Origin: Myxococcota bacterium
Lineage (GTDB): Bacteria; Myxococcota; XYA12-FULL-58-9; JABJBS01
Length of the DNA stretch: 64,000 nucleotides
NCBI GenBank assembly: GCA_036339465.1
Contig: JAYZAY010000033.1
Coordinates: 32,001 to 96,000 of the forward strand
Reading direction: 5' to 3'
Shown: positions 1-64,000 of the stretch, in pieces
How positions within the stretch are numbered: position 1 is the first letter of the stretch
Layout of the letters: every line of letters starts with the position of its first letter
Made by a program: the position numbers and the translations under genes
The notes under the pieces: model-generated
What the model was told of the DNA's origin: nothing
What the model saw: the letters and a program-made list of their open reading frames with translations, nothing else
The model's database searches: none

Positions 1-183
1 ATCGTAGACGGATTTGGTATTCATGGTGGTTTGAACCACCCAATGTTTAAAGTTAGCTCTCGTGATCAGCTTTTTGACCACAACCGATCGCCCGACAGAA
101 CTCTGCTCTTTTTGCAATAGCCCATCCGAATCCTCATCCAAAAGGGGGATGCTCGTAAGCACCTCCTTTAATCGTTGCTCCAT
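1..183 (-). CDS. Partial hypothetical protein running off the window start
   Basis: Manual translation from ATG at 183 (MEQRLKEVLTSIPLLDEDSDGLLQKEQSSVGRSVVVKKL...) stays open to position 1. The true start is uncertain. Confidence 0.5.
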   Translation of the reverse strand, partial: MEQRLKEVLTSIPLLDEDSDGLLQKEQSSVGRSVVVKKLITRANFKHWVVQTTMNTKSVYD

Positions 184-290
184 AGGCTCCGGAAGGACAA
201 TTCTTATGTCACCTCCTAATTCGGGTAGGCGGCGCCCGTGTAAAGGCGTAGGCACAAATAAAAGCCCTAAAACGAGACAATGCCACCTCA

Positions 291-1643
291 TTATCGCGTC
301 TCCAAAAGCCACAGGGAAGACTCAAAGCCAGGCTGCTCTTCAACCAAGAAAATGGCATCGGGAATGTCGGAAGGATTCACATAAGCCATAGAAGCAATGC
401 TTCCCATGGTCATAGAACGCCGAAAGACCACCCGCCATTGCTGAGTTTCGCGGTCAACTCGCCTTACCTGAACTTGGTCCAATTCTCCCAGAAGCGCTGT
501 GGTCGTAGTAACAATCTCAAAATCACCATCGCCGTCGAAGTCCGTCAGCCTAATCCGATCGCCCACAGCTTTTTCCAAAACCGTCACCAGCTTTCCGTCC
601 ACTCCTTGCAACTGTAAAATTCCCTCGGAACTCACCCAGGCCCACCCCCTGTCATCGCGAGTCCCCGTGAAATCCCGAAATTGTTTAGGTAAACCCTTCA
701 CCGATAGATTGACGCCCTCTTTGTTGAAAATAGGCCCTTGGAGATTGGGCGTCCCCTTAATAAATCTCGCACCAACATTTTCCAATTCCCCCGTCATCAT
801 AGAGATGGTATCTAAAGTTACCACTGGTTCTCGCTCACGCTTAAAATCCTTCGTCGTCAAATGATAACGCCAACCATCACCTCGGTTGGTGGTGATCCTC
901 AGAATATTTTCATCGACCAATCCCAAACGACCCGCCTGTATTCGGGGCCAAGGTTCTTTGGTCGGTAGAGCAATCGGTCCGCCTTCCAAAACCAAGTCTG
1001 GTTCCAAAATATCGTAGCGGTAGAAGCGAAGACCGTCTGTATGCAGAGTGATCAGTTCAACATCCGTCGCAGCCATTCCCGGAGCAATGGTAAACAAATC
1101 AAGCACACCATCGGGCAACTCACCGGCACGCTCGAATCGCCAACCCCGTCGTAGACCATTGCCATCGGGGATACCCAAATAGGTTTGAAGTTCCCTATCC
1201 ATTTTAGACGTTACCACAATGGGGATTGCCCCACCCGGCGAAACTTCGTTGAGCTCCCCCAAAAGCCACAGAGAACCTCGCTGTAAAGAGAGGGTTAAAC
1301 GGATACTTGCGGTGGCCTGACGAACAGGTTTGATGAGCCCGCCTCGATTCAACCGCTCGTTTAGTCGGGCCCGAAAGTACTTGTCTACTGCCCGAGGCTT
1401 AAGCCCCTTTCCAACTTTCGCGATGAGCCGGACAGGCCCTGTAAAGCCAGCCTCTGAAGCACGCTCTTCAAGACCCCAAGCAACTTTTTCCACAAAACGA
1501 ACGAGAGAACTGCCCTTCACAGAGCTCCCTTTTCCATAACAGGGCACCACGAACAAGACTGCAACGATCACGAAAATAGCGGTTCGGATTACCCGGCTCA
1601 GAGTATCTACAAAGAAAATTCTCACCATCCAAAAATAGTCCAA
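291..1643 (-). CDS. Exported hypothetical protein with a C-terminal FG-GAP/VCBS-like motif
   Basis: 450-aa ORF with a hydrophobic N-terminal signal-like segment and DFDGDGDFEIV near the C-terminus. The start may be ATG 1628. Confidence 0.7.
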   Translation of the reverse strand: MDYFWMVRIFFVDTLSRVIRTAIFVIVAVLFVVPCYGKGSSVKGSSLVRFVEKVAWGLEERASEAGFTGPVRLIAKVGKGLKPRAVDKYFRARLNERLNRGGLIKPVRQATASIRLTLSLQRGSLWLLGELNEVSPGGAIPIVVTSKMDRELQTYLGIPDGNGLRRGWRFERAGELPDGVLDLFTIAPGMAATDVELITLHTDGLRFYRYDILEPDLVLEGGPIALPTKEPWPRIQAGRLGLVDENILRITTNRGDGWRYHLTTKDFKREREPVVTLDTISMMTGELENVGARFIKGTPNLQGPIFNKEGVNLSVKGLPKQFRDFTGTRDDRGWAWVSSEGILQLQGVDGKLVTVLEKAVGDRIRLTDFDGDGDFEIVTTTTALLGELDQVQVRRVDRETQQWRVVFRRSMTMGSIASMAYVNPSDIPDAIFLVEEQPGFESSLWLLETR

Positions 1644-1972
1644 GCAACAACAAGATTGAAGATTTTTCTTCAGCCAAACAGTCCTTTTGATGTTTGTTCT
1701 TCCCTCGACTTACTGGAAAATGTTTGAAAGTATGTTCTCAAACGAGGCGTATGCACTAGGGACAGTAGCACTGGGCAATTTATCCCACACCCCTTGGGCA
1801 CCGATCTGAACCTGCCCGAATTCTACAATGCACGCCCTGAAATTCAAACGTTCATGGGTCAACACAGACGTGGCCCGACGATTGCCTAAAAAGAAGGCAT
1901 CGTTCTTGGGGCTCTCCCCAAAAGAAAGCCAATGAGTCTCTGGCAGCGGGCCAAACCTTTTGGTCTAAAAAT

Positions 1973-2002
1973 GACGATGACGATGACGGTGACGATGACG
2001 AT
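1973..2002. repeat. Hexamer tandem repeat (GACGAT)n with one GACGGT variant
   Basis: gacgat gacgat gacggt gacgat gacgat read directly from the intergenic sequence. Confidence 0.85.
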
Positions 2003-2129
2003 GGCAATAAAAATGAGTTGGAATTGTTCCACGAGGGTGTTTCAAAAAGAGTGCCTCGTTGGATGGAAACTTGGAAGACTAGGAGGGGAGAAGCTTGCAT
2101 TCATCGAGGTGAATACAAAAGCAAGGGGG

Positions 2130-3260
2130 CTAGGGCCCGGCTGAAGGCCCGGTTGGAGCCCCAGCATCATATGCCTTTGAAATTAAAGCTGTGTCAGTCA
2201 AGCCATCCACTCGAGGCTCAGTGGTTTTAGTCTCCTCATCTCTAACCGTGTCCACAAAAGCGACCATGTACTGGGCGCGTTCATCATCGGTAAGCACCGC
2301 CAAAAGGCGATCTCGGTTCAGATTTGCTTTGACATATCCAATCTTCATAGCCGAAGCTGTCTCATAAGCAGCCAAAGCAGCCAACTGTTGACCGGAACGC
2401 TCATAAGCAAGTCCCAGATTGTTCAACATATAAGGTTTTGCTTGGGTTTGATTGGTTGCTACCTCGAAAGCATACACAGCCATATCATCCTCACCAACCT
2501 GAAGTGCTGCAAAGCCTAAATTATTATGGGCATGGATATCATCTGGACGAATTTCGATGGCTTTCTCAAAAGCATCGATCGCTTCTTTCCACATCTCAAG
2601 CTGGGAATAAGCACGCCCAATCAGGTAGTATCCACCATAAGCCCAAGGCTTCAGTGAACTCAAAGATGCAGCGTGACTGAGTGCAGCATCACCGTTGTTC
2701 TCATCCAGAAACAGGCGAGCCATCACCGCATGACTCTCAGCATGATTCGGATCTTTCTGAAGAGCCTGCTCGATACATTCAGCTCCGCGCGCCTTCTGTC
2801 CATTTCTAAGATAGGACTGACCCAATTTGGCCCAAACATCTGCATTTTGAGGCTGGCGATCAAGTGCTCGTCTGAAGGCGTTTACTGCTTCATCATATTT
2901 TCCGCGAATAAAAAAGTCCGTTCCCGCTTCGAGATAGTTGGTGCCATCATCTTCGTTGATGGCCAATATCTCTCTGTCTGCAAAACTTGGAGATTTTACC
3001 TCTATCACCGAACCATCTACCTCATAGATTACCGGCATAGAAATACCTGTCGAACTAAAAGGATCAAATAGCTCATCCACTTCCGCGTCGGTATCGGTAC
3101 CTTTTTCCTGGGCTGACTTAGGAATTTGAGATAACACCAATTCCTTGTCATTTTTCTCTGTCTTTTGGGTTATGGTTGCTGCGTCGTTGCTACAAGCAAT
3201 ACTTGCAACGAGAGCACTGCACACCATAGCTCCTACTACCGGTCTCTTTAACTTCCACAT
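2130..3260 (-). CDS. TPR-repeat lipoprotein
   Basis: GGAGG precedes ATG 3260. Lipobox-like ASIAC and multiple TPR units (e.g. AVNAFRRALDRQPQNADVWAKLG, AIDAFEKAIEIRPDDIHAHNNLG). Confidence 0.85.
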   Translation of the reverse strand: MWKLKRPVVGAMVCSALVASIACSNDAATITQKTEKNDKELVLSQIPKSAQEKGTDTDAEVDELFDPFSSTGISMPVIYEVDGSVIEVKSPSFADREILAINEDDGTNYLEAGTDFFIRGKYDEAVNAFRRALDRQPQNADVWAKLGQSYLRNGQKARGAECIEQALQKDPNHAESHAVMARLFLDENNGDAALSHAASLSSLKPWAYGGYYLIGRAYSQLEMWKEAIDAFEKAIEIRPDDIHAHNNLGFAALQVGEDDMAVYAFEVATNQTQAKPYMLNNLGLAYERSGQQLAALAAYETASAMKIGYVKANLNRDRLLAVLTDDERAQYMVAFVDTVRDEETKTTEPRVDGLTDTALISKAYDAGAPTGPSAGP

Positions 3261-3302
3261 CGTATCCTCCATAGGGGGTTAATAGGTTCTGTGAAAGTTA
3301 AT

Positions 3303-3319
3303 TACAGGAAACGTGCCAA
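3303..3319 (-). promoter_or_regulatory. Putative sigma54 -24/-12 promoter for the TPR lipoprotein gene
   Basis: Minus strand reads TTGGCACGtttcCTGTA, with a perfect -24 element and a -12 of CTGT instead of TTGC at the correct spacing. Confidence 0.55.
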
Positions 3320-3366
3320 GCTATACTTCGAACAAAATCCATCACTTAAAAAAAGAATCCGTCAAA

Positions 3367-3418
3367 TGTGTCTCAGAAGACACAATGGGAAGAAGCGGGC
3401 TGTGTCTAGGAAGACACA
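3367..3418. promoter_or_regulatory. Tandem palindromic enhancer (UAS) sites TGTGTCT-N4-AGACACA x2
   Basis: Identical 7-bp-arm inverted repeats at 3367-3384 and 3401-3418, 50-100 bp upstream of the sigma54-like promoter. Confidence 0.7.
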
Positions 3419-3422
3419 ATCC

Positions 3423-4784
3423 TTAGGGATACCGTTCTATCTGTAGAAAACGCATTTTCTTATACAAATGGCTGCGTTCTAGCCCCAAATCCTGCGCTGC
3501 CTTGGCAACCTTACCGTCGAATTTCTTAAGGCGTTTTTCGATGACCTCTCTCTCAAAGGTCTCCAACAAAGCGTAGAGTGCCCCCTCCTCAGGAGCATCC
3601 ATCTCTACATGGACAGACGCCCCCCCTGGCAACGCTTGCTTGACTGCTTCTACGTCAATAAGCGGACCCGGATTCATGATCGCAAGACGCGTGACAGTAT
3701 GAGAAAGTTCCCGAATATTACCTGGCCAATCGTACTTCTCTAAAGCAATAAAAGAATCATCGGAAAAATGTTTTTCCCCTAACTCGTTTTCACGACAGGC
3801 AGCTCCTAATAGAAAAGACGCCAATTCAGAAACATCTTCCTTGCGTGCCCTCAAGGACGGCACCACCAAAGGTATCACATTGAGTCGATAGTATAGATCT
3901 TCACGAAAACGCCCTTGGGCCACTTCTTCTTGGAGGTTGCGGTTGGTAGCAGCAATTACGCGAACATTGACCGGGATCGGCGCTTTTCCTCCAACCCGTT
4001 CTAGCTCCCCCTCCTGCAAAACTCGAAGTAAACGGGGTTGGACACTCAAAGGCATCTCCCCGATTTCGTCTAGAAAAAGAGTTCCGCTATCGGCGCGTTC
4101 GAACTTACCGATATATCGACGCTCGGCACCTGTAAATGCGCCTTTCTCGTGCCCAAAGAGTTCAGATTCCACAAGATTCTCCGGAATAGCTGCACAATTA
4201 ACCTTGATAAAATCTGCACCACTTCGAGGTGACATTTCATGGATAGCTTGAGCCACGAGTTCCTTACCGACCCCGCTTTGTCCCGAAATGAGTACGCGCG
4301 CCTTGGTCGGCGCCGCTTGATGAATTTCTTGGATCAGTTTTTTCAAGGCCGGTGATGAGCCCACCATCCCATGACGGCGCTCTACCGAACGTTGCATCGC
4401 GTGGCAAGTTTGGTCCAATTCCACCAGACGTAGGGCATTCCTTAAGGTCAGAGCCACCCGATCCACCGCCACGGGCTTTTCAATGAAATCCACCGCACCA
4501 AGTTTCACAGCCTCCATCGCCACTTCAAGGGTACCATGACCACTCATCATCACAATAACCGGTTGATGCTCTAAGCCCTTGACCTTAATCAACACCTCAA
4601 GACCAGTACCATCACCTAATTTGAGGTCCAATAAAACCAATTCAGGACAATGCACCGATATTTTCTCTACTCCTTCCGCACAGGAAAAGGCATGCAACAC
4701 TTCAAACCCTTCAAGCTCTAGCCCCCGTCCCAGGGTTGTATGTATATTTTTTTCGTCGTCGATAATTAGAAGCTTTTTCGCCAT
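3423..4784 (-). CDS. Sigma54-dependent response regulator (REC-AAA+-HTH, NtrC/NtrX family)
   Basis: REC domain (LIIDDE...LLDLKL), Walker A GQSGVGKE, GAFTGA motif, LFLDEIGE, and a Fis-type HTH (AAQDLGLERSHLYKK). Confidence 0.95.
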   Translation of the reverse strand: MAKKLLIIDDEKNIHTTLGRGLELEGFEVLHAFSCAEGVEKISVHCPELVLLDLKLGDGTGLEVLIKVKGLEHQPVIVMMSGHGTLEVAMEAVKLGAVDFIEKPVAVDRVALTLRNALRLVELDQTCHAMQRSVERRHGMVGSSPALKKLIQEIHQAAPTKARVLISGQSGVGKELVAQAIHEMSPRSGADFIKVNCAAIPENLVESELFGHEKGAFTGAERRYIGKFERADSGTLFLDEIGEMPLSVQPRLLRVLQEGELERVGGKAPIPVNVRVIAATNRNLQEEVAQGRFREDLYYRLNVIPLVVPSLRARKEDVSELASFLLGAACRENELGEKHFSDDSFIALEKYDWPGNIRELSHTVTRLAIMNPGPLIDVEAVKQALPGGASVHVEMDAPEEGALYALLETFEREVIEKRLKKFDGKVAKAAQDLGLERSHLYKKMRFLQIERYP

Positions 4785-5196
4785 GATATCACTTTGCTTG
4801 CTATACCAGTTCGAATCAACCCCAAAAGAATTCCCCTATGGAGTCCCGAAGCTGGTTGGTTTAAATGAACACCCGGTAAGTAATTGCGCCGCAAATTAAT
4901 ATTGTGACCAAATCCATAGTAATAAAGCCTCACAGTCATGAGAAGGTAGGACACATCATGAGGCTTTAAGCTCTCTTAGACGGTTTTGATCCAATTTTGA
5001 TTCAACAAATTCACACGCTCAAAAACATAGAACACAAAAAAGTCTGTTCATTCATCGGCGAGTTGACTGCAATAATATCAAAAAGAAAAGCCCGTATCAT
5101 AACGAGATATTGTTGACAGACAAGTCTCCCATTCCTTCACGACCTTTTACAATATTGTCCATTGCACATTGCAACTGAACATCGTAAAAATAAGTT

Positions 5197-6276
5197 ATGA
5201 TAGGAATAGGCCGATACTGGATACTTCTGTTTACGGGGATTATAGGTGTTTGTTTTTACTTCCCTGCCCAAGCTCATCGCATGGGTCGGAGCTTTTCAAA
5301 TATACAAGTCAACGATGCTGGCGTCGAGGGCGTAACCTACTTCGATGCCAATGACGCCCTTCCAAGCCAACCATGGTACGAACAAACAACGACCGACATC
5401 TTAGACAGCGCTGCGATCGAGGCTGCTCGGTTTCAGGTTGCTCAGTGGCTGACTGAAAATCTGATTCTGCGACGGGGGTGGAAGCAGTGCCCCCCACAAG
5501 TCAACGATATTACCATCACCGACAAGCCCAAGGTCGTGCGTGTTGATATATATTACGACTGTCCCAGTGAAGGTCCGATTACCATCGTCGGAAAACTCCT
5601 CGAAAAAACACGTGAGGGCCATCTCCATACCATCACCCTCCGACGAGGAGACCAGGAAAAACAGGTCCACGTCCTAACCCAAAGCAGCATTCGCTTCGAA
5701 GAAACGCGACCCATTTCCTTATTGGAAACCTTCGCCGCCTTCACTCCCATCGGAATAGAACACATCGCCATTGGCTTTGACCATATCCTTTTTCTCGCCG
5801 CCCTGCTCTTGGCCTTAGCAACCTGGTACGACTTGCTCTGGGTCGTCACCGCCTTCACCCTCGCACACTCCGTAACCCTTTCTATGGCCGCGCTGGATAT
5901 CATCCGGTTTTCATCCGAATGGGTAGAACCTCTCATCGCCCTTTCGGTAATCGTGGCCGCCCTCGAAAATCTCCGCTGCTCCAATCCGAGGTCCAGAAAA
6001 GTTATTGCTCTAGCCCTCGGACTCCTCCACGGCTTTGGTTTTGCCGGCGTTCTAGGAGAAATTGGGCTCCCTCAGGATGGGAAACTCAGTGCCCTCATTG
6101 GCTTCAATCTTGGGGTGGAAATGGGTCAACTCCTGATCGCCCTGGCTATTTTCCCCATTCTCCTTCGACTTCGTCACCAAAAAACCTTTTCCTACGAAAC
6201 CACCGTGCTAAAGGGTGGTAGTCTGGTTATCGCAGCCGTTGGCTGCGTCTGGTTGGTGGAGCGCTTAGTAAGCTAG
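5197..6276 (+). CDS. HupE/UreJ family membrane protein with an N-terminal periplasmic domain
   Basis: Signal ...AQAH, then GIEHIAIGFDHILFL, TAFTLAHSVTL, GLLHGFGFAG and FNLGVEMGQ motifs. Confidence 0.9.
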   Translation: MIGIGRYWILLFTGIIGVCFYFPAQAHRMGRSFSNIQVNDAGVEGVTYFDANDALPSQPWYEQTTTDILDSAAIEAARFQVAQWLTENLILRRGWKQCPPQVNDITITDKPKVVRVDIYYDCPSEGPITIVGKLLEKTREGHLHTITLRRGDQEKQVHVLTQSSIRFEETRPISLLETFAAFTPIGIEHIAIGFDHILFLAALLLALATWYDLLWVVTAFTLAHSVTLSMAALDIIRFSSEWVEPLIALSVIVAALENLRCSNPRSRKVIALALGLLHGFGFAGVLGEIGLPQDGKLSALIGFNLGVEMGQLLIALAIFPILLRLRHQKTFSYETTVLKGGSLVIAAVGCVWLVERLVS

Positions 6277-6328
6277 CTGTGGCTCCCAAAAATGCTAAAC
6301 GTAGATCAAAAGAGCAAGAGCAAAAGCA

Positions 6329-9300
6329 ATGCAGAAACGACGGGGAACGGTGAAAACAAATCCAAAAATTGGGGATGAGCGATTCGATCCCATCCGAGAA
6401 ATCCGAGTCCGAGGCGCCAAAGAGCATAACCTCAAGAATGTGGATGTCGATATTCCCCGGGATCGATTGGTGGTCATCACCGGACTCTCCGGCTCAGGAA
6501 AATCCTCGCTCGCCTTCGACACCATTTTTGCCGAGGGCCAGCGCAAGTATATGGAATCCCTTTCTGCTTATGCTCGGCAATTCTTAGACCAGCAGAAAAA
6601 GCCTGATATCGAGAGCATTGAGGGCCTCCCACCCACCATTGCCATTGAGCAACGAAACACCGGTCATACACCACGTTCCACAGTCGCCACCACCACAGAA
6701 ATCAACGATTACCTTCGTCTACTCTTTGCGAGGATTGGAAAACCCCGTTGCTGGTTCCCAATAAAACAGACCAAGCAAAAACGGGCGAAAGAACGTTGTA
6801 ATCAAATCATATCCGGTGCGGAGCCCAGTCAGATTACTGACACCGTCGTCGACTGGGAGATGGGTACAAAACTCCTCGTCCTTGCTCCAATTATCCGCGA
6901 CCGCAAAGGCCACCACAAAGAGGTGGCAGAAAACCTTCTCAAAGAAGGATTCATTCGCGCAAGGGTCAATGGAGAAATCATTCAACTCGACCAAGCACTC
7001 GTTGGAAGCGGTGAAAACCCACTTAACCTCGGGCGCTATGAAAAACATTCCATTGAAGCGGTCGTCGACCGCCTTGTCGCTAAACCAGGAATCGAACAAC
7101 GTCTCTCCGATTCCATCCAGATCGCACTGAAATTGGGCAATGGGGTCGTCATCATCACCCGACAAGATTTGAACGAGGCCTGGACCAACGACACCCTCTT
7201 TTCAGAGCACTTCTCCTGCGCACTCCACCCAGACATCGCCCTCGAAGAGCTGGAACCCCGATTGTTCTCATTTAACGCTCATCAGGGCGCCTGCCCCAGG
7301 TGCCAAGGGTTGGGCACCCTGCTAGAATTCGACGAAGAGCTTGTGCTCGAGGATCAAGAAAAGCCGGTTGGAAAAGGTGGTATCGCCCCTTGGAAGCGTA
7401 ATGGCCCGGGGGGATTATTTAGCCGCCCCTTCGTACGGCGCTTTTGCAGCATTTATGGTATTGACCGCATGGAACCCGTGTCCAATTTCGACGCCGAACT
7501 CAAGGAAGCTCTTCTTTACGGAGAAGATGATACCGGCTGGGAAGGCGTGCTTCCCCTTTTACAAAAGTGGTTTGAAAATACCGATTCCGATTGGGCCAAG
7601 GAGTTCCTCCACCAGTTTATGAGTGAGCATCACTGTGAACTTTGCGACGGCGACCGACTGAATATTCAAGCTCAATCGGTCTTTGTCGAGGTAGCCAAGG
7701 AACTTCCAGCAGAGATTCTCAAGGCCCGTCTGAACCACGGCCTAAGTCAGGACTCTTGCTTACTCAATATCTCAGATTTTAGTCGTCTCAATATAAAAAT
7801 CGCCCTTGAAGTCATCCAATCCATGAAACTCACTCAAGAATCGGAAAAAATTGCCCGCCCCATCGTCCGAGAAGTCAAAGCCCGCCTAGAATTCCTTGCC
7901 TCCGTAGGACTTGAATACCTCACCTTAGACCGCCGGACCAATTCTCTATCAGGCGGCGAGGCCCAACGCATACGCCTTGCAACCCAGGTTGGATCGGGAA
8001 TCGTCGGCGCGGCGTATATCCTCGATGAGCCCACCATTGGACTGCACTCCAGAGACAACGACCGTCTCATTAAGACCCTTCGTCACTTAGCAGACATCGG
8101 AAACTCCGTTCTCATCGTAGAACACGACGAGGAAGTTATTCTCGCTGCCGACCACGTCATCGACATAGGCCCTGGCCCCGGTGTACATGGGGGAGAGATT
8201 GTAGCCCAAGGCAATATTGCCGATATCTGCGAAGCTCCCAACTCCGAAACAGGTAAGTATCTATCTGGGAAGAAATCCATTCATGCACCAAAGCCAAGCG
8301 AACGTCGAAAATTAACGACCCGTAAAGCACTAACGGTGCACGGAGCGAAAGAAAACAATCTAAAATCCATCAAAGCCCAATTTCCACTTGGTGGATTGAT
8401 TTGCGTTACCGGTGTTTCTGGTTCTGGAAAATCCACTTTGGTCAATGATATTCTTCTGAAGTCCGTGCGTAAAAATCTGCATCAGAGCAAAGTGAAACCT
8501 GGCTTCCACCAGAAGGTGACTGGCCTTCAGTATATCAGTCGTATCATAGAAGTAGACCAGTCTCCCATTGGTCGAACACCCCGCTCAAACCCCGCCACCT
8601 ATACCAACATGTTCGACCCAATTCGAAAACTCTTTACCATGACATCGGAATCTAGGCAGCGAGGCTATCAACCGGGTCGGTTTTCCTTCAATGTTAAAGG
8701 AGGCCGATGCGAAGCCTGTCAGGGCCAAGGCGTTAAGAAAATAGAGATGCATTTTCTTCCTGATGTCTTTGTCGAGTGCGAGATCTGCAGGGGCGCTCGC
8801 TACAATCGGGAAACCCTTGAGATAAAATATAGAGATTCCACCATCGCAGATGTGCTCAACATGACGGTGGAAGATGCCTGTAACTTCTTTGACGCACATC
8901 CCAAAGTAAAACAAATGGCCAACTGCCTTCATGCGGTAGGCCTTGACTACATCACCTTGGGCCAACCTTCAACCACGCTCAGCGGTGGGGAAGCCCAACG
9001 CGTGAAGCTCGCATCTGAATTGGGAAAGGGAGATCCGCTTAGACGAAAGGAATCCGACCACACACTCTATATCCTCGATGAGCCCACCACTGGACTCCAT
9101 TTCGCAGATGTGCACAAACTCATTGATGTCATGAATCGTCTCGTGGACCAAGGAAATACCATGGTGGTCATCGAACATAACCTCGACGTCATTAAGAATG
9201 CGGATTGGGTTATCGATCTGGGACCCGAGGGCGGTGACAAGGGCGGTGAGATTGTAGCCTGCGGAACCCCCGAAGAAGTGGCCGAAACCAAAGGTAGTTT

Positions 9301-9331
9301 TACCGCCACTTACCTCAGAGAACTTCTTTAA
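6329..9331 (+). CDS. uvrA: Excinuclease ABC subunit A
   Basis: [10 protein letters not shown], two ABC domains ([26 protein letters not shown] x2) and Zn fingers (CEACQGQG...CEICRG). Confidence 0.98.
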
Positions 9332-9499
9332 TCAAAGTACCATAGCTCCCGTCGCTAAAGCCCCCTTAGAACACGACTCCCAGCTAGAGAACAATGGGGA
9401 TTCACTCAATAAGAGCTTATGCTTAGGGACAAGAGTTCACCCTGAAAAGGATGCATGCAGGCATTTTCCTGAATGGGGGCCCCAGAAAGGACCAGAAAG

Positions 9500-10342
9500 T
9501 TATTGCCCCTGTAGAATAGCCCTGTAACCCTCACGGTATGATGGAAATCGAAATTCATAACCTGAATCACGCAGTCGTTGGTTGGAGCATCGTTTATTCC
9601 CCACCACACGACCGCCTGACGCCGCTCCCCGCTTCGGTATCTCACGGCCAAGTTGCGCCGACAGCCAAGTGAGCACCTCATTGTACGGAGCTGGATGGTC
9701 GTCGACTGCCACATAAGTATCTGCACAAGTGCCTAACCGAATCAGATGTAGTAGAGTTCCCACACAATCATCGATATGAATTCGATTGCTGAAAAAAGCA
9801 TCATCGAACTTAGCCCTGGCCTCTCCAGAACGAATTCTCCTAACCAAAAAAGTACGTTCCGGCCCGTAAATTCCGCCAAAGCGAATAGAGCAGCTCTTTA
9901 CCGGATAATTGGCAACAAGCGCTTCTGCCTCACGCATAATTGAACCGGTGTAACCCAAGGGTACAGAATCAGTATCCTCGTCCACCCAAGCTCCATGATG
10001 CTCTCCATACACACTGGTACTCGAAACAAAGAAAATTTGTTGTAATCGGCCCCCAAAGAGTTGAGCCGCCTCCAGCATGGTCTTTAAACCATCGATGTAC
10101 GTGGCTCGGTAGCTCTCAACGTCCCGAGAAGCCGCAGCCGCCGTATAAACCATCATGTCCGCCGGTGGAATGTTACTCAGTCCACCGGAGGGGTCATTTA
10201 AGTCAAGTCGACAACCATGAAAGGAACTCGGCAGTAATTCAATACGACGCCGGATCCCCGTAACATCGTAGCCCAATTCAATCAGGCGCAGCCCCAAACG
10301 TGTTCCGAGATCTCCACACCCCGCAATACAAACCCTCATCAA
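9500..10342 (-). CDS. NAD(P)-dependent atypical SDR/epimerase (YeeZ-like)
   Basis: IAGCGDLG Rossmann motif, SSTSVYG, GIYGP and NRIHIDD. Its start overlaps the stop of the upstream gene. Confidence 0.88.
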   Translation of the reverse strand: MMRVCIAGCGDLGTRLGLRLIELGYDVTGIRRRIELLPSSFHGCRLDLNDPSGGLSNIPPADMMVYTAAAASRDVESYRATYIDGLKTMLEAAQLFGGRLQQIFFVSSTSVYGEHHGAWVDEDTDSVPLGYTGSIMREAEALVANYPVKSCSIRFGGIYGPERTFLVRRIRSGEARAKFDDAFFSNRIHIDDCVGTLLHLIRLGTCADTYVAVDDHPAPYNEVLTWLSAQLGREIPKRGAASGGRVVGNKRCSNQRLRDSGYEFRFPSYREGYRAILQGQ

Positions 10343-11661
10343 GCCTCCACTTGTAACCTCATCATCTTAGACTCAATCCGGGAAACCCTCTTTTGGCTCA
10401 AATGCCGCTCTTCCAAAGGCGGCGACAATCTTGCGTAGTGCAGAGCTTTGGTAAGGTCTTTGAGTTGATGCTCATAGATTTTAGCCAACACGAGATGGGC
10501 TTCGTTTAAGGGTGCTGAATCGAAGGCCCCATCATCCTTTGCCAAAATCATCTCCAAACAATCGGCCGCGTCGCGGTAGAGTTTTTGTCGACGATACATC
10601 TGCGCCAAAAGCAACGCGCCCTGGAGAGCCACATTCGCCGCGTCAGAACACGCACAAACTTCCTTCGCCCTTTCAATGGCATCCGTATCCCAACTCAAAC
10701 GTCGGTTAAGTTTCGCAACTGCCAACCACACCCTTGCGTCGTCATGGGATTGCGGCTTGTGGGTGTAAAGCCCACTGGCATTCATGAGTGCTGCCATGGC
10801 CAAAAGGTCCCAGAGATTATGTTTCGCTATCTGATGTATTTTCTTCGTTTCACCACTTCGCAGAAACTCGAAATAGGCCTCGGGGATTTCTGCCCCTGGA
10901 ATATCGTCCTCGCGAATAAAACCCAATATATCACGTTCGAGGGTCGTTAATCTCCCGTCGGTCGTAATACCACCAAAAATACGCCGGCAACCATGCAGAA
11001 GGTCCAGGTGCAACCCCGGCTCCCTAAGCTTGACCCGCCCCAACACGCACCGGCTGCGAATGAGAGGCAAATCATAACTCTTACCATTGAAGGTAATAAG
11101 TGCATCCGCTGCTTCTATTTTCTCGGCCACATATCGAAGAATAGGTTTTTCTTGACCTGGCTGTCGTAAAATCAATTGCTCCGTATTAAAAGTCCCACCT
11201 TGAAAATAACCAAGACCAATCATAAAAGGAATTGTTCCTGTTCCACCTGCCAACCCCGTTGTTTCAGTATCTAGAAATAAAACATTCGGACCAATATTTT
11301 CCCCAAGGTCGGCGCCATTCAAGAAATTTCCAAGTTTGGGATAATCCCGCCAGAGACTATCTACCATAAAATCCCCATGACTGGCTTTCCCATGGAAAGT
11401 CTCCCGAACAATCTGGATTTTACTCTGACCGAAGTTCTCTTCAACCCCCGGTAAATCAACGCGTTCGATATCGGCGATAAGAGATGAATCTTCATTTCTC
11501 TTTCCGCGCCCTAAGCCCCGTAATCGCCCTCGAAACTGAGCCAACTTCACCCCATCCAAAGCCCCCCCAGACGACTTGGCGGAAATGGTCTTTGGGGCTT
11601 CATCCTCTTGCCGCCCCCCACTTCCATTCAAACGCGCTAAACGCCGTTTAATGTGCGACAT
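10339..11661 (-). CDS. YprB/MrfB-like RNase H-fold (DEDD) exonuclease with C-terminal TPR-like helices
   Basis: FLDTETTGLAGGTG, TFNGKSYD, HLDLLH and HNLWDL. GAGG precedes ATG 11661, and the gene is coupled to the DUF1998 helicase. Confidence 0.9.
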   Translation of the reverse strand: MSHIKRRLARLNGSGGRQEDEAPKTISAKSSGGALDGVKLAQFRGRLRGLGRGKRNEDSSLIADIERVDLPGVEENFGQSKIQIVRETFHGKASHGDFMVDSLWRDYPKLGNFLNGADLGENIGPNVLFLDTETTGLAGGTGTIPFMIGLGYFQGGTFNTEQLILRQPGQEKPILRYVAEKIEAADALITFNGKSYDLPLIRSRCVLGRVKLREPGLHLDLLHGCRRIFGGITTDGRLTTLERDILGFIREDDIPGAEIPEAYFEFLRSGETKKIHQIAKHNLWDLLAMAALMNASGLYTHKPQSHDDARVWLAVAKLNRRLSWDTDAIERAKEVCACSDAANVALQGALLLAQMYRRQKLYRDAADCLEMILAKDDGAFDSAPLNEAHLVLAKIYEHQLKDLTKALHYARLSPPLEERHLSQKRVSRIESKMMRLQVEA

Positions 11662-14107
11662 CGTCAATAACCTCGGAAGGATGATTGGAAAGCCATGAAC
11701 CAATTCTTAAACTCAAAGATTTTCGACTCCCAAAGTTCTGGGTTTCCTGAGATATTTGGTCGTCCCCAATGCTCGGTCCAATACAAGCCGGACAGCCATG
11801 GCGACATGTACAGCGTTCAATGAGCAAGTATGCCCCCTTTACCAGTCCGTCACGTTCATCAAAAATGCGTGGCGCCAAGCCCACCCCACCCGGAATTTTG
11901 TCGTAGATAAAAACAGTCGGCGCATAAAGAGAATGACCCTCATCCAAAGTTTCTTCACCGGTTTGAGGATCTTTAACCGTATGGCCCAGATCCTTGGGAT
12001 CGGTCATCAGGCCCACCGCCGACACCGTATGTAAAGCCTTCGCAAAACCTCGAAGCGCATCCACCACCACCGGCCGAGGAGCATCGAGTTGGGTCACCAT
12101 TTCATTGGGAATCGTGAGCCAAAAGCTGGTGGTGTGCATCTGCATATCCGGTAATCGGACATCGCCGTAACCCACATTTTCATGGGTATTGTACTTAATT
12201 TTCTTATACCCAACTATTTTTTCCGTAAGATTAACCTCGCCCAATCCAATTTGTGCATTGATACCAATGGAAGTCGGCAACACTTCGCCTTCATCCTGGT
12301 CCAACACAGCAACCCTGACATAGGTCATCGCATCGGTATAATAATCGGGTTTCACCTTGCGCACAAAAGCCTTATGGTTATCAAAATCCAATTTCTCAAC
12401 CTGAAACTGTTCACCCATATGTTGGTAGATCGCTTGTTCATGAAGCATTGTATGGGTGGAGCGCCAATCCATTTCCGCAATGGTTTTTTCGTTCTCCTGA
12501 TCAATAATCACAAAATTATCCCAGCTAACACTCCTTAGAGAAACATGGTTGGCGGGATAAGCATCGGCCGCCCAATGGTACATGGTGACACCATCCTCTG
12601 ATTCAGATCTATAAAGCAATTTGTTTTCAACCAAATACTCCAGACCATCCACCAATCCCTCAGGGGGAACATCCCCAAAAGTGTGCCCAACCTCAAAGGG
12701 CAATTCAAAGGCAGCACATTTTAGATGCTGTATAAAAATTTCGATATTATCGGGGTCAATCCTAGCATGCTCCGTGCCCGATTCGACCAAGGCCTCAGGA
12801 AAATGTGCGAAAAACTGGTCCACGGGTGAACTATTGGTCACCAAGACCGCCAAACTTAAATCGCGACGGCGCCCCGCCCGACCAAAACGCTGCCAAACAC
12901 TCGCAATAGACCCGGGGTATCCTGCGCATACCACTGCATCCAAAGAACCAATATCGATACCGAGTTCAAGAGCGTTGGTCGCAACCACACATTTAATTCT
13001 CCCCTCCCTTAAGTTCTTTTCGATTTCGCGACGCTTGCCCGGCAAATAGCCTCCCCGGTAGGCATGAATCTGTTCTGGTGAAATCTTATCCCTCGCCAAT
13101 CGCTCGCGAAGATATTTCAACATCACTTCCACCCCATTACGACTTTGTCCAAATACAATGGTGGAAACATCAGCGCGCACCAAATCCGCCGCGAGTCGGA
13201 CAGCTGCTTTGACACAACTCTCCCGAATACCCAGTTCCGCATTCACCACCGGTGGATTATAAAGTAACACCCGCTTATCTCCGGTTGGCGCCCCACTCTC
13301 CGAGACCAACCGAACCGATTCACCAATCATCTGTCCTGCATGTTCAGCCGGGTTGCCTATGGTCGCAGAGGCGAAAATAAAAGTGGGATCCGCGCCATGA
13401 AAATTCGCAATTCGCTTTAATCGTCGGAGTACGTTCGCAAGGTGGGAACCAAAAACCCCACGATAGATATGAAGTTCATCGACAACCACATATTTAAGTT
13501 CCGAAAAGAGTCGCGCCCAGGATGCATGGTGAGGTAAAATGCCTGTGTGAAGCATATCCGGATTAGTAAGCACCACCCCGCCTCTATTCCGAGCCGCTCT
13601 ACGTGCATCCGCTGGCGTATCGCCGTCATAGGTAACGGCCCCAGCATGGATGCCACAATCCTGCATCAATCCACGTAAGTTCTCCTCTTGGTCCCGAGAT
13701 AAAGCTTTGGTTGGAAAGAGATAAAGCGCTCGGGTGGATGGTGCCTCGCTCAAGGCCTGAAGAACCGGCAAGTTATAGCACAAACTCTTCCCCGAAGCCG
13801 TAGGGGTAGCAATGACCAAATGCTCTCCCTTCATGGCGTAGTCGACAGCCTGCGCTTGATGAGAATAGAGTGATGGTATCTCCTTTGCCCCTAGTGCCTT
13901 GTGAATCGTCGCCGACAGATGCGAAGGCAATGGAAGAGATTGGCCCTCAGCTGCGCCCACACGATGGTCAAAAACAAGATTATTCGAAATCCTTCCTGTC
14001 CCTAGCCATTTCTGTAAAACTGCGGCGACCCCGGTCATTTTCTTCCAGGGCTCGCGGCGGTCTGGGGAAGATTGAGCGAACTCGCTCCTTTGATTTGAGT
14101 TAAGCAT
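11648..14107 (-). CDS. DEAH-box helicase with DUF1998 (YprA/MrfA/Hrq1 family)
   Basis: LYSHQ, PTASGKS, DELH, SAT, ATNALELGIDIG, QRFGRAGR and a C-terminal CTCRHGCPAC. GGAGG precedes ATG 14107. Confidence 0.95.
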   Translation of the reverse strand: MLNSNQRSEFAQSSPDRREPWKKMTGVAAVLQKWLGTGRISNNLVFDHRVGAAEGQSLPLPSHLSATIHKALGAKEIPSLYSHQAQAVDYAMKGEHLVIATPTASGKSLCYNLPVLQALSEAPSTRALYLFPTKALSRDQEENLRGLMQDCGIHAGAVTYDGDTPADARRAARNRGGVVLTNPDMLHTGILPHHASWARLFSELKYVVVDELHIYRGVFGSHLANVLRRLKRIANFHGADPTFIFASATIGNPAEHAGQMIGESVRLVSESGAPTGDKRVLLYNPPVVNAELGIRESCVKAAVRLAADLVRADVSTIVFGQSRNGVEVMLKYLRERLARDKISPEQIHAYRGGYLPGKRREIEKNLREGRIKCVVATNALELGIDIGSLDAVVCAGYPGSIASVWQRFGRAGRRRDLSLAVLVTNSSPVDQFFAHFPEALVESGTEHARIDPDNIEIFIQHLKCAAFELPFEVGHTFGDVPPEGLVDGLEYLVENKLLYRSESEDGVTMYHWAADAYPANHVSLRSVSWDNFVIIDQENEKTIAEMDWRSTHTMLHEQAIYQHMGEQFQVEKLDFDNHKAFVRKVKPDYYTDAMTYVRVAVLDQDEGEVLPTSIGINAQIGLGEVNLTEKIVGYKKIKYNTHENVGYGDVRLPDMQMHTTSFWLTIPNEMVTQLDAPRPVVVDALRGFAKALHTVSAVGLMTDPKDLGHTVKDPQTGEETLDEGHSLYAPTVFIYDKIPGGVGLAPRIFDERDGLVKGAYLLIERCTCRHGCPACIGPSIGDDQISQETQNFGSRKSLSLRIGSWLSNHPSEVIDDVAH

Positions 14108-14120
14108 GGTCCCTCCGACA

Positions 14121-14136
14121 CTGTACAAATGTGCAT
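14121..14136. promoter_or_regulatory. Possible LexA (SOS) box upstream of the helicase operon
   Basis: Imperfect palindrome CTGTAC-AAAT-GTGCAT resembling GAAC-N4-GTTC-type LexA boxes. It lies between a minus-strand TTGACC and the RBS. Confidence 0.45.
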
Positions 14137-14255
14137 ATAATAACAAAACGGTCAAGCTTTCGGGACTGGTAAGCTTCTCCCCCCCTGAAACCTTCGGACC
14201 GAAAATCTAATATTGAAGGTGAGAGGAGAAAAAATGACCGGGCTTAACCACCAAA

Positions 14256-14290
14256 GTGGCGAATTACGACGCCACCATTTTAAAATGGCG
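14256..14290. promoter_or_regulatory. Candidate enhancer-binding-protein UAS palindromes
   Basis: GTGGCG-N8-CGCCAC overlapping CCATTTTAAAATGG, about 150-180 bp upstream of the sigma54 promoter at 14436. Confidence 0.45.
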
Positions 14291-14435
14291 GGGCCACTCA
14301 CAAAGAACAATTCCATGTTTGGGGCCAAAAGAGCTGGCTCCGCCCTTCAAGCCAAAGAAACGCGATCATCGATTCATAATTCCAAAAGTTGCGCAACACG
14401 ACACCAAATCGATTTTTAAAAGATCTAATTCACGA

Positions 14436-14451
14436 TGGCATGCAACTTGCT
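14436..14451 (+). promoter_or_regulatory. Sigma54 -24/-12 promoter
   Basis: TGGCATGCAACTTGCT, with GG and GC at exact consensus spacing. Confidence 0.75.
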
Positions 14452-14461
14452 ACATAACAAA

Positions 14462-14695
14462 GGGTGACCCACCACCCACCAATGAGACTGCGAAAGTAGA
14501 TAGGTGGCGGCGAGTGCACAACCAACAAAAAGCGAGTTTAATTTGGCTCGCAGGAAGCTGATAAAATAGTAGATCTTCCCCTAGATCTCTCCGACGGGCC
14601 CGTCCCCCTTTTCCCCTTAGGGCCCTAGGAAAATTTCAGCTTTGTAAGTCTCCCCCGGACTTCCCTGCGAGCCATCCCCGCTCTTTTCCCCTAAA
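14462..14695 (+). ncRNA. Putative sigma54-dependent structured sRNA with repeated UCCCC motifs
   Basis: No credible ORF downstream of the promoter. Contains a GAAA-tetraloop hairpin, a long-range stem 14544-14557/14660-14674, nested hairpins and six TCCCC motifs. Ends are approximate. Confidence 0.55.
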
Positions 14696-15269
14696 TTTTA
14701 TCCCACACAGCTTAAAAAGAGGTAAAAAGCCTCGGCCACTTCAGCGGACAATGGATTCCCAAGCACGCCGACTTGCACGGTTCAAACGATGCATAACCAC
14801 CAGCAACATCAACCACCCTTTCCCAGGCAATACCATAGACGATATTGTCGACCAAATCCCCTCAGGTCCTTTGGGACACCCATGAAATCCAATAATGGCT
14901 CGTTGGTGAGCAAAACCTGCGCCAAACAAAAAGCATTCCACTACTTTTGGGACCTCAAAACAGAGAGACGGCTGGATCCGTATGATTCAAGTACATGTCA
15001 TGGCGCATAAGTATGGCCTCCCATGGGAGAAAAATAAAAATCCCCTGTCAATTGATGTCCACTCACGTATTCAAAAACCTCAAGCCTAAATTCTATAACC
15101 CCCAATGGATAGGCCGAGCATTCACTTTTTTCAAAGGTGGCTGCGGAGACTACTTCTTCGTGGATTGTCACCTTGACCAAAATCACAAAGCCAAAGTATC
15201 GGCAACCTGAGACATTCACCCATGGAAGCTGGAATGCCCCATTTCGACGTGCTAACTGGAGAGTGAACT

Positions 15270-16604
15270 ATGAAAACTGAAGCTTTCGCAGTGCCCTTAG
15301 GCCCAAAACTCGAATCTGTCATCGCCACAATTCAACGCATGGGTGCGCAACCCATTCTCGTAGGTGGTTTCGTACGTGACTGGCTCCTAAACCGTCCATC
15401 CAAAGACTACGACTTTGAAATTCATGGTATGAGCCTCGCAAAACTCGAAGAAATACTTGGCCAATTCGGAGAGGTGCTAAGAGTGGGCAAAGCCTTTGGC
15501 GTTCTACGTGTCAGAGGATTCGACGTCGATTTTTCCCTCCCCCGTAAAGATAATAAGGTGGGAGCCGGGCATCGTGGATTCGAAATCGAAGTAGACCCCT
15601 TTCTACCATTCAAAGAAGCCGCGAAGCGCCGCGACCTTACCATCAACAGTATTGGGCTCAATCCCATTACCGGAAAACTCTACGACCCATACAACGGGCA
15701 AGAGGACATCAAGGCCCGCATTCTTCGACCAACCGACCCCCAACACTTCTCTGAAGACCCCCTTCGGGGCATACGAGCCGCCCAATTTGCCGCACGTTTG
15801 AATATGAATGCCCACCCAGATCTGATCAGTGTCTGCCAATCACTCGACCTTTCCGAACTTCCCTCTGAAAGAATTTGGACCGAACTCGAAAAACTGTTCC
15901 TAAAAGGAGAAACGCCGTCCCTCGGGTATCAGCTCCTTAAAGACACCGGTCTATTCAAGTTTTTCCCACGTCTTGGTACCGTACTCACATCCATGACCGA
16001 ACAAGAATGGACCCATTGGCTAGCCAAACAGGATCGCGCCATCAAGTTTCGCCCCAAAGACCCAACACACGCTATGGCATGGATGCTGTGGGCCATGATT
16101 CTACCTCTCCAATCCCAGGAAAGCCATGATTCCACCCTAAGCGCTCCACTCAGAGTTGAACACTGGGGTGGAGAGGCGCTTGAAGAGCTCCTGCAGCGAC
16201 TCAGGCCTCCAAAAGTGGTTCAAATTAAAGCGAAATTGTTCGGATATCTCTGCGAATTTGTGGGGCATCTCTCACCCAATAACAGTGCCGTTCCCGCGCT
16301 CAGACGGTGCACCCGAATCGCCGGGGAACACGGTCATACCTTTCAGCAAATCCTCGATGCCCGGCACATCCAGTCTCCCAATAGCAGTGAAACGCTCAAA
16401 GGATTGGGTCAGTGGGCCCAAACACATCAGCTTTTGCATCATTACGAGCCCGCCATTATTACTGGCCAGCATCTGATGAAAAAAGGTTTAAAACCAGGTA
16501 AACACTTTGCTCACTGGCTGGATAAATGCCTCCAATACCAAGACAGAACGGGCGAGAAGGATCCTGAAAAAATTCTTGGTGCCGTATTAACTTCCAACGA
16601 TTGA
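15270..16604 (+). CDS. cca: Class II tRNA nucleotidyltransferase (CCA-adding enzyme family)
   Basis: VGGFVRD, DYD, RRDLTINS, EDPLR and ERIWTE motifs. Confidence 0.9.
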   Translation: MKTEAFAVPLGPKLESVIATIQRMGAQPILVGGFVRDWLLNRPSKDYDFEIHGMSLAKLEEILGQFGEVLRVGKAFGVLRVRGFDVDFSLPRKDNKVGAGHRGFEIEVDPFLPFKEAAKRRDLTINSIGLNPITGKLYDPYNGQEDIKARILRPTDPQHFSEDPLRGIRAAQFAARLNMNAHPDLISVCQSLDLSELPSERIWTELEKLFLKGETPSLGYQLLKDTGLFKFFPRLGTVLTSMTEQEWTHWLAKQDRAIKFRPKDPTHAMAWMLWAMILPLQSQESHDSTLSAPLRVEHWGGEALEELLQRLRPPKVVQIKAKLFGYLCEFVGHLSPNNSAVPALRRCTRIAGEHGHTFQQILDARHIQSPNSSETLKGLGQWAQTHQLLHHYEPAIITGQHLMKKGLKPGKHFAHWLDKCLQYQDRTGEKDPEKILGAVLTSND

Positions 16605-16626
16605 CCCATCCCGAGAGTATGCTACA

Positions 16627-16780
16627 GGGACGCGCGGATCGGTGGGGCAGGACAAAGCCGTCCCTGCGGGCAAGGTAAGCGCCCACAAAGGGAAGATCAC
16701 CGGTATGACCGAGTGTAAAGCGCAGTCGACCCGGGCCTTGTACGCGACGTGCTAGAAACGACCCACTTGTGGATCTCCCC
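16627..16780 (+). ncRNA. Candidate structured ncRNA (long irregular hairpin, possibly 6S-like)
   Basis: GC-rich intergenic segment with nested pairings GATC/GATC, GTGGG/CCCAC, CGTC..GCGGGCAAGG/CCTTGTACGCGACG and GCGC/GCGC closing two hairpins. TTGACC...TGcTACAGG lies just upstream. Confidence 0.5.
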
Positions 16781-16826
16781 AGGATTTCCCCCAGAAAATA
16801 GAACACATCTATGATAGGCTACAAGA

Positions 16827-17729
16827 ATGTCCGACTCCTTTCATCGAGCCCTGCTCCAAGATGATTCCATCGTAATCGGAATTACGATCACCACCCAACT
16901 CTGCCGCGACGTTCAGCGCCTCCATGAACTTAGTAACGGCTCCAGCTTAGCCCTTGGAAGATTACTCACCGCCTCCGCCCTCACCGGACTCATCCAAGAA
17001 AATCCAGGTACACTTAGTTTTCAAGTCGTTGGCTCAGGTAAATTTGGACAAATCTATGCCGACATCAATGATGAGGGAAAAATTAGAGGCTACATCAAAA
17101 ACACAGGTGTCCAACTTCCGGGTGCCGTAAAAACGATTGAGACCAAACGCCATTCCCTATCAAGCTTGGTAGGACAAGGTTGCATCTCAGTCATTCGAAT
17201 TGGTGAAAATAATCAGGTAACTCAAAGCACAACCCCCATCACCGCGGGCGAAATTGACCAAGATATACAAACCTTCATCGAACAAAGTGACCAAGTGCCC
17301 ACCTGCCTTGCGTGCGAAACCCTGCTGGATGAAAACGCTTCCGATATTCAAGTTGCGGGTGGGATTATTGTCCAGGCGATGCCCGACACCAAGCAAGACC
17401 GTATGGAGGAGATCAGGACGTTACTTGAAAATGGAAAATTTTCGAACCTACTCAGTAAATTTAATGGTGATTGGAAAGAAATACTGAATGAGATCGCTCC
17501 GGAATCGAAAGTTCTATCGGAATCAAAACACGTACAATGGCAGTGCAGATGTTCCTATGAACGCTGCAAAAACGCTCTCCGAATGCTCAACACCATTGAA
17601 CTCGCGGATATGGTCTCAAAACACGAAACACCAAACATAACCTGTGACTTTTGCGGACGACACTATACTTTAGAACTGTCCGATATTGAACAGATCTACG
17701 GTGAAACTCTCCAATCTACCGACACCTAG
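16827..17729 (+). CDS. hslO: Hsp33 redox-regulated chaperone
   Basis: LALGRLLTASAL, GEIDQDIQTFIEQSDQ, AGGIIVQAMP and the C-terminal CRCS...CDFC Zn centre. Confidence 0.93.
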   Translation: MSDSFHRALLQDDSIVIGITITTQLCRDVQRLHELSNGSSLALGRLLTASALTGLIQENPGTLSFQVVGSGKFGQIYADINDEGKIRGYIKNTGVQLPGAVKTIETKRHSLSSLVGQGCISVIRIGENNQVTQSTTPITAGEIDQDIQTFIEQSDQVPTCLACETLLDENASDIQVAGGIIVQAMPDTKQDRMEEIRTLLENGKFSNLLSKFNGDWKEILNEIAPESKVLSESKHVQWQCRCSYERCKNALRMLNTIELADMVSKHETPNITCDFCGRHYTLELSDIEQIYGETLQSTDT

Positions 17730-17873
17730 AAAACACCTTCATCCATAAAACACGTAAATCCGAGATCTCCATTGGGGAAAATCCCCCTGTATGCATTTCG
17801 GCATTGAGAGAAAGCCTCACTATCTGCGCCGCGTTTTCAAATAAGCGTCGAACCTTGTCAGCGACTCCCCTAC

Positions 17874-18629
17874 TTACGAACCATCAACTCTAACCCAAAC
17901 CTCCTCATAAATTGTGGCCACGGTTGCAGGCCAAATCCTGGCCCGTAAAAGATTTCCCATGGCCCTAAAAATTCCCTCCAAACGGCCAGGCGACGGATTT
18001 AACCACAAAAGCGGCTCATACTCTCCAAGAAGCCAAGCCGTGGCTCGGATCATCCCTACCAATGACAAGCACCTCGATGAATGACCATCCAATTCAAATT
18101 CACAACCCAGATAGGTGTTTTCATCATCCCCAAATGCCAAGAGACAACGACTGCCCAATTCCCAGTGAACCTCCAGAGGCATCCGCCGGCCCCAGACCAA
18201 CCGGATGCTCCCCTCGACAAACCCTACACCGTCAATGACACTCAATCTATCATCTCGCCAATGGACTCTGAAGACTTCTCGAGTTGATACTCCTCCCCAT
18301 TGCCGACTCTTCACCAACACCACATCTCCATCCTCGGGCTCTAAGGTCCAAGTCTCCTCCCAGCGCCCATATTTCCAATAGAGTTTCTGAAGCTCTCCTA
18401 TAGCCGAGAACTCAATCATGGTGCGCCCGTGATAACTTTCGCGACCATGCCCAAGAGTGTCCTCAGTTTCGCTCTCCAATTGGGCCACCAAGAATATGAT
18501 ACATCCAAAAACCATGGTCATCTGCTTTCTCCCGCATCCTAAGGACACGGCTAGTGCAATCAGTATACCAAGTAAAAACCGCCACAAACACGGGTCAATG
18601 TCCTCGCCTACACCGAAAGGATGTGCCAA
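17874..18629 (-). CDS. Hypothetical protein (start uncertain)
   Basis: The only long ORF in a 1.1-kb gap. No recognisable motif. Confidence 0.4.
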   Translation of the reverse strand: MAHPFGVGEDIDPCLWRFLLGILIALAVSLGCGRKQMTMVFGCIIFLVAQLESETEDTLGHGRESYHGRTMIEFSAIGELQKLYWKYGRWEETWTLEPEDGDVVLVKSRQWGGVSTREVFRVHWRDDRLSVIDGVGFVEGSIRLVWGRRMPLEVHWELGSRCLLAFGDDENTYLGCEFELDGHSSRCLSLVGMIRATAWLLGEYEPLLWLNPSPGRLEGIFRAMGNLLRARIWPATVATIYEEVWVRVDGS

Positions 18630-18843
18630 AATGCAACAGCGTGGTTCATATCAAAGCATCGAATACCCCACCGGTATAAGCTTACTCAAACTCAATTGTT
18701 TGATTCGTCCACGTCAGCCTTGCCCCCCTTTTCTAAGGAGACAAAAACGACCCCACTGTGCCGGCGGCATGATCCGGAGCAAACCAGTCGGCCAGGGGAG
18801 GGATAAACGCCGGGGATGAGATACGACACTTCCATAGACACCA

Positions 18844-18871
18844 TTGACATTCACGTCTGAAGAGTTAAGAC
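18844..18871 (+). promoter_or_regulatory. Sigma70-like promoter of menB
   Basis: TTGACA-N16-TAAGAC, followed by an AGGAG RBS before ATG 18902. Confidence 0.5.
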
Positions 18872-18901
18872 CGCCCACCATATCTACGACAGGAGTTAGA
18901 A

Positions 18902-19792
18902 ATGACGGTTTCAGAAATATTTGACCCCAATCGTTGGTATGAGGTCCCCGGGTGGGACTTTCAGGATATCACCTATCACCGAGCCAAAGACCAAGGCACG
19001 CTGCGCATCGCCTTCAACCGCCCAGAAGTTCGGAACGCTTTTCGCCCCCAGACCGTGGATGAACTTTACCGTGCCCTAGACCACGCACGTATGCAAACCG
19101 ATGTAGGATCCGTATTGCTCACCGGCAATGGTCCCTCGCCCAAAGACGGTGGATGGGCATTTTGCTCCGGCGGTGATCAACGCATCCGCGGCAAATCCGG
19201 TTATGAATACCATGGTCCCGGCTCAGCGCCTACAAACCTAGGACGACTGCATATTCTCGAAGTCCAACGTTTAATCCGCTTCATGCCCAAAATAGTCATT
19301 GCGGTCGTCCCTGGGTGGGCGGTGGGGGGAGGCCACAGTCTGCACGTTGTTTGCGACATGACCATCGCCAGCAAGGAACACGCCGTATTCAAACAAACCG
19401 ACGCGGACGTCGCGAGTTTCGATGGGGGATATGGCTCGGCTCTCTTGGCTCGGCAAATCGGCCAAAAACGGGCCCGCGAAATCTTCTTCCTGGGGCTGAA
19501 CTATTCGGCACAGGAGGCGTTGGACATGGGGATGGTAAATACCGTGGTTGCCCATGCTGAATTGGAAGAAAAAGCGCTTGAATGGGCGAAACTCTGCAAC
19601 GAAAAGAGCCCAACAGCACAAAGGATGCTCAAATACGCCTTTAACATGATCGATGATGGTCTCGTAGGGCAGCAAATTTTTGCCGGTGAAGCCACACGCC
19701 TCGCATATGGAACCGACGAAGCCCAAGAAGGACGCGACGCATTCCTCGAAAAGCGCCCCCAAGAATACTCAAAAATCCCTTGGTTCTACTAG
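18902..19792 (+). CDS. menB: 1,4-dihydroxy-2-naphthoyl-CoA synthase
   Basis: NRPEVRNAFRP, FCSGGDQR, GWAVGGGHSL, SFDGGYGS and EGRDAFLEKR. Confidence 0.97.
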   Translation: MTVSEIFDPNRWYEVPGWDFQDITYHRAKDQGTLRIAFNRPEVRNAFRPQTVDELYRALDHARMQTDVGSVLLTGNGPSPKDGGWAFCSGGDQRIRGKSGYEYHGPGSAPTNLGRLHILEVQRLIRFMPKIVIAVVPGWAVGGGHSLHVVCDMTIASKEHAVFKQTDADVASFDGGYGSALLARQIGQKRAREIFFLGLNYSAQEALDMGMVNTVVAHAELEEKALEWAKLCNEKSPTAQRMLKYAFNMIDDGLVGQQIFAGEATRLAYGTDEAQEGRDAFLEKRPQEYSKIPWFY

Positions 19793-19843
19793 AAACTTCA
19801 CACTGGCCCAATCGCCCGCTTCGATTACAAACACATTGATGAT

Positions 19844-20374
19844 TTAGGGGCGATATTCCGCCACCGATTCTACGGGATGTAGGGTCTCATAGATCCGCGT
19901 ATACACAATAGATACACGGTCATTGGCCAACTGCCGATGCGCCAAAGAATAAAGCCATTGAGCTAAACGCTCGCTCGTGGGCGTGAACGGAAAAACGGCC
20001 ACCTTTAATCCACCGGGATATTTGAGTTGCGCCCCCTCTAAGCAAAGCTCGGGAAAAGATTCTTCCCCCAAGTGGCCATGCACCACTTTTCGACTTTCCA
20101 GTAACTTTTCTCCGATGGGTTTCAGTAGAGTCTCGACATCGAAATAAGTATCTTCGCCAACGGCCAAACTATGGTCCAATAGGGCCTCACAGGGCTTTAG
20201 AATTCGCTGTGATAAATCACCAAAATCGACCACAAATCCCTGTGGGTCAAGAAACTCAGCCCCACAACCCACCTCAAATTTCCAAGTGTGACCATGAAGA
20301 TTAATACAAGCCCCCAAATGGCCACGGACGTGGTGCGCAAAGTCTAGGTCTACGCTTCGATGAATCACAAACAC
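19844..20374 (-). CDS. queD: 6-carboxytetrahydropterin synthase (QueD/PTPS family)
   Basis: FAHH, CINLHGHTW, VVDFGDL, LDH, PTSERLA and YET. GAGGAG precedes GTG 20374. Confidence 0.88.
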   Translation of the reverse strand: MFVIHRSVDLDFAHHVRGHLGACINLHGHTWKFEVGCGAEFLDPQGFVVDFGDLSQRILKPCEALLDHSLAVGEDTYFDVETLLKPIGEKLLESRKVVHGHLGEESFPELCLEGAQLKYPGGLKVAVFPFTPTSERLAQWLYSLAHRQLANDRVSIVYTRIYETLHPVESVAEYRP

Positions 20375-20812
20375 CAAACTACTCCTCAAAACCCCCGTGT
20401 CCCCTGCCTACGGAAGCCGCCTACCAGCCACTTGCAGCCCCGTCAACCGCTCTTACCCAGGGCCCATGGTTTAGTCTCTTTCTATTTACTTGAGCTAAAA
20501 CCTGGGGTTGTACGATGATTCACCCATTGACCAACTGTGCCCCCCCTTGCTTACCGGATCTGTCCCCCACATTTCTGGGGCTCTCTTTCCTCGTTTTAAA
20601 TTGCACATCATCCCACAATTTCAGACTCCGAGGCCAATCGCTTAAACCCCCGGACCAAATGGCCCGATATATCACCTCCTATGTTCAAATCACCCCACTA
20701 AAGTATGCAATCGAAGTATCCCCTTCGAAATCCAAAATCCTTAAAGGCGCCATGAAAGTATTGAGAGTGTGTGACCTAGGCCTATTTCCCAACGCATGAC
20801 ATACCACCGATT

Positions 20813-21814
20813 CTAACTGAACCAGCCCGCCGCTTCCAAGGCAGCGTAGGTCAGAATCATATCCGCCCCCGCTCGCTTCAACGAAATAAGAGATTCCCGC
20901 ATCGTCGACTCATACTCCAGCCATCCCTGCTGAGCTGCAGCGTGGAGCATACTGTACTCACCACTTACCTGGTAGACAGCGGTAGGGACCAAGAAAGTAT
21001 CTTTCACGCGTCGCACGATGTCGAGATAGGGTAATCCAGGCTTAACCATCACCATGTCCGCCCCCTCATCTAAATCCGACGCAACCTCCCTCAAAGCCTC
21101 ATCGGTATTGCGCGGATCCATCTGATAAGTACGTTTATCTGCTTTCCCTAGACTGGTCTTAGACCCCACCGCATCTCGAAATGGTCCATAATATGAAGAA
21201 GCATACTTCGCCGCATAGGAAAGGATGAGGGTGTTTTGGTGGCCATTGTTATCCAAAGCTCTACGTATTTCACCAATGCGGCCATCCATCATGTCCGACG
21301 GGGCAATCACATCACAACCTGCATTTGCTTGGGCGACCGCTTGCTTTGTCAAAACCTTTACGGTTTCGTCATTGAGAATCTGGCCGTCCTTCATCAAACC
21401 ATCCTGCCCGTGAGACGTAAACGGATCCAAGGCCACATCACAAATAATCCCAAGGTCCAATCCCAATTCCTTAATTGAGCGAACCGAGCGGCACACAAGA
21501 TTGTTCTCATCATAAGCTGCCCTAGCATCCTCCGATTTATCTCTTGCATCGACAACCGGAAAAACCGCAAGCCCTGTAATACCCAAATCTGCGGCCCGCC
21601 GACTCATCTCCTGAAGTCCCATAATAGAATAGCGTTTCACGCCGGGCATGGATGGTACATCAACCTCTGTATCGAACTCATGAACAAACACAGGATAGAT
21701 TAAGTCAGAAGGTGATAGGATGGTTTCAGCCACGGCTTCGCGGATCCATTGATGCGCCCGTCGGCGACGATGTCGCAACTCAGGATAACGTGCTCTAGAA
21801 CTGGCCCAAGCCAT
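20813..21814 (-). CDS. hemB: Porphobilinogen synthase (Asp-rich, non-Zn type)
   Basis: DVALDPFTSHGQDG, APSDMMDGR, SSYYGPFRDA, MVKPG and YQVSGEY. GGAGG precedes ATG 21814. Confidence 0.97.
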   Translation of the reverse strand: MAWASSRARYPELRHRRRRAHQWIREAVAETILSPSDLIYPVFVHEFDTEVDVPSMPGVKRYSIMGLQEMSRRAADLGITGLAVFPVVDARDKSEDARAAYDENNLVCRSVRSIKELGLDLGIICDVALDPFTSHGQDGLMKDGQILNDETVKVLTKQAVAQANAGCDVIAPSDMMDGRIGEIRRALDNNGHQNTLILSYAAKYASSYYGPFRDAVGSKTSLGKADKRTYQMDPRNTDEALREVASDLDEGADMVMVKPGLPYLDIVRRVKDTFLVPTAVYQVSGEYSMLHAAAQQGWLEYESTMRESLISLKRAGADMILTYAALEAAGWFS

Positions 21815-21943
21815 ACTCAACCTCCATGAAATGAATAGGGCGCGAGTATCAGAAAACTCATTCCACCTGCAAGTAAGTCTTAGATGGCAGCGACAATGGG
21901 GAGTAGGCAATGGGGAGGCACCCCCGTGGCAAAATGACTCACC

Positions 21944-22453
21944 TCAAGGCTGGCTGGTACCTGCCAAGGCTTTCACCAATGCACCGCTGGTCCAACGAAG
22001 CCGAATACTAAGGGTCCGCGCAATCTTCTCCACAATGGTGAGTGCAACTTCAGCCTCATCCACCCTTAGGAGTTCGTAGTTCGAACCCGATAAAACCAAT
22101 AATTCAGTGGCTTGGTTCGCGCGCGCCGTAGCTGACCTGGGCTGTTGATCCAATAAAGACTGCTCTCCTACGATATTTCCCTTCGGAATGGTGGCTATAA
22201 CCTGCTCTTCATCGTCCAAATCCTGCTTTAGAATATCAACCTTTCCTTGAATGATGATCGCCAGAAAACGATCATGGTCATGCTCTTCAAAGATATTCTG
22301 GCCTTCGGGCACTCGATAAAACGACAAATATGTCGCCAACGTATAAACTTCGTCCCATTCCATGTCCCGGGCCCACCGACACGAGTCCAGCATTCCTTCC
22401 ATCTCTTTGGGCGTCGGCTGGGCCGCCTCATACAAACCAATTCGGGAAACCAT
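21944..22453 (-). CDS. Stand-alone cyclic nucleotide-binding domain protein
   Basis: IIQGKVDI...GEQSLLDQQPRSATARA cNMP motif, with no C-terminal HTH. Confidence 0.88.
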   Translation of the reverse strand: MVSRIGLYEAAQPTPKEMEGMLDSCRWARDMEWDEVYTLATYLSFYRVPEGQNIFEEHDHDRFLAIIIQGKVDILKQDLDDEEQVIATIPKGNIVGEQSLLDQQPRSATARANQATELLVLSGSNYELLRVDEAEVALTIVEKIARTLSIRLRWTSGALVKALAGTSQP

Positions 22454-22662
22454 TCAATCCTCCCCAATCTAACTGACTCAGTGACTACAATTTCACACCT
22501 CTTGGTATAGTACCTCGATTGCGATTTGAAATCACCCTTGATAACGCACCAGAAAGACTGCATATCTCGAACAAAACTCGAGACAGTGGACCTTTACCCA
22601 TGTATAACCAAAACTTCTGGGTAATCCCTAATGCCGCAACGCATTGGAAACAAGGAATCAAG

Positions 22663-23712
22663 ATGTTCAGTTCAACTGATGATGTTCGCATCGAGCAATT
22701 GAAGCCCCTCATACCGCCCGCTATCCTCATGGAGGAGCTTCCTATTTTTGCGGCTGCAGAAAAAACAGTGAAAGAAGCACGTCAAGCGGTGGGCGATATC
22801 CTCGAGGGCAAAGACAAGCGGCTCTTAGTGGTCGTCGGCCCCTGCTCGATTCACGATCCCCATGCAGCCATTGAATACGGAGAACGTTTGGGCGAGCTTC
22901 GCAAAGCCCTGAACAACGAATTGTTCATTGTTATGCGCGTCTATTTCGAAAAGCCTCGAACCACCATCGGCTGGAAGGGTCTCATCAACGACCCACATCT
23001 CAATAATTCCTTTGCAATCAATTCCGGCCTCCGTATCGCCAGAAAACTCCTCCTCGACCTCCTCGACCTCGGAGTCCCACCCGGCACCGAATTTCTAGAT
23101 ACCATCAGCCCACAGTTCATCGCGGATTTGGTTTCATGGGGAGCCATCGGAGCCCGGACCACTGAAAGCCAAATCCATCGAGAATTAGCCTCCGGCCTAT
23201 CCATGCCTGTAGGTTTCAAAAACGGTACCGACGGTAACACAGAAATCGCCATCGCAGCCATTCAGGCAGCAAACAACCCCCACCATTTCTTGTCGGTAAC
23301 AAAACAGAGCATCGCCGCCATTGTGGCCACCAAAGGCAACCCCAATTGCCACGTCATTCTCCGGGGCTCCAATCAGGGCCCAAACTTTGGCCACGCCGCC
23401 GTAGCCCAGGCCGCTCAGAACCTGCAAAAAGCCGGACTCACACCCCAGGTCATGGTAGACTGCAGCCACGGCAACAGTCGCAAAAGACATAAACAACAAA
23501 TCGAAGTGGTAAGTGATATTCAAGGTCAATTAGCCCAAAAAGATTGTCCCATTATGGGCATCATGCTCGAAAGCAACCTCCAAGAGGGCCGTCAAAATGC
23601 AAGCCCCGGCCAACAGTTGGCTTACGGACAAAGTATAACCGACGCTTGTTTGGGTTGGGATGATACCGTTGGCACCCTTGAAAGCTTGGCAAACTCCCTA
23701 GCACAACGCTAA
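22663..23712 (+). CDS. aroG: DAHP synthase, class I alpha (AroF/G/H type)
   Basis: GPCSIHD, RVYFEKPRTTIGWKG, IGARTTESQ and DCSHGNS. AAGGA precedes ATG 22663. Which isozyme it is cannot be determined. Confidence 0.93.
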   Translation: MFSSTDDVRIEQLKPLIPPAILMEELPIFAAAEKTVKEARQAVGDILEGKDKRLLVVVGPCSIHDPHAAIEYGERLGELRKALNNELFIVMRVYFEKPRTTIGWKGLINDPHLNNSFAINSGLRIARKLLLDLLDLGVPPGTEFLDTISPQFIADLVSWGAIGARTTESQIHRELASGLSMPVGFKNGTDGNTEIAIAAIQAANNPHHFLSVTKQSIAAIVATKGNPNCHVILRGSNQGPNFGHAAVAQAAQNLQKAGLTPQVMVDCSHGNSRKRHKQQIEVVSDIQGQLAQKDCPIMGIMLESNLQEGRQNASPGQQLAYGQSITDACLGWDDTVGTLESLANSLAQR

Positions 23713-23747
23713 TGTCTCTTGCCAATTGCCCAAAAACCCTCCCCGCT

Positions 23748-24512
23748 CTATGGCTGACCAGCTTGGTCGCTGGCAAAAGTCGCGGCGTTGTAAGCGTCGA
23801 TATAAAAGGTAGCCACGGCTAAAAGCCGAATGGCGACCCCACCGGCGGGAAGAGGTGTTCGGTCCCCTGGATCCAACGTCAAGTCCAATTCGGAGCTTAG
23901 CCGGATCGAAAACTCTTTAGTTTCATCCATAAGTTGGGCGGTGAAAAACGTTTCTCCGCCTTCAATAAAGGTGAACTCTTTGTCTCCAACTTTTCCCGCT
24001 TCGACCTTCTCTATGTACCCAATGGTTCTCCAAACTTCTTTATCGTAGGATTTTGCGTCTTTTTTATCAGCAAGCTGTAACTTTATTGGTGGAAGCGCCA
24101 TCGTTAAACTATTTTCGTCAATTCTCAATTTAAGACTATTGAGTTCTACCCTCCTGATAATGTTTGTAGCATCGGTGATCATCTCCACAGACTTCTCATT
24201 GCCACCCACCGTTTGGTCCAAGAGTTCCGTGAACGAAAATCCGACAGGTGGACTGGAAACCGCACGTAAAATCTCGATATTAGGGAGGTTTTCACTCCAC
24301 TGGGTTGGCATCTCACTCTTCTCAGCCAAAATCCCATGAGATTTAAGTAGGTCACCCGCTGCCTCGCGCGCGAAATCCAGATTGAAGGGCACCGTCATTT
24401 GATCGGTACGAACCTGAACAGGGATGCCTCCTCCGCAGCCGTTCAAGGAAAAGAGCCCCAAGATCACAACCCCCACTAAGCGTTTCCCGCCGGAAATAAC
24501 AATCGATTTCAT
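23748..24512 (-). CDS. Hypothetical lipoprotein
   Basis: GGAGG RBS and lipobox-like LNGC. Last gene of a three-gene operon. Confidence 0.75.
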   Translation of the reverse strand: MKSIVISGGKRLVGVVILGLFSLNGCGGGIPVQVRTDQMTVPFNLDFAREAAGDLLKSHGILAEKSEMPTQWSENLPNIEILRAVSSPPVGFSFTELLDQTVGGNEKSVEMITDATNIIRRVELNSLKLRIDENSLTMALPPIKLQLADKKDAKSYDKEVWRTIGYIEKVEAGKVGDKEFTFIEGGETFFTAQLMDETKEFSIRLSSELDLTLDPGDRTPLPAGGVAIRLLAVATFYIDAYNAATFASDQAGQP

Positions 24513-24528
24513 CACTGCCTCCTTCCCT

Positions 24529-27144
24529 CTATTGAATCGTAACATTGGGACTGTCCTTTAAAGTGTTGAAGAACGCCTTCATCGCATCAATGGCATCGGA
24601 CTCTTCAAAAGTAACGAAATGTGGGTCGCCGCTAGGAGACCCACTGGCATTATGATACACCACCCGCTTCACCGCTGCTGTCACACCATTGAGATTGTTC
24701 GACGCTTTCGTGGTTGTTGATACACCCGCCATCGCACTATCGGTATCGGCCTTATTAATAAGCGGTACCTCGGCGGCCGTGAAAAAGGCACTTTGGGTTG
24801 CATCCGGCGTATAACCATCGCCAATACCCGAGAGAATTAGCGTCGGGACCTTAAACACCTCGGAAGCATAACTGATCATATCCGCCGACGAAAACATGGC
24901 CCCAAAAAGACCTAAGATCGGATGCACTCTACCCAAGGACTGATCCCCTAAGAGAGGTCCAATACTCGCACGCACATCCAAGGGCTGCTTTTTGTTGAGC
25001 ACCGAAAGCGCCAAATCTCCTCCAATGCCGCTCAAAACCACACCACTCAAGTCTCCTTGATCAAGTGTCGCCAAAAAGGTGGGAGAAACCACTGCCCCTT
25101 GGGAATGTCCGAAAAAGAAAATACGCTCCGTATCTAGATTCACCACCTCACCATTGGCGGTGGTGATCTTTTTCACGGTCTTAATAAGCTTCAAAAGATA
25201 CATCAGGTCCGCGCCGCCTTGGAAAACATTTCCCCTCGACGCAGCCGGATTGAAGATATTGAAAAATAGTTGGCCTCCCAATTGGTCGGCCACGAGAGAT
25301 AGAGCTGTCATATCCGCAGCCCCATCACCCTGCTCACTCGCCCGGGTACCGTGCATCACATTATCATATCCAATCACCACAAAACCGGCTTCAGCCAAGG
25401 CTGCCGTTTGATCCGCAAACATGGACACAAAACTTCCACCGGTTCCATGGGCATAAATAATCACCGGCAGAGCTTGGTCTCTTGCCGTAGGCACGGCAGC
25501 AGAGAAACAGATCTCTTCTCTTTCGGTGGTTTCAAAATCGATATCCCCACCCTCTGCGAGATAAGGGCGCGTTCCGACTTGCCACCGAGGCGCCGAGTAA
25601 GCTCCCTGCCAACGCTCGTAACTTGCGGAACCACTTGTATTGCAACCGCGGGTGTCCAAACCCAATTCCTTAGCCAAAACCGCGGTAATATCTCCATCGA
25701 GGCCGGGAATGTTAATTTTTGCGAGGTCGGAACACTGCGCGATCTTCGAGGACGTTTCACCCTTATTGCAATTGCCCACTCCGTCAAAGGAATGCACAAT
25801 CCCTGGCCCGGTAGCACCCTTCACCGCGTTCTTAAATTTCCATGCAACGGAGGTGGGGCTAGAGGTTGTAAAAACAGTTGCGCCCACAACCGCACCTTTG
25901 GAAACCACCGCATTGGGGTCATCCAAATACGTGCGTAATTTTTCATATTTCGGCAAACTGCCCTTAAGAACTTCAGTAAAATGCGTGTCGGCCACCGCCC
26001 GTGTTCCCTTCCAATTTTTAATTCCATTGGTGACAATCGCCGCGTAGCTCGTACCGGGTTTCAGTAAGGTCCCATCCGCAGGGGTAACCCCCACCCAATT
26101 ATTGCAAATATATTGCCCCGATTTCCGACCCGTTCTTAATTGTAGCGAAATAGGATCTTCTGTCTTGTCTAGATTGACCAGATAAACGGTGGGTTTGTCC
26201 GTCTTCCCACAAAAATTCCCCTCACTTCCCGCCAAATCCGGGGCACCTACCTCGCCCGTAAAGCTCAGCCCCGCACCAAAGACAGTTGAAGCGTAGGTCT
26301 CAACGGTACTCATCATCGGATACCGCGATTCCCCTTCACCGACACAGAGGCTTTCTGCATCAATCAAATCACTGAAACGAAAAAAGATCATGGGATTGAG
26401 GGGATACCCACCCGCCAATGTTTCTGCCGCTCCTAAGTAAGCATCTTTAACCTTGATACCAAAAGCCTCGCCGGAGGCAACATGGCCACTCAATAAGAGC
26501 TTTTCGCCATCACGCCGAATATCATTGGGAAACGGCAAACGGTAAAACTCAAAATTGTCGGGAGCTTGGGTTGTCCCATCTAAGATATCTTCACTGGGGA
26601 TTTCAAAGAAAGCTCGAAAGTCCCCTGTGTCATTATCGGACTGAGAACAAAGAGCTGGTTTGTAATCAGGTAACCGAGAGCATTTTCCATTCACGCCACA
26701 GAAGAGAGGAAGCCGACAATCGAGAGTGAGGGTTTTGCACTCCTCTCCGAAGCCCTTTGCTCCATAAAACTCCGTGGGCAAATTTAGGTTTTTAGACCCG
26801 GGGCAGTCGTCGACAATATCCAATTCGTTACCATCCTGACTGGTACATTTACCGCACATAGCGTTACAGACCAGCCCATCTTGACACTCCCATGATAGGG
26901 CACAGGAGTCTCCATAAACACTTTTATAAGCTTCAAGAGGGACTGCGTTCTCAAATTGAGAAACAACCGCCGTGCATATTTGTTCTGAGCATTCGAAACC
27001 TGCTTCACAGTCTAGGGTTTGAATGCACCCTTCTCCCTTCTTAGCCGTCGCCAGCGGATGGTCTCTATTTTCTTCGGTACATCCACTTAGACAGACAAAG
27101 GATACACAGGTCAGCACAGACATCACGCTATAGGCAAACCTCAT
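24529..27144 (-). CDS. Lipoprotein with Cys-rich repeats and a C-terminal alpha/beta-hydrolase (lipase-like) domain
   Basis: Lipobox LSGC, three GxxC..C..C..C repeats, LPFPND, YAHGTGG, nucleophile GHSQG, and GDGYTP and DPH as candidate triad residues. Confidence 0.85.
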   Translation of the reverse strand: MRFAYSVMSVLTCVSFVCLSGCTEENRDHPLATAKKGEGCIQTLDCEAGFECSEQICTAVVSQFENAVPLEAYKSVYGDSCALSWECQDGLVCNAMCGKCTSQDGNELDIVDDCPGSKNLNLPTEFYGAKGFGEECKTLTLDCRLPLFCGVNGKCSRLPDYKPALCSQSDNDTGDFRAFFEIPSEDILDGTTQAPDNFEFYRLPFPNDIRRDGEKLLLSGHVASGEAFGIKVKDAYLGAAETLAGGYPLNPMIFFRFSDLIDAESLCVGEGESRYPMMSTVETYASTVFGAGLSFTGEVGAPDLAGSEGNFCGKTDKPTVYLVNLDKTEDPISLQLRTGRKSGQYICNNWVGVTPADGTLLKPGTSYAAIVTNGIKNWKGTRAVADTHFTEVLKGSLPKYEKLRTYLDDPNAVVSKGAVVGATVFTTSSPTSVAWKFKNAVKGATGPGIVHSFDGVGNCNKGETSSKIAQCSDLAKINIPGLDGDITAVLAKELGLDTRGCNTSGSASYERWQGAYSAPRWQVGTRPYLAEGGDIDFETTEREEICFSAAVPTARDQALPVIIYAHGTGGSFVSMFADQTAALAEAGFVVIGYDNVMHGTRASEQGDGAADMTALSLVADQLGGQLFFNIFNPAASRGNVFQGGADLMYLLKLIKTVKKITTANGEVVNLDTERIFFFGHSQGAVVSPTFLATLDQGDLSGVVLSGIGGDLALSVLNKKQPLDVRASIGPLLGDQSLGRVHPILGLFGAMFSSADMISYASEVFKVPTLILSGIGDGYTPDATQSAFFTAAEVPLINKADTDSAMAGVSTTTKASNNLNGVTAAVKRVVYHNASGSPSGDPHFVTFEESDAIDAMKAFFNTLKDSPNVTIQ

Positions 27145-29129
27145 AGCGCACCTCCTTCCGTATTATGATCAGTTTGTGGAGCAGCTTCATCCTCAGCCAC
27201 TCCCAATGCACTCTCAGTTCCCTCAGTGGATTCAGCAACGACGTCCTGATCATCAAGATCCCGTGTATCGTCCGGGTCGGGAAAGTCTTGATCCACATCA
27301 TCATCGTCATAATTTGGAAATTCCCATCCCAACTCAATATCAAAATTCACCGTATGCACATTCTCGTAGAGCGTGCTGCTGGGATACAGCCTTTGCCACG
27401 TTTTATCGGCACCGGGAATGTTTTCGGTCCCTAGATGATACTCAGTCCCTGGCCCCTGGGTTTTTCGAAAAACCCGAGCGTAGTGTAAATTAAGAAAGAG
27501 GATAGGCAACACTTGAAGTCGAATCCCCCCCAACACGAAAGCATTTTCCTCATCCATAGAATCACCGGTGAACAGATCACCCATACTATTGGCATTATTC
27601 CTCATATAGGTGACAGAGAACTGAAGGATTTCGAGATAGGGCACTTCCAAGTGAACATAGAAACTCGAATCATCGTTTCCTGTAGAATCTTGAAGACCAA
27701 ACCCCGCGGATATTTTTTTATTGGTTCGAACCCCCCGAAATAATCCCCAAGAAAATTCTAAATTAAATCCATGACGGAATCCGTCCGCTGACCGTGTGAA
27801 ACCATTTTCTTCATCACCAAAAACCGCCTGGGCCTTGGTTGGTACTGCCTGATACATGTACCGTCTTGGAACAAAGCTGTATTTATTGACTTCATAAAAT
27901 GAGTCAAAGTAATCGGGCAAGAAGCCATCTCCATAGCCGATGTACTCTGCCCGAACCCGCAACGCATGAATATACTCTTCACCAAAATTAAGACGCCCCA
28001 AAACCCCCAAAGAGCTACCTACACCCCCACCCTCATTCATAAACTTGTGAACCGTGCCATAAAGCTTATAGTCGGTGGTTTTATCCTTAAGAAACTTGTA
28101 CTCGATGGATGTTCCCAAGGAATGAACAACACCGGTCCTTACAACCGGCAAACCCGACTTCTCGTGGGACCGAACAAAGGTCTGATTGAGCGATGAATCA
28201 TTGAGATCCGCTTGGTGCCCCCCACCACGTACACAGGTGTCATCACTCAAAGACTTCTGAACACACAAGGGCGCCTTTAGATCACTTAAGTATTCAATCC
28301 CCACCGAAAGACTTTTCTCATTAACATTATCGGAAACAAACGACAGGGGCTTAATGAACGCCAAGGCACCCAAGATTCGATTCGAAAAGGTCACGTCGTT
28401 CATCTGAAACTGAAAACCAGCATAATCATTGTAGGCATCAAACAGTAAACCCGTCATGGTTCGGTCGATGTCCATATTGGACTGATATTTGTCCATGACC
28501 AATGAGTGGCCAATGCTGGCTGGCCTTAAGCTATTGAGGCTGAGATAAAAACGGTCCTCTTTTCGTCCCATGGTCACAAAACGGATGATCTTGCCATAAT
28601 CAGAAACCTCGTCCCAATCTTGGCGTCGAATTTTCAGCCCACCATACTCGACTTCACCGGCACCCAATCGGCGTGCATCAACGGCCAAGAGACGTAAGGG
28701 AACATGGAATGAAAATGACAACGTCTTCGAATAGACCGCCAAACCCGGATCCAGAGTGGCATAGACATCCGCGTCTAGGACCTCTGCCCCCAAACGAAAA
28801 CCAAAATGGTCGTAGCGACTCAGTATTTGCCGAGTACCGGGATGAATTAAATGGCCCTTAATAAATTTGCGGCCCTTTATACTCGGTTCCACAAAGCCCG
28901 CACTTTCTTTGAAGACCTCCATAAAGGACTTTTCATCTTCCTCACTATTTTCGGGAATTGAATCGGTTCCGGTAGAAGCTTCGGAATTGTCCGTAGCGAT
29001 TCCATCTGGCGCTTCGTCCGCTTTTTCTTCCCCATCAGCCCCGAAGGCAACTCCAGAGGTGATCAAAAAGAACGCCCCCATGAAAACGAATAAGCGATTC
29101 AGTCTTGCTAAAATTATTCCAACCAACAT
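27141..29129 (-). CDS. Probable outer-membrane beta-barrel protein with acidic termini
   Basis: Signal-like N-terminus, alternating amphipathic strands ending FDIELGWEF, and an acidic tail. ATGA overlap with the next gene. Confidence 0.7.
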   Translation of the reverse strand: MLVGIILARLNRLFVFMGAFFLITSGVAFGADGEEKADEAPDGIATDNSEASTGTDSIPENSEEDEKSFMEVFKESAGFVEPSIKGRKFIKGHLIHPGTRQILSRYDHFGFRLGAEVLDADVYATLDPGLAVYSKTLSFSFHVPLRLLAVDARRLGAGEVEYGGLKIRRQDWDEVSDYGKIIRFVTMGRKEDRFYLSLNSLRPASIGHSLVMDKYQSNMDIDRTMTGLLFDAYNDYAGFQFQMNDVTFSNRILGALAFIKPLSFVSDNVNEKSLSVGIEYLSDLKAPLCVQKSLSDDTCVRGGGHQADLNDSSLNQTFVRSHEKSGLPVVRTGVVHSLGTSIEYKFLKDKTTDYKLYGTVHKFMNEGGGVGSSLGVLGRLNFGEEYIHALRVRAEYIGYGDGFLPDYFDSFYEVNKYSFVPRRYMYQAVPTKAQAVFGDEENGFTRSADGFRHGFNLEFSWGLFRGVRTNKKISAGFGLQDSTGNDDSSFYVHLEVPYLEILQFSVTYMRNNANSMGDLFTGDSMDEENAFVLGGIRLQVLPILFLNLHYARVFRKTQGPGTEYHLGTENIPGADKTWQRLYPSSTLYENVHTVNFDIELGWEFPNYDDDDVDQDFPDPDDTRDLDDQDVVAESTEGTESALGVAEDEAAPQTDHNTEGGAL

Positions 29130-29290
29130 GCCGCTCCCCAATGACCTCTCGCACCCCGAGGCGCCAAAAAATAACGAACGAAGAAATATCCAGTTAAGGA
29201 CATCACAACTTCGGCTTTGATTCAATCAAGCAAAGAGAGATTGGTCACAACAAATAAATGGCAAAAAGAGAGAGAGAAAGTAACAAGCGA

Positions 29291-29303
29291 TATCAATAAC
29301 TTA
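29291..29303. promoter_or_regulatory. IHF-like site
   Basis: TATCAATAACTTA matches WATCAANNNNTTR in intergenic DNA. Confidence 0.3.
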
Positions 29304-29353
29304 TATTTTCTTTGAAGAAGCCATGAAGGCAAAGGTGGTCAAAGGTATGATGA

Positions 29354-39707: not shown

Positions 39708-42700
39708 ATGACGCAGTTAGAACTCTGGCAAAAAACAGAAAAGAAAGAGCTGCTGCGCAAGCTATTGATGCACCGATCACAATCGGAATTGAAACCCGTG
39801 TCCTCCGTACAATCAGACTTATTAAAGAGGCAATTCCGTTTTCCCAATGAGATCAACTCCAATATTTACGGCACTGTCTCCGCAGACTACAAGTTGGAGC
39901 CTGCCAAAATAGAGCAAATCCTCAATGAGCTAGCCAATACTCATGAGTTTTTTCGGACGAGGTTCTCTTGGAACCATGGCTATCCCGTCTATACCCTGGA
40001 CACAACCACGAATATCAACGACCTTCTATCCGTACATGAGGTCCATGACCCCAAGGAGGCACAGGAGAAAATAGACCACTTTCTACAAACCCCCATGGAA
40101 GTATTTTCCGGGCCTCCCATCCGATTCCTGATTTCCAATATTTTTCCGAACCACTCATTTTTCACCGTGGTCACCCATCATTGCCTCCTAGATGGCGATG
40201 CCCTATTTCGCTTGCTCCAAATAATCGGTTATCACTATCAAAACTCTACTCCACAAAAGCCCAAAAAAGACACCGACCAAACCTATGCTAACTTTGTCGC
40301 TCAAGAAACACTAGACATCCTACGGGGCGCTCCCAAAGCCCTCTCAAGGCTCCAAACCTGGCTGACCGACCTCAGCCCCAGCCAATTTACGCCAAACTAC
40401 TCCCTTGGCCTCAGAAAAGACTGTCGACCTGAACCCATTTTGAGACGAATCCAGAAATCTGAATTCACCCTGGTACACACTCTCAACTCAGAGAGTTACC
40501 GGCGATTCTCGACCTTTTTGTGGCTATGGGCAAAGCACCTCAAAATCTGGTATCACCTCGAAAACCTAGCCATCGCCATTCCCCACACCCGAAGATTCAC
40601 CGGCAGCCACCACCACATTCTCGGTTCAATGGCCGACTACTTTCCCCTCTTCATCACAAATAACCACTGCCCCAACGAAGAGATACGAAACATAGATTGC
40701 CAACTTATCAACATCATCGATGGGCACCAAGATTCCTCCTTCTCATTTCTCCAGCGACTCGTCGAGCGCGAGCATGGGTCCATACACCGTCACTTGTCGC
40801 AAACCGTATTCGACTACCAAGACTTCTCTCGAATTGAAGAACTTCAAAAAGACTTCAAGTTCATTGAGGGAGGCAGGCTAGGCCTACCGCCGGGAACCGA
40901 ATTAAGCCTCTCAATACGAGAATTTAATTCAGAACTCTTCGTTCGACTTGATTACAACAAAAATCTATTTTGCCCGTGGGATATGGAAAAACTTGTCGAC
41001 CACTTTATTCAGAAGCTAAGCGGGACTAGAGAAAACACCACTTTCGGCGAAAACCTACCACCGATAGCCAAAAACATCCCTGATTCGTTGCCCAATTTAT
41101 CAACGCGAATCGCCACAAACCTCCCCCATCTCAGCCCCTCAATAATCACGGACCAAAACCAGGTATGGACGTCGGAAAAACTGCAAGAAGAAATCCTGCG
41201 CTGGAAACGAACCTTCCACAATCTCAAACTTTGTGCCGGCGATATTGTTTCCGTCTCCCTAGACAGATCTTGTGAATACATTTCCATTGTCATTGCAATA
41301 TGGGACTTAGGTGGAATCTATCTCCCCATTGACTCCAACGCACCATTGAACCGAATCACGCAAATGCTTAAGGAAAGCGGAACGCGGTTCTTTGTCGCAG
41401 CTCAAGAGTCGCTTGACCCAGAAAAGCTAAAAATCCTCGTTCCTTCCTTGATATACCTAGACCCTAAAAAATCGCCACCCATTGCCACCCTCGAAAAAAT
41501 CCAGTCCTACCCTCTAGGCTCTCAAGCCCCTGCCTACATCCTTTACACCTCCGGAAGTACTGGCCGTCCAAAAGGGGCCATGGTTCACCACGGGGGCCTC
41601 GATAACCACACCCAGGCCTTCACCCAATATTTCCATATAACTTCCCAAGATATCATCGCCCAAACCGCAAGTGTACTTTTCGACATTTCTGTCTGGCAAT
41701 TGACTCAATTCGCATGGACTGGTGCCCAAACGGTCATTTTAGCGGATGAAGTGGTCTCTGACCCACTCCAGCTTTTACCTGCACTGCACCGACACGCAGT
41801 TACCATTGCTGAACTCACGCCCACACAATTGAAACTCGCCTTATCCTGCGCTGAAAATCCCCCCCCCCTAAAGCAGCTACGACACATGATTCTCATCGGT
41901 GAGAGCCTTACCCCAGACCTCTGTGCGCAATGGTACAACCGCTACCCCTATATCCCATTAACAAACGCGTACGGACCTGCTGAGTGCTCCCACGCAGTCA
42001 CCCTCCATACCGTCGCCAACAAACTGACCCAGGACAAATTCATCCCCATCGGTCAACCCATGTTGAATTGCGAGATTTCTCTCATTGACGATAAACACAA
42101 TCAAGTACCACCTGGTGCCATCGGAGAAATTCAAATAAAGGGCCCCTCTGTTGGCCTCGGTTACTTGAATAACCAGGATGAAACCAAGCGAGCATTTGAG
42201 TTTAAGGATCACAAAAGCCCAACCAATCGTTCCTATTTAACCGGTGACCTGGGTCGACTCCGTCGTGATGGCAAACTCGAGTTCATCAGAAGAAAAGACC
42301 ACCAATTCAAAATTCAAGGACATCGAATAGAGCCAGAAGAAATCGAGGTGTTGTGTAGAAGCTTCGAACACGTCACCAACGCCGGCTTAGGCGTTAGTAA
42401 CATCAATGGTCACCGTGAATTGGTCATCTTTCTCACCTTGAGCTCTGAAAAGAAAGAAATTCAAAACGAACTTACGCATTTTATCAATAGGGACTTACCA
42501 ATCCACCTAAGACCCAAGGCCATCAACTTCGTAATGGAACTTCCCAAATTAGCCTCTGGAAAACTAAACCGGCGTGCACTCAATGTAAAGGCCGAAGAAA
42601 TTCTCAAATCCATCGTCCCGCAAGATTTCGAACTCTACTTCGAAAATGAAACAGAAGAAATCATTCTTCGACAATGGTGCCAGCAACTGCGCATTAAAAA

Positions 42701-42977
42701 AGCCTCCAACCAAGACAATTTCTTCGAATTGGGAGGCGATTCCATTTTAGCCTCAAAAATAATAGAAAACCTCAATCACCTTCTCGAAAAGGAACTTCCA
42801 ATTGCAATCATCTTTCAAGCGCAATCAGCCCAAGCCCTAGCCACAGCGTATCAGCAAAAAGAGTCAGGCCAGTATAAGCTCAATAACAAGAGCGAATCCC
42901 GAGCCCAAAAACAACGAACCGCGTTCAATAATTTCGCCGCCAGAAATGCTTCAAACAAGTCGAAAAAACAGCCATGA
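39708..42977 (+). CDS. Single-module NRPS (C-A-T)
   Basis: HHCLLDG, YTSGSTGRPKG, NAYGPAE, YLTGDLGR, KIQGHRIE, LPKLASGK and FFELGGDS. Confidence 0.95.
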   Translation: MTQLELWQKTEKKELLRKLLMHRSQSELKPVSSVQSDLLKRQFRFPNEINSNIYGTVSADYKLEPAKIEQILNELANTHEFFRTRFSWNHGYPVYTLDTTTNINDLLSVHEVHDPKEAQEKIDHFLQTPMEVFSGPPIRFLISNIFPNHSFFTVVTHHCLLDGDALFRLLQIIGYHYQNSTPQKPKKDTDQTYANFVAQETLDILRGAPKALSRLQTWLTDLSPSQFTPNYSLGLRKDCRPEPILRRIQKSEFTLVHTLNSESYRRFSTFLWLWAKHLKIWYHLENLAIAIPHTRRFTGSHHHILGSMADYFPLFITNNHCPNEEIRNIDCQLINIIDGHQDSSFSFLQRLVEREHGSIHRHLSQTVFDYQDFSRIEELQKDFKFIEGGRLGLPPGTELSLSIREFNSELFVRLDYNKNLFCPWDMEKLVDHFIQKLSGTRENTTFGENLPPIAKNIPDSLPNLSTRIATNLPHLSPSIITDQNQVWTSEKLQEEILRWKRTFHNLKLCAGDIVSVSLDRSCEYISIVIAIWDLGGIYLPIDSNAPLNRITQMLKESGTRFFVAAQESLDPEKLKILVPSLIYLDPKKSPPIATLEKIQSYPLGSQAPAYILYTSGSTGRPKGAMVHHGGLDNHTQAFTQYFHITSQDIIAQTASVLFDISVWQLTQFAWTGAQTVILADEVVSDPLQLLPALHRHAVTIAELTPTQLKLALSCAENPPPLKQLRHMILIGESLTPDLCAQWYNRYPYIPLTNAYGPAECSHAVTLHTVANKLTQDKFIPIGQPMLNCEISLIDDKHNQVPPGAIGEIQIKGPSVGLGYLNNQDETKRAFEFKDHKSPTNRSYLTGDLGRLRRDGKLEFIRRKDHQFKIQGHRIEPEEIEVLCRSFEHVTNAGLGVSNINGHRELVIFLTLSSEKKEIQNELTHFINRDLPIHLRPKAINFVMELPKLASGKLNRRALNVKAEEILKSIVPQDFELYFENETEEIILRQWCQQLRIKKASNQDNFFELGGDSILASKIIENLNHLLEKELPIAIIFQAQSAQALATAYQQKESGQYKLNNKSESRAQKQRTAFNNFAARNASNKSKKQP

Positions 42978-45508
42978 CATCCTCCCCCAAAGTCGCCATC
43001 GTGGGTATTCGTTCCCGCCTTCCCAAAGCCTACCGGGTCAGTGATTTTTGGGATAATCTCAAGAACTCCCGAAATGGAATTTCTCGTTTCACACTCAAAG
43101 ACCATCAAGCTCCCAGCCAACTGGTAGGTGCTAAAGGGATACTGAAAAACTCACTTCATTTTAACCATGTCTTATTCGGCTATTCCAAAGAAGAAGCATC
43201 GTTCCTCGACCCCCAAGAGCGGATCTTGTTGCAACAGTGTCACCAGCTCCTAGCCGAACAGAACAGTATCGAAAACCATGACGACTTCATCACAGGGGTC
43301 TACACGAGTTCTGCAACGAGTCCCTGGCTAGAGCTTCTTCCCTACCTCGCCTCTTCGCTATCGGCATCAGAAAACCAACATCTTTTCCACCTTAACAATC
43401 AAAACTTGGTAGGCGCGAGAATCGCACAGAAACTCAACGTCAACGGACCATCAGCCTCCATAGGATCGGGTTGTTCCAGCGGACTCACCACATTGAGTTA
43501 TGCGGTCAAAGAACTATTAACGTACCAATGCGATTATGCTCTTTGCGGTTCAGCGAAAATTCAATTACCAGAAAAGTCCCCCTATCCTTCTGGGTTTGGG
43601 GATATCTGGTCGCCCACAGGGACCAATCATATCCTTGATGAGCACACTACCGGCACCATCCCCGGAGATGGAGCCATCACCCTCGCCCTCATGAGACTCG
43701 AAGACGCGGAAAAACACGATATCCCTATATACGGATCCATCACTTCATTTGCATCCGGAAATATCACCACAACCAACAAACAGAAATGGTTACCCGATCA
43801 AGACCTTCTCACAAAATTATTGACGCAATTATTCTATCTCACACCCGATGATTGTCCCACCCTGGATTATTGCGAAGTCTCGGCCAATGGTATTTTGGCC
43901 TCTGATCAAATCGAAATAATGGCTTGGAATAATGCCTTTGGCGCCACCTTCCCAAAACAGCCATACCCATACATCGGTACCGCCAAAGGATCTGTCGGCA
44001 ATATTGGCGGGGTCTCTGGGTTGGTGGGACTTGCAAAAATCCTGGGCAGCTTTCAAGAAGGCATGCTATTCAACGAAATATCGGTAAACACACCACACCC
44101 TCTCCTCCAGCTAAACGACCTAAGGGCACGCATACAGTGCAAAGGCGCTTTGTCAACAACTCTAAAGAATCGTTGCGCAGCCCTTCTATCCTATAACCAA
44201 TTCGGAGGCGCCACTGCCTTGATGGTTGAATGGTCAAGTGAGTGGAAACGCCCAGCACCGCAAACATCGCCCCCCCACCCAAGTGCAGACGACGTACACT
44301 GTGCTCCAAGCTATTTCACAGAACACCTCGCGAGTATCGAGAACTCATCCCATAAAGCAACGCTCCGTAACACACACATTGTCCGAAAAGACGACGGGCA
44401 ATTCGAAGAGTACCAAACTCGTTACTCCGACATCAAAGACAATGGCACTGGGCTAAAACCTCTATTTCGGGATATCATCTCCGATTTACTCGGCGCCCCA
44501 GAGGAGCCTCACTCCTTCGAACAAAACCTCTTTAAAGTAGGCTTGAGCTCTTTTCTCATGGTCCGGTTCATTGCCATCATCGAAAAAATAACGGGAACCA
44601 AATTACCCCTAGAGGCAGTTGCGAACTGCCATACCATCGAAAAAATCCATCAACTCTTTCACGAAAATCGTGTTCTGGGTTCTCGCGTAAGTCTATCCCC
44701 ACCAACACAAGTTATTGCAGAGCCTCTCTGTCAAGAAGCAGAATTGGCCACTCTTGTTCAATGGCTGGAACAAAACATCGATTCTACTCTCGAATACGTG
44801 GATTCTCTCATAGACCGCTCCAGTCGAAAGCTTCGATCGTGGAAAGTGATTCTAGACACTTGGCAAAATGACTATCACATCCTAGTGCTGCGCGCGCAAA
44901 ACAACGACAAAAGAAGTGAGGAAATCATCGGAATCGAGGTCCTCACCAAAAAAATAGCCTTGCCGGTTGTCGGCCAGAACCAAATTACCACCATCCCCCA
45001 TTTGTGGGAGTCTCAGATATGGTTGCCGAAAAGACACCGCAACCACTACGACTTGGGAAACATGGACTATAGTCGGTGCACCGAAAACAGCGGCTACAGC
45101 GCGGTGGCACAGGCCGGCATTTTCCTCGCACTCAGCACTGAAAATAAAACCGGGGCTTATTTCTGGGACTGGGTCTGTCAGCAAGTCGCAATAACACCCT
45201 ATGAGTTGAATCAACTCAAAGAAATTCAAACCCCAATACTTTCTCACCTCCCAGCCAATGGCCTTAAGCAGATCGCAAAAAATTTCGACGATTTTTTCTA
45301 TGAAAATATTTCGGGGTATCAATTAAAAAACATTTGGCACAATAACATTCAAGAAGACAAATTTGATATCCTGAGTAACCTCGTGGCTCCTCACCTAAAG
45401 GCTCCTCTCCGTAATATTCTAAATCTTGAGAGGATGGGAAAAACAGAGTTTCTCGGATACACACTTCGTTGGCTGGAGCCTGTTTTCTCATTGCGGTTAT
45501 CGACATGA
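42974..45508 (+). CDS. Divergent PKS protein: non-elongating KS (KS0), ACP, unknown C-terminal domain
   Basis: VAIVG, LDPQER, GPS...GCSSG. EVSANG and VGNIGG replace the two catalytic His motifs. ACP-like LFKVGLSSF. Confidence 0.85.
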   Translation: MTSSPKVAIVGIRSRLPKAYRVSDFWDNLKNSRNGISRFTLKDHQAPSQLVGAKGILKNSLHFNHVLFGYSKEEASFLDPQERILLQQCHQLLAEQNSIENHDDFITGVYTSSATSPWLELLPYLASSLSASENQHLFHLNNQNLVGARIAQKLNVNGPSASIGSGCSSGLTTLSYAVKELLTYQCDYALCGSAKIQLPEKSPYPSGFGDIWSPTGTNHILDEHTTGTIPGDGAITLALMRLEDAEKHDIPIYGSITSFASGNITTTNKQKWLPDQDLLTKLLTQLFYLTPDDCPTLDYCEVSANGILASDQIEIMAWNNAFGATFPKQPYPYIGTAKGSVGNIGGVSGLVGLAKILGSFQEGMLFNEISVNTPHPLLQLNDLRARIQCKGALSTTLKNRCAALLSYNQFGGATALMVEWSSEWKRPAPQTSPPHPSADDVHCAPSYFTEHLASIENSSHKATLRNTHIVRKDDGQFEEYQTRYSDIKDNGTGLKPLFRDIISDLLGAPEEPHSFEQNLFKVGLSSFLMVRFIAIIEKITGTKLPLEAVANCHTIEKIHQLFHENRVLGSRVSLSPPTQVIAEPLCQEAELATLVQWLEQNIDSTLEYVDSLIDRSSRKLRSWKVILDTWQNDYHILVLRAQNNDKRSEEIIGIEVLTKKIALPVVGQNQITTIPHLWESQIWLPKRHRNHYDLGNMDYSRCTENSGYSAVAQAGIFLALSTENKTGAYFWDWVCQQVAITPYELNQLKEIQTPILSHLPANGLKQIAKNFDDFFYENISGYQLKNIWHNNIQEDKFDILSNLVAPHLKAPLRNILNLERMGKTEFLGYTLRWLEPVFSLRLST

Positions 45509-47241
45509 CCCCCATATCAAATAGCAACCAAAAACTGGTCATTATTGAGGCCCACACTCGGGAAGGTCTACTCCAAGAAATAGACAAGCTCCGAATCGCG
45601 CTTTCCTTCCCTCCCGTCACTCCTATGGCCACAACCAACCATGAGGAAAAGACAACCCAGACTTTCAGACTGTGCTTTGTCGCCAACAATCTTGCAGACC
45701 TCCATGGGAAACTAGATTTTTATGCTAAAAGCCAATTTTTCCCTGCGATAACCAGTCCGAAGAAACTCGTATTTGTGTTTGGAGGACTACCAACGACCTT
45801 ACCCAAAGCGCTCTCAACAATTTTTAGTGAGTTTGACATTTTTCGACAGACCATTGAAGACTGCCAAACTGCAATTATCGAATCGGGATACAGCTTTGAC
45901 ATCCTCAGCCCACTTCAAAGCCCAAACAACAACGAGACAATATCAATACGCGACCACTCCATGCCTCTCTTATTTGCCGTTCAGCTAGGCATCAGTCTAC
46001 AACTTCAAGCCTTCGGAATATACCCGGATGCTATCATAGGCCACAGTTTAGGAGAATATGCTGGCGGTTGCGCCGCAGGAATAGGAAAACCAGAAGAAGT
46101 TATCGCAGTGGTCTGTGGTATCGCAAAACATTTACAATCCACACCTCTCAAGGGCCGTATATACAGCATTTTGGGGCCACGAGACCGATTGGACAAAGTC
46201 CTTAGTGACTTTACAGACAGCGCCTTCATTTCGTCGATTAACGGAGACAGAAGCTTTTTGGTCGCCCTAAACGACCGAGAGCAAGCACGGTTTGAGAGTT
46301 CAATCGATTCAGAAGGGCTAACATGCGAAAAGCTCTGGATTGATTACCCTTTCCATAGCCCATTGGCCAAACCACTCGGCGCCGAAATAGAATCACTTTT
46401 AAAGAGAGCAACCCTTACAACCGCCAAAACACCCTATATTTCTGGCGCCCTCGGACGAGAAGAAAACACGAGCGTCGCTCATACTGGCTACTGGAAAACA
46501 CAATTACTTGAGCCAGCTAGATTTGCCCACTGTATTCAACATGCCAATACCAGCTTCAGCGAGCCCTCATTTGTGGATAGTGGTCCGGGTTCCGAACTCT
46601 CTGCATTGATAAAACTCATGCGTTTCCATCATCGGCCTTTAGCCCTGCCCATGGTCCGAAAAAAAGTGACCGCCGAATTATTTACAGATAGCCTCAGCAA
46701 AATCTGGGAGGTTTACGACACTCCAAGTAACTTTGACAAGATAGTGACATCACATGTCATTTACCGAAAACAGGGGGCTGAAAAGAGAGAAACAAAGATT
46801 CATATTCCCGCCTTACAAAAAACAAAGTTCAGTGCACAAACTGTTAGGCAAGAATATTCAATTGAAGAAATAAACAGGTTCGTCCTCTCACAAATAGAAG
46901 CCTCAGCAGGACGTAAACTCGAACTCAACAGCCCCACCACCAGCCTAGGAATCGACTCCCTCGCAGTGCTCAACCTCATCACCTCATGTCTGGACCAATT
47001 CCGGATAGACTTAGCCGTTGAAAAGGTTTTTCGCGCCAAAACCGTCGGCGATATTGGCGAGTTGATTTTTTCCGAAACAAGAAAGATGAAGAAAGCGAAA
47101 AATGAACGCCAAAAAAATAGCATATTCATCAAGAAAGTAGAGGCAGAGATGATTCTCGATAGAATCGATTCCTTGACAGAGCCGGAGGTAGACCGCTACC
47201 TCCAATTGTTCTTATCAGAATGGGAAGACAAGCAAGCATGA
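45505..47241 (+). CDS. Stand-alone PKS linker-AT-ACP protein
   Basis: KS-AT linker-like N-terminus, VFVFGG, GHSLGE, PFHS, YW..QL.EP.RF and ACP LGIDSL. ATGA overlap with the upstream gene. Confidence 0.9.
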   Translation: MTPISNSNQKLVIIEAHTREGLLQEIDKLRIALSFPPVTPMATTNHEEKTTQTFRLCFVANNLADLHGKLDFYAKSQFFPAITSPKKLVFVFGGLPTTLPKALSTIFSEFDIFRQTIEDCQTAIIESGYSFDILSPLQSPNNNETISIRDHSMPLLFAVQLGISLQLQAFGIYPDAIIGHSLGEYAGGCAAGIGKPEEVIAVVCGIAKHLQSTPLKGRIYSILGPRDRLDKVLSDFTDSAFISSINGDRSFLVALNDREQARFESSIDSEGLTCEKLWIDYPFHSPLAKPLGAEIESLLKRATLTTAKTPYISGALGREENTSVAHTGYWKTQLLEPARFAHCIQHANTSFSEPSFVDSGPGSELSALIKLMRFHHRPLALPMVRKKVTAELFTDSLSKIWEVYDTPSNFDKIVTSHVIYRKQGAEKRETKIHIPALQKTKFSAQTVRQEYSIEEINRFVLSQIEASAGRKLELNSPTTSLGIDSLAVLNLITSCLDQFRIDLAVEKVFRAKTVGDIGELIFSETRKMKKAKNERQKNSIFIKKVEAEMILDRIDSLTEPEVDRYLQLFLSEWEDKQA

Positions 47242-48284
47242 CGGTGCCAATAAGCCAATACGAATTGCGCTGGAATTCGTCCACCCTTACCTTATCTTTT
47301 GAGGAGGACATTACCACTTTTGGCAAACCCGAAAACAAGCCAAACACGACCCAAAACACTACGTCGACCCATCTTTGGTGCAATGAAATTGAGACTTACC
47401 CTAAAAGTTCAATCACCAACCACTCCCACAGGGTCATCCTTCAAGCAAAAGGGCCTGATTTTCCTTGCCGAACCCAACTTCGGAACTCGCTCCAGCAATT
47501 ATGTTTAGAAAAAGAGTTCACTCCAGTCAGCACGCCCCATAGTTCACTCCGAACAAAGGCACTGACCGAATCAGTGGCAAGCGGGGTCACCCACATCGGT
47601 GACAAGATAGCCACAAAAATTTCCATTATTGAAGCATCACAAGCTGCAGATATTGAAAAAATCCCCACCAAGATATTGCAAGACTTTGCTACGGTTGAGC
47701 AATTCCTGGTAATAATCAGTGCGCCTCTGCTACGCGCTTTCAAACTCTGCGTTGAAACATTGGGCATACCACAAGAAATTCTTCCCATTCATATCAGACC
47801 TTGGTCACCCTCCTTACGATGCACCACAAACGCCGCCGACCGAATCATTCTGATGGATAAACATCACCTAGATGAAGACCGCCTACATGGATGGAAGCAG
47901 TGGTGCCCAAAAATTGAAACATGGGCCACGAGCTGGCGATGGGAAATCCTAGGACTAAACTTTCCCTTGGGATTAACAATGAACGACTCGTCATTTACCT
48001 GGCTTAAGAGAATGCTTGGGAATGAGTTTGACTACAACTTTTTTGAGCCCGACGGGGCCCAACCAACAACCACCTTGAATGCTTGTCACAATCTCTGGGG
48101 ACAAATCCAGATCCGGTTGAATCTCAAGTATGGCAGTGCATCGGTATTTACTGAGCGTTACCACAGAGGAGTCGAGTTCCTGATTAATGTATTTACCTTG
48201 TCTTATTTTGGTACTCCATTCTCAGTTATAAATCCAATAACAGACCCGGCCCAGCACCCTTATAGAAAAGGGATACCAACATGA
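47238..48284 (+). CDS. Hypothetical protein, likely a highly diverged BpsA-like fold with an AdoMetDC-like tail
   Basis: ATGA-coupled on both sides. By-eye similarity to the 57516-58676 protein, and tail FFEPDG...GQIQIRLNLKYGSASVFT. Confidence 0.55.
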   Translation: MTVPISQYELRWNSSTLTLSFEEDITTFGKPENKPNTTQNTTSTHLWCNEIETYPKSSITNHSHRVILQAKGPDFPCRTQLRNSLQQLCLEKEFTPVSTPHSSLRTKALTESVASGVTHIGDKIATKISIIEASQAADIEKIPTKILQDFATVEQFLVIISAPLLRAFKLCVETLGIPQEILPIHIRPWSPSLRCTTNAADRIILMDKHHLDEDRLHGWKQWCPKIETWATSWRWEILGLNFPLGLTMNDSSFTWLKRMLGNEFDYNFFEPDGAQPTTTLNACHNLWGQIQIRLNLKYGSASVFTERYHRGVEFLINVFTLSYFGTPFSVINPITDPAQHPYRKGIPT

Positions 48285-49495
48285 CCGACGAGTTGCAGAA
48301 CAATGAGCCCCAAAAAGAGACTCTCGTGGTTTCAGAGTTCTCCATAATCCAAAAAAGCGCGAGCCATAAAGATATTGCCTCACCGAAAGCAGAAAATATT
48401 GGGTCCAATATTTCCGCATGCAGAGAAACTCTTTCCGAGCTTGGTTATCGAGATGCAAGCAAAGCACTATCGGGCTCAGAAATTTTACGCACCCACCCCT
48501 CTAAAGTGCTTGAAATCGCGTATCAAGCGTACCGAGTGGCCTATGATTGCCCCGGCATGCTCATGCCTGAAATACCTCTCATCGAAGACCGAATCGGCCT
48601 AATAACCCAGCAACACAAAGGAGAAGTTGCACCAGTTTTACTCTTCGGTGACCTTGCTTTGGAAGCCATTATTCTTACCCTTCATGGTTACCCAACAACC
48701 CTCGTTGCCACAGAGCCCTATGGCCATGGCTTCGCCCAAAAATTTGCTGAACTATTTCCCCCAAAGCGCCTCCAAATCATAGAAATTGGTGACAAACAGG
48801 TAAATCAAACGATACACGATTCCAGGCCTTCGATCATTTGGTGCGAGCTTTGGGCAAACCCCTATTTATTTGGCACCGTTCTCCGCCCCATCCTCGACTT
48901 GGCCACCCCCGAAAACAAGATTTGGGTATCACGCCCCATTACTCTCACCCATCAAATCATGGCAATTTGCTCTTCCATGGGCTGGACCATCGCAGAGCAG
49001 CACAAAGACATTCGCACTGTACTCAAAGAAAATAGATATCGCGATGATTGGTTGCGCTTAGAACCCATCGACAAAGAAAGACCACGAAAACGAAACAACC
49101 CAACCGCACCCCAAAAAGAGATCTGCCTTCCAAGGAAGTTTCAAAGTGAGCCATTCCTGCTGTTAACCGCTGCCGTCTCTCCCAATAATTTGTGTAGATC
49201 ACCCAGTAAACAGCTCGAGGACTTCAAACTGAGCATCGAATCCCTAGGGTATTTTCAAAAACCAACGGAAATATATATTGATTCAACCCAGCTCTATTTC
49301 AAATTAGAGATGGCACCCGGTTGTTTGAGAGTGGGATTTTCGGCCGCAAGAAACCGAATCTCCATCACGGGATCGACGCCAGAAAATCCATTGGCCAGAC
49401 AACTCTTCATGCATCTAGTCCAGGCTCTTCACTGTGACATTCACAATGTCTTTTCCAGTCACACTCAAAACTCATTGGAATTACATATCTCTTAA
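48281..49495 (+). CDS. Degenerate BpsA/DUF43-like protein with an AdoMetDC-like tail
   Basis: YRVAYD...IEDRI...VLLFGDLA...IIWCELWANP parallels the 56167-57519 protein, but GDDD is lost. Confidence 0.6.
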   Translation: MTDELQNNEPQKETLVVSEFSIIQKSASHKDIASPKAENIGSNISACRETLSELGYRDASKALSGSEILRTHPSKVLEIAYQAYRVAYDCPGMLMPEIPLIEDRIGLITQQHKGEVAPVLLFGDLALEAIILTLHGYPTTLVATEPYGHGFAQKFAELFPPKRLQIIEIGDKQVNQTIHDSRPSIIWCELWANPYLFGTVLRPILDLATPENKIWVSRPITLTHQIMAICSSMGWTIAEQHKDIRTVLKENRYRDDWLRLEPIDKERPRKRNNPTAPQKEICLPRKFQSEPFLLLTAAVSPNNLCRSPSKQLEDFKLSIESLGYFQKPTEIYIDSTQLYFKLEMAPGCLRVGFSAARNRISITGSTPENPLARQLFMHLVQALHCDIHNVFSSHTQNSLELHIS

Positions 49496-49640
49496 GTGGC
49501 ATTAATCATTATATCTTACCTCGCATTATCGGTTGTTTCACTTTCAACTTATAAAATTAGAAAAGCCGACTTGATTGGATCTAGGGGTTTTCGATATGGA
49601 CTTAGGCAATCCTAATGGAAACGTTGTATAGCTTCGAACC

Positions 49641-50249
49641 GTGGAGATGAGCGTGGATAAGCTTCTAAAAAGAGCCGAGGAAGATAAAGAAGGAATAATC
49701 AGCCACTTCCGAGAGCTTAAGGGCGAATTTGGCACTGGGCAACTCTTGACCCTGGAAAACTACGACCAATATAAAGATGTCTTCTTTGAATCTCCCAAAA
49801 CAAAACGGCTATTTACCAATGACCCGGAGTTAAGAGTTAGAAAGCTCAAAGAGGTGATCGCAAACGGTCTTTTTGTTTGGGAATTCACACCCGATGGAGC
49901 AAGCGGCGTCGAATTTCTAGTGGGTCTGAGCGTGGCCCACCGGCCCAATGACTTTGTATTGCTGCACCCACTCATTGCCCCAGAAGAGCTGGACTTAGAC
50001 AGTGTTGAGGAGGCCATCACCATGATGACCCATGTTTATCTAACCAACAGCGATAGAAAAACACTCTTTCTCTTTATGGCCGAACAAGACGACGATGACT
50101 TATATGGCGCTTTGGTAAATGTGGGTTATGCAGAGTACGAGGCTCCCAAAGAGTGGGGGGAAAGAAATCTCGATTATTATATCATTTGGCGAGATGCCTA
50201 TGATGTGGACGCACTGGCCCCAGACCTCGTCGAGGATCTCGATATTTAG
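49641..50249 (+). CDS. Acidic hypothetical protein, possible degenerate RimJ/RimL-type GNAT fold
   Basis: IAPE...VEEAITMMTHVYL...LYGALVNVGY pattern, without the usual Gly-rich CoA loop. Confidence 0.55.
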   Translation: MEMSVDKLLKRAEEDKEGIISHFRELKGEFGTGQLLTLENYDQYKDVFFESPKTKRLFTNDPELRVRKLKEVIANGLFVWEFTPDGASGVEFLVGLSVAHRPNDFVLLHPLIAPEELDLDSVEEAITMMTHVYLTNSDRKTLFLFMAEQDDDDLYGALVNVGYAEYEAPKEWGERNLDYYIIWRDAYDVDALAPDLVEDLDI

Positions 50250-50277
50250 ACAATCAATGTCTGGCGCGGCATCCAGC

Positions 50278-51213
50278 CTAAAAAACCATCCGCTCACACA
50301 TCCATCCGGCAAGATTTATCCTCTGCCCAAAGCCATAGGCTCGCTGGACCCGATGCTCTAACCCCGACTTGATTCGGAAAACGAGCAGTTCTCCAAAATC
50401 GATATGGGGCGCAGCAGTGGGGTGTTTTTTCGTCGATTCGCGGAGCTGAAGCCGACCTCCGACATAGAGACGTGGCTTCAAAGAAAGGCTCAATGCTAGA
50501 ACACGGCCTTGGGCTTCCAACACGTCGCTGTGCCAAAGGTCCTTGTCTACCCATGGCCGCATCTTATAAATACGCCCCACGAAACATTTGACCCCAAAAG
50601 TGTCTCTCCCCAATAGCTTCGCCATATAGGCCATAAAAGGCGGAAACGTTAGGAGGTAGTGGCTAATTGTAAGTACAGGCATAATACTAAGATTCAAGTC
50701 TTCACCTACCTCTAGGTGTTGGACTCGACGATAGGATTTCCCTTGAACCAGTGATGAAATTTCAGCCAGTAAATCACCATCAAGGATAGGCCCGAGCTTC
50801 ATCCAATGATTCGAGAGGAAAATCTCTTTTTGGGTTTGAATCACGGCCTCAGGAACGCTGAAGTTCATGGCTTTTCGTGGTCCCTCTAAGTTCACCGCAG
50901 TCACCGGCATCAATAAAGCTTGGATGAAATCAGACTTCGAATTGTGGGTCACCATTTCGCGAAACACAGAGAATATCGCCGGAAAACGTCTCGACTCTCG
51001 ACCCACATGCTCAAAGGGACGATTCGAGTCCCTGCACTCTTTTTCCAGCCGGGTGATAAGCTGTGCTTTGGAGTCGTCTAATAACCCGGAGTCAGAAGCA
51101 ATCACCTCCAAGAAAAGAGAGTCAAAATGACATCCATCGCCACCTTCGACTGCCTTATACAGCTCAATAAACCGAACAAATTGATTGGCTTCCCGGTAAT
51201 TATCCCCACTCAC
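50278..51213 (-). CDS. 2OG-Fe(II) oxygenase
   Basis: WHSD, YVGGRL, GELLVF, HRV and a distal R (QRINLAGW). Confidence 0.88.
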   Translation of the reverse strand: MSGDNYREANQFVRFIELYKAVEGGDGCHFDSLFLEVIASDSGLLDDSKAQLITRLEKECRDSNRPFEHVGRESRRFPAIFSVFREMVTHNSKSDFIQALLMPVTAVNLEGPRKAMNFSVPEAVIQTQKEIFLSNHWMKLGPILDGDLLAEISSLVQGKSYRRVQHLEVGEDLNLSIMPVLTISHYLLTFPPFMAYMAKLLGRDTFGVKCFVGRIYKMRPWVDKDLWHSDVLEAQGRVLALSLSLKPRLYVGGRLQLRESTKKHPTAAPHIDFGELLVFRIKSGLEHRVQRAYGFGQRINLAGWMCERMVF

Positions 51214-51395
51214 TATCGGCTCTTAAGATCTTATAACTATTCACACAATATCATCTAAGTTTTATTGCCTCGCCATTTGCACAAAGTGATCGTCTCAGTG
51301 TCTTACAAGACGCACGCCTGGCTTTATCCATCTCAACCCAGGATTGCAGAACAGAGTCTCTGGAGATATTCTGTTGGAGCCTATAGTTTTGGGCC

Positions 51396-52289
51396 ATGGA
51401 CTCCGATGATACGAAAAAGATTGTAATGAGCTGTAGGCCCCAACTCCTTGAAGATGGCGAGATTACCCCACATGGTTCAGATAAAATAAGTAACTACTTT
51501 CGCATTGGGAAAAAATGGTTTTTGAGGATTTGGAATACTCCCAAACCACATACAAGCGACACACCACCTAAAATCCCCTTAAAACTCCAAACCTATGGCC
51601 AAGAAAACTTTATCGTTTTTCCAAAGGCCCACCCATTTGTTGCTGGGAATACGAATTTCGGTTACTTCTCCGAATTGGTCGTGGGAGTTCACCCCCAAAA
51701 CCCGAAACAAATGAGCCAAAAACCTTGGGCACATCATTTTCTTACCAGTGCCATCGCTCTATTGGGCACCCTCCATGCACTCCGCTTCGAAAAGCAGCCA
51801 ATTCATTTCTCAAATATGGACCCAACTGATTTGTTCGAAAGACATCAAAGCCAACTGAAAAAATACTTTCCTAGGAGAATCCTATTACGCTCCATGGATA
51901 TTCGCGCCACCCTAGAATCTACCCAGGGCATTTTCAATGCAAACACTCTAGCGACCCTCCATACCGACTTCTGGGACCAAAACCTCTTTTGTCATCACCA
52001 ATCGGGTCGCCTAGTCGGGGTTATCGACTATGGCGAATGGCCACTGGGAGATCAAAGTTGGGACCTAGCGCTATTATTTAAAGGAATGCCAAAAACACTT
52101 CGTAGAATCGGCGAAGAACTATATTGTGAGCAAAGAGCTTTCACTCGGCTAGAACAAAAGGCACTCCTACGCAGAAGGATAACCGCCTGGCAGGAGTTCG
52201 AAGTCATCTATAATTTCCTGAGAACCATCTCATACCACCCCGAGGAAAGCGCATTCGCTTATGAAGCGGTTGTAAATCGCCTATGCTAA
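51396..52289 (+). CDS. APH/choline-kinase family phosphotransferase
   Basis: LHTDFWDQNL (HxDxxxxN), VIDYG and GDQSWDLA. Confidence 0.88.
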   Translation: MDSDDTKKIVMSCRPQLLEDGEITPHGSDKISNYFRIGKKWFLRIWNTPKPHTSDTPPKIPLKLQTYGQENFIVFPKAHPFVAGNTNFGYFSELVVGVHPQNPKQMSQKPWAHHFLTSAIALLGTLHALRFEKQPIHFSNMDPTDLFERHQSQLKKYFPRRILLRSMDIRATLESTQGIFNANTLATLHTDFWDQNLFCHHQSGRLVGVIDYGEWPLGDQSWDLALLFKGMPKTLRRIGEELYCEQRAFTRLEQKALLRRRITAWQEFEVIYNFLRTISYHPEESAFAYEAVVNRLC

Positions 52290-52301
52290 ATTTCAAACTC
52301 T

Positions 52302-53021
52302 TTATGAGATCATCGTTGTGCGCAATTCATCGGCAGGTGGAATGAATTCCTGACAAAGGTGGTCAAGTAACGGTCTCGAATTACCATTACCATGGAAGAC
52401 ACAAGGAAAACTCCCCATTTTGAGATTCATCACTCGATGATACTTCGAGTTATAAATCAATGAATCAGGATGCACCTTGTACAAGGTCTGAAAAATACTA
52501 CATTCGTGGTCTAGGCGAATCGCCCCCGGAGCGTCTAAGAAATGGCGACTCAAAACCAACTGGTCGTCGTCAGCAACATCCACCTCCAAACCATTAAAGA
52601 GTTCCCCCAAAGCCCCCACATAACCGATATAGCCCCCGGCATTGAGAAATCGAAAAGGGGATGGGTGTTCTGGGTAGCGTGGTTTTAGTGAAGGATCAGG
52701 CCAAACATTCATTTCTGCCGAAAAAACAATCGGACAATCAAAAGCTTTGAATTTGGAGATTATCTCCTTTGGAGAGGCGCTTAAGACCACGTCAAAACAA
52801 TCGGTAACCATTACAATTGAGTCTTTGTGAAGTTTCTTAAGAACCTCCCGCATTAACAAAATCCGCCAGCCAAACCCTGGCTGATTGTCCACCGGACAAG
52901 GCCACTTCTCCCCAAATGCCAGCACCTTAAACGGAATATCAAAATAAACCGCCGACTCGATAAAGCGTAGCAACAAGGGATCCCGATGGGTGGCCACCGT
53001 ATAGGTCATGAAATCCAACAT
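52302..53021 (-). CDS. PLOD (lysyl hydroxylase/LH3)-type glycosyltransferase domain protein
   Basis: TVAT, TDCFDV, FSAEMNVWPD, FLNAGGYIGY, DDDQL, LDHECSIFQTL and HGNG. Start placed at ATG 53021. Confidence 0.88.
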   Translation of the reverse strand: MLDFMTYTVATHRDPLLLRFIESAVYFDIPFKVLAFGEKWPCPVDNQPGFGWRILLMREVLKKLHKDSIVMVTDCFDVVLSASPKEIISKFKAFDCPIVFSAEMNVWPDPSLKPRYPEHPSPFRFLNAGGYIGYVGALGELFNGLEVDVADDDQLVLSRHFLDAPGAIRLDHECSIFQTLYKVHPDSLIYNSKYHRVMNLKMGSFPCVFHGNGNSRPLLDHLCQEFIPPADELRTTMIS

Positions 53022-53572
53022 CTGGGTATTATGAAGCAAGGAAATATCTGAATCAACGTGCGGTTTTAAGGAACAATCTGTAGGGGCATCACCATAGAGG
53101 ATTAAAGCGACGAACAAAGACAGTGAACTTCTTTGACATTGTGGAAGGAAAAAACCCGCACATAACCTTCCACCGCCCAATGCTTGAAACATCGAGTGGG
53201 GCATGGCAACGCAAAATAGGCAAAGGTGTCATAACAAACAATAGCAAAGAGAAAGCTAAATCGCTTTTAGTCGCTTTCTGCGGCGCGTGGACAGGGGCCC
53301 ATTGCTCATCTTCTCCTGCAAACCAACCGCTGACTCTAAACAAATCAGAACAGAAGTCCCCAAAATCAATTTAACCGCACCCCAAGTCTGCAACATCGTA
53401 GCGTCCCTCCTGTAATATAAAGTTTCTGAGCAAAAATGATACCAATTCATGCACAAGAAGGATTCTAAATTTACGACCTATTATTAAGCACTTAGGTGTA
53501 TTTCCCACGCTTCACCAAATGCAGAAAAACAACAAAAATGTAGATCCGAAAGATTTAAGACATAGATGTAGA

Positions 53573-55024
53573 CTATTCTAATCCACAACGACGTAAGAGT
53601 CCCTCTAATCGAGACCGCGCCTCCATCCGGTGAGCTTCGTAAGCATCAGATTGTCGCAAACTTTGTTGATAGTGGCCCGATTCACCAATCCATTTGCCCG
53701 CCACCATCATCTGTTCGATGCCCAAAACCACTCGGTTCATGGAAAGTGCCCGTAAAACATCGGTTGATGGCCAAAAAGCCGGGTGTTCGACATCCCAAAC
53801 GACTAAATTTGCCAGTGCTCCAGGTTTGATTTCTCCAAATACCATCTCAGGGTGAAGACGGCCGGGAATTCTCCACACCGTATCCAGTAAACGGTCGGGC
53901 TCAGAATACTTCTCCACCTTGCTAAATAGTTGGTTTCTCAGGTTCGCAAGCTCCGATAGGCTGTCCCCATTATTATTACGACAAAATCGTAGGTTTTCTT
54001 GAGAGAAGGTTGGCTTAAAAAAATGGGCTCCTGCCAAGAGCCTAAGCTCAGCCTGAACATCCATGCTGTCGTTTGAAGCACTGCAATCAGTGCCCAAAAC
54101 CATGGGTAATCCCATGTTCTGCCAAGCTTCGAAATTTGCCGAAAAACCAAATTGGAGTTGGGAGTAGCCGCAATATCCCAAGACTGCTCCCGAATCCTTA
54201 AGGGACTCAAGATCTCGATTACTCAAATAAATACCATGCACCCATAGCTGCGGAAAATCACCCGCAAGAACCCCCAACCTCTCTAAGAATTCGACGGGGG
54301 ATACACCATGTCGGTCCAAGGACCGTTGATACTCTTGTGGAGATTGGGCGAGGTGACAGTGTACGGGCAAATGGTGGATTTCGGCATGTTTGAGGATACG
54401 CTGCCACAACTCCGAACTCACTGTGTCTGTAGCATGGGGTCCGAAGGCCGCCAAAATACCTCCATCTCGAAACCGCTGATTGCCTTGAATGGCCTCCACC
54501 GCTGCCAATTCCTTTTCGAGTCGCGGCACACCGGGGCCTGAAAGGTCCTGCATGGTTGGCGCAATGACCCCACTCAATCCCGTATCCAAAAGCGCCTCTC
54601 CTACTTCTTCACCGTAATAGTAGTGGTCCCAAACCGAACCAACACCACACATCAGCGATTCATACGCGCCTAAGCGAGTAAAAGCTCGGACATCACCTGG
54701 CTGTAAATGGGATTCCATCTCATAAAAGAGGTCCTCGACCACATTATCCGCCCGAGCCGCTAAACCTCCCACACCTCGATATGCAGACATGGCCAGATGG
54801 GTATGGCCATTGATAAAGCTCGGGCTTATAAGCTTCGTCCCATAATCATGAAAATCGAGATTACAGCTTCGTGCTTTCTCAAAAACTTCATCACCTCGAG
54901 TACATTCTAAGACACCACCAATTGTGTTACCGTCAATTGTGATTAGGGCAGAGACTATCTGATAGCCACCACCGCCCTTGGAAAGCACAACTTGCTCTGA
55001 AAAAATATTCAACACGTAACCCAC
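53573..55024 (-). CDS. Metal-dependent amidohydrolase (MTA/SAH deaminase, Atz/Trz-like family)
   Basis: FINGHTH, GPHA, HCHLAQS, VHG, LGTD and IKPGALANLVV. Confidence 0.85.
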   Translation of the reverse strand: MGYVLNIFSEQVVLSKGGGGYQIVSALITIDGNTIGGVLECTRGDEVFEKARSCNLDFHDYGTKLISPSFINGHTHLAMSAYRGVGGLAARADNVVEDLFYEMESHLQPGDVRAFTRLGAYESLMCGVGSVWDHYYYGEEVGEALLDTGLSGVIAPTMQDLSGPGVPRLEKELAAVEAIQGNQRFRDGGILAAFGPHATDTVSSELWQRILKHAEIHHLPVHCHLAQSPQEYQRSLDRHGVSPVEFLERLGVLAGDFPQLWVHGIYLSNRDLESLKDSGAVLGYCGYSQLQFGFSANFEAWQNMGLPMVLGTDCSASNDSMDVQAELRLLAGAHFFKPTFSQENLRFCRNNNGDSLSELANLRNQLFSKVEKYSEPDRLLDTVWRIPGRLHPEMVFGEIKPGALANLVVWDVEHPAFWPSTDVLRALSMNRVVLGIEQMMVAGKWIGESGHYQQSLRQSDAYEAHRMEARSRLEGLLRRCGLE

Positions 55025-55156
55025 TCCGGAATTCAGTCAAAGGCGGTTTAACCGTAGACCACTTACCGGGGAATGGAAAGAAGGATTTCGGTGGAGCACA
55101 ACAAACCACAAACTCAACCTTATCGAGCACCCGTCACCGTTACCAATAGACCTCAT

Positions 55157-55879
55157 TTACGAGAAACGGAGTTTGAGTACCCCAAAAAAAGCCTCTCCGA
55201 AGATACTGCTATTCATCTTAGAAAGGCCCCGCTCACGATCGGGAAAGATAATCGGAAACTCCTCAACAAGCGCGCCACATCTAGATGCCCTATACTTCAT
55301 CTCAATCTGGAACAGATATCCACTGGCTTGGATTGAGGAAAAATCTAATTGCTTCAAATAACTCGCCCGAAACCCGTTAAAACCACCCGTCAGATCGCGA
55401 ATACCCACGCCCAAGAGACAACGCGCATAAAAGCTTCCCCCCCAAGAAATCAATCGCCGTTGCCACTCCCAGTTCTCGACACCACCGCCTTTAACCCGTC
55501 GTGACCCCACCACCACATCAGCCTTATGAAGAAGTTGAATCATCGTCGGAAGATATTTTGGGTCGTGGGAAAAATCCGCATCGAATTCAATAATAAATTC
55601 ATAACCCCGCTCAAGTGCCCAATCAAACCCCGCCAAATAAGCGCGGCCCAGCCCACTCTTCTCTCTCCGATGCAGCACGTGAACCCGCGCATCTTCCTTG
55701 GCCAAGTGGTCAGCAGCCTGTCCGGTCCCATCGGGAGAATTGTCGTCGATCACCAAAATATGGACTTGCGGAACGGCCTTCAATACTGCCGGTACAATGA
55801 GATTTATATTCTCTATCTCGTTAAAGGTGGGAATACACACCAGCACCAAACCAGCATCGTCCATGGGAATCGTCGTCAT
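55157..55879 (-). CDS. Polyprenol-monophosphomannose synthase (GT2, DPM1-like)
   Basis: IPTFNE, DDNSPDGT, GLGRAY, DADFSHDP, GSR, DLTGGF and FQIE. Confidence 0.93.
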   Translation of the reverse strand: MTTIPMDDAGLVLVCIPTFNEIENINLIVPAVLKAVPQVHILVIDDNSPDGTGQAADHLAKEDARVHVLHRREKSGLGRAYLAGFDWALERGYEFIIEFDADFSHDPKYLPTMIQLLHKADVVVGSRRVKGGGVENWEWQRRLISWGGSFYARCLLGVGIRDLTGGFNGFRASYLKQLDFSSIQASGYLFQIEMKYRASRCGALVEEFPIIFPDRERGLSKMNSSIFGEAFFGVLKLRFS

Positions 55880-56166
55880 TCAATGGCTCCTAAACTTAAC
55901 CATAGCCTTCCTAACAAATGAATTTCCCTCCAACAAGGCACCATGCTTGGATTTTTCTATCACCCAGTCACCACATAAACCGCCCTCTTAGCCAGGCCCT
56001 AAAAAAGAGTTGGCTGCTCACCTATAAAATACCGAGGATAACCACTTTACTAGATCAGCAAGGCTTCTTGTCTCAGGATAAGGTCCAAAACGATAACGAA
56101 TTGCGTTCACCTCTCTAGGTTGCCCTGAGAATAACCTCTCATAAAGTCCATGACTTAGGACCATGT

Positions 56167-57519
56167 TCAGATTCGCCGTTTCCCGTCTTCGGACTTCTTA
56201 CAAAAATCCAGACTCCATTCCGATGAGCCAGTAAACTTGTCCACATGATATTCACCGGACGCCATCAAATTACACCCAATCTCCACCAGCCGATGGCCCA
56301 GTTCCGGCAAGAATGGAAAGAGCCGAAATTCCAATCGAAGACGACTTGGATCCGAACAAACTTGTAGGAGGGTCCCCAAACCAACCCGCAGCGAAGCAAT
56401 TTGCGCCCCACCACATATTAAACGACCTACTTCAACAATTTGTTCCTCTCGATTTTCTTTCAGATAGTCGATCAATAAATCCATATACGTGCCCGACAAA
56501 TCCCGCAACGAATGAAGATTGGACCATGTCACTCGAAAAACTGTCTGATGAGAGATCGGTAATTCGCGGTCAAAGAGCTCTAGCTCTCCATCAAAATCAA
56601 AGTAGGATTGGCACTGCCCCATCGCCATGGAGTCTTTTTGGCATATCACATAATCACTTTCATAAGGGTGAACAACCAGTTCCTGAGTATAATACTGATT
56701 CAATCTATAATGGGTTTCATGAATCGCAAAACGATATTTTTCGCTCAGACGAACAAATTCCCGGCGAATCAAAGGATTGACCGCAATCCCCAAAACCCCA
56801 CCCGGCTTCAAAAAAGATCTCGCTCGAGCCAAAACAAGTTCGAGGAAAGTCGGCGTCGGCATGGGATCGGTAAAAACCAGGTCTTGGGTCTCAAATAACT
56901 CCTCGGGGGGAGGTGTTCGAAAATCGTAGTATCTGGCCACAAGGTCATCATTGATACACGAAACTGTCTCCAACAAATTGGGGTCAGCATCCAAAACCGT
57001 AACACCTATATTTGAACGCATATTCAGACCCGCACAAAGAAAATCATCATCCCCCAAACATAGCGCCTTTATCTCCGAGGGATACTCTTTAAATTCTAAT
57101 GCGTGCTGGATCCTGGCCACCACAACCGATGGCAAAACAGGGCATTGACCCAGGGAAAAATCGTACCACCGCCTGGATGAATGAGCTTTGAGCACAGACT
57201 CCAACATCGCTTGATACTCTTGTTCATTGTCGGAAATTTCTTTGCGACAAAGAGACGTTAATTCTCTAAGTAGGTCACACACCACCGAATCATATTTGTG
57301 TTCTTCCCTATCCTCTTGAGAAACAACAAGTCCCTGATTTAGAAGTTCACCCACATCTTCATCCAAAACATCCTCGCCCTGAACCATTTGTTCAATCACT
57401 TGAGTCAAATCGAGAGAAAGCTTATGGACCCTTCTTTCGGGAGTCGTAAGGTCGATGAGCTGGATACCTTCCTTCGAATAGCTGGCAACCACACCCGTGC
57501 GTAACCGAAGCAAACTCAC
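56167..57519 (-). CDS. Branched-chain polyamine synthase (BpsA/DUF43)-like protein with an AdoMetDC-like tail
   Basis: YDFSLGQCP...VVARI, LGDDDFL, VTVLDAD, YDFRTPPP, DLVFTDP and ARSFLKPGG. GTG 57519 overlaps the upstream TGA and follows GGGAG. Confidence 0.82.
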   Translation of the reverse strand: MSLLRLRTGVVASYSKEGIQLIDLTTPERRVHKLSLDLTQVIEQMVQGEDVLDEDVGELLNQGLVVSQEDREEHKYDSVVCDLLRELTSLCRKEISDNEQEYQAMLESVLKAHSSRRWYDFSLGQCPVLPSVVVARIQHALEFKEYPSEIKALCLGDDDFLCAGLNMRSNIGVTVLDADPNLLETVSCINDDLVARYYDFRTPPPEELFETQDLVFTDPMPTPTFLELVLARARSFLKPGGVLGIAVNPLIRREFVRLSEKYRFAIHETHYRLNQYYTQELVVHPYESDYVICQKDSMAMGQCQSYFDFDGELELFDRELPISHQTVFRVTWSNLHSLRDLSGTYMDLLIDYLKENREEQIVEVGRLICGGAQIASLRVGLGTLLQVCSDPSRLRLEFRLFPFLPELGHRLVEIGCNLMASGEYHVDKFTGSSEWSLDFCKKSEDGKRRI

Positions 57520-58676
57520 AACAATGCTCCCGCTTTGGATAGCTGCGTTTTTCCTACCCAGTCCGTCCTTACCGGTAAGCGGCGGGTATAAAGACCACCA
57601 AAGTGGTATAAGAAGGCTAAACATACCAAACGCTCAAGCCCTACCTTCCCTTGGGGGCATAAAAATGAAAGTCTTGCGGAATTCGTCTTGGGGTCCAATA
57701 ACATCGTTAAATCCTCCCCCATATCCCCTAACCACGAGATGAGTTCGAAATCGCCCACATCATAGAGACTGAGTTCTCCGCGCTTACGGTCAAACAATGC
57801 CTCTAACACCATAAGAAACGGCGAGGCGCCGACATTCCCCATCTGCTTGCGGTCCAACTCAACGAAGCTCATATCAAAACGAAATACTTCGAACTTGGGG
57901 TCAGAGGAGAAACGCTCCACCCAATAAAGGGCTTCTCTTATTTGTCTCACTCGAACCAACAATAGGTCAGCTGATTCATCGAGTGTGGTTCCCTTGGGAG
58001 TAACCCAAGATTCAGCATCCTTTGAAGCTCTGACAAGTTCGAGGGTGCCGTTTTGAAAAAGGGAAGAGAGAATACGATCCCAAGGAGACCTGACCAGTAA
58101 CACCATTGCATCACCATCCTCAATGAAACCAAGAGCAGTCTTCAACTGTAGAAGACCAGTCTCAATATCTCCCAAACTAATCAGCGGTAAGACACACTCC
58201 TGCCTATCGAATGTCTGCTCATGCAATCGGGTCAAAATTGTTTTCGTAAACAATGACTCATCCAGCGCTTCAAAATGTGCAACGACCTCACTGGTGATCA
58301 CCAGATGTAAGTTCTGTCTCCTGCTTCCGTCAGAGAGATGCGGATTCCAATAATCAAAACCAAGAAGCGTCTTCCCAAAGACTTCGTTTCCACACCAGTC
58401 TCGTAATAACCGGGCGCTCCTCGCCTTATCATTCTCGGAACTTCGAAACCAGCCACCACATCCATCAAAGCAATGGAGGGGCTCACCCTCATCAACGAGG
58501 CTATCATAGAGCACCCATATATCCCTTAACGAAGGATTGGTTTGGAGATAACCTTCGAATTTCTGATTCCAGGAAGGACTTGAAAGAATCAAGTCGGAGC
58601 TCTTAATGATCTGTGTAGGAGGACCGATATCAGGCAATCGGGTATTGGTGGGAGCACCAAAAATAACTCGGCTCAC
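57516..58676 (-). CDS. Hypothetical protein, likely a diverged BpsA-like fold with an AdoMetDC-like tail
   Basis: LKTALGFIEDGDAMVLLV...ADLLLV parallels ARSFLKPGGVLGIAV...SDYVIC of the next gene. Confidence 0.6.
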   Translation of the reverse strand: MSRVIFGAPTNTRLPDIGPPTQIIKSSDLILSSPSWNQKFEGYLQTNPSLRDIWVLYDSLVDEGEPLHCFDGCGGWFRSSENDKARSARLLRDWCGNEVFGKTLLGFDYWNPHLSDGSRRQNLHLVITSEVVAHFEALDESLFTKTILTRLHEQTFDRQECVLPLISLGDIETGLLQLKTALGFIEDGDAMVLLVRSPWDRILSSLFQNGTLELVRASKDAESWVTPKGTTLDESADLLLVRVRQIREALYWVERFSSDPKFEVFRFDMSFVELDRKQMGNVGASPFLMVLEALFDRKRGELSLYDVGDFELISWLGDMGEDLTMLLDPKTNSARLSFLCPQGKVGLERLVCLAFLYHFGGLYTRRLPVRTDWVGKTQLSKAGALL

Positions 58677-58748
58677 AATGATTCTCTCGTAAAATGATAC
58701 AGGGACACGCTTACAAATTTGGCCGAAAAGGTCGAGTGGCGTGAGCTA

Positions 58749-64000: not shown

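Follow-up and report, generated by a model that had tools for sequence, protein, structure and literature searches.

A candidate gene for a structured RNA, read from a sigma-54-type promoter, was located in a 64,000-nt stretch of DNA from a Myxococcota bacterium (the window, to which all positions below refer); a gene that stands alone and yields an RNA with a predicted length of about 230–260 nt is the best explanation of the locus. Seen in its sequence are repeats of enhancer type, a word resembling an IHF site, a sigma-54 promoter and a predicted closed multi-branch fold with C-runs in its loops (Table 1). The candidate is very probably a real, functional RNA and, if it is real, would likely act by pairing. 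The reading preferred here, a sigma-54-driven, base-pairing, trans-acting small RNA that would pair with G-run leaders without a chaperone, is given a probability of roughly 0.55. At the level of sequence, the case for a previously undescribed structured RNA under sigma-54 control draws on the anatomy of the promoter, the folding statistics, a pattern of divergence in one relative that respects the structure, short-ORF starts lost in that relative and the absence of any Rfam match. These points uphold in part the undescribed regulatory RNA proposed in the initial annotation; neither covariation nor conservation of the six-motif domain was found.

Locus, promoter and predicted fold

The candidate occupies part of a gap of ~1.15 kb that is flanked by the genes for an MrfA-like helicase and a CCA-adding enzyme, and neither terminal repeats nor a transposase were found that would mark this gap as a mobile element. 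The host genome (4.17 Mb, 49% G+C, 93% complete) was the sole member of its genus in the comparison, in which its class was represented by 22 genomes. The host stretch is present in seawater metagenomes, from which we infer a marine organism. RpoN, 12 sigma-54 activators (bacterial enhancer-binding proteins) and a GltG-like gliding protein are encoded, the closest activator gene lying about 10 kb from the candidate; Hfq was not found in this 93%-complete genome. In the 570 nt from the RNA to cca (14701–15269), two short ORFs without a Pfam match and no structure signal were seen, and on the minus strand, near 14713–14733, a weak hairpin is followed by a U-run. Just upstream of the helicase gene, a motif at 14118–14135 was matched by pattern search in G002, G003 and G004, where it is conserved; it resembles what we take to be the myxobacterial LexA box, which suggests SOS control of the helicase–exonuclease pair.

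The sigma-54 promoter first proposed at 14436–14451 was confirmed in its coordinates; the strict pattern occurs at 15 places in the whole genome, this one included, and the reversed control pattern at 4. Its spacing predicts a start near G14462. The UAS-like palindromes described at 14256–14290 are likewise present, as inverted repeats about 170–205 nt upstream of the predicted start, and their putative enhancer role follows from this position. Neither repeat was found upstream of other sigma-54 sites in the genome at up to four mismatches. With the word at 14407, which we take to be IHF-like, the candidate enhancer repeats and the sigma-54 site form the usual enhancer–bend–promoter layout. 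Among five relaxed sigma-54 sites in non-coding DNA, a strong fold was found downstream of this one only (the crude coding mask may hide others).

Six TCCCC words follow at exactly the positions given in the initial annotation (14577, 14603, 14612, 14651, 14675 and 14687). Spread over 115 nt, they are packed more densely than TCCCC is anywhere else in the 4.17-Mb genome; this is the only place on both strands with six copies per 120 nt, where about 0.14 copies would be expected, and the rough chance that this cluster falls within 250 nt downstream of any of the 15 strict sigma-54 sites is 4.5 × 10−4. By ensemble prediction four motifs are fully unpaired (probability ~1), the fifth is mostly unpaired and the sixth is largely paired. 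Five family genomes contain 102 strict sigma-54 sites, two of which were skipped because they lie at contig ends; folding the sequence after each of the other 100 gave no more than 2 unpaired C4 runs within 300 nt, compared with 5 at the candidate RNA.

For 14462–14700 (239 nt) a folding z-score of −3.7 was calculated, with none of 200 shuffles as good, and for the 3' domain (14524–14695) the z-score was −5.7 on the plus and −3.5 on the minus strand; when 271 non-coding windows of 172 nt were sampled, a single one attained −5. The 5' domain alone was not unusually stable on the plus strand (z −0.85), so that the dense structure of some 230 nt claimed originally holds for the whole and for the 3' domain and not for the 5' part taken by itself. 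The GAAA tetraloop and its stem, which belong to this 5' domain, are lost in the diverged contig described below. Both hairpins reported at the outset, AGATCT-tcccct-AGATCT and AAGTC-tcccccg-GACTT, are there as claimed, and P4 (GGGCCC/GGGCCC), which holds two motifs, is an addition. The long stem, drawn as 14544–14557/14660–14674, was retained for 11 pairs (14544–14554/14664–14674); its extension to 14557/14660 competes with the AAGCTGA/TCAGCTT stem (P2) and the AAGTC/GACTT hairpin (P5). Since a terminator scan gave no canonical terminator on the plus strand after the RNA, its 3' end is uncertain.

Table 1. Coordinates of the candidate RNA gene, its putative control elements and its neighbours
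Feature	Position	Strand	Remarks
MrfA-like DEAH/DUF1998 helicase	left of gap, divergent	−	followed by RNase H-like exonuclease
Two overlapping inverted repeats, candidate enhancer (UAS)	14256–14261/14270–14275 and 14272–14291		sequence
IHF-like site between enhancer and promoter	14407–14419	+	loosened-consensus match; direct repeat, similar copy 14368–14379
Sigma-54 −24/−12 promoter, TGGCATGCAACTTGCT	14436–14451	+	strict pattern match
Variable 5' hairpin	about 14462–14519	+	imperfect long stem; apical loop not conserved; fold prediction
A-rich linker and 5' arm of closing stem	14525–14557	+	alternative local GCGAG/CTCGC hairpin possible
Closed multi-branch domain	14544–14674	+	fold prediction; five nested Watson–Crick helices P1–P5
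P1	14544–14554/14664–14674	+	11 perfect pairs; encloses P2 and hairpin P5
P2	14555–14561/14636–14642	+	encloses hairpins P3 and P4
P3 hairpin	14571–14588	+	AGATCT/AGATCT, loop UCCCCU
P4 hairpin	14596–14625	+	GGGCCC/GGGCCC; 18-nt loop, two C-runs joined by U's
P5 hairpin	14646–14662	+	AAGTC/GACTT, loop UCCCCCG
3' tail, motifs 5 and 6	14675–14700	+	can pair back to 14527–14535
Second sigma-54-like word	14909–14924	−	relaxed match, pointing towards RNA
CCA-adding enzyme gene (cca)	right of gap	+	~570 nt downstream of RNA

Predicted start-site partners and proposed mode of action

The host 16S rRNA ends in CACCUCCUUU, and GGAG/AGGAG is the dominant start-site word. As the host anti-SD is CCUCC, UCCCC is not a strict anti-SD mimic; the term 'anti-SD-like' used for the motif needs narrowing, since UCCCC is complementary to a minority class of G-run (GGGGA) start sites and not to canonical GGAGG. 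GGGG was counted at −16 to −4 in 330 of 2726 crude gene calls (12%), about 3-fold more than in control windows (94 and 105), and GGGGA at the start sites of 149 of them (5.5%; 32 and 25 in control windows). Single loops matched start regions 2–3 times more often than control windows. The 10th-best start-site partner of the 18-nt loop was scored at −23.0 kcal/mol (shuffles −22.0 ± 0.6 kcal/mol, 0 of 25 as good), its best partner was equalled by 1 of 25 shuffles, and for the tail a partner as good as the best was obtained with 4 of 25 shuffles and also in control windows. At the top of the predictions were double-G-run leaders (GltG-like protein, GMC oxidoreductase, Fic protein, GlnD and MerR regulator), among which, as among the predicted targets in general, no common function was found. 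The target enrichment is modest, depends on the crude gene calls and can in part be put down to the purine richness of start sites. In the target prediction, a step that the initial annotation had suggested, the 18-nt loop slightly beat its shuffles; with margins of about 1 kcal/mol, similar best scores in control windows and mixed functions, the predicted partners are leads only.

In the proposed mechanism, one of the 12 enhancer-binding proteins would switch the RNA on under a specific signal, whereupon G:C-rich loop pairing would nucleate, without Hfq, on G-runs at or near ribosome-binding sites, and translation from the paired G-run leaders would be repressed. Two C-runs joined by a U-rich spacer, as present both in the 18-nt loop and in the 3' tail, would suit double-G-run leaders, and the presence of several loops may add avidity or reach. 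The missing terminator suggests that the mature 3' end is trimmed, possibly back to the closing stem, as RNase D processes Pxr.

The same sigma-54-driven RNA might instead serve as a decoy, its six UCCCC motifs titrating a C-rich-RNA-binding protein (RRM, KH or Rho) or a ribosome factor in the manner of CrcZ/CsrB. Repetition of one word in loops, as seen here, is a hallmark of sponge RNAs, and an analogous array in a related genome (L062, see below) repeats one loop word four times. Also in favour of a decoy, two RRM proteins are encoded by the host, no long unique target complement came out of the start-site partner search, and for sX13 compensatory mutations are reported not to have restored regulation (PMC3771888). 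Against it, the loops differ in length (6, 18 and 7 nt) and in context, unlike uniform protein sites, we know of no bacterial regulator that binds UCCCC, and the C-rich-loop bacterial sRNAs sX13, 6C and LhrC are all reported to act on mRNAs. Titration is on balance considered unlikely, and pairing with G-run leaders is retained as the preferred reading.

Conservation, strand and coding capacity

A comparison with Rfam, as suggested at the outset, gave no match of the region to any family (no hit at E ≤ 10, chance-level matches only). Homologues were found neither by BLAST in 60 relatives nor with the covariance model R1, for which this one sequence served as its own alignment partner, in sets of 100 and 21 genomes; a 26-nt conserved word, allowing up to three mismatches, gave 0 of 5, and a 20-nt word had no match in viral contigs. 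Short BLAST matches in the host's own genome lay in coding sequence and were rejected as paralogues. In all four family genomes in which the helicase and CCA genes are linked, the gap between them is short and devoid of the RNA, which was therefore gained, moved or lost at family depth. A metagenome scan with the CCA protein yielded 35 loci (best 44% identity), the best three of which had no promoter or TCCCC. A GTDB-wide search for the promoter-plus-motif pattern returned 94 loci that, among the matches listed, looked like chance or unrelated families, with E values of at least 1.8 for the six on which R1 was run. The three-motif pattern had two matches in 400 other genomes of the phylum, one a short gap before a gene start that had no promoter and was rejected, the other looking like a repeat.

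Also among the matches listed were a conserved, structured, sigma-54-driven segment with a C-rich loop upstream of a response-regulator gene in three planctomycete genomes (L152, L166 and L169) and, in Acidobacteriota (L118, L134, L142, L157, L164, L171, L175, L176 and L181), a conserved structured non-coding segment by a gene start, which is probably a leader read on the opposite strand.

Contigs from four runs were aligned to the locus. One 164-nt seawater contig from run X6 (record 9) aligns to 14427–14587 with 27 differences and two gaps (~83% identical); it is of low depth and covers the promoter and the 5' half, and the first is the sole one of the six motifs that it includes, in an unlisted end. 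All 22 listed differences and both gaps fall in 14457–14524, and none of the 33 positions of 14525–14557 is listed as changed, compared with 23 of 68 just upstream, the boundary having been chosen post hoc; the remaining differences, at most five, lie in the two unlisted 30-nt ends or in one further row. The promoter is thus near-identical and may hold a few of these differences. In the 5' hairpin, changes were counted at 6 of the 38 positions that are paired in the plus-strand fold, which was predicted from the host window alone, and at 12 of the 20 left unpaired (p = 0.0009); for the minus-strand fold the counts were 9 of 38 and 9 of 20 (p = 0.14). Inspection by hand showed that two mismatches become A–U pairs and that the outer stem re-forms in a shifted register, and that C14476–G14507 is broken; in all, at least three predicted pairs break. 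As the contig holds no two-sided compensatory change, the pattern is one of avoidance of paired positions and not of covariation. The search for homologues and covariation proposed in the initial annotation hence produced one diverged fragment whose changes avoid pairs, with neither compensatory change nor a homologue of the loop domain. The contig could represent a sister-species orthologue or an unassembled paralogue.

A non-functional or decaying sequence, in which a promoter-like word, C-skew and palindromes coincide by chance, would fit the lack of a homologue in any sequenced genome searched, and on C-rich strands z-scores tend to come out too negative and C-runs stay single-stranded by default. 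The joint occurrence of cluster, promoter and fold statistics, the five nested Watson–Crick helices and the non-random divergence of the X6 contig speak against it, and we consider it improbable.

More improbable still is a functional transcript of the minus strand, either a CsrB-like RNA with GGGGA loops or an antisense RNA from the site at 14909–14924. This reading has real support: the site, a relaxed sigma-54 match, faces the element from its other side, the minus strand gives the better fold of the 5' hairpin (z −2.15, with three G–U pairs), and the whole region reaches a z-score of about −2.1 there. CsrA (PF02599) was not found in the 93%-complete genome, a control search being positive in 3 of 14 genomes, and the plus-strand promoter abuts the structure, whereas the minus-strand site lies ~200 nt off across unstructured sequence. 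A strain variant in run X3, A14647G, would change A–U to G–U on the plus strand and keep its pair on that strand only; it was seen in one contig at a depth of 3.4 and may be an error. The larger 3' domain and the divergence pattern, both given above, favour the plus over the minus strand.

Equally small is the chance of a long 5' leader of cca, a peptide mRNA or a dual-function RNA. In its favour, no terminator follows the structure, cca lies 570 nt on along the same strand and short ORFs of 5–21 aa start inside the RNA; in addition, G001 and G004 have a sigma-54 mRNA that codes for two peptides and carries a C-loop hairpin at its end, and the L062 array begins directly behind an ORF of 71 aa. 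Against it, relatives in which cca is retained have a short gap before this gene and no comparable leader, and three ORFs of the gap have no Pfam match. In the X6 contig both short-ORF starts (ATG at 14482, GTG at 14514) are destroyed, the 21-aa frame (read by hand) has mostly amino-acid changes and two indels shift the promoter-spanning 101-aa frame between 14464 and 14502, the lost starts and the shifted frame arguing against a peptide.

Relation to Pxr and other C-rich-loop RNAs

Pxr is reported as an sRNA of Myxococcus and Cystobacterineae (RF01812; PMC5684412, PMC5568312, PMC10217877); a C-to-A change in the C-run of its loop is described as abolishing function (PMC5684412), and its direct targets are said to be largely unidentified (PMC11928866). 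Pxr is further characterised by long and short processed forms and by a part in the control of development. Its loop 1 consisted of U and a C-run in both Pxr copies compared, which strengthens the comparison with Pxr made in the initial annotation. Both RNAs come from the same phylum and share a sigma-54 promoter with an upstream enhancer (for the candidate, as judged from sequence), a C-run in a hairpin loop, which is essential in Pxr, a host lineage without Hfq and, plausibly, a processed 3' end. In contrast to Pxr (~109 nt, three hairpins, one C-loop), the candidate would be ~240 nt long, with a 5' hairpin and a closed multi-branch fold bearing six motifs; it has no terminator hairpin and lies beside helicase and CCA-adding enzyme genes, not directly downstream of genes of the pxrK/pxrR type. 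RF01812 was above cut-off in 2 of 41 genomes of the phylum and had no match in the host genome; local alignment of the candidate with Pxr was no better than with shuffles (112 of 200 and 82 of 200 as good), and the words common to both (AAGCGAG, GCTGA/TCAGC) are within chance. The candidate is probably a second sigma-54-driven RNA with C-run loops in Myxococcota, unrelated to Pxr and from a distant marine lineage.

Of the features of C-rich-loop pairing sRNAs as a functional class, loop-exposed C-runs are predicted here and G-run start sites were found in the host. The sX13 RNA of Xanthomonas is reported to repress G-motif mRNAs through 4C/5C loops without Hfq (PMC3771888); it resembles the candidate in its three apical 4C/5C loops, its Hfq independence and the G-runs at RBS position in ~5% of Xanthomonas genes (GGGGA in 5.5% here), and differs in its length of 115 nt, its three separate hairpins, its gammaproteobacterial host and the lack of a sequence or Rfam match to the candidate. 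The 6C RNA of Actinobacteria, whose C-rich loops are said to bind its targets unaided by a chaperone (PMC6486639), and LhrC of Listeria (PMC4132741) likewise have several redundant C- or CU-rich single-stranded sites for mRNA and need no chaperone, but are shorter RNAs of Gram-positive hosts with other folds, and the candidate has no Rfam match to them. Cuckoo/CcsR RNAs (PMC4615179) and NrsZ (PMC4253122) repeat a loop motif over several hairpins, and NrsZ is in addition described as sigma-54/NtrC-driven, at least 226 nt long and processed; the cuckoo loop, however, is CCUCCUCCC, a true anti-SD, in each of 2–4 adjacent hairpins, and NrsZ carries the loop ACAGGCAG and is reported to activate its target. 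Neither of these two motifs occurs in the candidate sequence. The best reading, by analogy, is that the candidate would work like Pxr, sX13, 6C and LhrC while belonging to none of them; it is probably a new architecture inside the known C-rich-loop class, a lineage-restricted, uncatalogued sRNA. No description of it was found in the literature searched, subscription journals being mostly outside the search scope.

In another genome of the same family (G002:C253, L062, ~999–1395), four long G–U-rich hairpins (z −5.5) carry C-rich loops of 18–27 nt built on near-identical words of the form UCCCCC-UUC-UCCC(C), which match the P4 loop of the candidate. This array lies behind a 71-aa ORF with a weak sigma-54-like word, is convergent with hemW, had no Rfam match and lacked a counterpart in 21 further genomes of the class. 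Homology to the candidate found no support (R1, E = 0.36; model R2 without a match in the host genome; no BLAST match; alignment reached by 19 of 200 shuffles), and a 14-mer of the P4/L062 loop kind in G005 was a chance occurrence in a coding region. The array is an independent-looking analogue and is itself a strong ncRNA candidate. Upstream of it, at ~140–250 and 485–590, two similar segments of ~110 nt have weak, sub-threshold Rfam matches on the minus strand.

Other sigma-54-driven units were noted in the compared genomes. At L055 (G001:C134) and L061 (G004:C429), a sigma-54-driven mRNA with a G-rich leader and small hydrophobic ORFs of 25 and 40 aa has a conserved 3' hairpin with a UCCCCC loop; this mRNA could base-pair with the G-run start sites that it carries or behave as a dual-function RNA. 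Five loci (L247, L274, L018, L019 and L285, in G001–G005) carry a family-wide, nearly leaderless, sigma-54-driven small membrane-protein ORF of ~55–65 aa ending in T[IV]EC, for which tblastn gave no match in the host genome. At L024 (G005:C74), two similar units of two hairpins each, with very strong folds, stand in tandem behind a sigma-54 site, likewise without a match in the host genome.

Speculatively, and with low confidence, the candidate RNA, the L062 array and Pxr might belong to one recurrent unrecognised class, an enhancer-dependent, multivalent poly-C scaffold that would read G-run leaders in Hfq-less lineages or titrate a shared poly-C-binding factor. If this were true, the class would read a second ribosome-binding-site code and switch a tenth of the translatome at once, and a role would be suggested for the essential C-loop of Pxr, which is still unexplained. 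The finding concerns a single lineage-restricted gene of an uncultured organism, in a phylum in which almost nothing is known of small RNAs beyond Pxr; together with the measurable class of G-run start sites, the candidate RNA provides a concrete hypothesis for chaperone-free regulation in Myxococcota.

Follow-up and report, generated by a model that had tools for sequence, protein, structure and literature searches.

What can a short NRPS/PKS operon make when its ketosynthase (KS) and acyltransferase (AT) have lost the residues for malonyl handling and no thioesterase (TE) stands at its end? This question is raised by five genes of an uncultured marine Myxococcota bacterium that carries T3SS genes (assembly GCA_036339465.1, 92.8% complete). 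The window, that is, the whole stretch of contig JAYZAY010000033.1 analysed here, comprises 64,000 nucleotides, and the five genes lie in it as follows:

39708..42977, plus strand: g1, NRPS with the domains C-A-T, 1089 aa
42974..45508, plus strand: g2, KS0-ACP-X, 844 aa
45505..47241, plus strand: g3, KS-AT linker remnant, AT, ACP and docking domain, 578 aa
47238..48284, plus strand: g4, likely a far-diverged copy of a partner gene A, 348 aa, no Pfam family
48281..49495, plus strand: g5, likely a far-diverged copy of a gene B (BpsA-like), 404 aa, no Pfam family

The five reading frames are intact and, as the original prediction had it, joined by four overlaps, with ATGA at the start of positions 42974, 45505, 47238 and 48281. 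Proteins with exactly these starts are present in a protein collection. Genome-wide, a rough script found in-frame ATGA overlaps in 142/1498 adjacent same-strand pairs of long ORFs (9.5%), and at this rate the chance of finding all four junctions of the operon coupled is about 8e-5. A promoter and terminator scan stayed at chance level. Pfam assigned C-A-T to g1, KS-ACP to g2 and AT-ACP to g3, and no domain to g4 or g5. The predicted lack of a TE was borne out for the operon itself; the TE matches of the genome, including a stand-alone TE-family gene (144 bits), sit on other contigs. A stand-alone PPTase is encoded in the genome.

The g2 KS was said to have lost both catalytic His residues, and alignment to solved KS structures confirmed this: Cys167 is kept, while His303 is replaced by Ser (EVSANG in place of EAHGTG) and His343 by Asn (VGNIGG in place of IGHCES/VGHLDA). 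The Cys-His-His triad of an elongating hybrid NRPS-PKS module is thus absent, and the combination of an active Cys with a missing HGTG His is that by which a KS0 transacylase is defined in the available text of PMC7327777. Because both His residues are absent, the KS would, by analogy, be non-elongating and only pass the chain to the ACP. This ACP keeps Ser525 in the motif GLSS, with the Asp before the Ser missing. The N-terminus of g2 lacks a docking domain.

The same holds for the AT of g3, for which the loss of the conserved Arg had been claimed. In the alignment to solved AT structures, Ser181 and His284 are kept and Arg206 is replaced by Ile (VVCGIA for IAARGR). We checked whether a proper alignment would restore the His and Arg residues; all three substitutions stand. 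In the accessible part of PMC5655351, the Arg is common to dicarboxyl-specific ATs, and the type B loading modules of the DEBS type are AT-ACP didomains, as is g3. With Ser and His present and Arg absent, g3 fits this type and lacks the hallmark of an extender AT. It differs from the DEBS-type modules in that it derives from an extender module, as the retained KS-AT linker remnant at its N-terminus shows, in having Ile at the Arg position, and in that it would feed a C domain and not a KS. A change of GQG to GLP could mean that the AT is impaired. The ACP of g3 keeps Ser485 and is followed by a two-helix C-terminal docking domain (approximately residues 542-573).

In g1, the C domain carries the motif HHCLLDG with its active His158, the A domain keeps Asp659 and Lys952, and the T domain keeps the carrier Ser1012. 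A docking helix lies at the N-terminus (approximately residues 12-26), and the C-terminal tail is basic. With a numbering of the pocket positions that we take to be correct, the A domain pocket reads DIWEIIAHAK and shares 6/10 residues with the pocket of PvdL module 4; both acidic DD residues are among the four positions that differ (the pair reads HA), so that Dab as substrate is not assured. No Dab aminotransferase scored over the cut-off in the genome (best 231 vs 402 bits). The nearest solved single A domain is that of the last module of PvdL (Dab type), and the amino acid of g1 is, judged by sequence, probably a diamino acid. According to the part of PMC13119372 available, this last PvdL module incorporates L-Dab.

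The original prediction also described docking-like termini and the order AT-ACP, C-A-T, KS0-ACP. The termini do resemble those of homologous clusters, and in a complex model of g1(1-450) with g3(445-578) the tail of g3 lies on the g1 helix (g1 residues 12-26 against g3 542-573). The model reached 0.76, compared to 0.00 for the best of three controls, with a partner pLDDT of at least 71 and at least 82% of contacts shared between runs; 51/78 solved complexes and 2/108 mismatched pairs reach the mark applied. In the model, one N-terminal helix is clamped by two C-terminal helices at the junction of carrier and C domain. The same arrangement, with two C-terminal helices behind the carrier packing against an N-terminal helix in front of the C domain, is given for PaxB/PaxC in the available text of PMC9113145, although the donor here is an AT-ACP protein encoded downstream. 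The good score may be owed to likeness to this solved complex.

At the other end of g1, the C-terminal tail resembles the NRPS tails that precede after-NRPS KSs. In a tree with reference KSs chosen for their similarity to that of g2, the latter groups with nine KSs located after NRPS A-T domains and two of unknown context, apart from eight others (support 100/100), and so falls into the aminoacyl-accepting clade; its branch is very long (8.58 vs a median of 0.49), which makes this position unsure. Docking model, termini and tree together support the predicted order, and we consider this order, along with the absence of elongation, likely. The closest relatives of the g2 KS are elongating KS-AT modules behind NRPSs. 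This fact, the gene order C-A-T, KS, AT and the KS-AT linker at the start of g3 would also suit a colinear split hybrid module, in which the linker and AT of g3 dock on the g2 KS and the aminoacyl chain is extended by non-canonical catalysis. We regard such an extension as very improbable, since the KS has neither His, the AT has no Arg, the g3 C-terminus is modelled on the g1 N-terminus, and the C domain of g1 would be left with no donor.

Loss of these residues may reflect specialisation or decay. Near-invariant columns are kept at 36/64 positions in the KS and 30/56 in the AT (about 55%; 54-62% overall), whereas references keep 74-100% and the KS and AT found elsewhere in the same genome 96% and 77%. 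Drift is thus general across both domains, and, taken alone, the loss of His, His and Arg does not prove specialisation; with three of three elongation residues lost, the probability by chance is 0.05-0.09. In contrast, nine of nine transfer residues are kept (C His158, A Asp659 and Lys952, the three carrier Ser, KS Cys167, AT Ser181 and His284), with p 0.005-0.014 at 55-62% background retention for a set picked after the data were seen. The claim of a specialised KS0 and loading AT therefore holds in part, because of the residues kept more than because of those lost.

These values also bear on the view of the operon as a relic on which selection has relaxed, with frames kept for a scaffold or partial activity while the line is idle. 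The composition of the operon is shifted toward the strand bias, and for this strand its first codon positions are poor in G (2nd percentile in g1, 0.3rd percentile in g4), as under weak constraint. An idle line would also suit the loss of the GDDD motif in g5 and the failure to find AdoMetDC in the genome, both described below. On the other hand, not only the nine transfer residues, the three carrier serines among them, but also the docking ends and the four coupled junctions are all kept. All 3258 codons are open, where neutral drift predicts 4.3 stops at 1% divergence and would have given stops long before the divergence seen here. Four marine sequencing runs contained eight SNPs in the operon with no stops and no indels; the pN/pS of 0.48 (5 N and 3 S sites) is not distinguishable from neutral (p 0.26). 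Overall, we judge an idle relic unlikely.

As to neutral decay in homologues, proposed earlier as a possible refutation, the cluster members found were near-identical copies only, and no homologous cluster was found across the genome, protein-set and metagenome searches. The g2 KS protein had best matches of 30-34% identity, confined to the KS domain, in 41 genomes with no related cluster; its eight non-self matches in a 90% protein set were all ordinary PKSs, and six loci from a metagenome scan were generic KS/FabF-like. No related cluster appeared for g1 in 22 genomes of the order or for g5 in 22 genomes. A search of g5 against 1.84 billion representatives returned only an 80-aa fragment of g5 itself, and a search of g4 in the atlas returned nothing.

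How could the line end? The original statement that the product is handed on without TE release stands as far as the operon has no TE, but leaves out two elements. The first is the tail of g2, at the position where a release domain would sit:

44675..45505, plus strand: tail X of g2, behind the ACP, 277 aa, candidate release/acyl-transfer domain

Its sole Pfam match is Gly_acyl_tr_N, an acyl-CoA:amino acid N-acyltransferase family, at E 0.021 and 15.4 bits, below the cut-off of 31.2; it is the only place in the genome matching this family at E<=1. A single-sequence fold model was unusable (pLDDT 36), and fold searches with it brought no meaningful match. No homologues were found in the PDB, PHROGs or 301 genomes of the phylum, nor in the 90% protein set among lengths of 152-485, a range with fused forms outside it. 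We also considered tail X as a third degenerate copy of B and rejected this: the motif order was seen by eye, the local alignment was not significant, and the global score of 7.7 against 7.0 for the best shuffle, obtained with a B profile omitting the last 7/26 rows, came from a 12-column end match. Profiles of g6 (see below), a g6 paralogue, AdoMetDC and A gave no match.

The second element is the pair g4 and g5, for which further features of the window are needed:

49641..50249, plus strand: g6, single-copy homologue of the gene opening a g6-AdoMetDC-A-B operon in relatives, no Pfam match
56167..58676, minus strand: the genome's original A-B pair (A 57516-58676, B 56167-57624)
58749-63978: T3SS translocator and chaperone genes, with the original A-B pair directly behind

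By eye only, g6 appears GNAT-like. The A-B pair occurs order-wide. The modelled B family has the fold of BpsA (PDB 5XNC/6J27; pLDDT 89.9, Foldseek E 3e-18, profile E 8e-31), and A is a degenerate BpsA paralogue. By eye, the N-terminal domain of family B looks RRE/PqqD-like and the C-terminal one AdoMetDC-like. HMMER with A and B profiles detected neither g4 nor g5. By hhalign, g5 matched B with E 5.6e-4 (score 35.9 vs 20.9 for the best of 20 shuffles), and its z of 7.6 was equalled by 0/697 ORFs. For g4 against A, the motif register matches and z was 4.4, above 150/150 shuffles, with 4/740 genome ORFs scoring as high; the local hhalign match was not significant. Only g5 is B-like and only g4 A-like, with no cross-matches. 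At the sequence level, the two are thus likely far-diverged duplicates of the A-B pair, extremely diverged from the genome's own copy (BLAST not significant) and yet open. While the original B, though drifted, keeps GDDD, g5 reads GDLA at residues 123-126. The available text of PMC12979288 describes BpsA as mainly a thermophile enzyme and GDDD as indispensable in it; compared to BpsA, family B, from which g5 derives, has extra N- and C-terminal domains and the partner A.

Judged by sequence, tail X and this pair are the strongest candidates for terminating the line. Taken together, we propose, with a probability of about 0.4, that the operon is a non-elongating line making an N-acyl amino acid (probably a diamino one), with release likely by amide transfer to an amine, not by a TE. 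The AT of g3, whose carboxylate-binding Arg is lost, would place a monocarboxylic acyl starter on its own ACP. In the model g3 then docks on the N-terminal helix of g1, whose C domain, judged by its motifs, would join the acyl group to the T-bound amino acid. By analogy, the basic tail of g1 would deliver the product to the KS of g2, which would pass it to its own ACP. In the last step, tail X would move the acyl-amino acid onto an amine, for example a polyamine; this release onto an amine is tentative, held at somewhat below even odds. Perhaps g4 and g5 would bind the acceptor or serve as a scaffold and not work as aminopropyltransferases, since g5 lost the dcSAM-positioning aspartates.

Alternatively, the product of the same line might be a simple N-acyl amino acid, set free through hydrolysis by a TE acting in trans or by water, with g4-g6 as passengers from local duplication of the T3SS-linked operon. 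The stand-alone TE-family gene could serve, the original A-B pair lies only 7 kb from g4 and g5, and an A domain or type I KS/AT is found in 0/18 A-B loci of relatives. But ATGA junctions tie g4 and g5 to g3, both genes are open despite their divergence, and a TE acting directly on the T domain would leave the KS0-ACP step without a use; we give hydrolysis with passenger genes only a minor chance.

Regarding the neighbourhood, the A-B pair of relatives stands in an operon with AdoMetDC and the g6 homologue, adjoining T3SS chaperone and translocator genes. A T3SS chaperone or adjacent conserved gene is present in 11 of the 18 loci, g6 in 12/18 and AdoMetDC in 11/18, the relatives being kin so that the counts are not independent. 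AdoMetDC was not found in the genome studied (by Pfam, the relatives' profile or tblastn, at 92.8% completeness), which is the only one without it among 13 well-assembled genomes of the order; no nspC scored over the cut-off. In the same family, an ACP adjoins B in two genomes (G001, G004); a third (G003) has a KS-KS + ACP pair within the locus. Elsewhere, at one locus (L106), an NRPS gene and a canonical BpsA lie on opposite strands, 2.5 kb apart. The A-B neighbourhoods and the AdoMetDC result would agree with a line that acylates a T3SS protein, for example a translocator, with the A-B-g6 module supplying target recognition and the N-acyl diamino acid replacing the dcSAM-derived aminopropyl group of the relatives. 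As the support comes from gene neighbourhood among kin and from an incomplete genome, we find acylation of a T3SS protein quite improbable. It is also doubtful, though conceivable, that a minimal NRPS/PKS line was grafted onto the T3SS-linked aminopropylation module (g6-AdoMetDC-A-B) in a lineage without AdoMetDC, a new fused transferase putting the N-acyl diamino acid on a polyamine or the secretion machinery.

Each enzyme type of the non-elongating line has precedent, and no relative of the whole architecture was found. In the accessible part of PMC7923214, the chlorosphaerolactylate proteins ClyB/ClyE/ClyF form a degraded PKS with a KS0 as acyl relay between carriers via docking domains, as here, and yield a short acyl-monomer product, as likewise proposed here. 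There, the KS0 stands before the NRPS, the AT has no Ser, loading of the starter falls to an FAAL and release to a TE, whereas the present operon has an AT with Ser and His, a KS0 after the NRPS and no TE. In enacyloxin biosynthesis (Bamb_5919 KS0, Bamb_5917 PCP, Bamb_5915 C), as far as the available text of PMC13684122 goes, a terminal KS0 hands on to a carrier and a transferase, not a TE, releases onto an external acceptor; the terminal KS0 is shared, as would be the release without TE. In that system a stand-alone C domain releases a long polyketide, while the candidate here is a fused tail and the chain would contain one amino acid. The literature searches showed no description of such a system (NRPS with BpsA, GNAT release with polyamines, T3SS with an aminopropyltransferase) and no linkage of the BpsA-like B family to T3SS or NRPS/PKS genes.

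The conservation of a BpsA-like pair and its own AdoMetDC beside T3SS translocator genes across the order is a result that stands alone. As for the operon, its architecture would load, condense and pass on, is read out of gene order, closes with an orphan domain and is coupled to pseudo-BpsA genes. Provided that the line works, it would offer a compact and testable case of elongating modules turned into acyl relays, and it might also yield a new release chemistry or a cationic lipo-amine, in a marine bacterium that is uncultured and carries T3SS genes.

The five open reading frames and four ATGA junctions of the original prediction were all present as it had described them, and proteins with exactly these starts occur in a public protein collection.

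39708-42977 (+), g1: NRPS, C-A-T
42974-45508 (+), g2: KS-ACP with an orphan C-terminal part (tail X)
45505-47241 (+), g3: AT-ACP
47238-48284 (+), g4: fourth gene of the operon
48281-49495 (+), g5: last gene of the operon

By a rough script, 142 of the genome's 1498 pairs of neighbouring long ORFs on the same strand are joined by an ATGA overlap (~9.5%); four consecutive overlaps therefore mark a coupled operon. The contig belongs to a 4.17 Mb genome (92.8% complete), and the stretch was found in marine/seawater metagenome runs. Closely upstream lies the gene for an 877-aa Fic-domain protein (36612-39245), which is possibly a secreted effector because of its weak likeness to XopAC/AvrAC-type effector families.

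The motif changes, KS His303Ser/His343Asn with Cys167 kept and AT Arg206Ile, were likewise confirmed; these residues, like the gene coupling, homologies and neighbourhoods, are direct observations. KS domains unable to elongate (KS0) typically lack the HGTG His (excerpts of PMC7327777); those of the cly and enacyloxin systems relay acyl chains (excerpts of PMC7923214 and PMC13684122). With both His replaced, cryptic elongation is very improbable. The window proteins keep 36/64 (KS), 30/56 (AT) and 78/126 (A) of the near-invariant columns defined from 19, 12 and 8 references, whereas the references retain 74-100%; for the other modular PKS of this genome the figures are 96% (KS) and 77% (AT). 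Drift is therefore general across the line and specific to this locus. The PKS used as within-genome control (C22:12540-19568) is a canonical FAAL-ACP-KS-AT-(DH-like)-ACP-TE line adjoining a FabH-like gene.

Under such background drift, the chance of losing His, His and Arg is p 0.05-0.09, so that these losses alone do not establish the KS0/loading-AT specialisation originally proposed. Retention of 9/9 activation, carrier and acyl-transfer residues does favour it (p 0.005-0.014, for a residue set chosen post hoc) and is more telling than the losses. We consider it unlikely that the operon is a relic under relaxed selection. Neutral decay at 1% divergence over 3258 codons predicts 4.3 stops, and no stops or indels were seen across four runs; the 8 SNPs (5 non-synonymous, 3 synonymous) give a non-significant pN/pS of 0.48. 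A stand-alone PPTase is encoded in the genome. Counted against activity were the GLSS motif of the g2 ACP, GLP in place of GQG in the g3 AT, and a composition shifted toward strand bias. The T3SS translocator-like genes at 61229-62393 are much more polymorphic across marine runs than the operon, with dense SNPs and in-frame indels.

The order AT-ACP, C-A-T, KS-ACP is supported by KS placement, termini and a docking model. Relatives' best matches to the g2 KS sit directly after an NRPS A-T, and in a tree of 20 rows, with reference KSs picked for similarity, it groups with 9 after-NRPS KSs and 2 of unknown context versus 8 others (support 100/100), with a branch length of 8.58 where the median is 0.49. 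The basic g1 tail is akin to those of NRPSs preceding KSs of this clade, an N-terminal docking region is absent from g2, and the end of g3 resembles the C-terminal docking helices of PKSs. Docking of g3 to g1 was modelled (g1 1-450 with g3 445-578) and scored 0.76, while the best of 3 controls reached 0.00, with at least 82% contact agreement between runs and partner pLDDT of at least 71; 51/78 solved and 2/108 mismatched pairs reach the mark used. In the model, g1 12-26 contacts g3 542-573 in a PAX-type three-helix arrangement (excerpts of PMC9113145), and the pass may therefore stem from resemblance to a solved complex.

The closest solved single A domain to that of g1 is the last module of PvdL. 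Aligned with it, at what we take to be the pocket positions, g1 reads DIWEIIAHAK and PvdL DIWELTADDK. The PvdL module incorporates L-Dab (excerpts of PMC13119372), and no Dab aminotransferase scored above the cut-off in the genome. Because the pocket departs from that of PvdL as read, a diamino acid is a lead only.

Language-model features class g5 as BpsA-like (0.91, 201/256 shared). It matches family B of the order's BpsA-like (branched-chain polyamine synthase) A-B gene pair by hhalign (E 5.6e-4) and semi-global profile score (z 7.6). By the latter, g4 matches family A more weakly (z 4.4, with 4/740 ORFs equally high), and neither cross-match (g4 to B, g5 to A) was found. Family B shows the BpsA fold and keeps the GDDD motif that BpsA requires (excerpts of PMC12979288), whereas g5 has GDLA. 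A BpsA_C gene occurs in 19/22 genomes of the order, mostly in an A-B pair.

7 kb from g4/g5, behind translocator genes: original A-B pair
56167-63978 (-): T3SS-linked A-B region (relatives' loci L051, L052, L054, L055, L058, L062, L065, L067, L131)

The genome's own B orthologue (56167-57624) has drifted strongly, scoring 33 bits where those of relatives reach 71-105, and carries 5 non-synonymous SNPs and 1 synonymous one. Several relatives carry a second B-type paralogue (L011, L013, L017, L019, L033, L035), with no obvious A partner within these short loci. In an Armatimonadetes record (L106:9557-16489), a canonical BpsA gene lies 2.5 kb from an opposite-strand C-A-T NRPS.

Across the order, g6 (in the window the gene that follows g5, 49641-50249 (+)), AdoMetDC, A and B form a conserved operon adjoining T3SS chaperone/translocator genes, of which the portions of the literature searched gave no earlier description. 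Among 18 A-B loci, many of them kin, 12 have a g6 homologue and 11 an AdoMetDC; a T3SS chaperone or the gene adjacent to it is present in 11, upstream sequence being shorter than 4 kb in 5 of the other 7. Among 13 well-assembled genomes of the order, an AdoMetDC match is missing only in the source genome. Within its family, an ACP adjoins B in two genomes (G001, G004), and a third (G003) has a KS-KS and ACP pair in the A-B locus; no A domain or type I KS/AT was found in any of the 18 loci. That the line modifies a T3SS protein is a reading to which we give little weight. The G003 insertion (L133:4975-11431, contig C202) also holds a g6 paralogue, a metallo-beta-lactamase-fold gene and an APH-like kinase; the window has an APH-like gene at 51396-52289.

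The original prediction included neither the A-B likeness of g4 and g5 nor tail X, the 277 residues after the g2 ACP. No homologue was found in any collection searched; its sole match, under the cut-off, is the glycine N-acyltransferase N-terminal family (E 0.02), which matches nowhere else in the genome. Hydrolytic release, with passenger genes alongside, would find a candidate in the stand-alone TE on contig C62; we rate it improbable.

The enzyme types of the line are already known. Its architecture had no counterpart in the databases searched and no description in the portions of the literature covered. The operon is a singleton lineage of predicted function, which limits confidence. In the proposed line, starter loading would be followed by condensation after g3-g1 docking and by relay of the acyl chain through the KS0 of g2. 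Tail X might then release the chain onto an amine, with g4 and g5 as non-catalytic acceptor-binding subunits, a final step that we infer weakly and put at roughly 40%.

Follow-up and report, generated by a model that had tools for sequence, protein, structure and literature searches.

N4-bis(aminopropyl)spermidine synthase (BpsA) has so far been regarded as an enzyme of thermophiles that works alone and produces branched polyamines. A review (PMC12979288) describes a GDDD motif in Tk-BpsA (Gly157-Asp160), of which Asp159 and Asp160 are essential, and also names Asp225, Glu259, Tyr290, and Tyr316; according to the same source, the enzyme ends in a short and flexible acidic stretch that is said to bear the aminopropyl group. 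According to PMC12803844, the N-terminal domain of human spermine synthase (SpmSyn) is AdoMetDC-like by structure and not by sequence, is required for dimerization, and derives from a bacterial AdoMetDC-aminopropyltransferase fusion. In the open-access literature that we searched, we found no description of a BpsA core joined to a dead AdoMetDC tail and accompanied by an inactive paralog.

We analyzed a locus within a 64,000-nucleotide stretch of DNA from a Myxococcota bacterium (the window); its features are collected in Table 1. The P0004-P0003 gene pair is the local copy of a two-gene module conserved in an uncultured Myxococcota order. We assign a probability of roughly 0.7 to the reading that it combines an active BpsA-type subunit, P0003, with a pseudoenzyme, P0004, both with dead AdoMetDC domains, in a prozyme-like pair. 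The four open reading frames (ORFs) that a preliminary description had presented as BpsA-like paralogs, P0001 to P0004, lie where it had placed them: all four frames are intact over 348 to 450 codons, are translationally coupled, and have in-frame coding scores above zero. P0001 and P0002 overlap by a 4-nt start/stop (ATGA at 48281-48284), as do P0004 and P0003 (GTGA at 57516-57519). The AT-ACP stop codon and the P0001 ATG at 47238 overlap as well, and the NRPS, KS-ACP, AT-ACP, P0001, and P0002 genes form a single overlapping operon. The two pairs, P0001-P0002 and P0004-P0003, flank this NRPS-PKS operon together with a block of tailoring genes.

Table 1. Features of the locus (positions within the window) and the basis for each assignment
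Feature	Position	Strand	Basis
NRPS (C-A-T), KS-ACP, and AT-ACP genes	39708..47241	+	Pfam and NCBIfam; overlapping ORF ends
P0001, orphan ORF coupled to the AT-ACP gene and P0002	47238..48284	+	Position analogous to the B partner
P0002, orphan with a probable, very diverged BpsA-like core at residues ~115-269	48281..49495	+	HHalign, ESM Atlas
P0003, BpsA-family subunit of catalytic type, 450 aa from the GTG at 57519	56167..57519	-	Pfam, HHalign, AF2, Foldseek
P0003 C-terminal domain, AdoMetDC-derived, non-processing, beta-alpha-beta4-alpha-beta	56170..56568	-	Fold and profile
P0003 BpsA_C Rossmann core, residues 124-278 (450-aa form)	56686..57150	-	Pfam and PDB profile
P0004, degenerate paralogous partner (family B), 386 aa, lacking GDDD	57516..58676	-	HHalign and gene order
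P0004 tail, homologous to the P0003 tail	57519..57911	-	HHalign

P0003 begins with a beta/helical domain and continues with a Rossmann core that contains the motifs GDDD, FTDPMP, YY, and YESDY; a disordered, acidic linker joins this core to an AdoMetDC-like tail. It passes the Pfam BpsA_C model (PF01861) at E = 1.2e-7 and 31.7 bits, against a cutoff of 27; the matched stretch is residues 159 to 313 of the 485-aa ORF form. The profile of its family (family A) found 5xnc in the PDB at E = 5.5e-29, with the core match spanning BpsA residues 143 to 311, and Foldseek searches with the AF2 model (pLDDT 79.4) returned 5xnf_A at E = 3.6e-13, the best nine hits being BpsA or its Pyrococcus homolog. These matches bear out the earlier designation of P0003 as a clear BpsA homolog. 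HHalign placed P0003 in its own family at E = 4.1e-36 when P0003 itself was left out. The alignment of the family, A1, has 25 invariant columns, all of which are kept in P0003; the GDDD motif is invariant in A1 and reads LGDDDF in P0003, the only one of the four proteins to carry it, as had been noted. In the profile alignment, the aspartate of the P0003 TDP motif falls on Tk-BpsA Asp225 and a P0003 tyrosine on Tyr290, both belonging to the invariant residues of the family; Glu259 is not conserved in family A. The terminal branch leading to P0003 is long (4.08 changes per site versus a median of 0.46) and its composition is deviant: P0003 may have changed in function or may be drifting.

Families A and B are paralogous over their full length, core and tail (HHalign E = 1.4e-18, or 2.5e-19 once the two window proteins are excluded). 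GDDD is degenerate across family B, and in the alignment the motif region is deleted from P0004, which matched family B with a probability of 95.6 and E = 1.2e-8 over residues 157 to 377 when its own sequence was left out. Since P0004 is a full-length paralog that has lost the motif, we take it to be a pseudoenzyme, and the family of enzymes and degenerate paralogs envisaged in the preliminary description is upheld by the A-to-B match and the loss of GDDD in B. Compared directly with the A profile, P0004 shows no similarity (HHalign E = 0.33 to 0.43), so its kinship with family A is transitive, via family B. In relatives, family B homologs always lie directly upstream of the P0003 homolog, as seen for the 15 relatives' B genes in alignment A3 and for truncated or short B matches at loci L043, L059, and L009. 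Pfam gave no match at E ≤ 1 for P0001, P0002, or P0004, and pairwise BLASTP among all four proteins gave nothing (best E = 0.08 to 0.17); the by-eye alignments from which four-way paralogy had been proposed are therefore not significant alone.

The tail of P0003, of roughly 110 residues, follows the acidic linker (residues ~305 to 324; pLDDT <50) and takes a beta-alpha-beta4-alpha(-beta) form in both AF2 models. Two independent structure aligners placed AdoMetDC entries at the top together with the N-domain of human spermine synthase, itself AdoMetDC-like; sequence identity to the AdoMetDC structures was 6 to 12%. At the profile level, the tail matched real AdoMetDCs with E = 6.5e-6 over 96 columns, in an alignment that places SESHIALHSWPE against eGHLtLHvDRe; its score was 36.1, compared with 15.2 for the reversed control and 22.0 for the best of 40 column shuffles. 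The B-family tail alone did not match AdoMetDC (HHalign E = 0.088). Tails of the P0004 and P0003 types matched each other in alignments A4 versus A5 (probability 88.4, E = 2.8e-6), and the P0004 tail matched a combined tail profile from which the window rows had been removed (E = 2e-5). We conclude that the tails of P0003 and P0004 are descendants of class 1b AdoMetDC that are unable to self-process. The ESH of AdoMetDC aligns with eGH of the tail consensus and with LGT of P0003, such that the Glu-Ser processing site has become x-Gly in the family consensus and Leu-Gly in P0003; P0003 also lacks the processing His, and none of 21 tails matched Pfam AdoMet_dc (PF02675) at E ≤ 10. For these reasons the tail is not a decarboxylase, in keeping with the AdoMetDC-like tail without Glu-Ser that had been described. 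That description extended the tail to all four proteins, which holds for P0003 and P0004; the tail matches of P0001 and P0002 fall within the range of shuffled controls.

The low identity and the failure of Pfam to detect any tail would also suit a common two-layer alpha/beta sandwich whose likeness to AdoMetDC is convergent and whose role lies elsewhere, for example in ligand sensing of the ACT or Bet v1 type. We consider this very unlikely, given the agreement of the two aligners and the margin of the profile score over its controls; association with aminopropyltransferases and with AdoMetDC genes likewise suits descent.

The preliminary description had also proposed heterodimers, for which complex prediction of P0003 with P0004 on purpose-built alignments lends weak support. 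The pair scored 0.40 and the best of three controls 0.01; of 157 solved complexes, 116 attained the mark set for such predictions, compared with 2 of 215 mismatches. Those attaining it at scores of ≤0.60 were only 18 of the 157 solved complexes, together with both passing mismatches. At least 26% of contacts agreed among the runs, and partner pLDDT was at least 51. In the heteromer that we infer, the two dead decarboxylase domains would pair like AdoMetDC protomers or the N-domain of human spermine synthase, and, thus joined, would keep an active Rossmann core next to an inactive one in a prozyme-like manner. The active subunit would move an aminopropyl group from dcSAM, the presumed donor, onto a polyamine-type amine as acceptor; in relatives, the donor would be supplied by a genuine AdoMetDC encoded by the first gene of the same operon. 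Homology, folds, motif states, and gene order are shown directly, whereas the heteromer, its donor, and its acceptor are inferred. In the window's genome, the module is strongly diverged and adjoins tailoring genes as well as an NRPS-PKS operon, the last two genes of which are the second coupled pair.

The link between this family and dcSAM, drawn in the preliminary description from the chemistry of BpsA, is reflected in gene content. At 9 of 18 loci in relatives, a genuine AdoMetDC gene lies directly upstream of the B-A pair (dc-B-A operons at L027, L028, L029, L030, L033, L034, L039, L046, and L059), and an AdoMet_dc gene is present in all 20 of the other genomes that hold family A. Proteins fusing BpsA_C to AdoMet_dc occur naturally (in an ESM Atlas cluster), and live AdoMetDC-SpdSyn fusions are found in the same-family relatives G001 and G002. 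The window's genome, which is 92.8% complete, gave no match to AdoMet_dc (PF02675) at E ≤ 10; thus, the proposed donor is without a visible source there. Calibrator proteins from the window are only 38 to 48% identical to those of same-family genomes, which argues that much of the divergence is lineage-wide.

As for the second pair, P0002 is probably a highly diverged BpsA-like core that lacks GDDD. It aligned with A1 in register over 151 columns at E = 3.3e-4 (HHalign probability only 38%), a score reached by none of 100 shuffles, and with A6 in the same register at E = 0.048. In the ESM Atlas it fell with a BpsA_C cluster at 0.91 (201 shared features; 22 of 30 hits), and its Atlas structure gave TM scores of 0.43 to 0.44 to BpsA_C clusters. 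The catalytic aspartates are gone, GDDD reading GDLA and TDP reading CEL. Its tail reached E = 0.021 against A4 and 0.15 against a broader tail profile, with 3 of 60 shuffles scoring higher. P0001 lacks GDDD and matched neither family profile (HHalign E = 0.72 and 0.83); its ESM Atlas value was 0.75 with pLDDT 0.33, its tail gave E = 0.044 to 0.53 (at 0.044, 1 of 60 shuffles scored higher), and its in-frame coding score of 0.032 (−0.22 off frame) was the lowest of 13 genes scored. Three large searches yielded no homolog of P0002, and for neither protein did one turn up in collections of about 5.8 billion clusters and 1.84 billion representatives. Of the three further paralogs claimed, profiles recover P0004, via family B, and, as a probable relative, P0002, whose by-eye register the profile match reproduced; P0001 is not supported.

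These data bear directly on the preliminary description taken in full, in which all four proteins would be paralogs with AdoMetDC-like tails, forming two enzyme/pseudoenzyme heterodimers. The system would have been repurposed to modify a putative acceptor other than a polyamine, for instance a product of the NRPS-PKS genes or a protein of a secretion system. The layout of P0001-P0002 mirrors that of B-A, with a shorter upstream partner and a 4-nt overlap; the best, nonsignificant alignments of the P0001 and P0002 tails share the register of the GHLxLH region; and the position of both pairs beside the tailoring genes and NRPS-PKS operon, the AdoMetDC not found in this genome, and the long P0003 branch would all fit. 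We nevertheless regard this reading as somewhat unlikely, because P0001 fails to match the families, both tails have shuffles scoring above them, and the absence of GDDD from P0001 and P0002 alike leaves that pair without a BpsA-type catalytic subunit.

A bleaker account would make P0004-P0003 a functionless relic, drifting since the loss of AdoMetDC, and P0001/P0002 older, decayed duplicates or unrelated orphans that an operon carries along. The branch length and composition of P0003, the lack of an AdoMet_dc gene that all 20 other carriers possess, the weak coding score of P0001, and the orphan status of P0001 and P0002 are what it would predict. We find it unlikely: four long, coupled frames have stayed intact with positive coding scores, P0003 retains every family-invariant column, and the calibrators are themselves diverged; moreover, in a genome about 93% complete, the AdoMetDC gene may be merely unassembled.

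It is also conceivable, and in our view quite unlikely, that an aminopropyltransferase/prozyme module was recruited into a natural-product cluster and once duplicated there, with one pair performing SAM-based or other transfer and the other serving as a scaffold. Such a cluster would take in the NRPS, KS-ACP, AT-ACP, P0001-P0002, a 2OG oxygenase, and a kinase, and further two glycosyltransferases, an MTA-deaminase-like amidohydrolase, and P0004-P0003. In a cell without AdoMetDC, P0003 might place a 3-amino-3-carboxypropyl group from SAM on a carrier-bound intermediate, or might transfer an aminopropyl group supplied otherwise; P0001-P0002, lacking GDDD, might provide a scaffold for docking or for presenting substrates via the same dead-decarboxylase dimer interface.

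We return to the prozyme-like P0004-P0003 pair to compare it with known systems. P0003 shares its Rossmann core with BpsA (PF01861; 5xnc, 5xnf, 5xnh, 6j26-28, 2qm3) and keeps the GDDD loop, the TDP aspartate, and the conserved tyrosine; Glu259 is not conserved in its family. BpsA ends in a short acidic region; P0003 has no such short terminus and carries an acidic disordered linker ahead of the AdoMetDC-like domain, and its module adds a gene for a degenerate paralogous partner. Unlike BpsA of thermophiles, the P0003 family is carried by uncultured Myxococcota metagenome-assembled genomes (MAGs) that are not known thermophiles. The tail has the beta-alpha-beta4-alpha-beta fold of class 1b AdoMetDC (SpeH/SpeD; PF02675; 2iii, 1vr7, 1tlu), from which it differs in lacking the Glu-Ser cleavage site and a Pfam match and, in P0003, the processing His; its profile thus provides a sequence-level link between AdoMetDC and a noncatalytic domain that Pfam misses.

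In this uncultured order, then, a BpsA core with a fossil AdoMetDC domain always comes with an inactive paralog and often follows a live AdoMetDC; dc-B-A is a directly testable three-gene operon for a putative polyamine product. The window's genome presents a puzzle, with its diverged copies, no visible source of dcSAM, and an NRPS-PKS operon alongside. If our reading is true, the module is a bacterial parallel both to the dead AdoMetDC dimerization domain of spermine synthase and to the activation of polyamine enzymes by trypanosome prozymes. Spermine synthase (3c6k) likewise fuses a dead AdoMetDC-derived domain to an aminopropyltransferase; there a SpeE-type enzyme carries the domain at its N terminus, whereas here a BpsA-type protein carries it at its C terminus, in active and inactive paralogs alike. 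Trypanosomatid prozymes (AdoMetDC/prozyme, DHS, and PRMT1) also join an active or weak enzyme to a dead paralog in polyamine-related SAM chemistry; those systems are eukaryotic, with heteromers and activation established experimentally, whereas pairing here is read from gene order and a weak complex score. The P0004-P0003 module is a variant on both themes, the dead AdoMetDC domain of spermine synthase and the prozymes of trypanosomes.

P0003, the downstream gene of the minus-strand pair, encodes a BpsA homologue, as the preliminary description had it. The Pfam BpsA_C model recognizes P0003 with 31.7 bits (cut-off, 27), homologues are present in 20 of 40 related genomes, and the profile of the family A alignment (22 rows) matches the BpsA crystal sequences with an E value of 5.5e-29. 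Foldseek places BpsA structures first for the AF2 model of P0003 (pLDDT 79.4; E 3.6e-13). P0003 keeps all 25 invariant columns of the family A alignment, including the GDDD catalytic motif, the TDP aspartate and the YY tyrosine; in a profile-to-structure-sequence alignment, these positions correspond to Asp158-160, Asp225 and Tyr290 of Tk-BpsA, which are singled out in a review (PMC12979288). Tk-BpsA Glu259 is unconserved in the family A alignment.

Judged by sequence, P0004 is a degenerate paralogue of P0003. In direct comparisons, BLASTP of P0003 against P0004 returned nothing and P0004 did not match the family A profile (E 0.33 to 0.43); the paralogy emerges through family B, the partner family of the relatives. 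Weak P0004 homologues in these genomes always lie immediately 5′ of a P0003 homologue; 15 such partners plus P0004 make up the family B alignment. Families A and B align by HHalign over 338 columns spanning core and tail (probability 99.1, E 1.4e-18; E 2.5e-19 with both window proteins taken out), and P0004 matches family B, itself excluded, over residues 157-377 (E 1.2e-8). Since P0004 matches family B and not family A directly, its kinship with family A is transitive through family B. The GDDD motif is degenerate in family B (e.g., DDPDGL and GDVDGL) and deleted in P0004. Against the PDB, the family B profile gave one marginal methyltransferase row (E 0.042). ORFs upstream of the family A genes at loci L040 and L045, included in a discarded first version of the partner alignment, proved unalignable and were left out; the B partner is absent from all three loci of their clade (L040, L044 and L045).

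The AdoMetDC-like tail proposed for all four proteins held for P0003, by fold and family profile, and for P0004, whose tail is homologous; for P0001 and P0002 it remains a suggestion. Both AF2 models, of whole P0003 and of the tail alone (pLDDT 77, pTM 0.72), show a beta-alpha-beta4-alpha-beta order, and AdoMetDC ranks top in Foldseek with the tail: 2iii (E 1.1e-3, TM 0.55/0.60) leads 1vr7 and 1tlu, with human spermine synthase (3c6k) next. A profile built from 12 genuine AdoMetDC genes from the relatives' loci matches the family A tails over 96 columns (probability 84.8, E 6.5e-6), setting SESHIALHSWPE against eGHLtLHvDRe; the score of 36.1 compares with 15.2 for the reversed profile and 22.0 for the best of 40 column shuffles. 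As predicted, the Glu-Ser self-cleavage site is missing: Glu-Ser-His is replaced by Leu-Gly-Thr in P0003, and the pyruvoyl-forming serine position is Gly in the tail consensus. A and B tails are homologous (E 2.8e-6), and B tails alone do not reach the AdoMetDC profile (E 0.088). Pfam AdoMet_dc recognized none of 21 tails, the tail profile found only antibody noise among PDB sequences (E above 0.5), and the AdoMetDC profile gave E values of 0.13 to 0.67 against single whole window proteins. The sequence link between AdoMetDC and the tail is thus visible at the family level only.

Taken as evolutionary anatomy, an enzyme/pseudoenzyme pair with an AdoMetDC-derived tail at 56167-58676 is well supported by the A-B profile homology, the loss of GDDD, and the fold and profile of the tail. 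Of the two heterodimers suggested earlier, the second was modeled as a complex, using the purpose-built family A and B alignments. P0003 with P0004 scored 0.40 (runs of 0.40, 0.35 and 0.43), above the best of three controls (0.01), a result classed as "weak support"; the partner was modeled with a pLDDT of 51 or more, and the runs had no fewer than 26% of contacts in common. Of 157 solved complexes, 116 attained the score mark, as did 2 of 215 mismatches, with passing scores of 0.60 or under comprising only 18 of the 157 solved complexes and both passing mismatches. The model is a hint that P0003 and P0004 may form a heteromer and does not amount to evidence that they bind. The identities of donor and acceptor, and the idea that the system was repurposed, are inferences.

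Gene neighborhoods in the relatives bear on the donor. Among 18 counted B-A loci (17 within L027 to L046, plus L059), 11 contain a genuine AdoMetDC gene, which is the first gene of an AdoMetDC-B-A operon in nine (L027, L028, L029, L030, L033, L034, L039, L046 and L059); several other loci stop at a contig edge. All 20 other genomes carrying family A have an AdoMet_dc match; that of G001 and G002 belongs to a fusion of AdoMetDC with spermidine synthase, about 423 aa long. The window's genome is the exception: at 92.8% completeness, it has no PF02675 (AdoMet_dc) match at E ≤10, unlike the five of five same-family genomes. The eukaryote-type model, PF01536, also gave no match, which is uninformative because its control was equally silent. 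A Spermine_synth protein is encoded elsewhere in the genome. P0003 is also divergent, with a terminal branch of 4.08 (median, 0.46) and a deviant composition; it shares 26 to 30% identity, and P0004 19 to 25%, with homologues in same-family genomes, to which even two calibrator proteins of the window are merely 38 to 48% identical. An APH-family phosphotransferase gene lies directly 5′ of the B-A or AdoMetDC-B-A genes at L039 (3121-4005) and L032 (7625-8767).

The four ORFs exist as described, with open frames that all score as coding. P0001 is the weakest of 13 scored genes (0.032 in frame versus about −0.22 out of frame; the other 12 score 0.09 to 0.28). Each pair overlaps by 4 nt, an arrangement of translational coupling, and the start of P0001 also runs into the stop codon of the AT-ACP gene before it; thus, NRPS(C-A-T), KS-ACP, AT-ACP, P0001 and P0002 form one operon.

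Features of the window discussed in the text
Feature	Position	Strand	Remarks
P0001	47238-48284	+	longer form from start 47220
P0002	48281-49495	+	
P0004	57516-58676	−	
P0003	56167-57519	−	450-aa form in public gene calls; further ATG upstream at 57624
Type III secretion translocator-type operon, by appearance	58749-63978	−	directly upstream of P0004
877-aa Fic/DOC-domain protein (E 2.2e-11)	36612-39245	+	just 5′ of NRPS-PKS operon
PLOD-type glycosyltransferase domain protein (PF25342, E 3.6e-53) and separate 2OG-Fe(II) oxygenase	50278-53204		about 1 kb apart
APH-family gene	51396-52289		about 4 kb from P0003
Protein with cytochrome c motif region and copper type II ascorbate-dependent monooxygenase C-terminal domain (E 1.5e-9)	33209-34918	+	followed by thioredoxin-domain protein

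No two of the four proteins matched each other in BLASTP, and NCBIfam gave only chance-level rows. In the first pair, the P0002 core is probably kin to BpsA, and P0001 gave no significant similarity. P0002 aligns with the family A profile in the expected register over 151 columns (HHalign E 3.3e-4, probability 38), pairing GDDD with GDLA, TDPMSN with CELWANP, and YESDWVEL with YRDDWLRL (family A first); none of 100 shuffles reached its score of 38.0 (maximum, 25.0; reversed sequence, 14.5). The register is unchanged against a third BpsA-like subfamily (E 0.048). By ESM Atlas features, a Myxococcota BpsA_C cluster ranks first (0.91; 201 features in common; 22 of 30 hits); the Atlas model (pLDDT 0.54) aligns with BpsA_C clusters at TM 0.43 to 0.44, one of them a natural BpsA_C+AdoMet_dc fusion cluster. 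P0002 is probably a much diverged BpsA-like core whose catalytic aspartates are gone. The match of its tail is not significant (E 0.021 against family A tails and 0.15 against the combined tail profile; 3 of 60 shuffles score higher), nor is that of the P0001 tail (E 0.044; 1 of 60). P0001 has no significant similarity in Pfam, NCBIfam, HHalign against both families, or ESM Atlas; it resembles the B partner in position only. Searches of the 40 relatives and a 5.8-billion-cluster index returned only P0001 and P0002 themselves or a fragment, as did a HMMER scan of 1.84 billion representatives with P0002.

The P0004/P0003 pair lies 72 nt downstream of the translocator-type operon, whose nearest gene encodes a 790-aa protein; this and a 281-aa protein lack family matches, and the operon also encodes an LcrH/SycD-like TPR chaperone (TIGR02552, E 2.2e-19) and an SseC-like protein (E 2.8e-4), both below cut-off. 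The Fic/DOC protein could be a secreted AMPylating effector. Downstream of P0003 are genes for a GT2 protein, a chlorohydrolase/MTA-deaminase-group amidohydrolase and the PLOD-type glycosyltransferase. Animal collagen lysyl hydroxylase/glycosyltransferase combines PLOD-type glycosyltransferase and 2OG-Fe(II) oxygenase activities; to our knowledge, a bacterium with both is unusual. The APH-family gene, which matches generic kinase models only, and the amidohydrolase, far below the cut-offs of its group, offer no more than hints of a possible role in MTA salvage. Plus-strand GC skew is negative in all 2-kb bins of the window (1-64000), irrespective of gene strand, and AT skew changes sign near 58 kb.

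The third subfamily (424 to 442 aa; E 6.3e-58 against family A; L052 to L056, at G014:C75, G006:C70, G018:C6, G007:C3 and G020:C90) keeps the core-plus-tail architecture; no B partner was seen with this subfamily, which is known here from the proteins alone, and a clade from another family of the phylum likewise lacks B. Carriers of the architecture are MAGs labelled Myxococcota, "Deltaproteobacteria" or "Bdellovibrionales"; in Paenibacillus, Streptomyces and Clostridia, the match is limited to the core. In the open-access papers searched, we found no prior account of this architecture. For the tail, human spermine synthase offers the nearest precedent: according to one report, its N-domain has AdoMetDC-like structure without AdoMetDC-like sequence, is required for dimerization and originated from a bacterial AdoMetDC-aminopropyltransferase fusion (PMC12803844).
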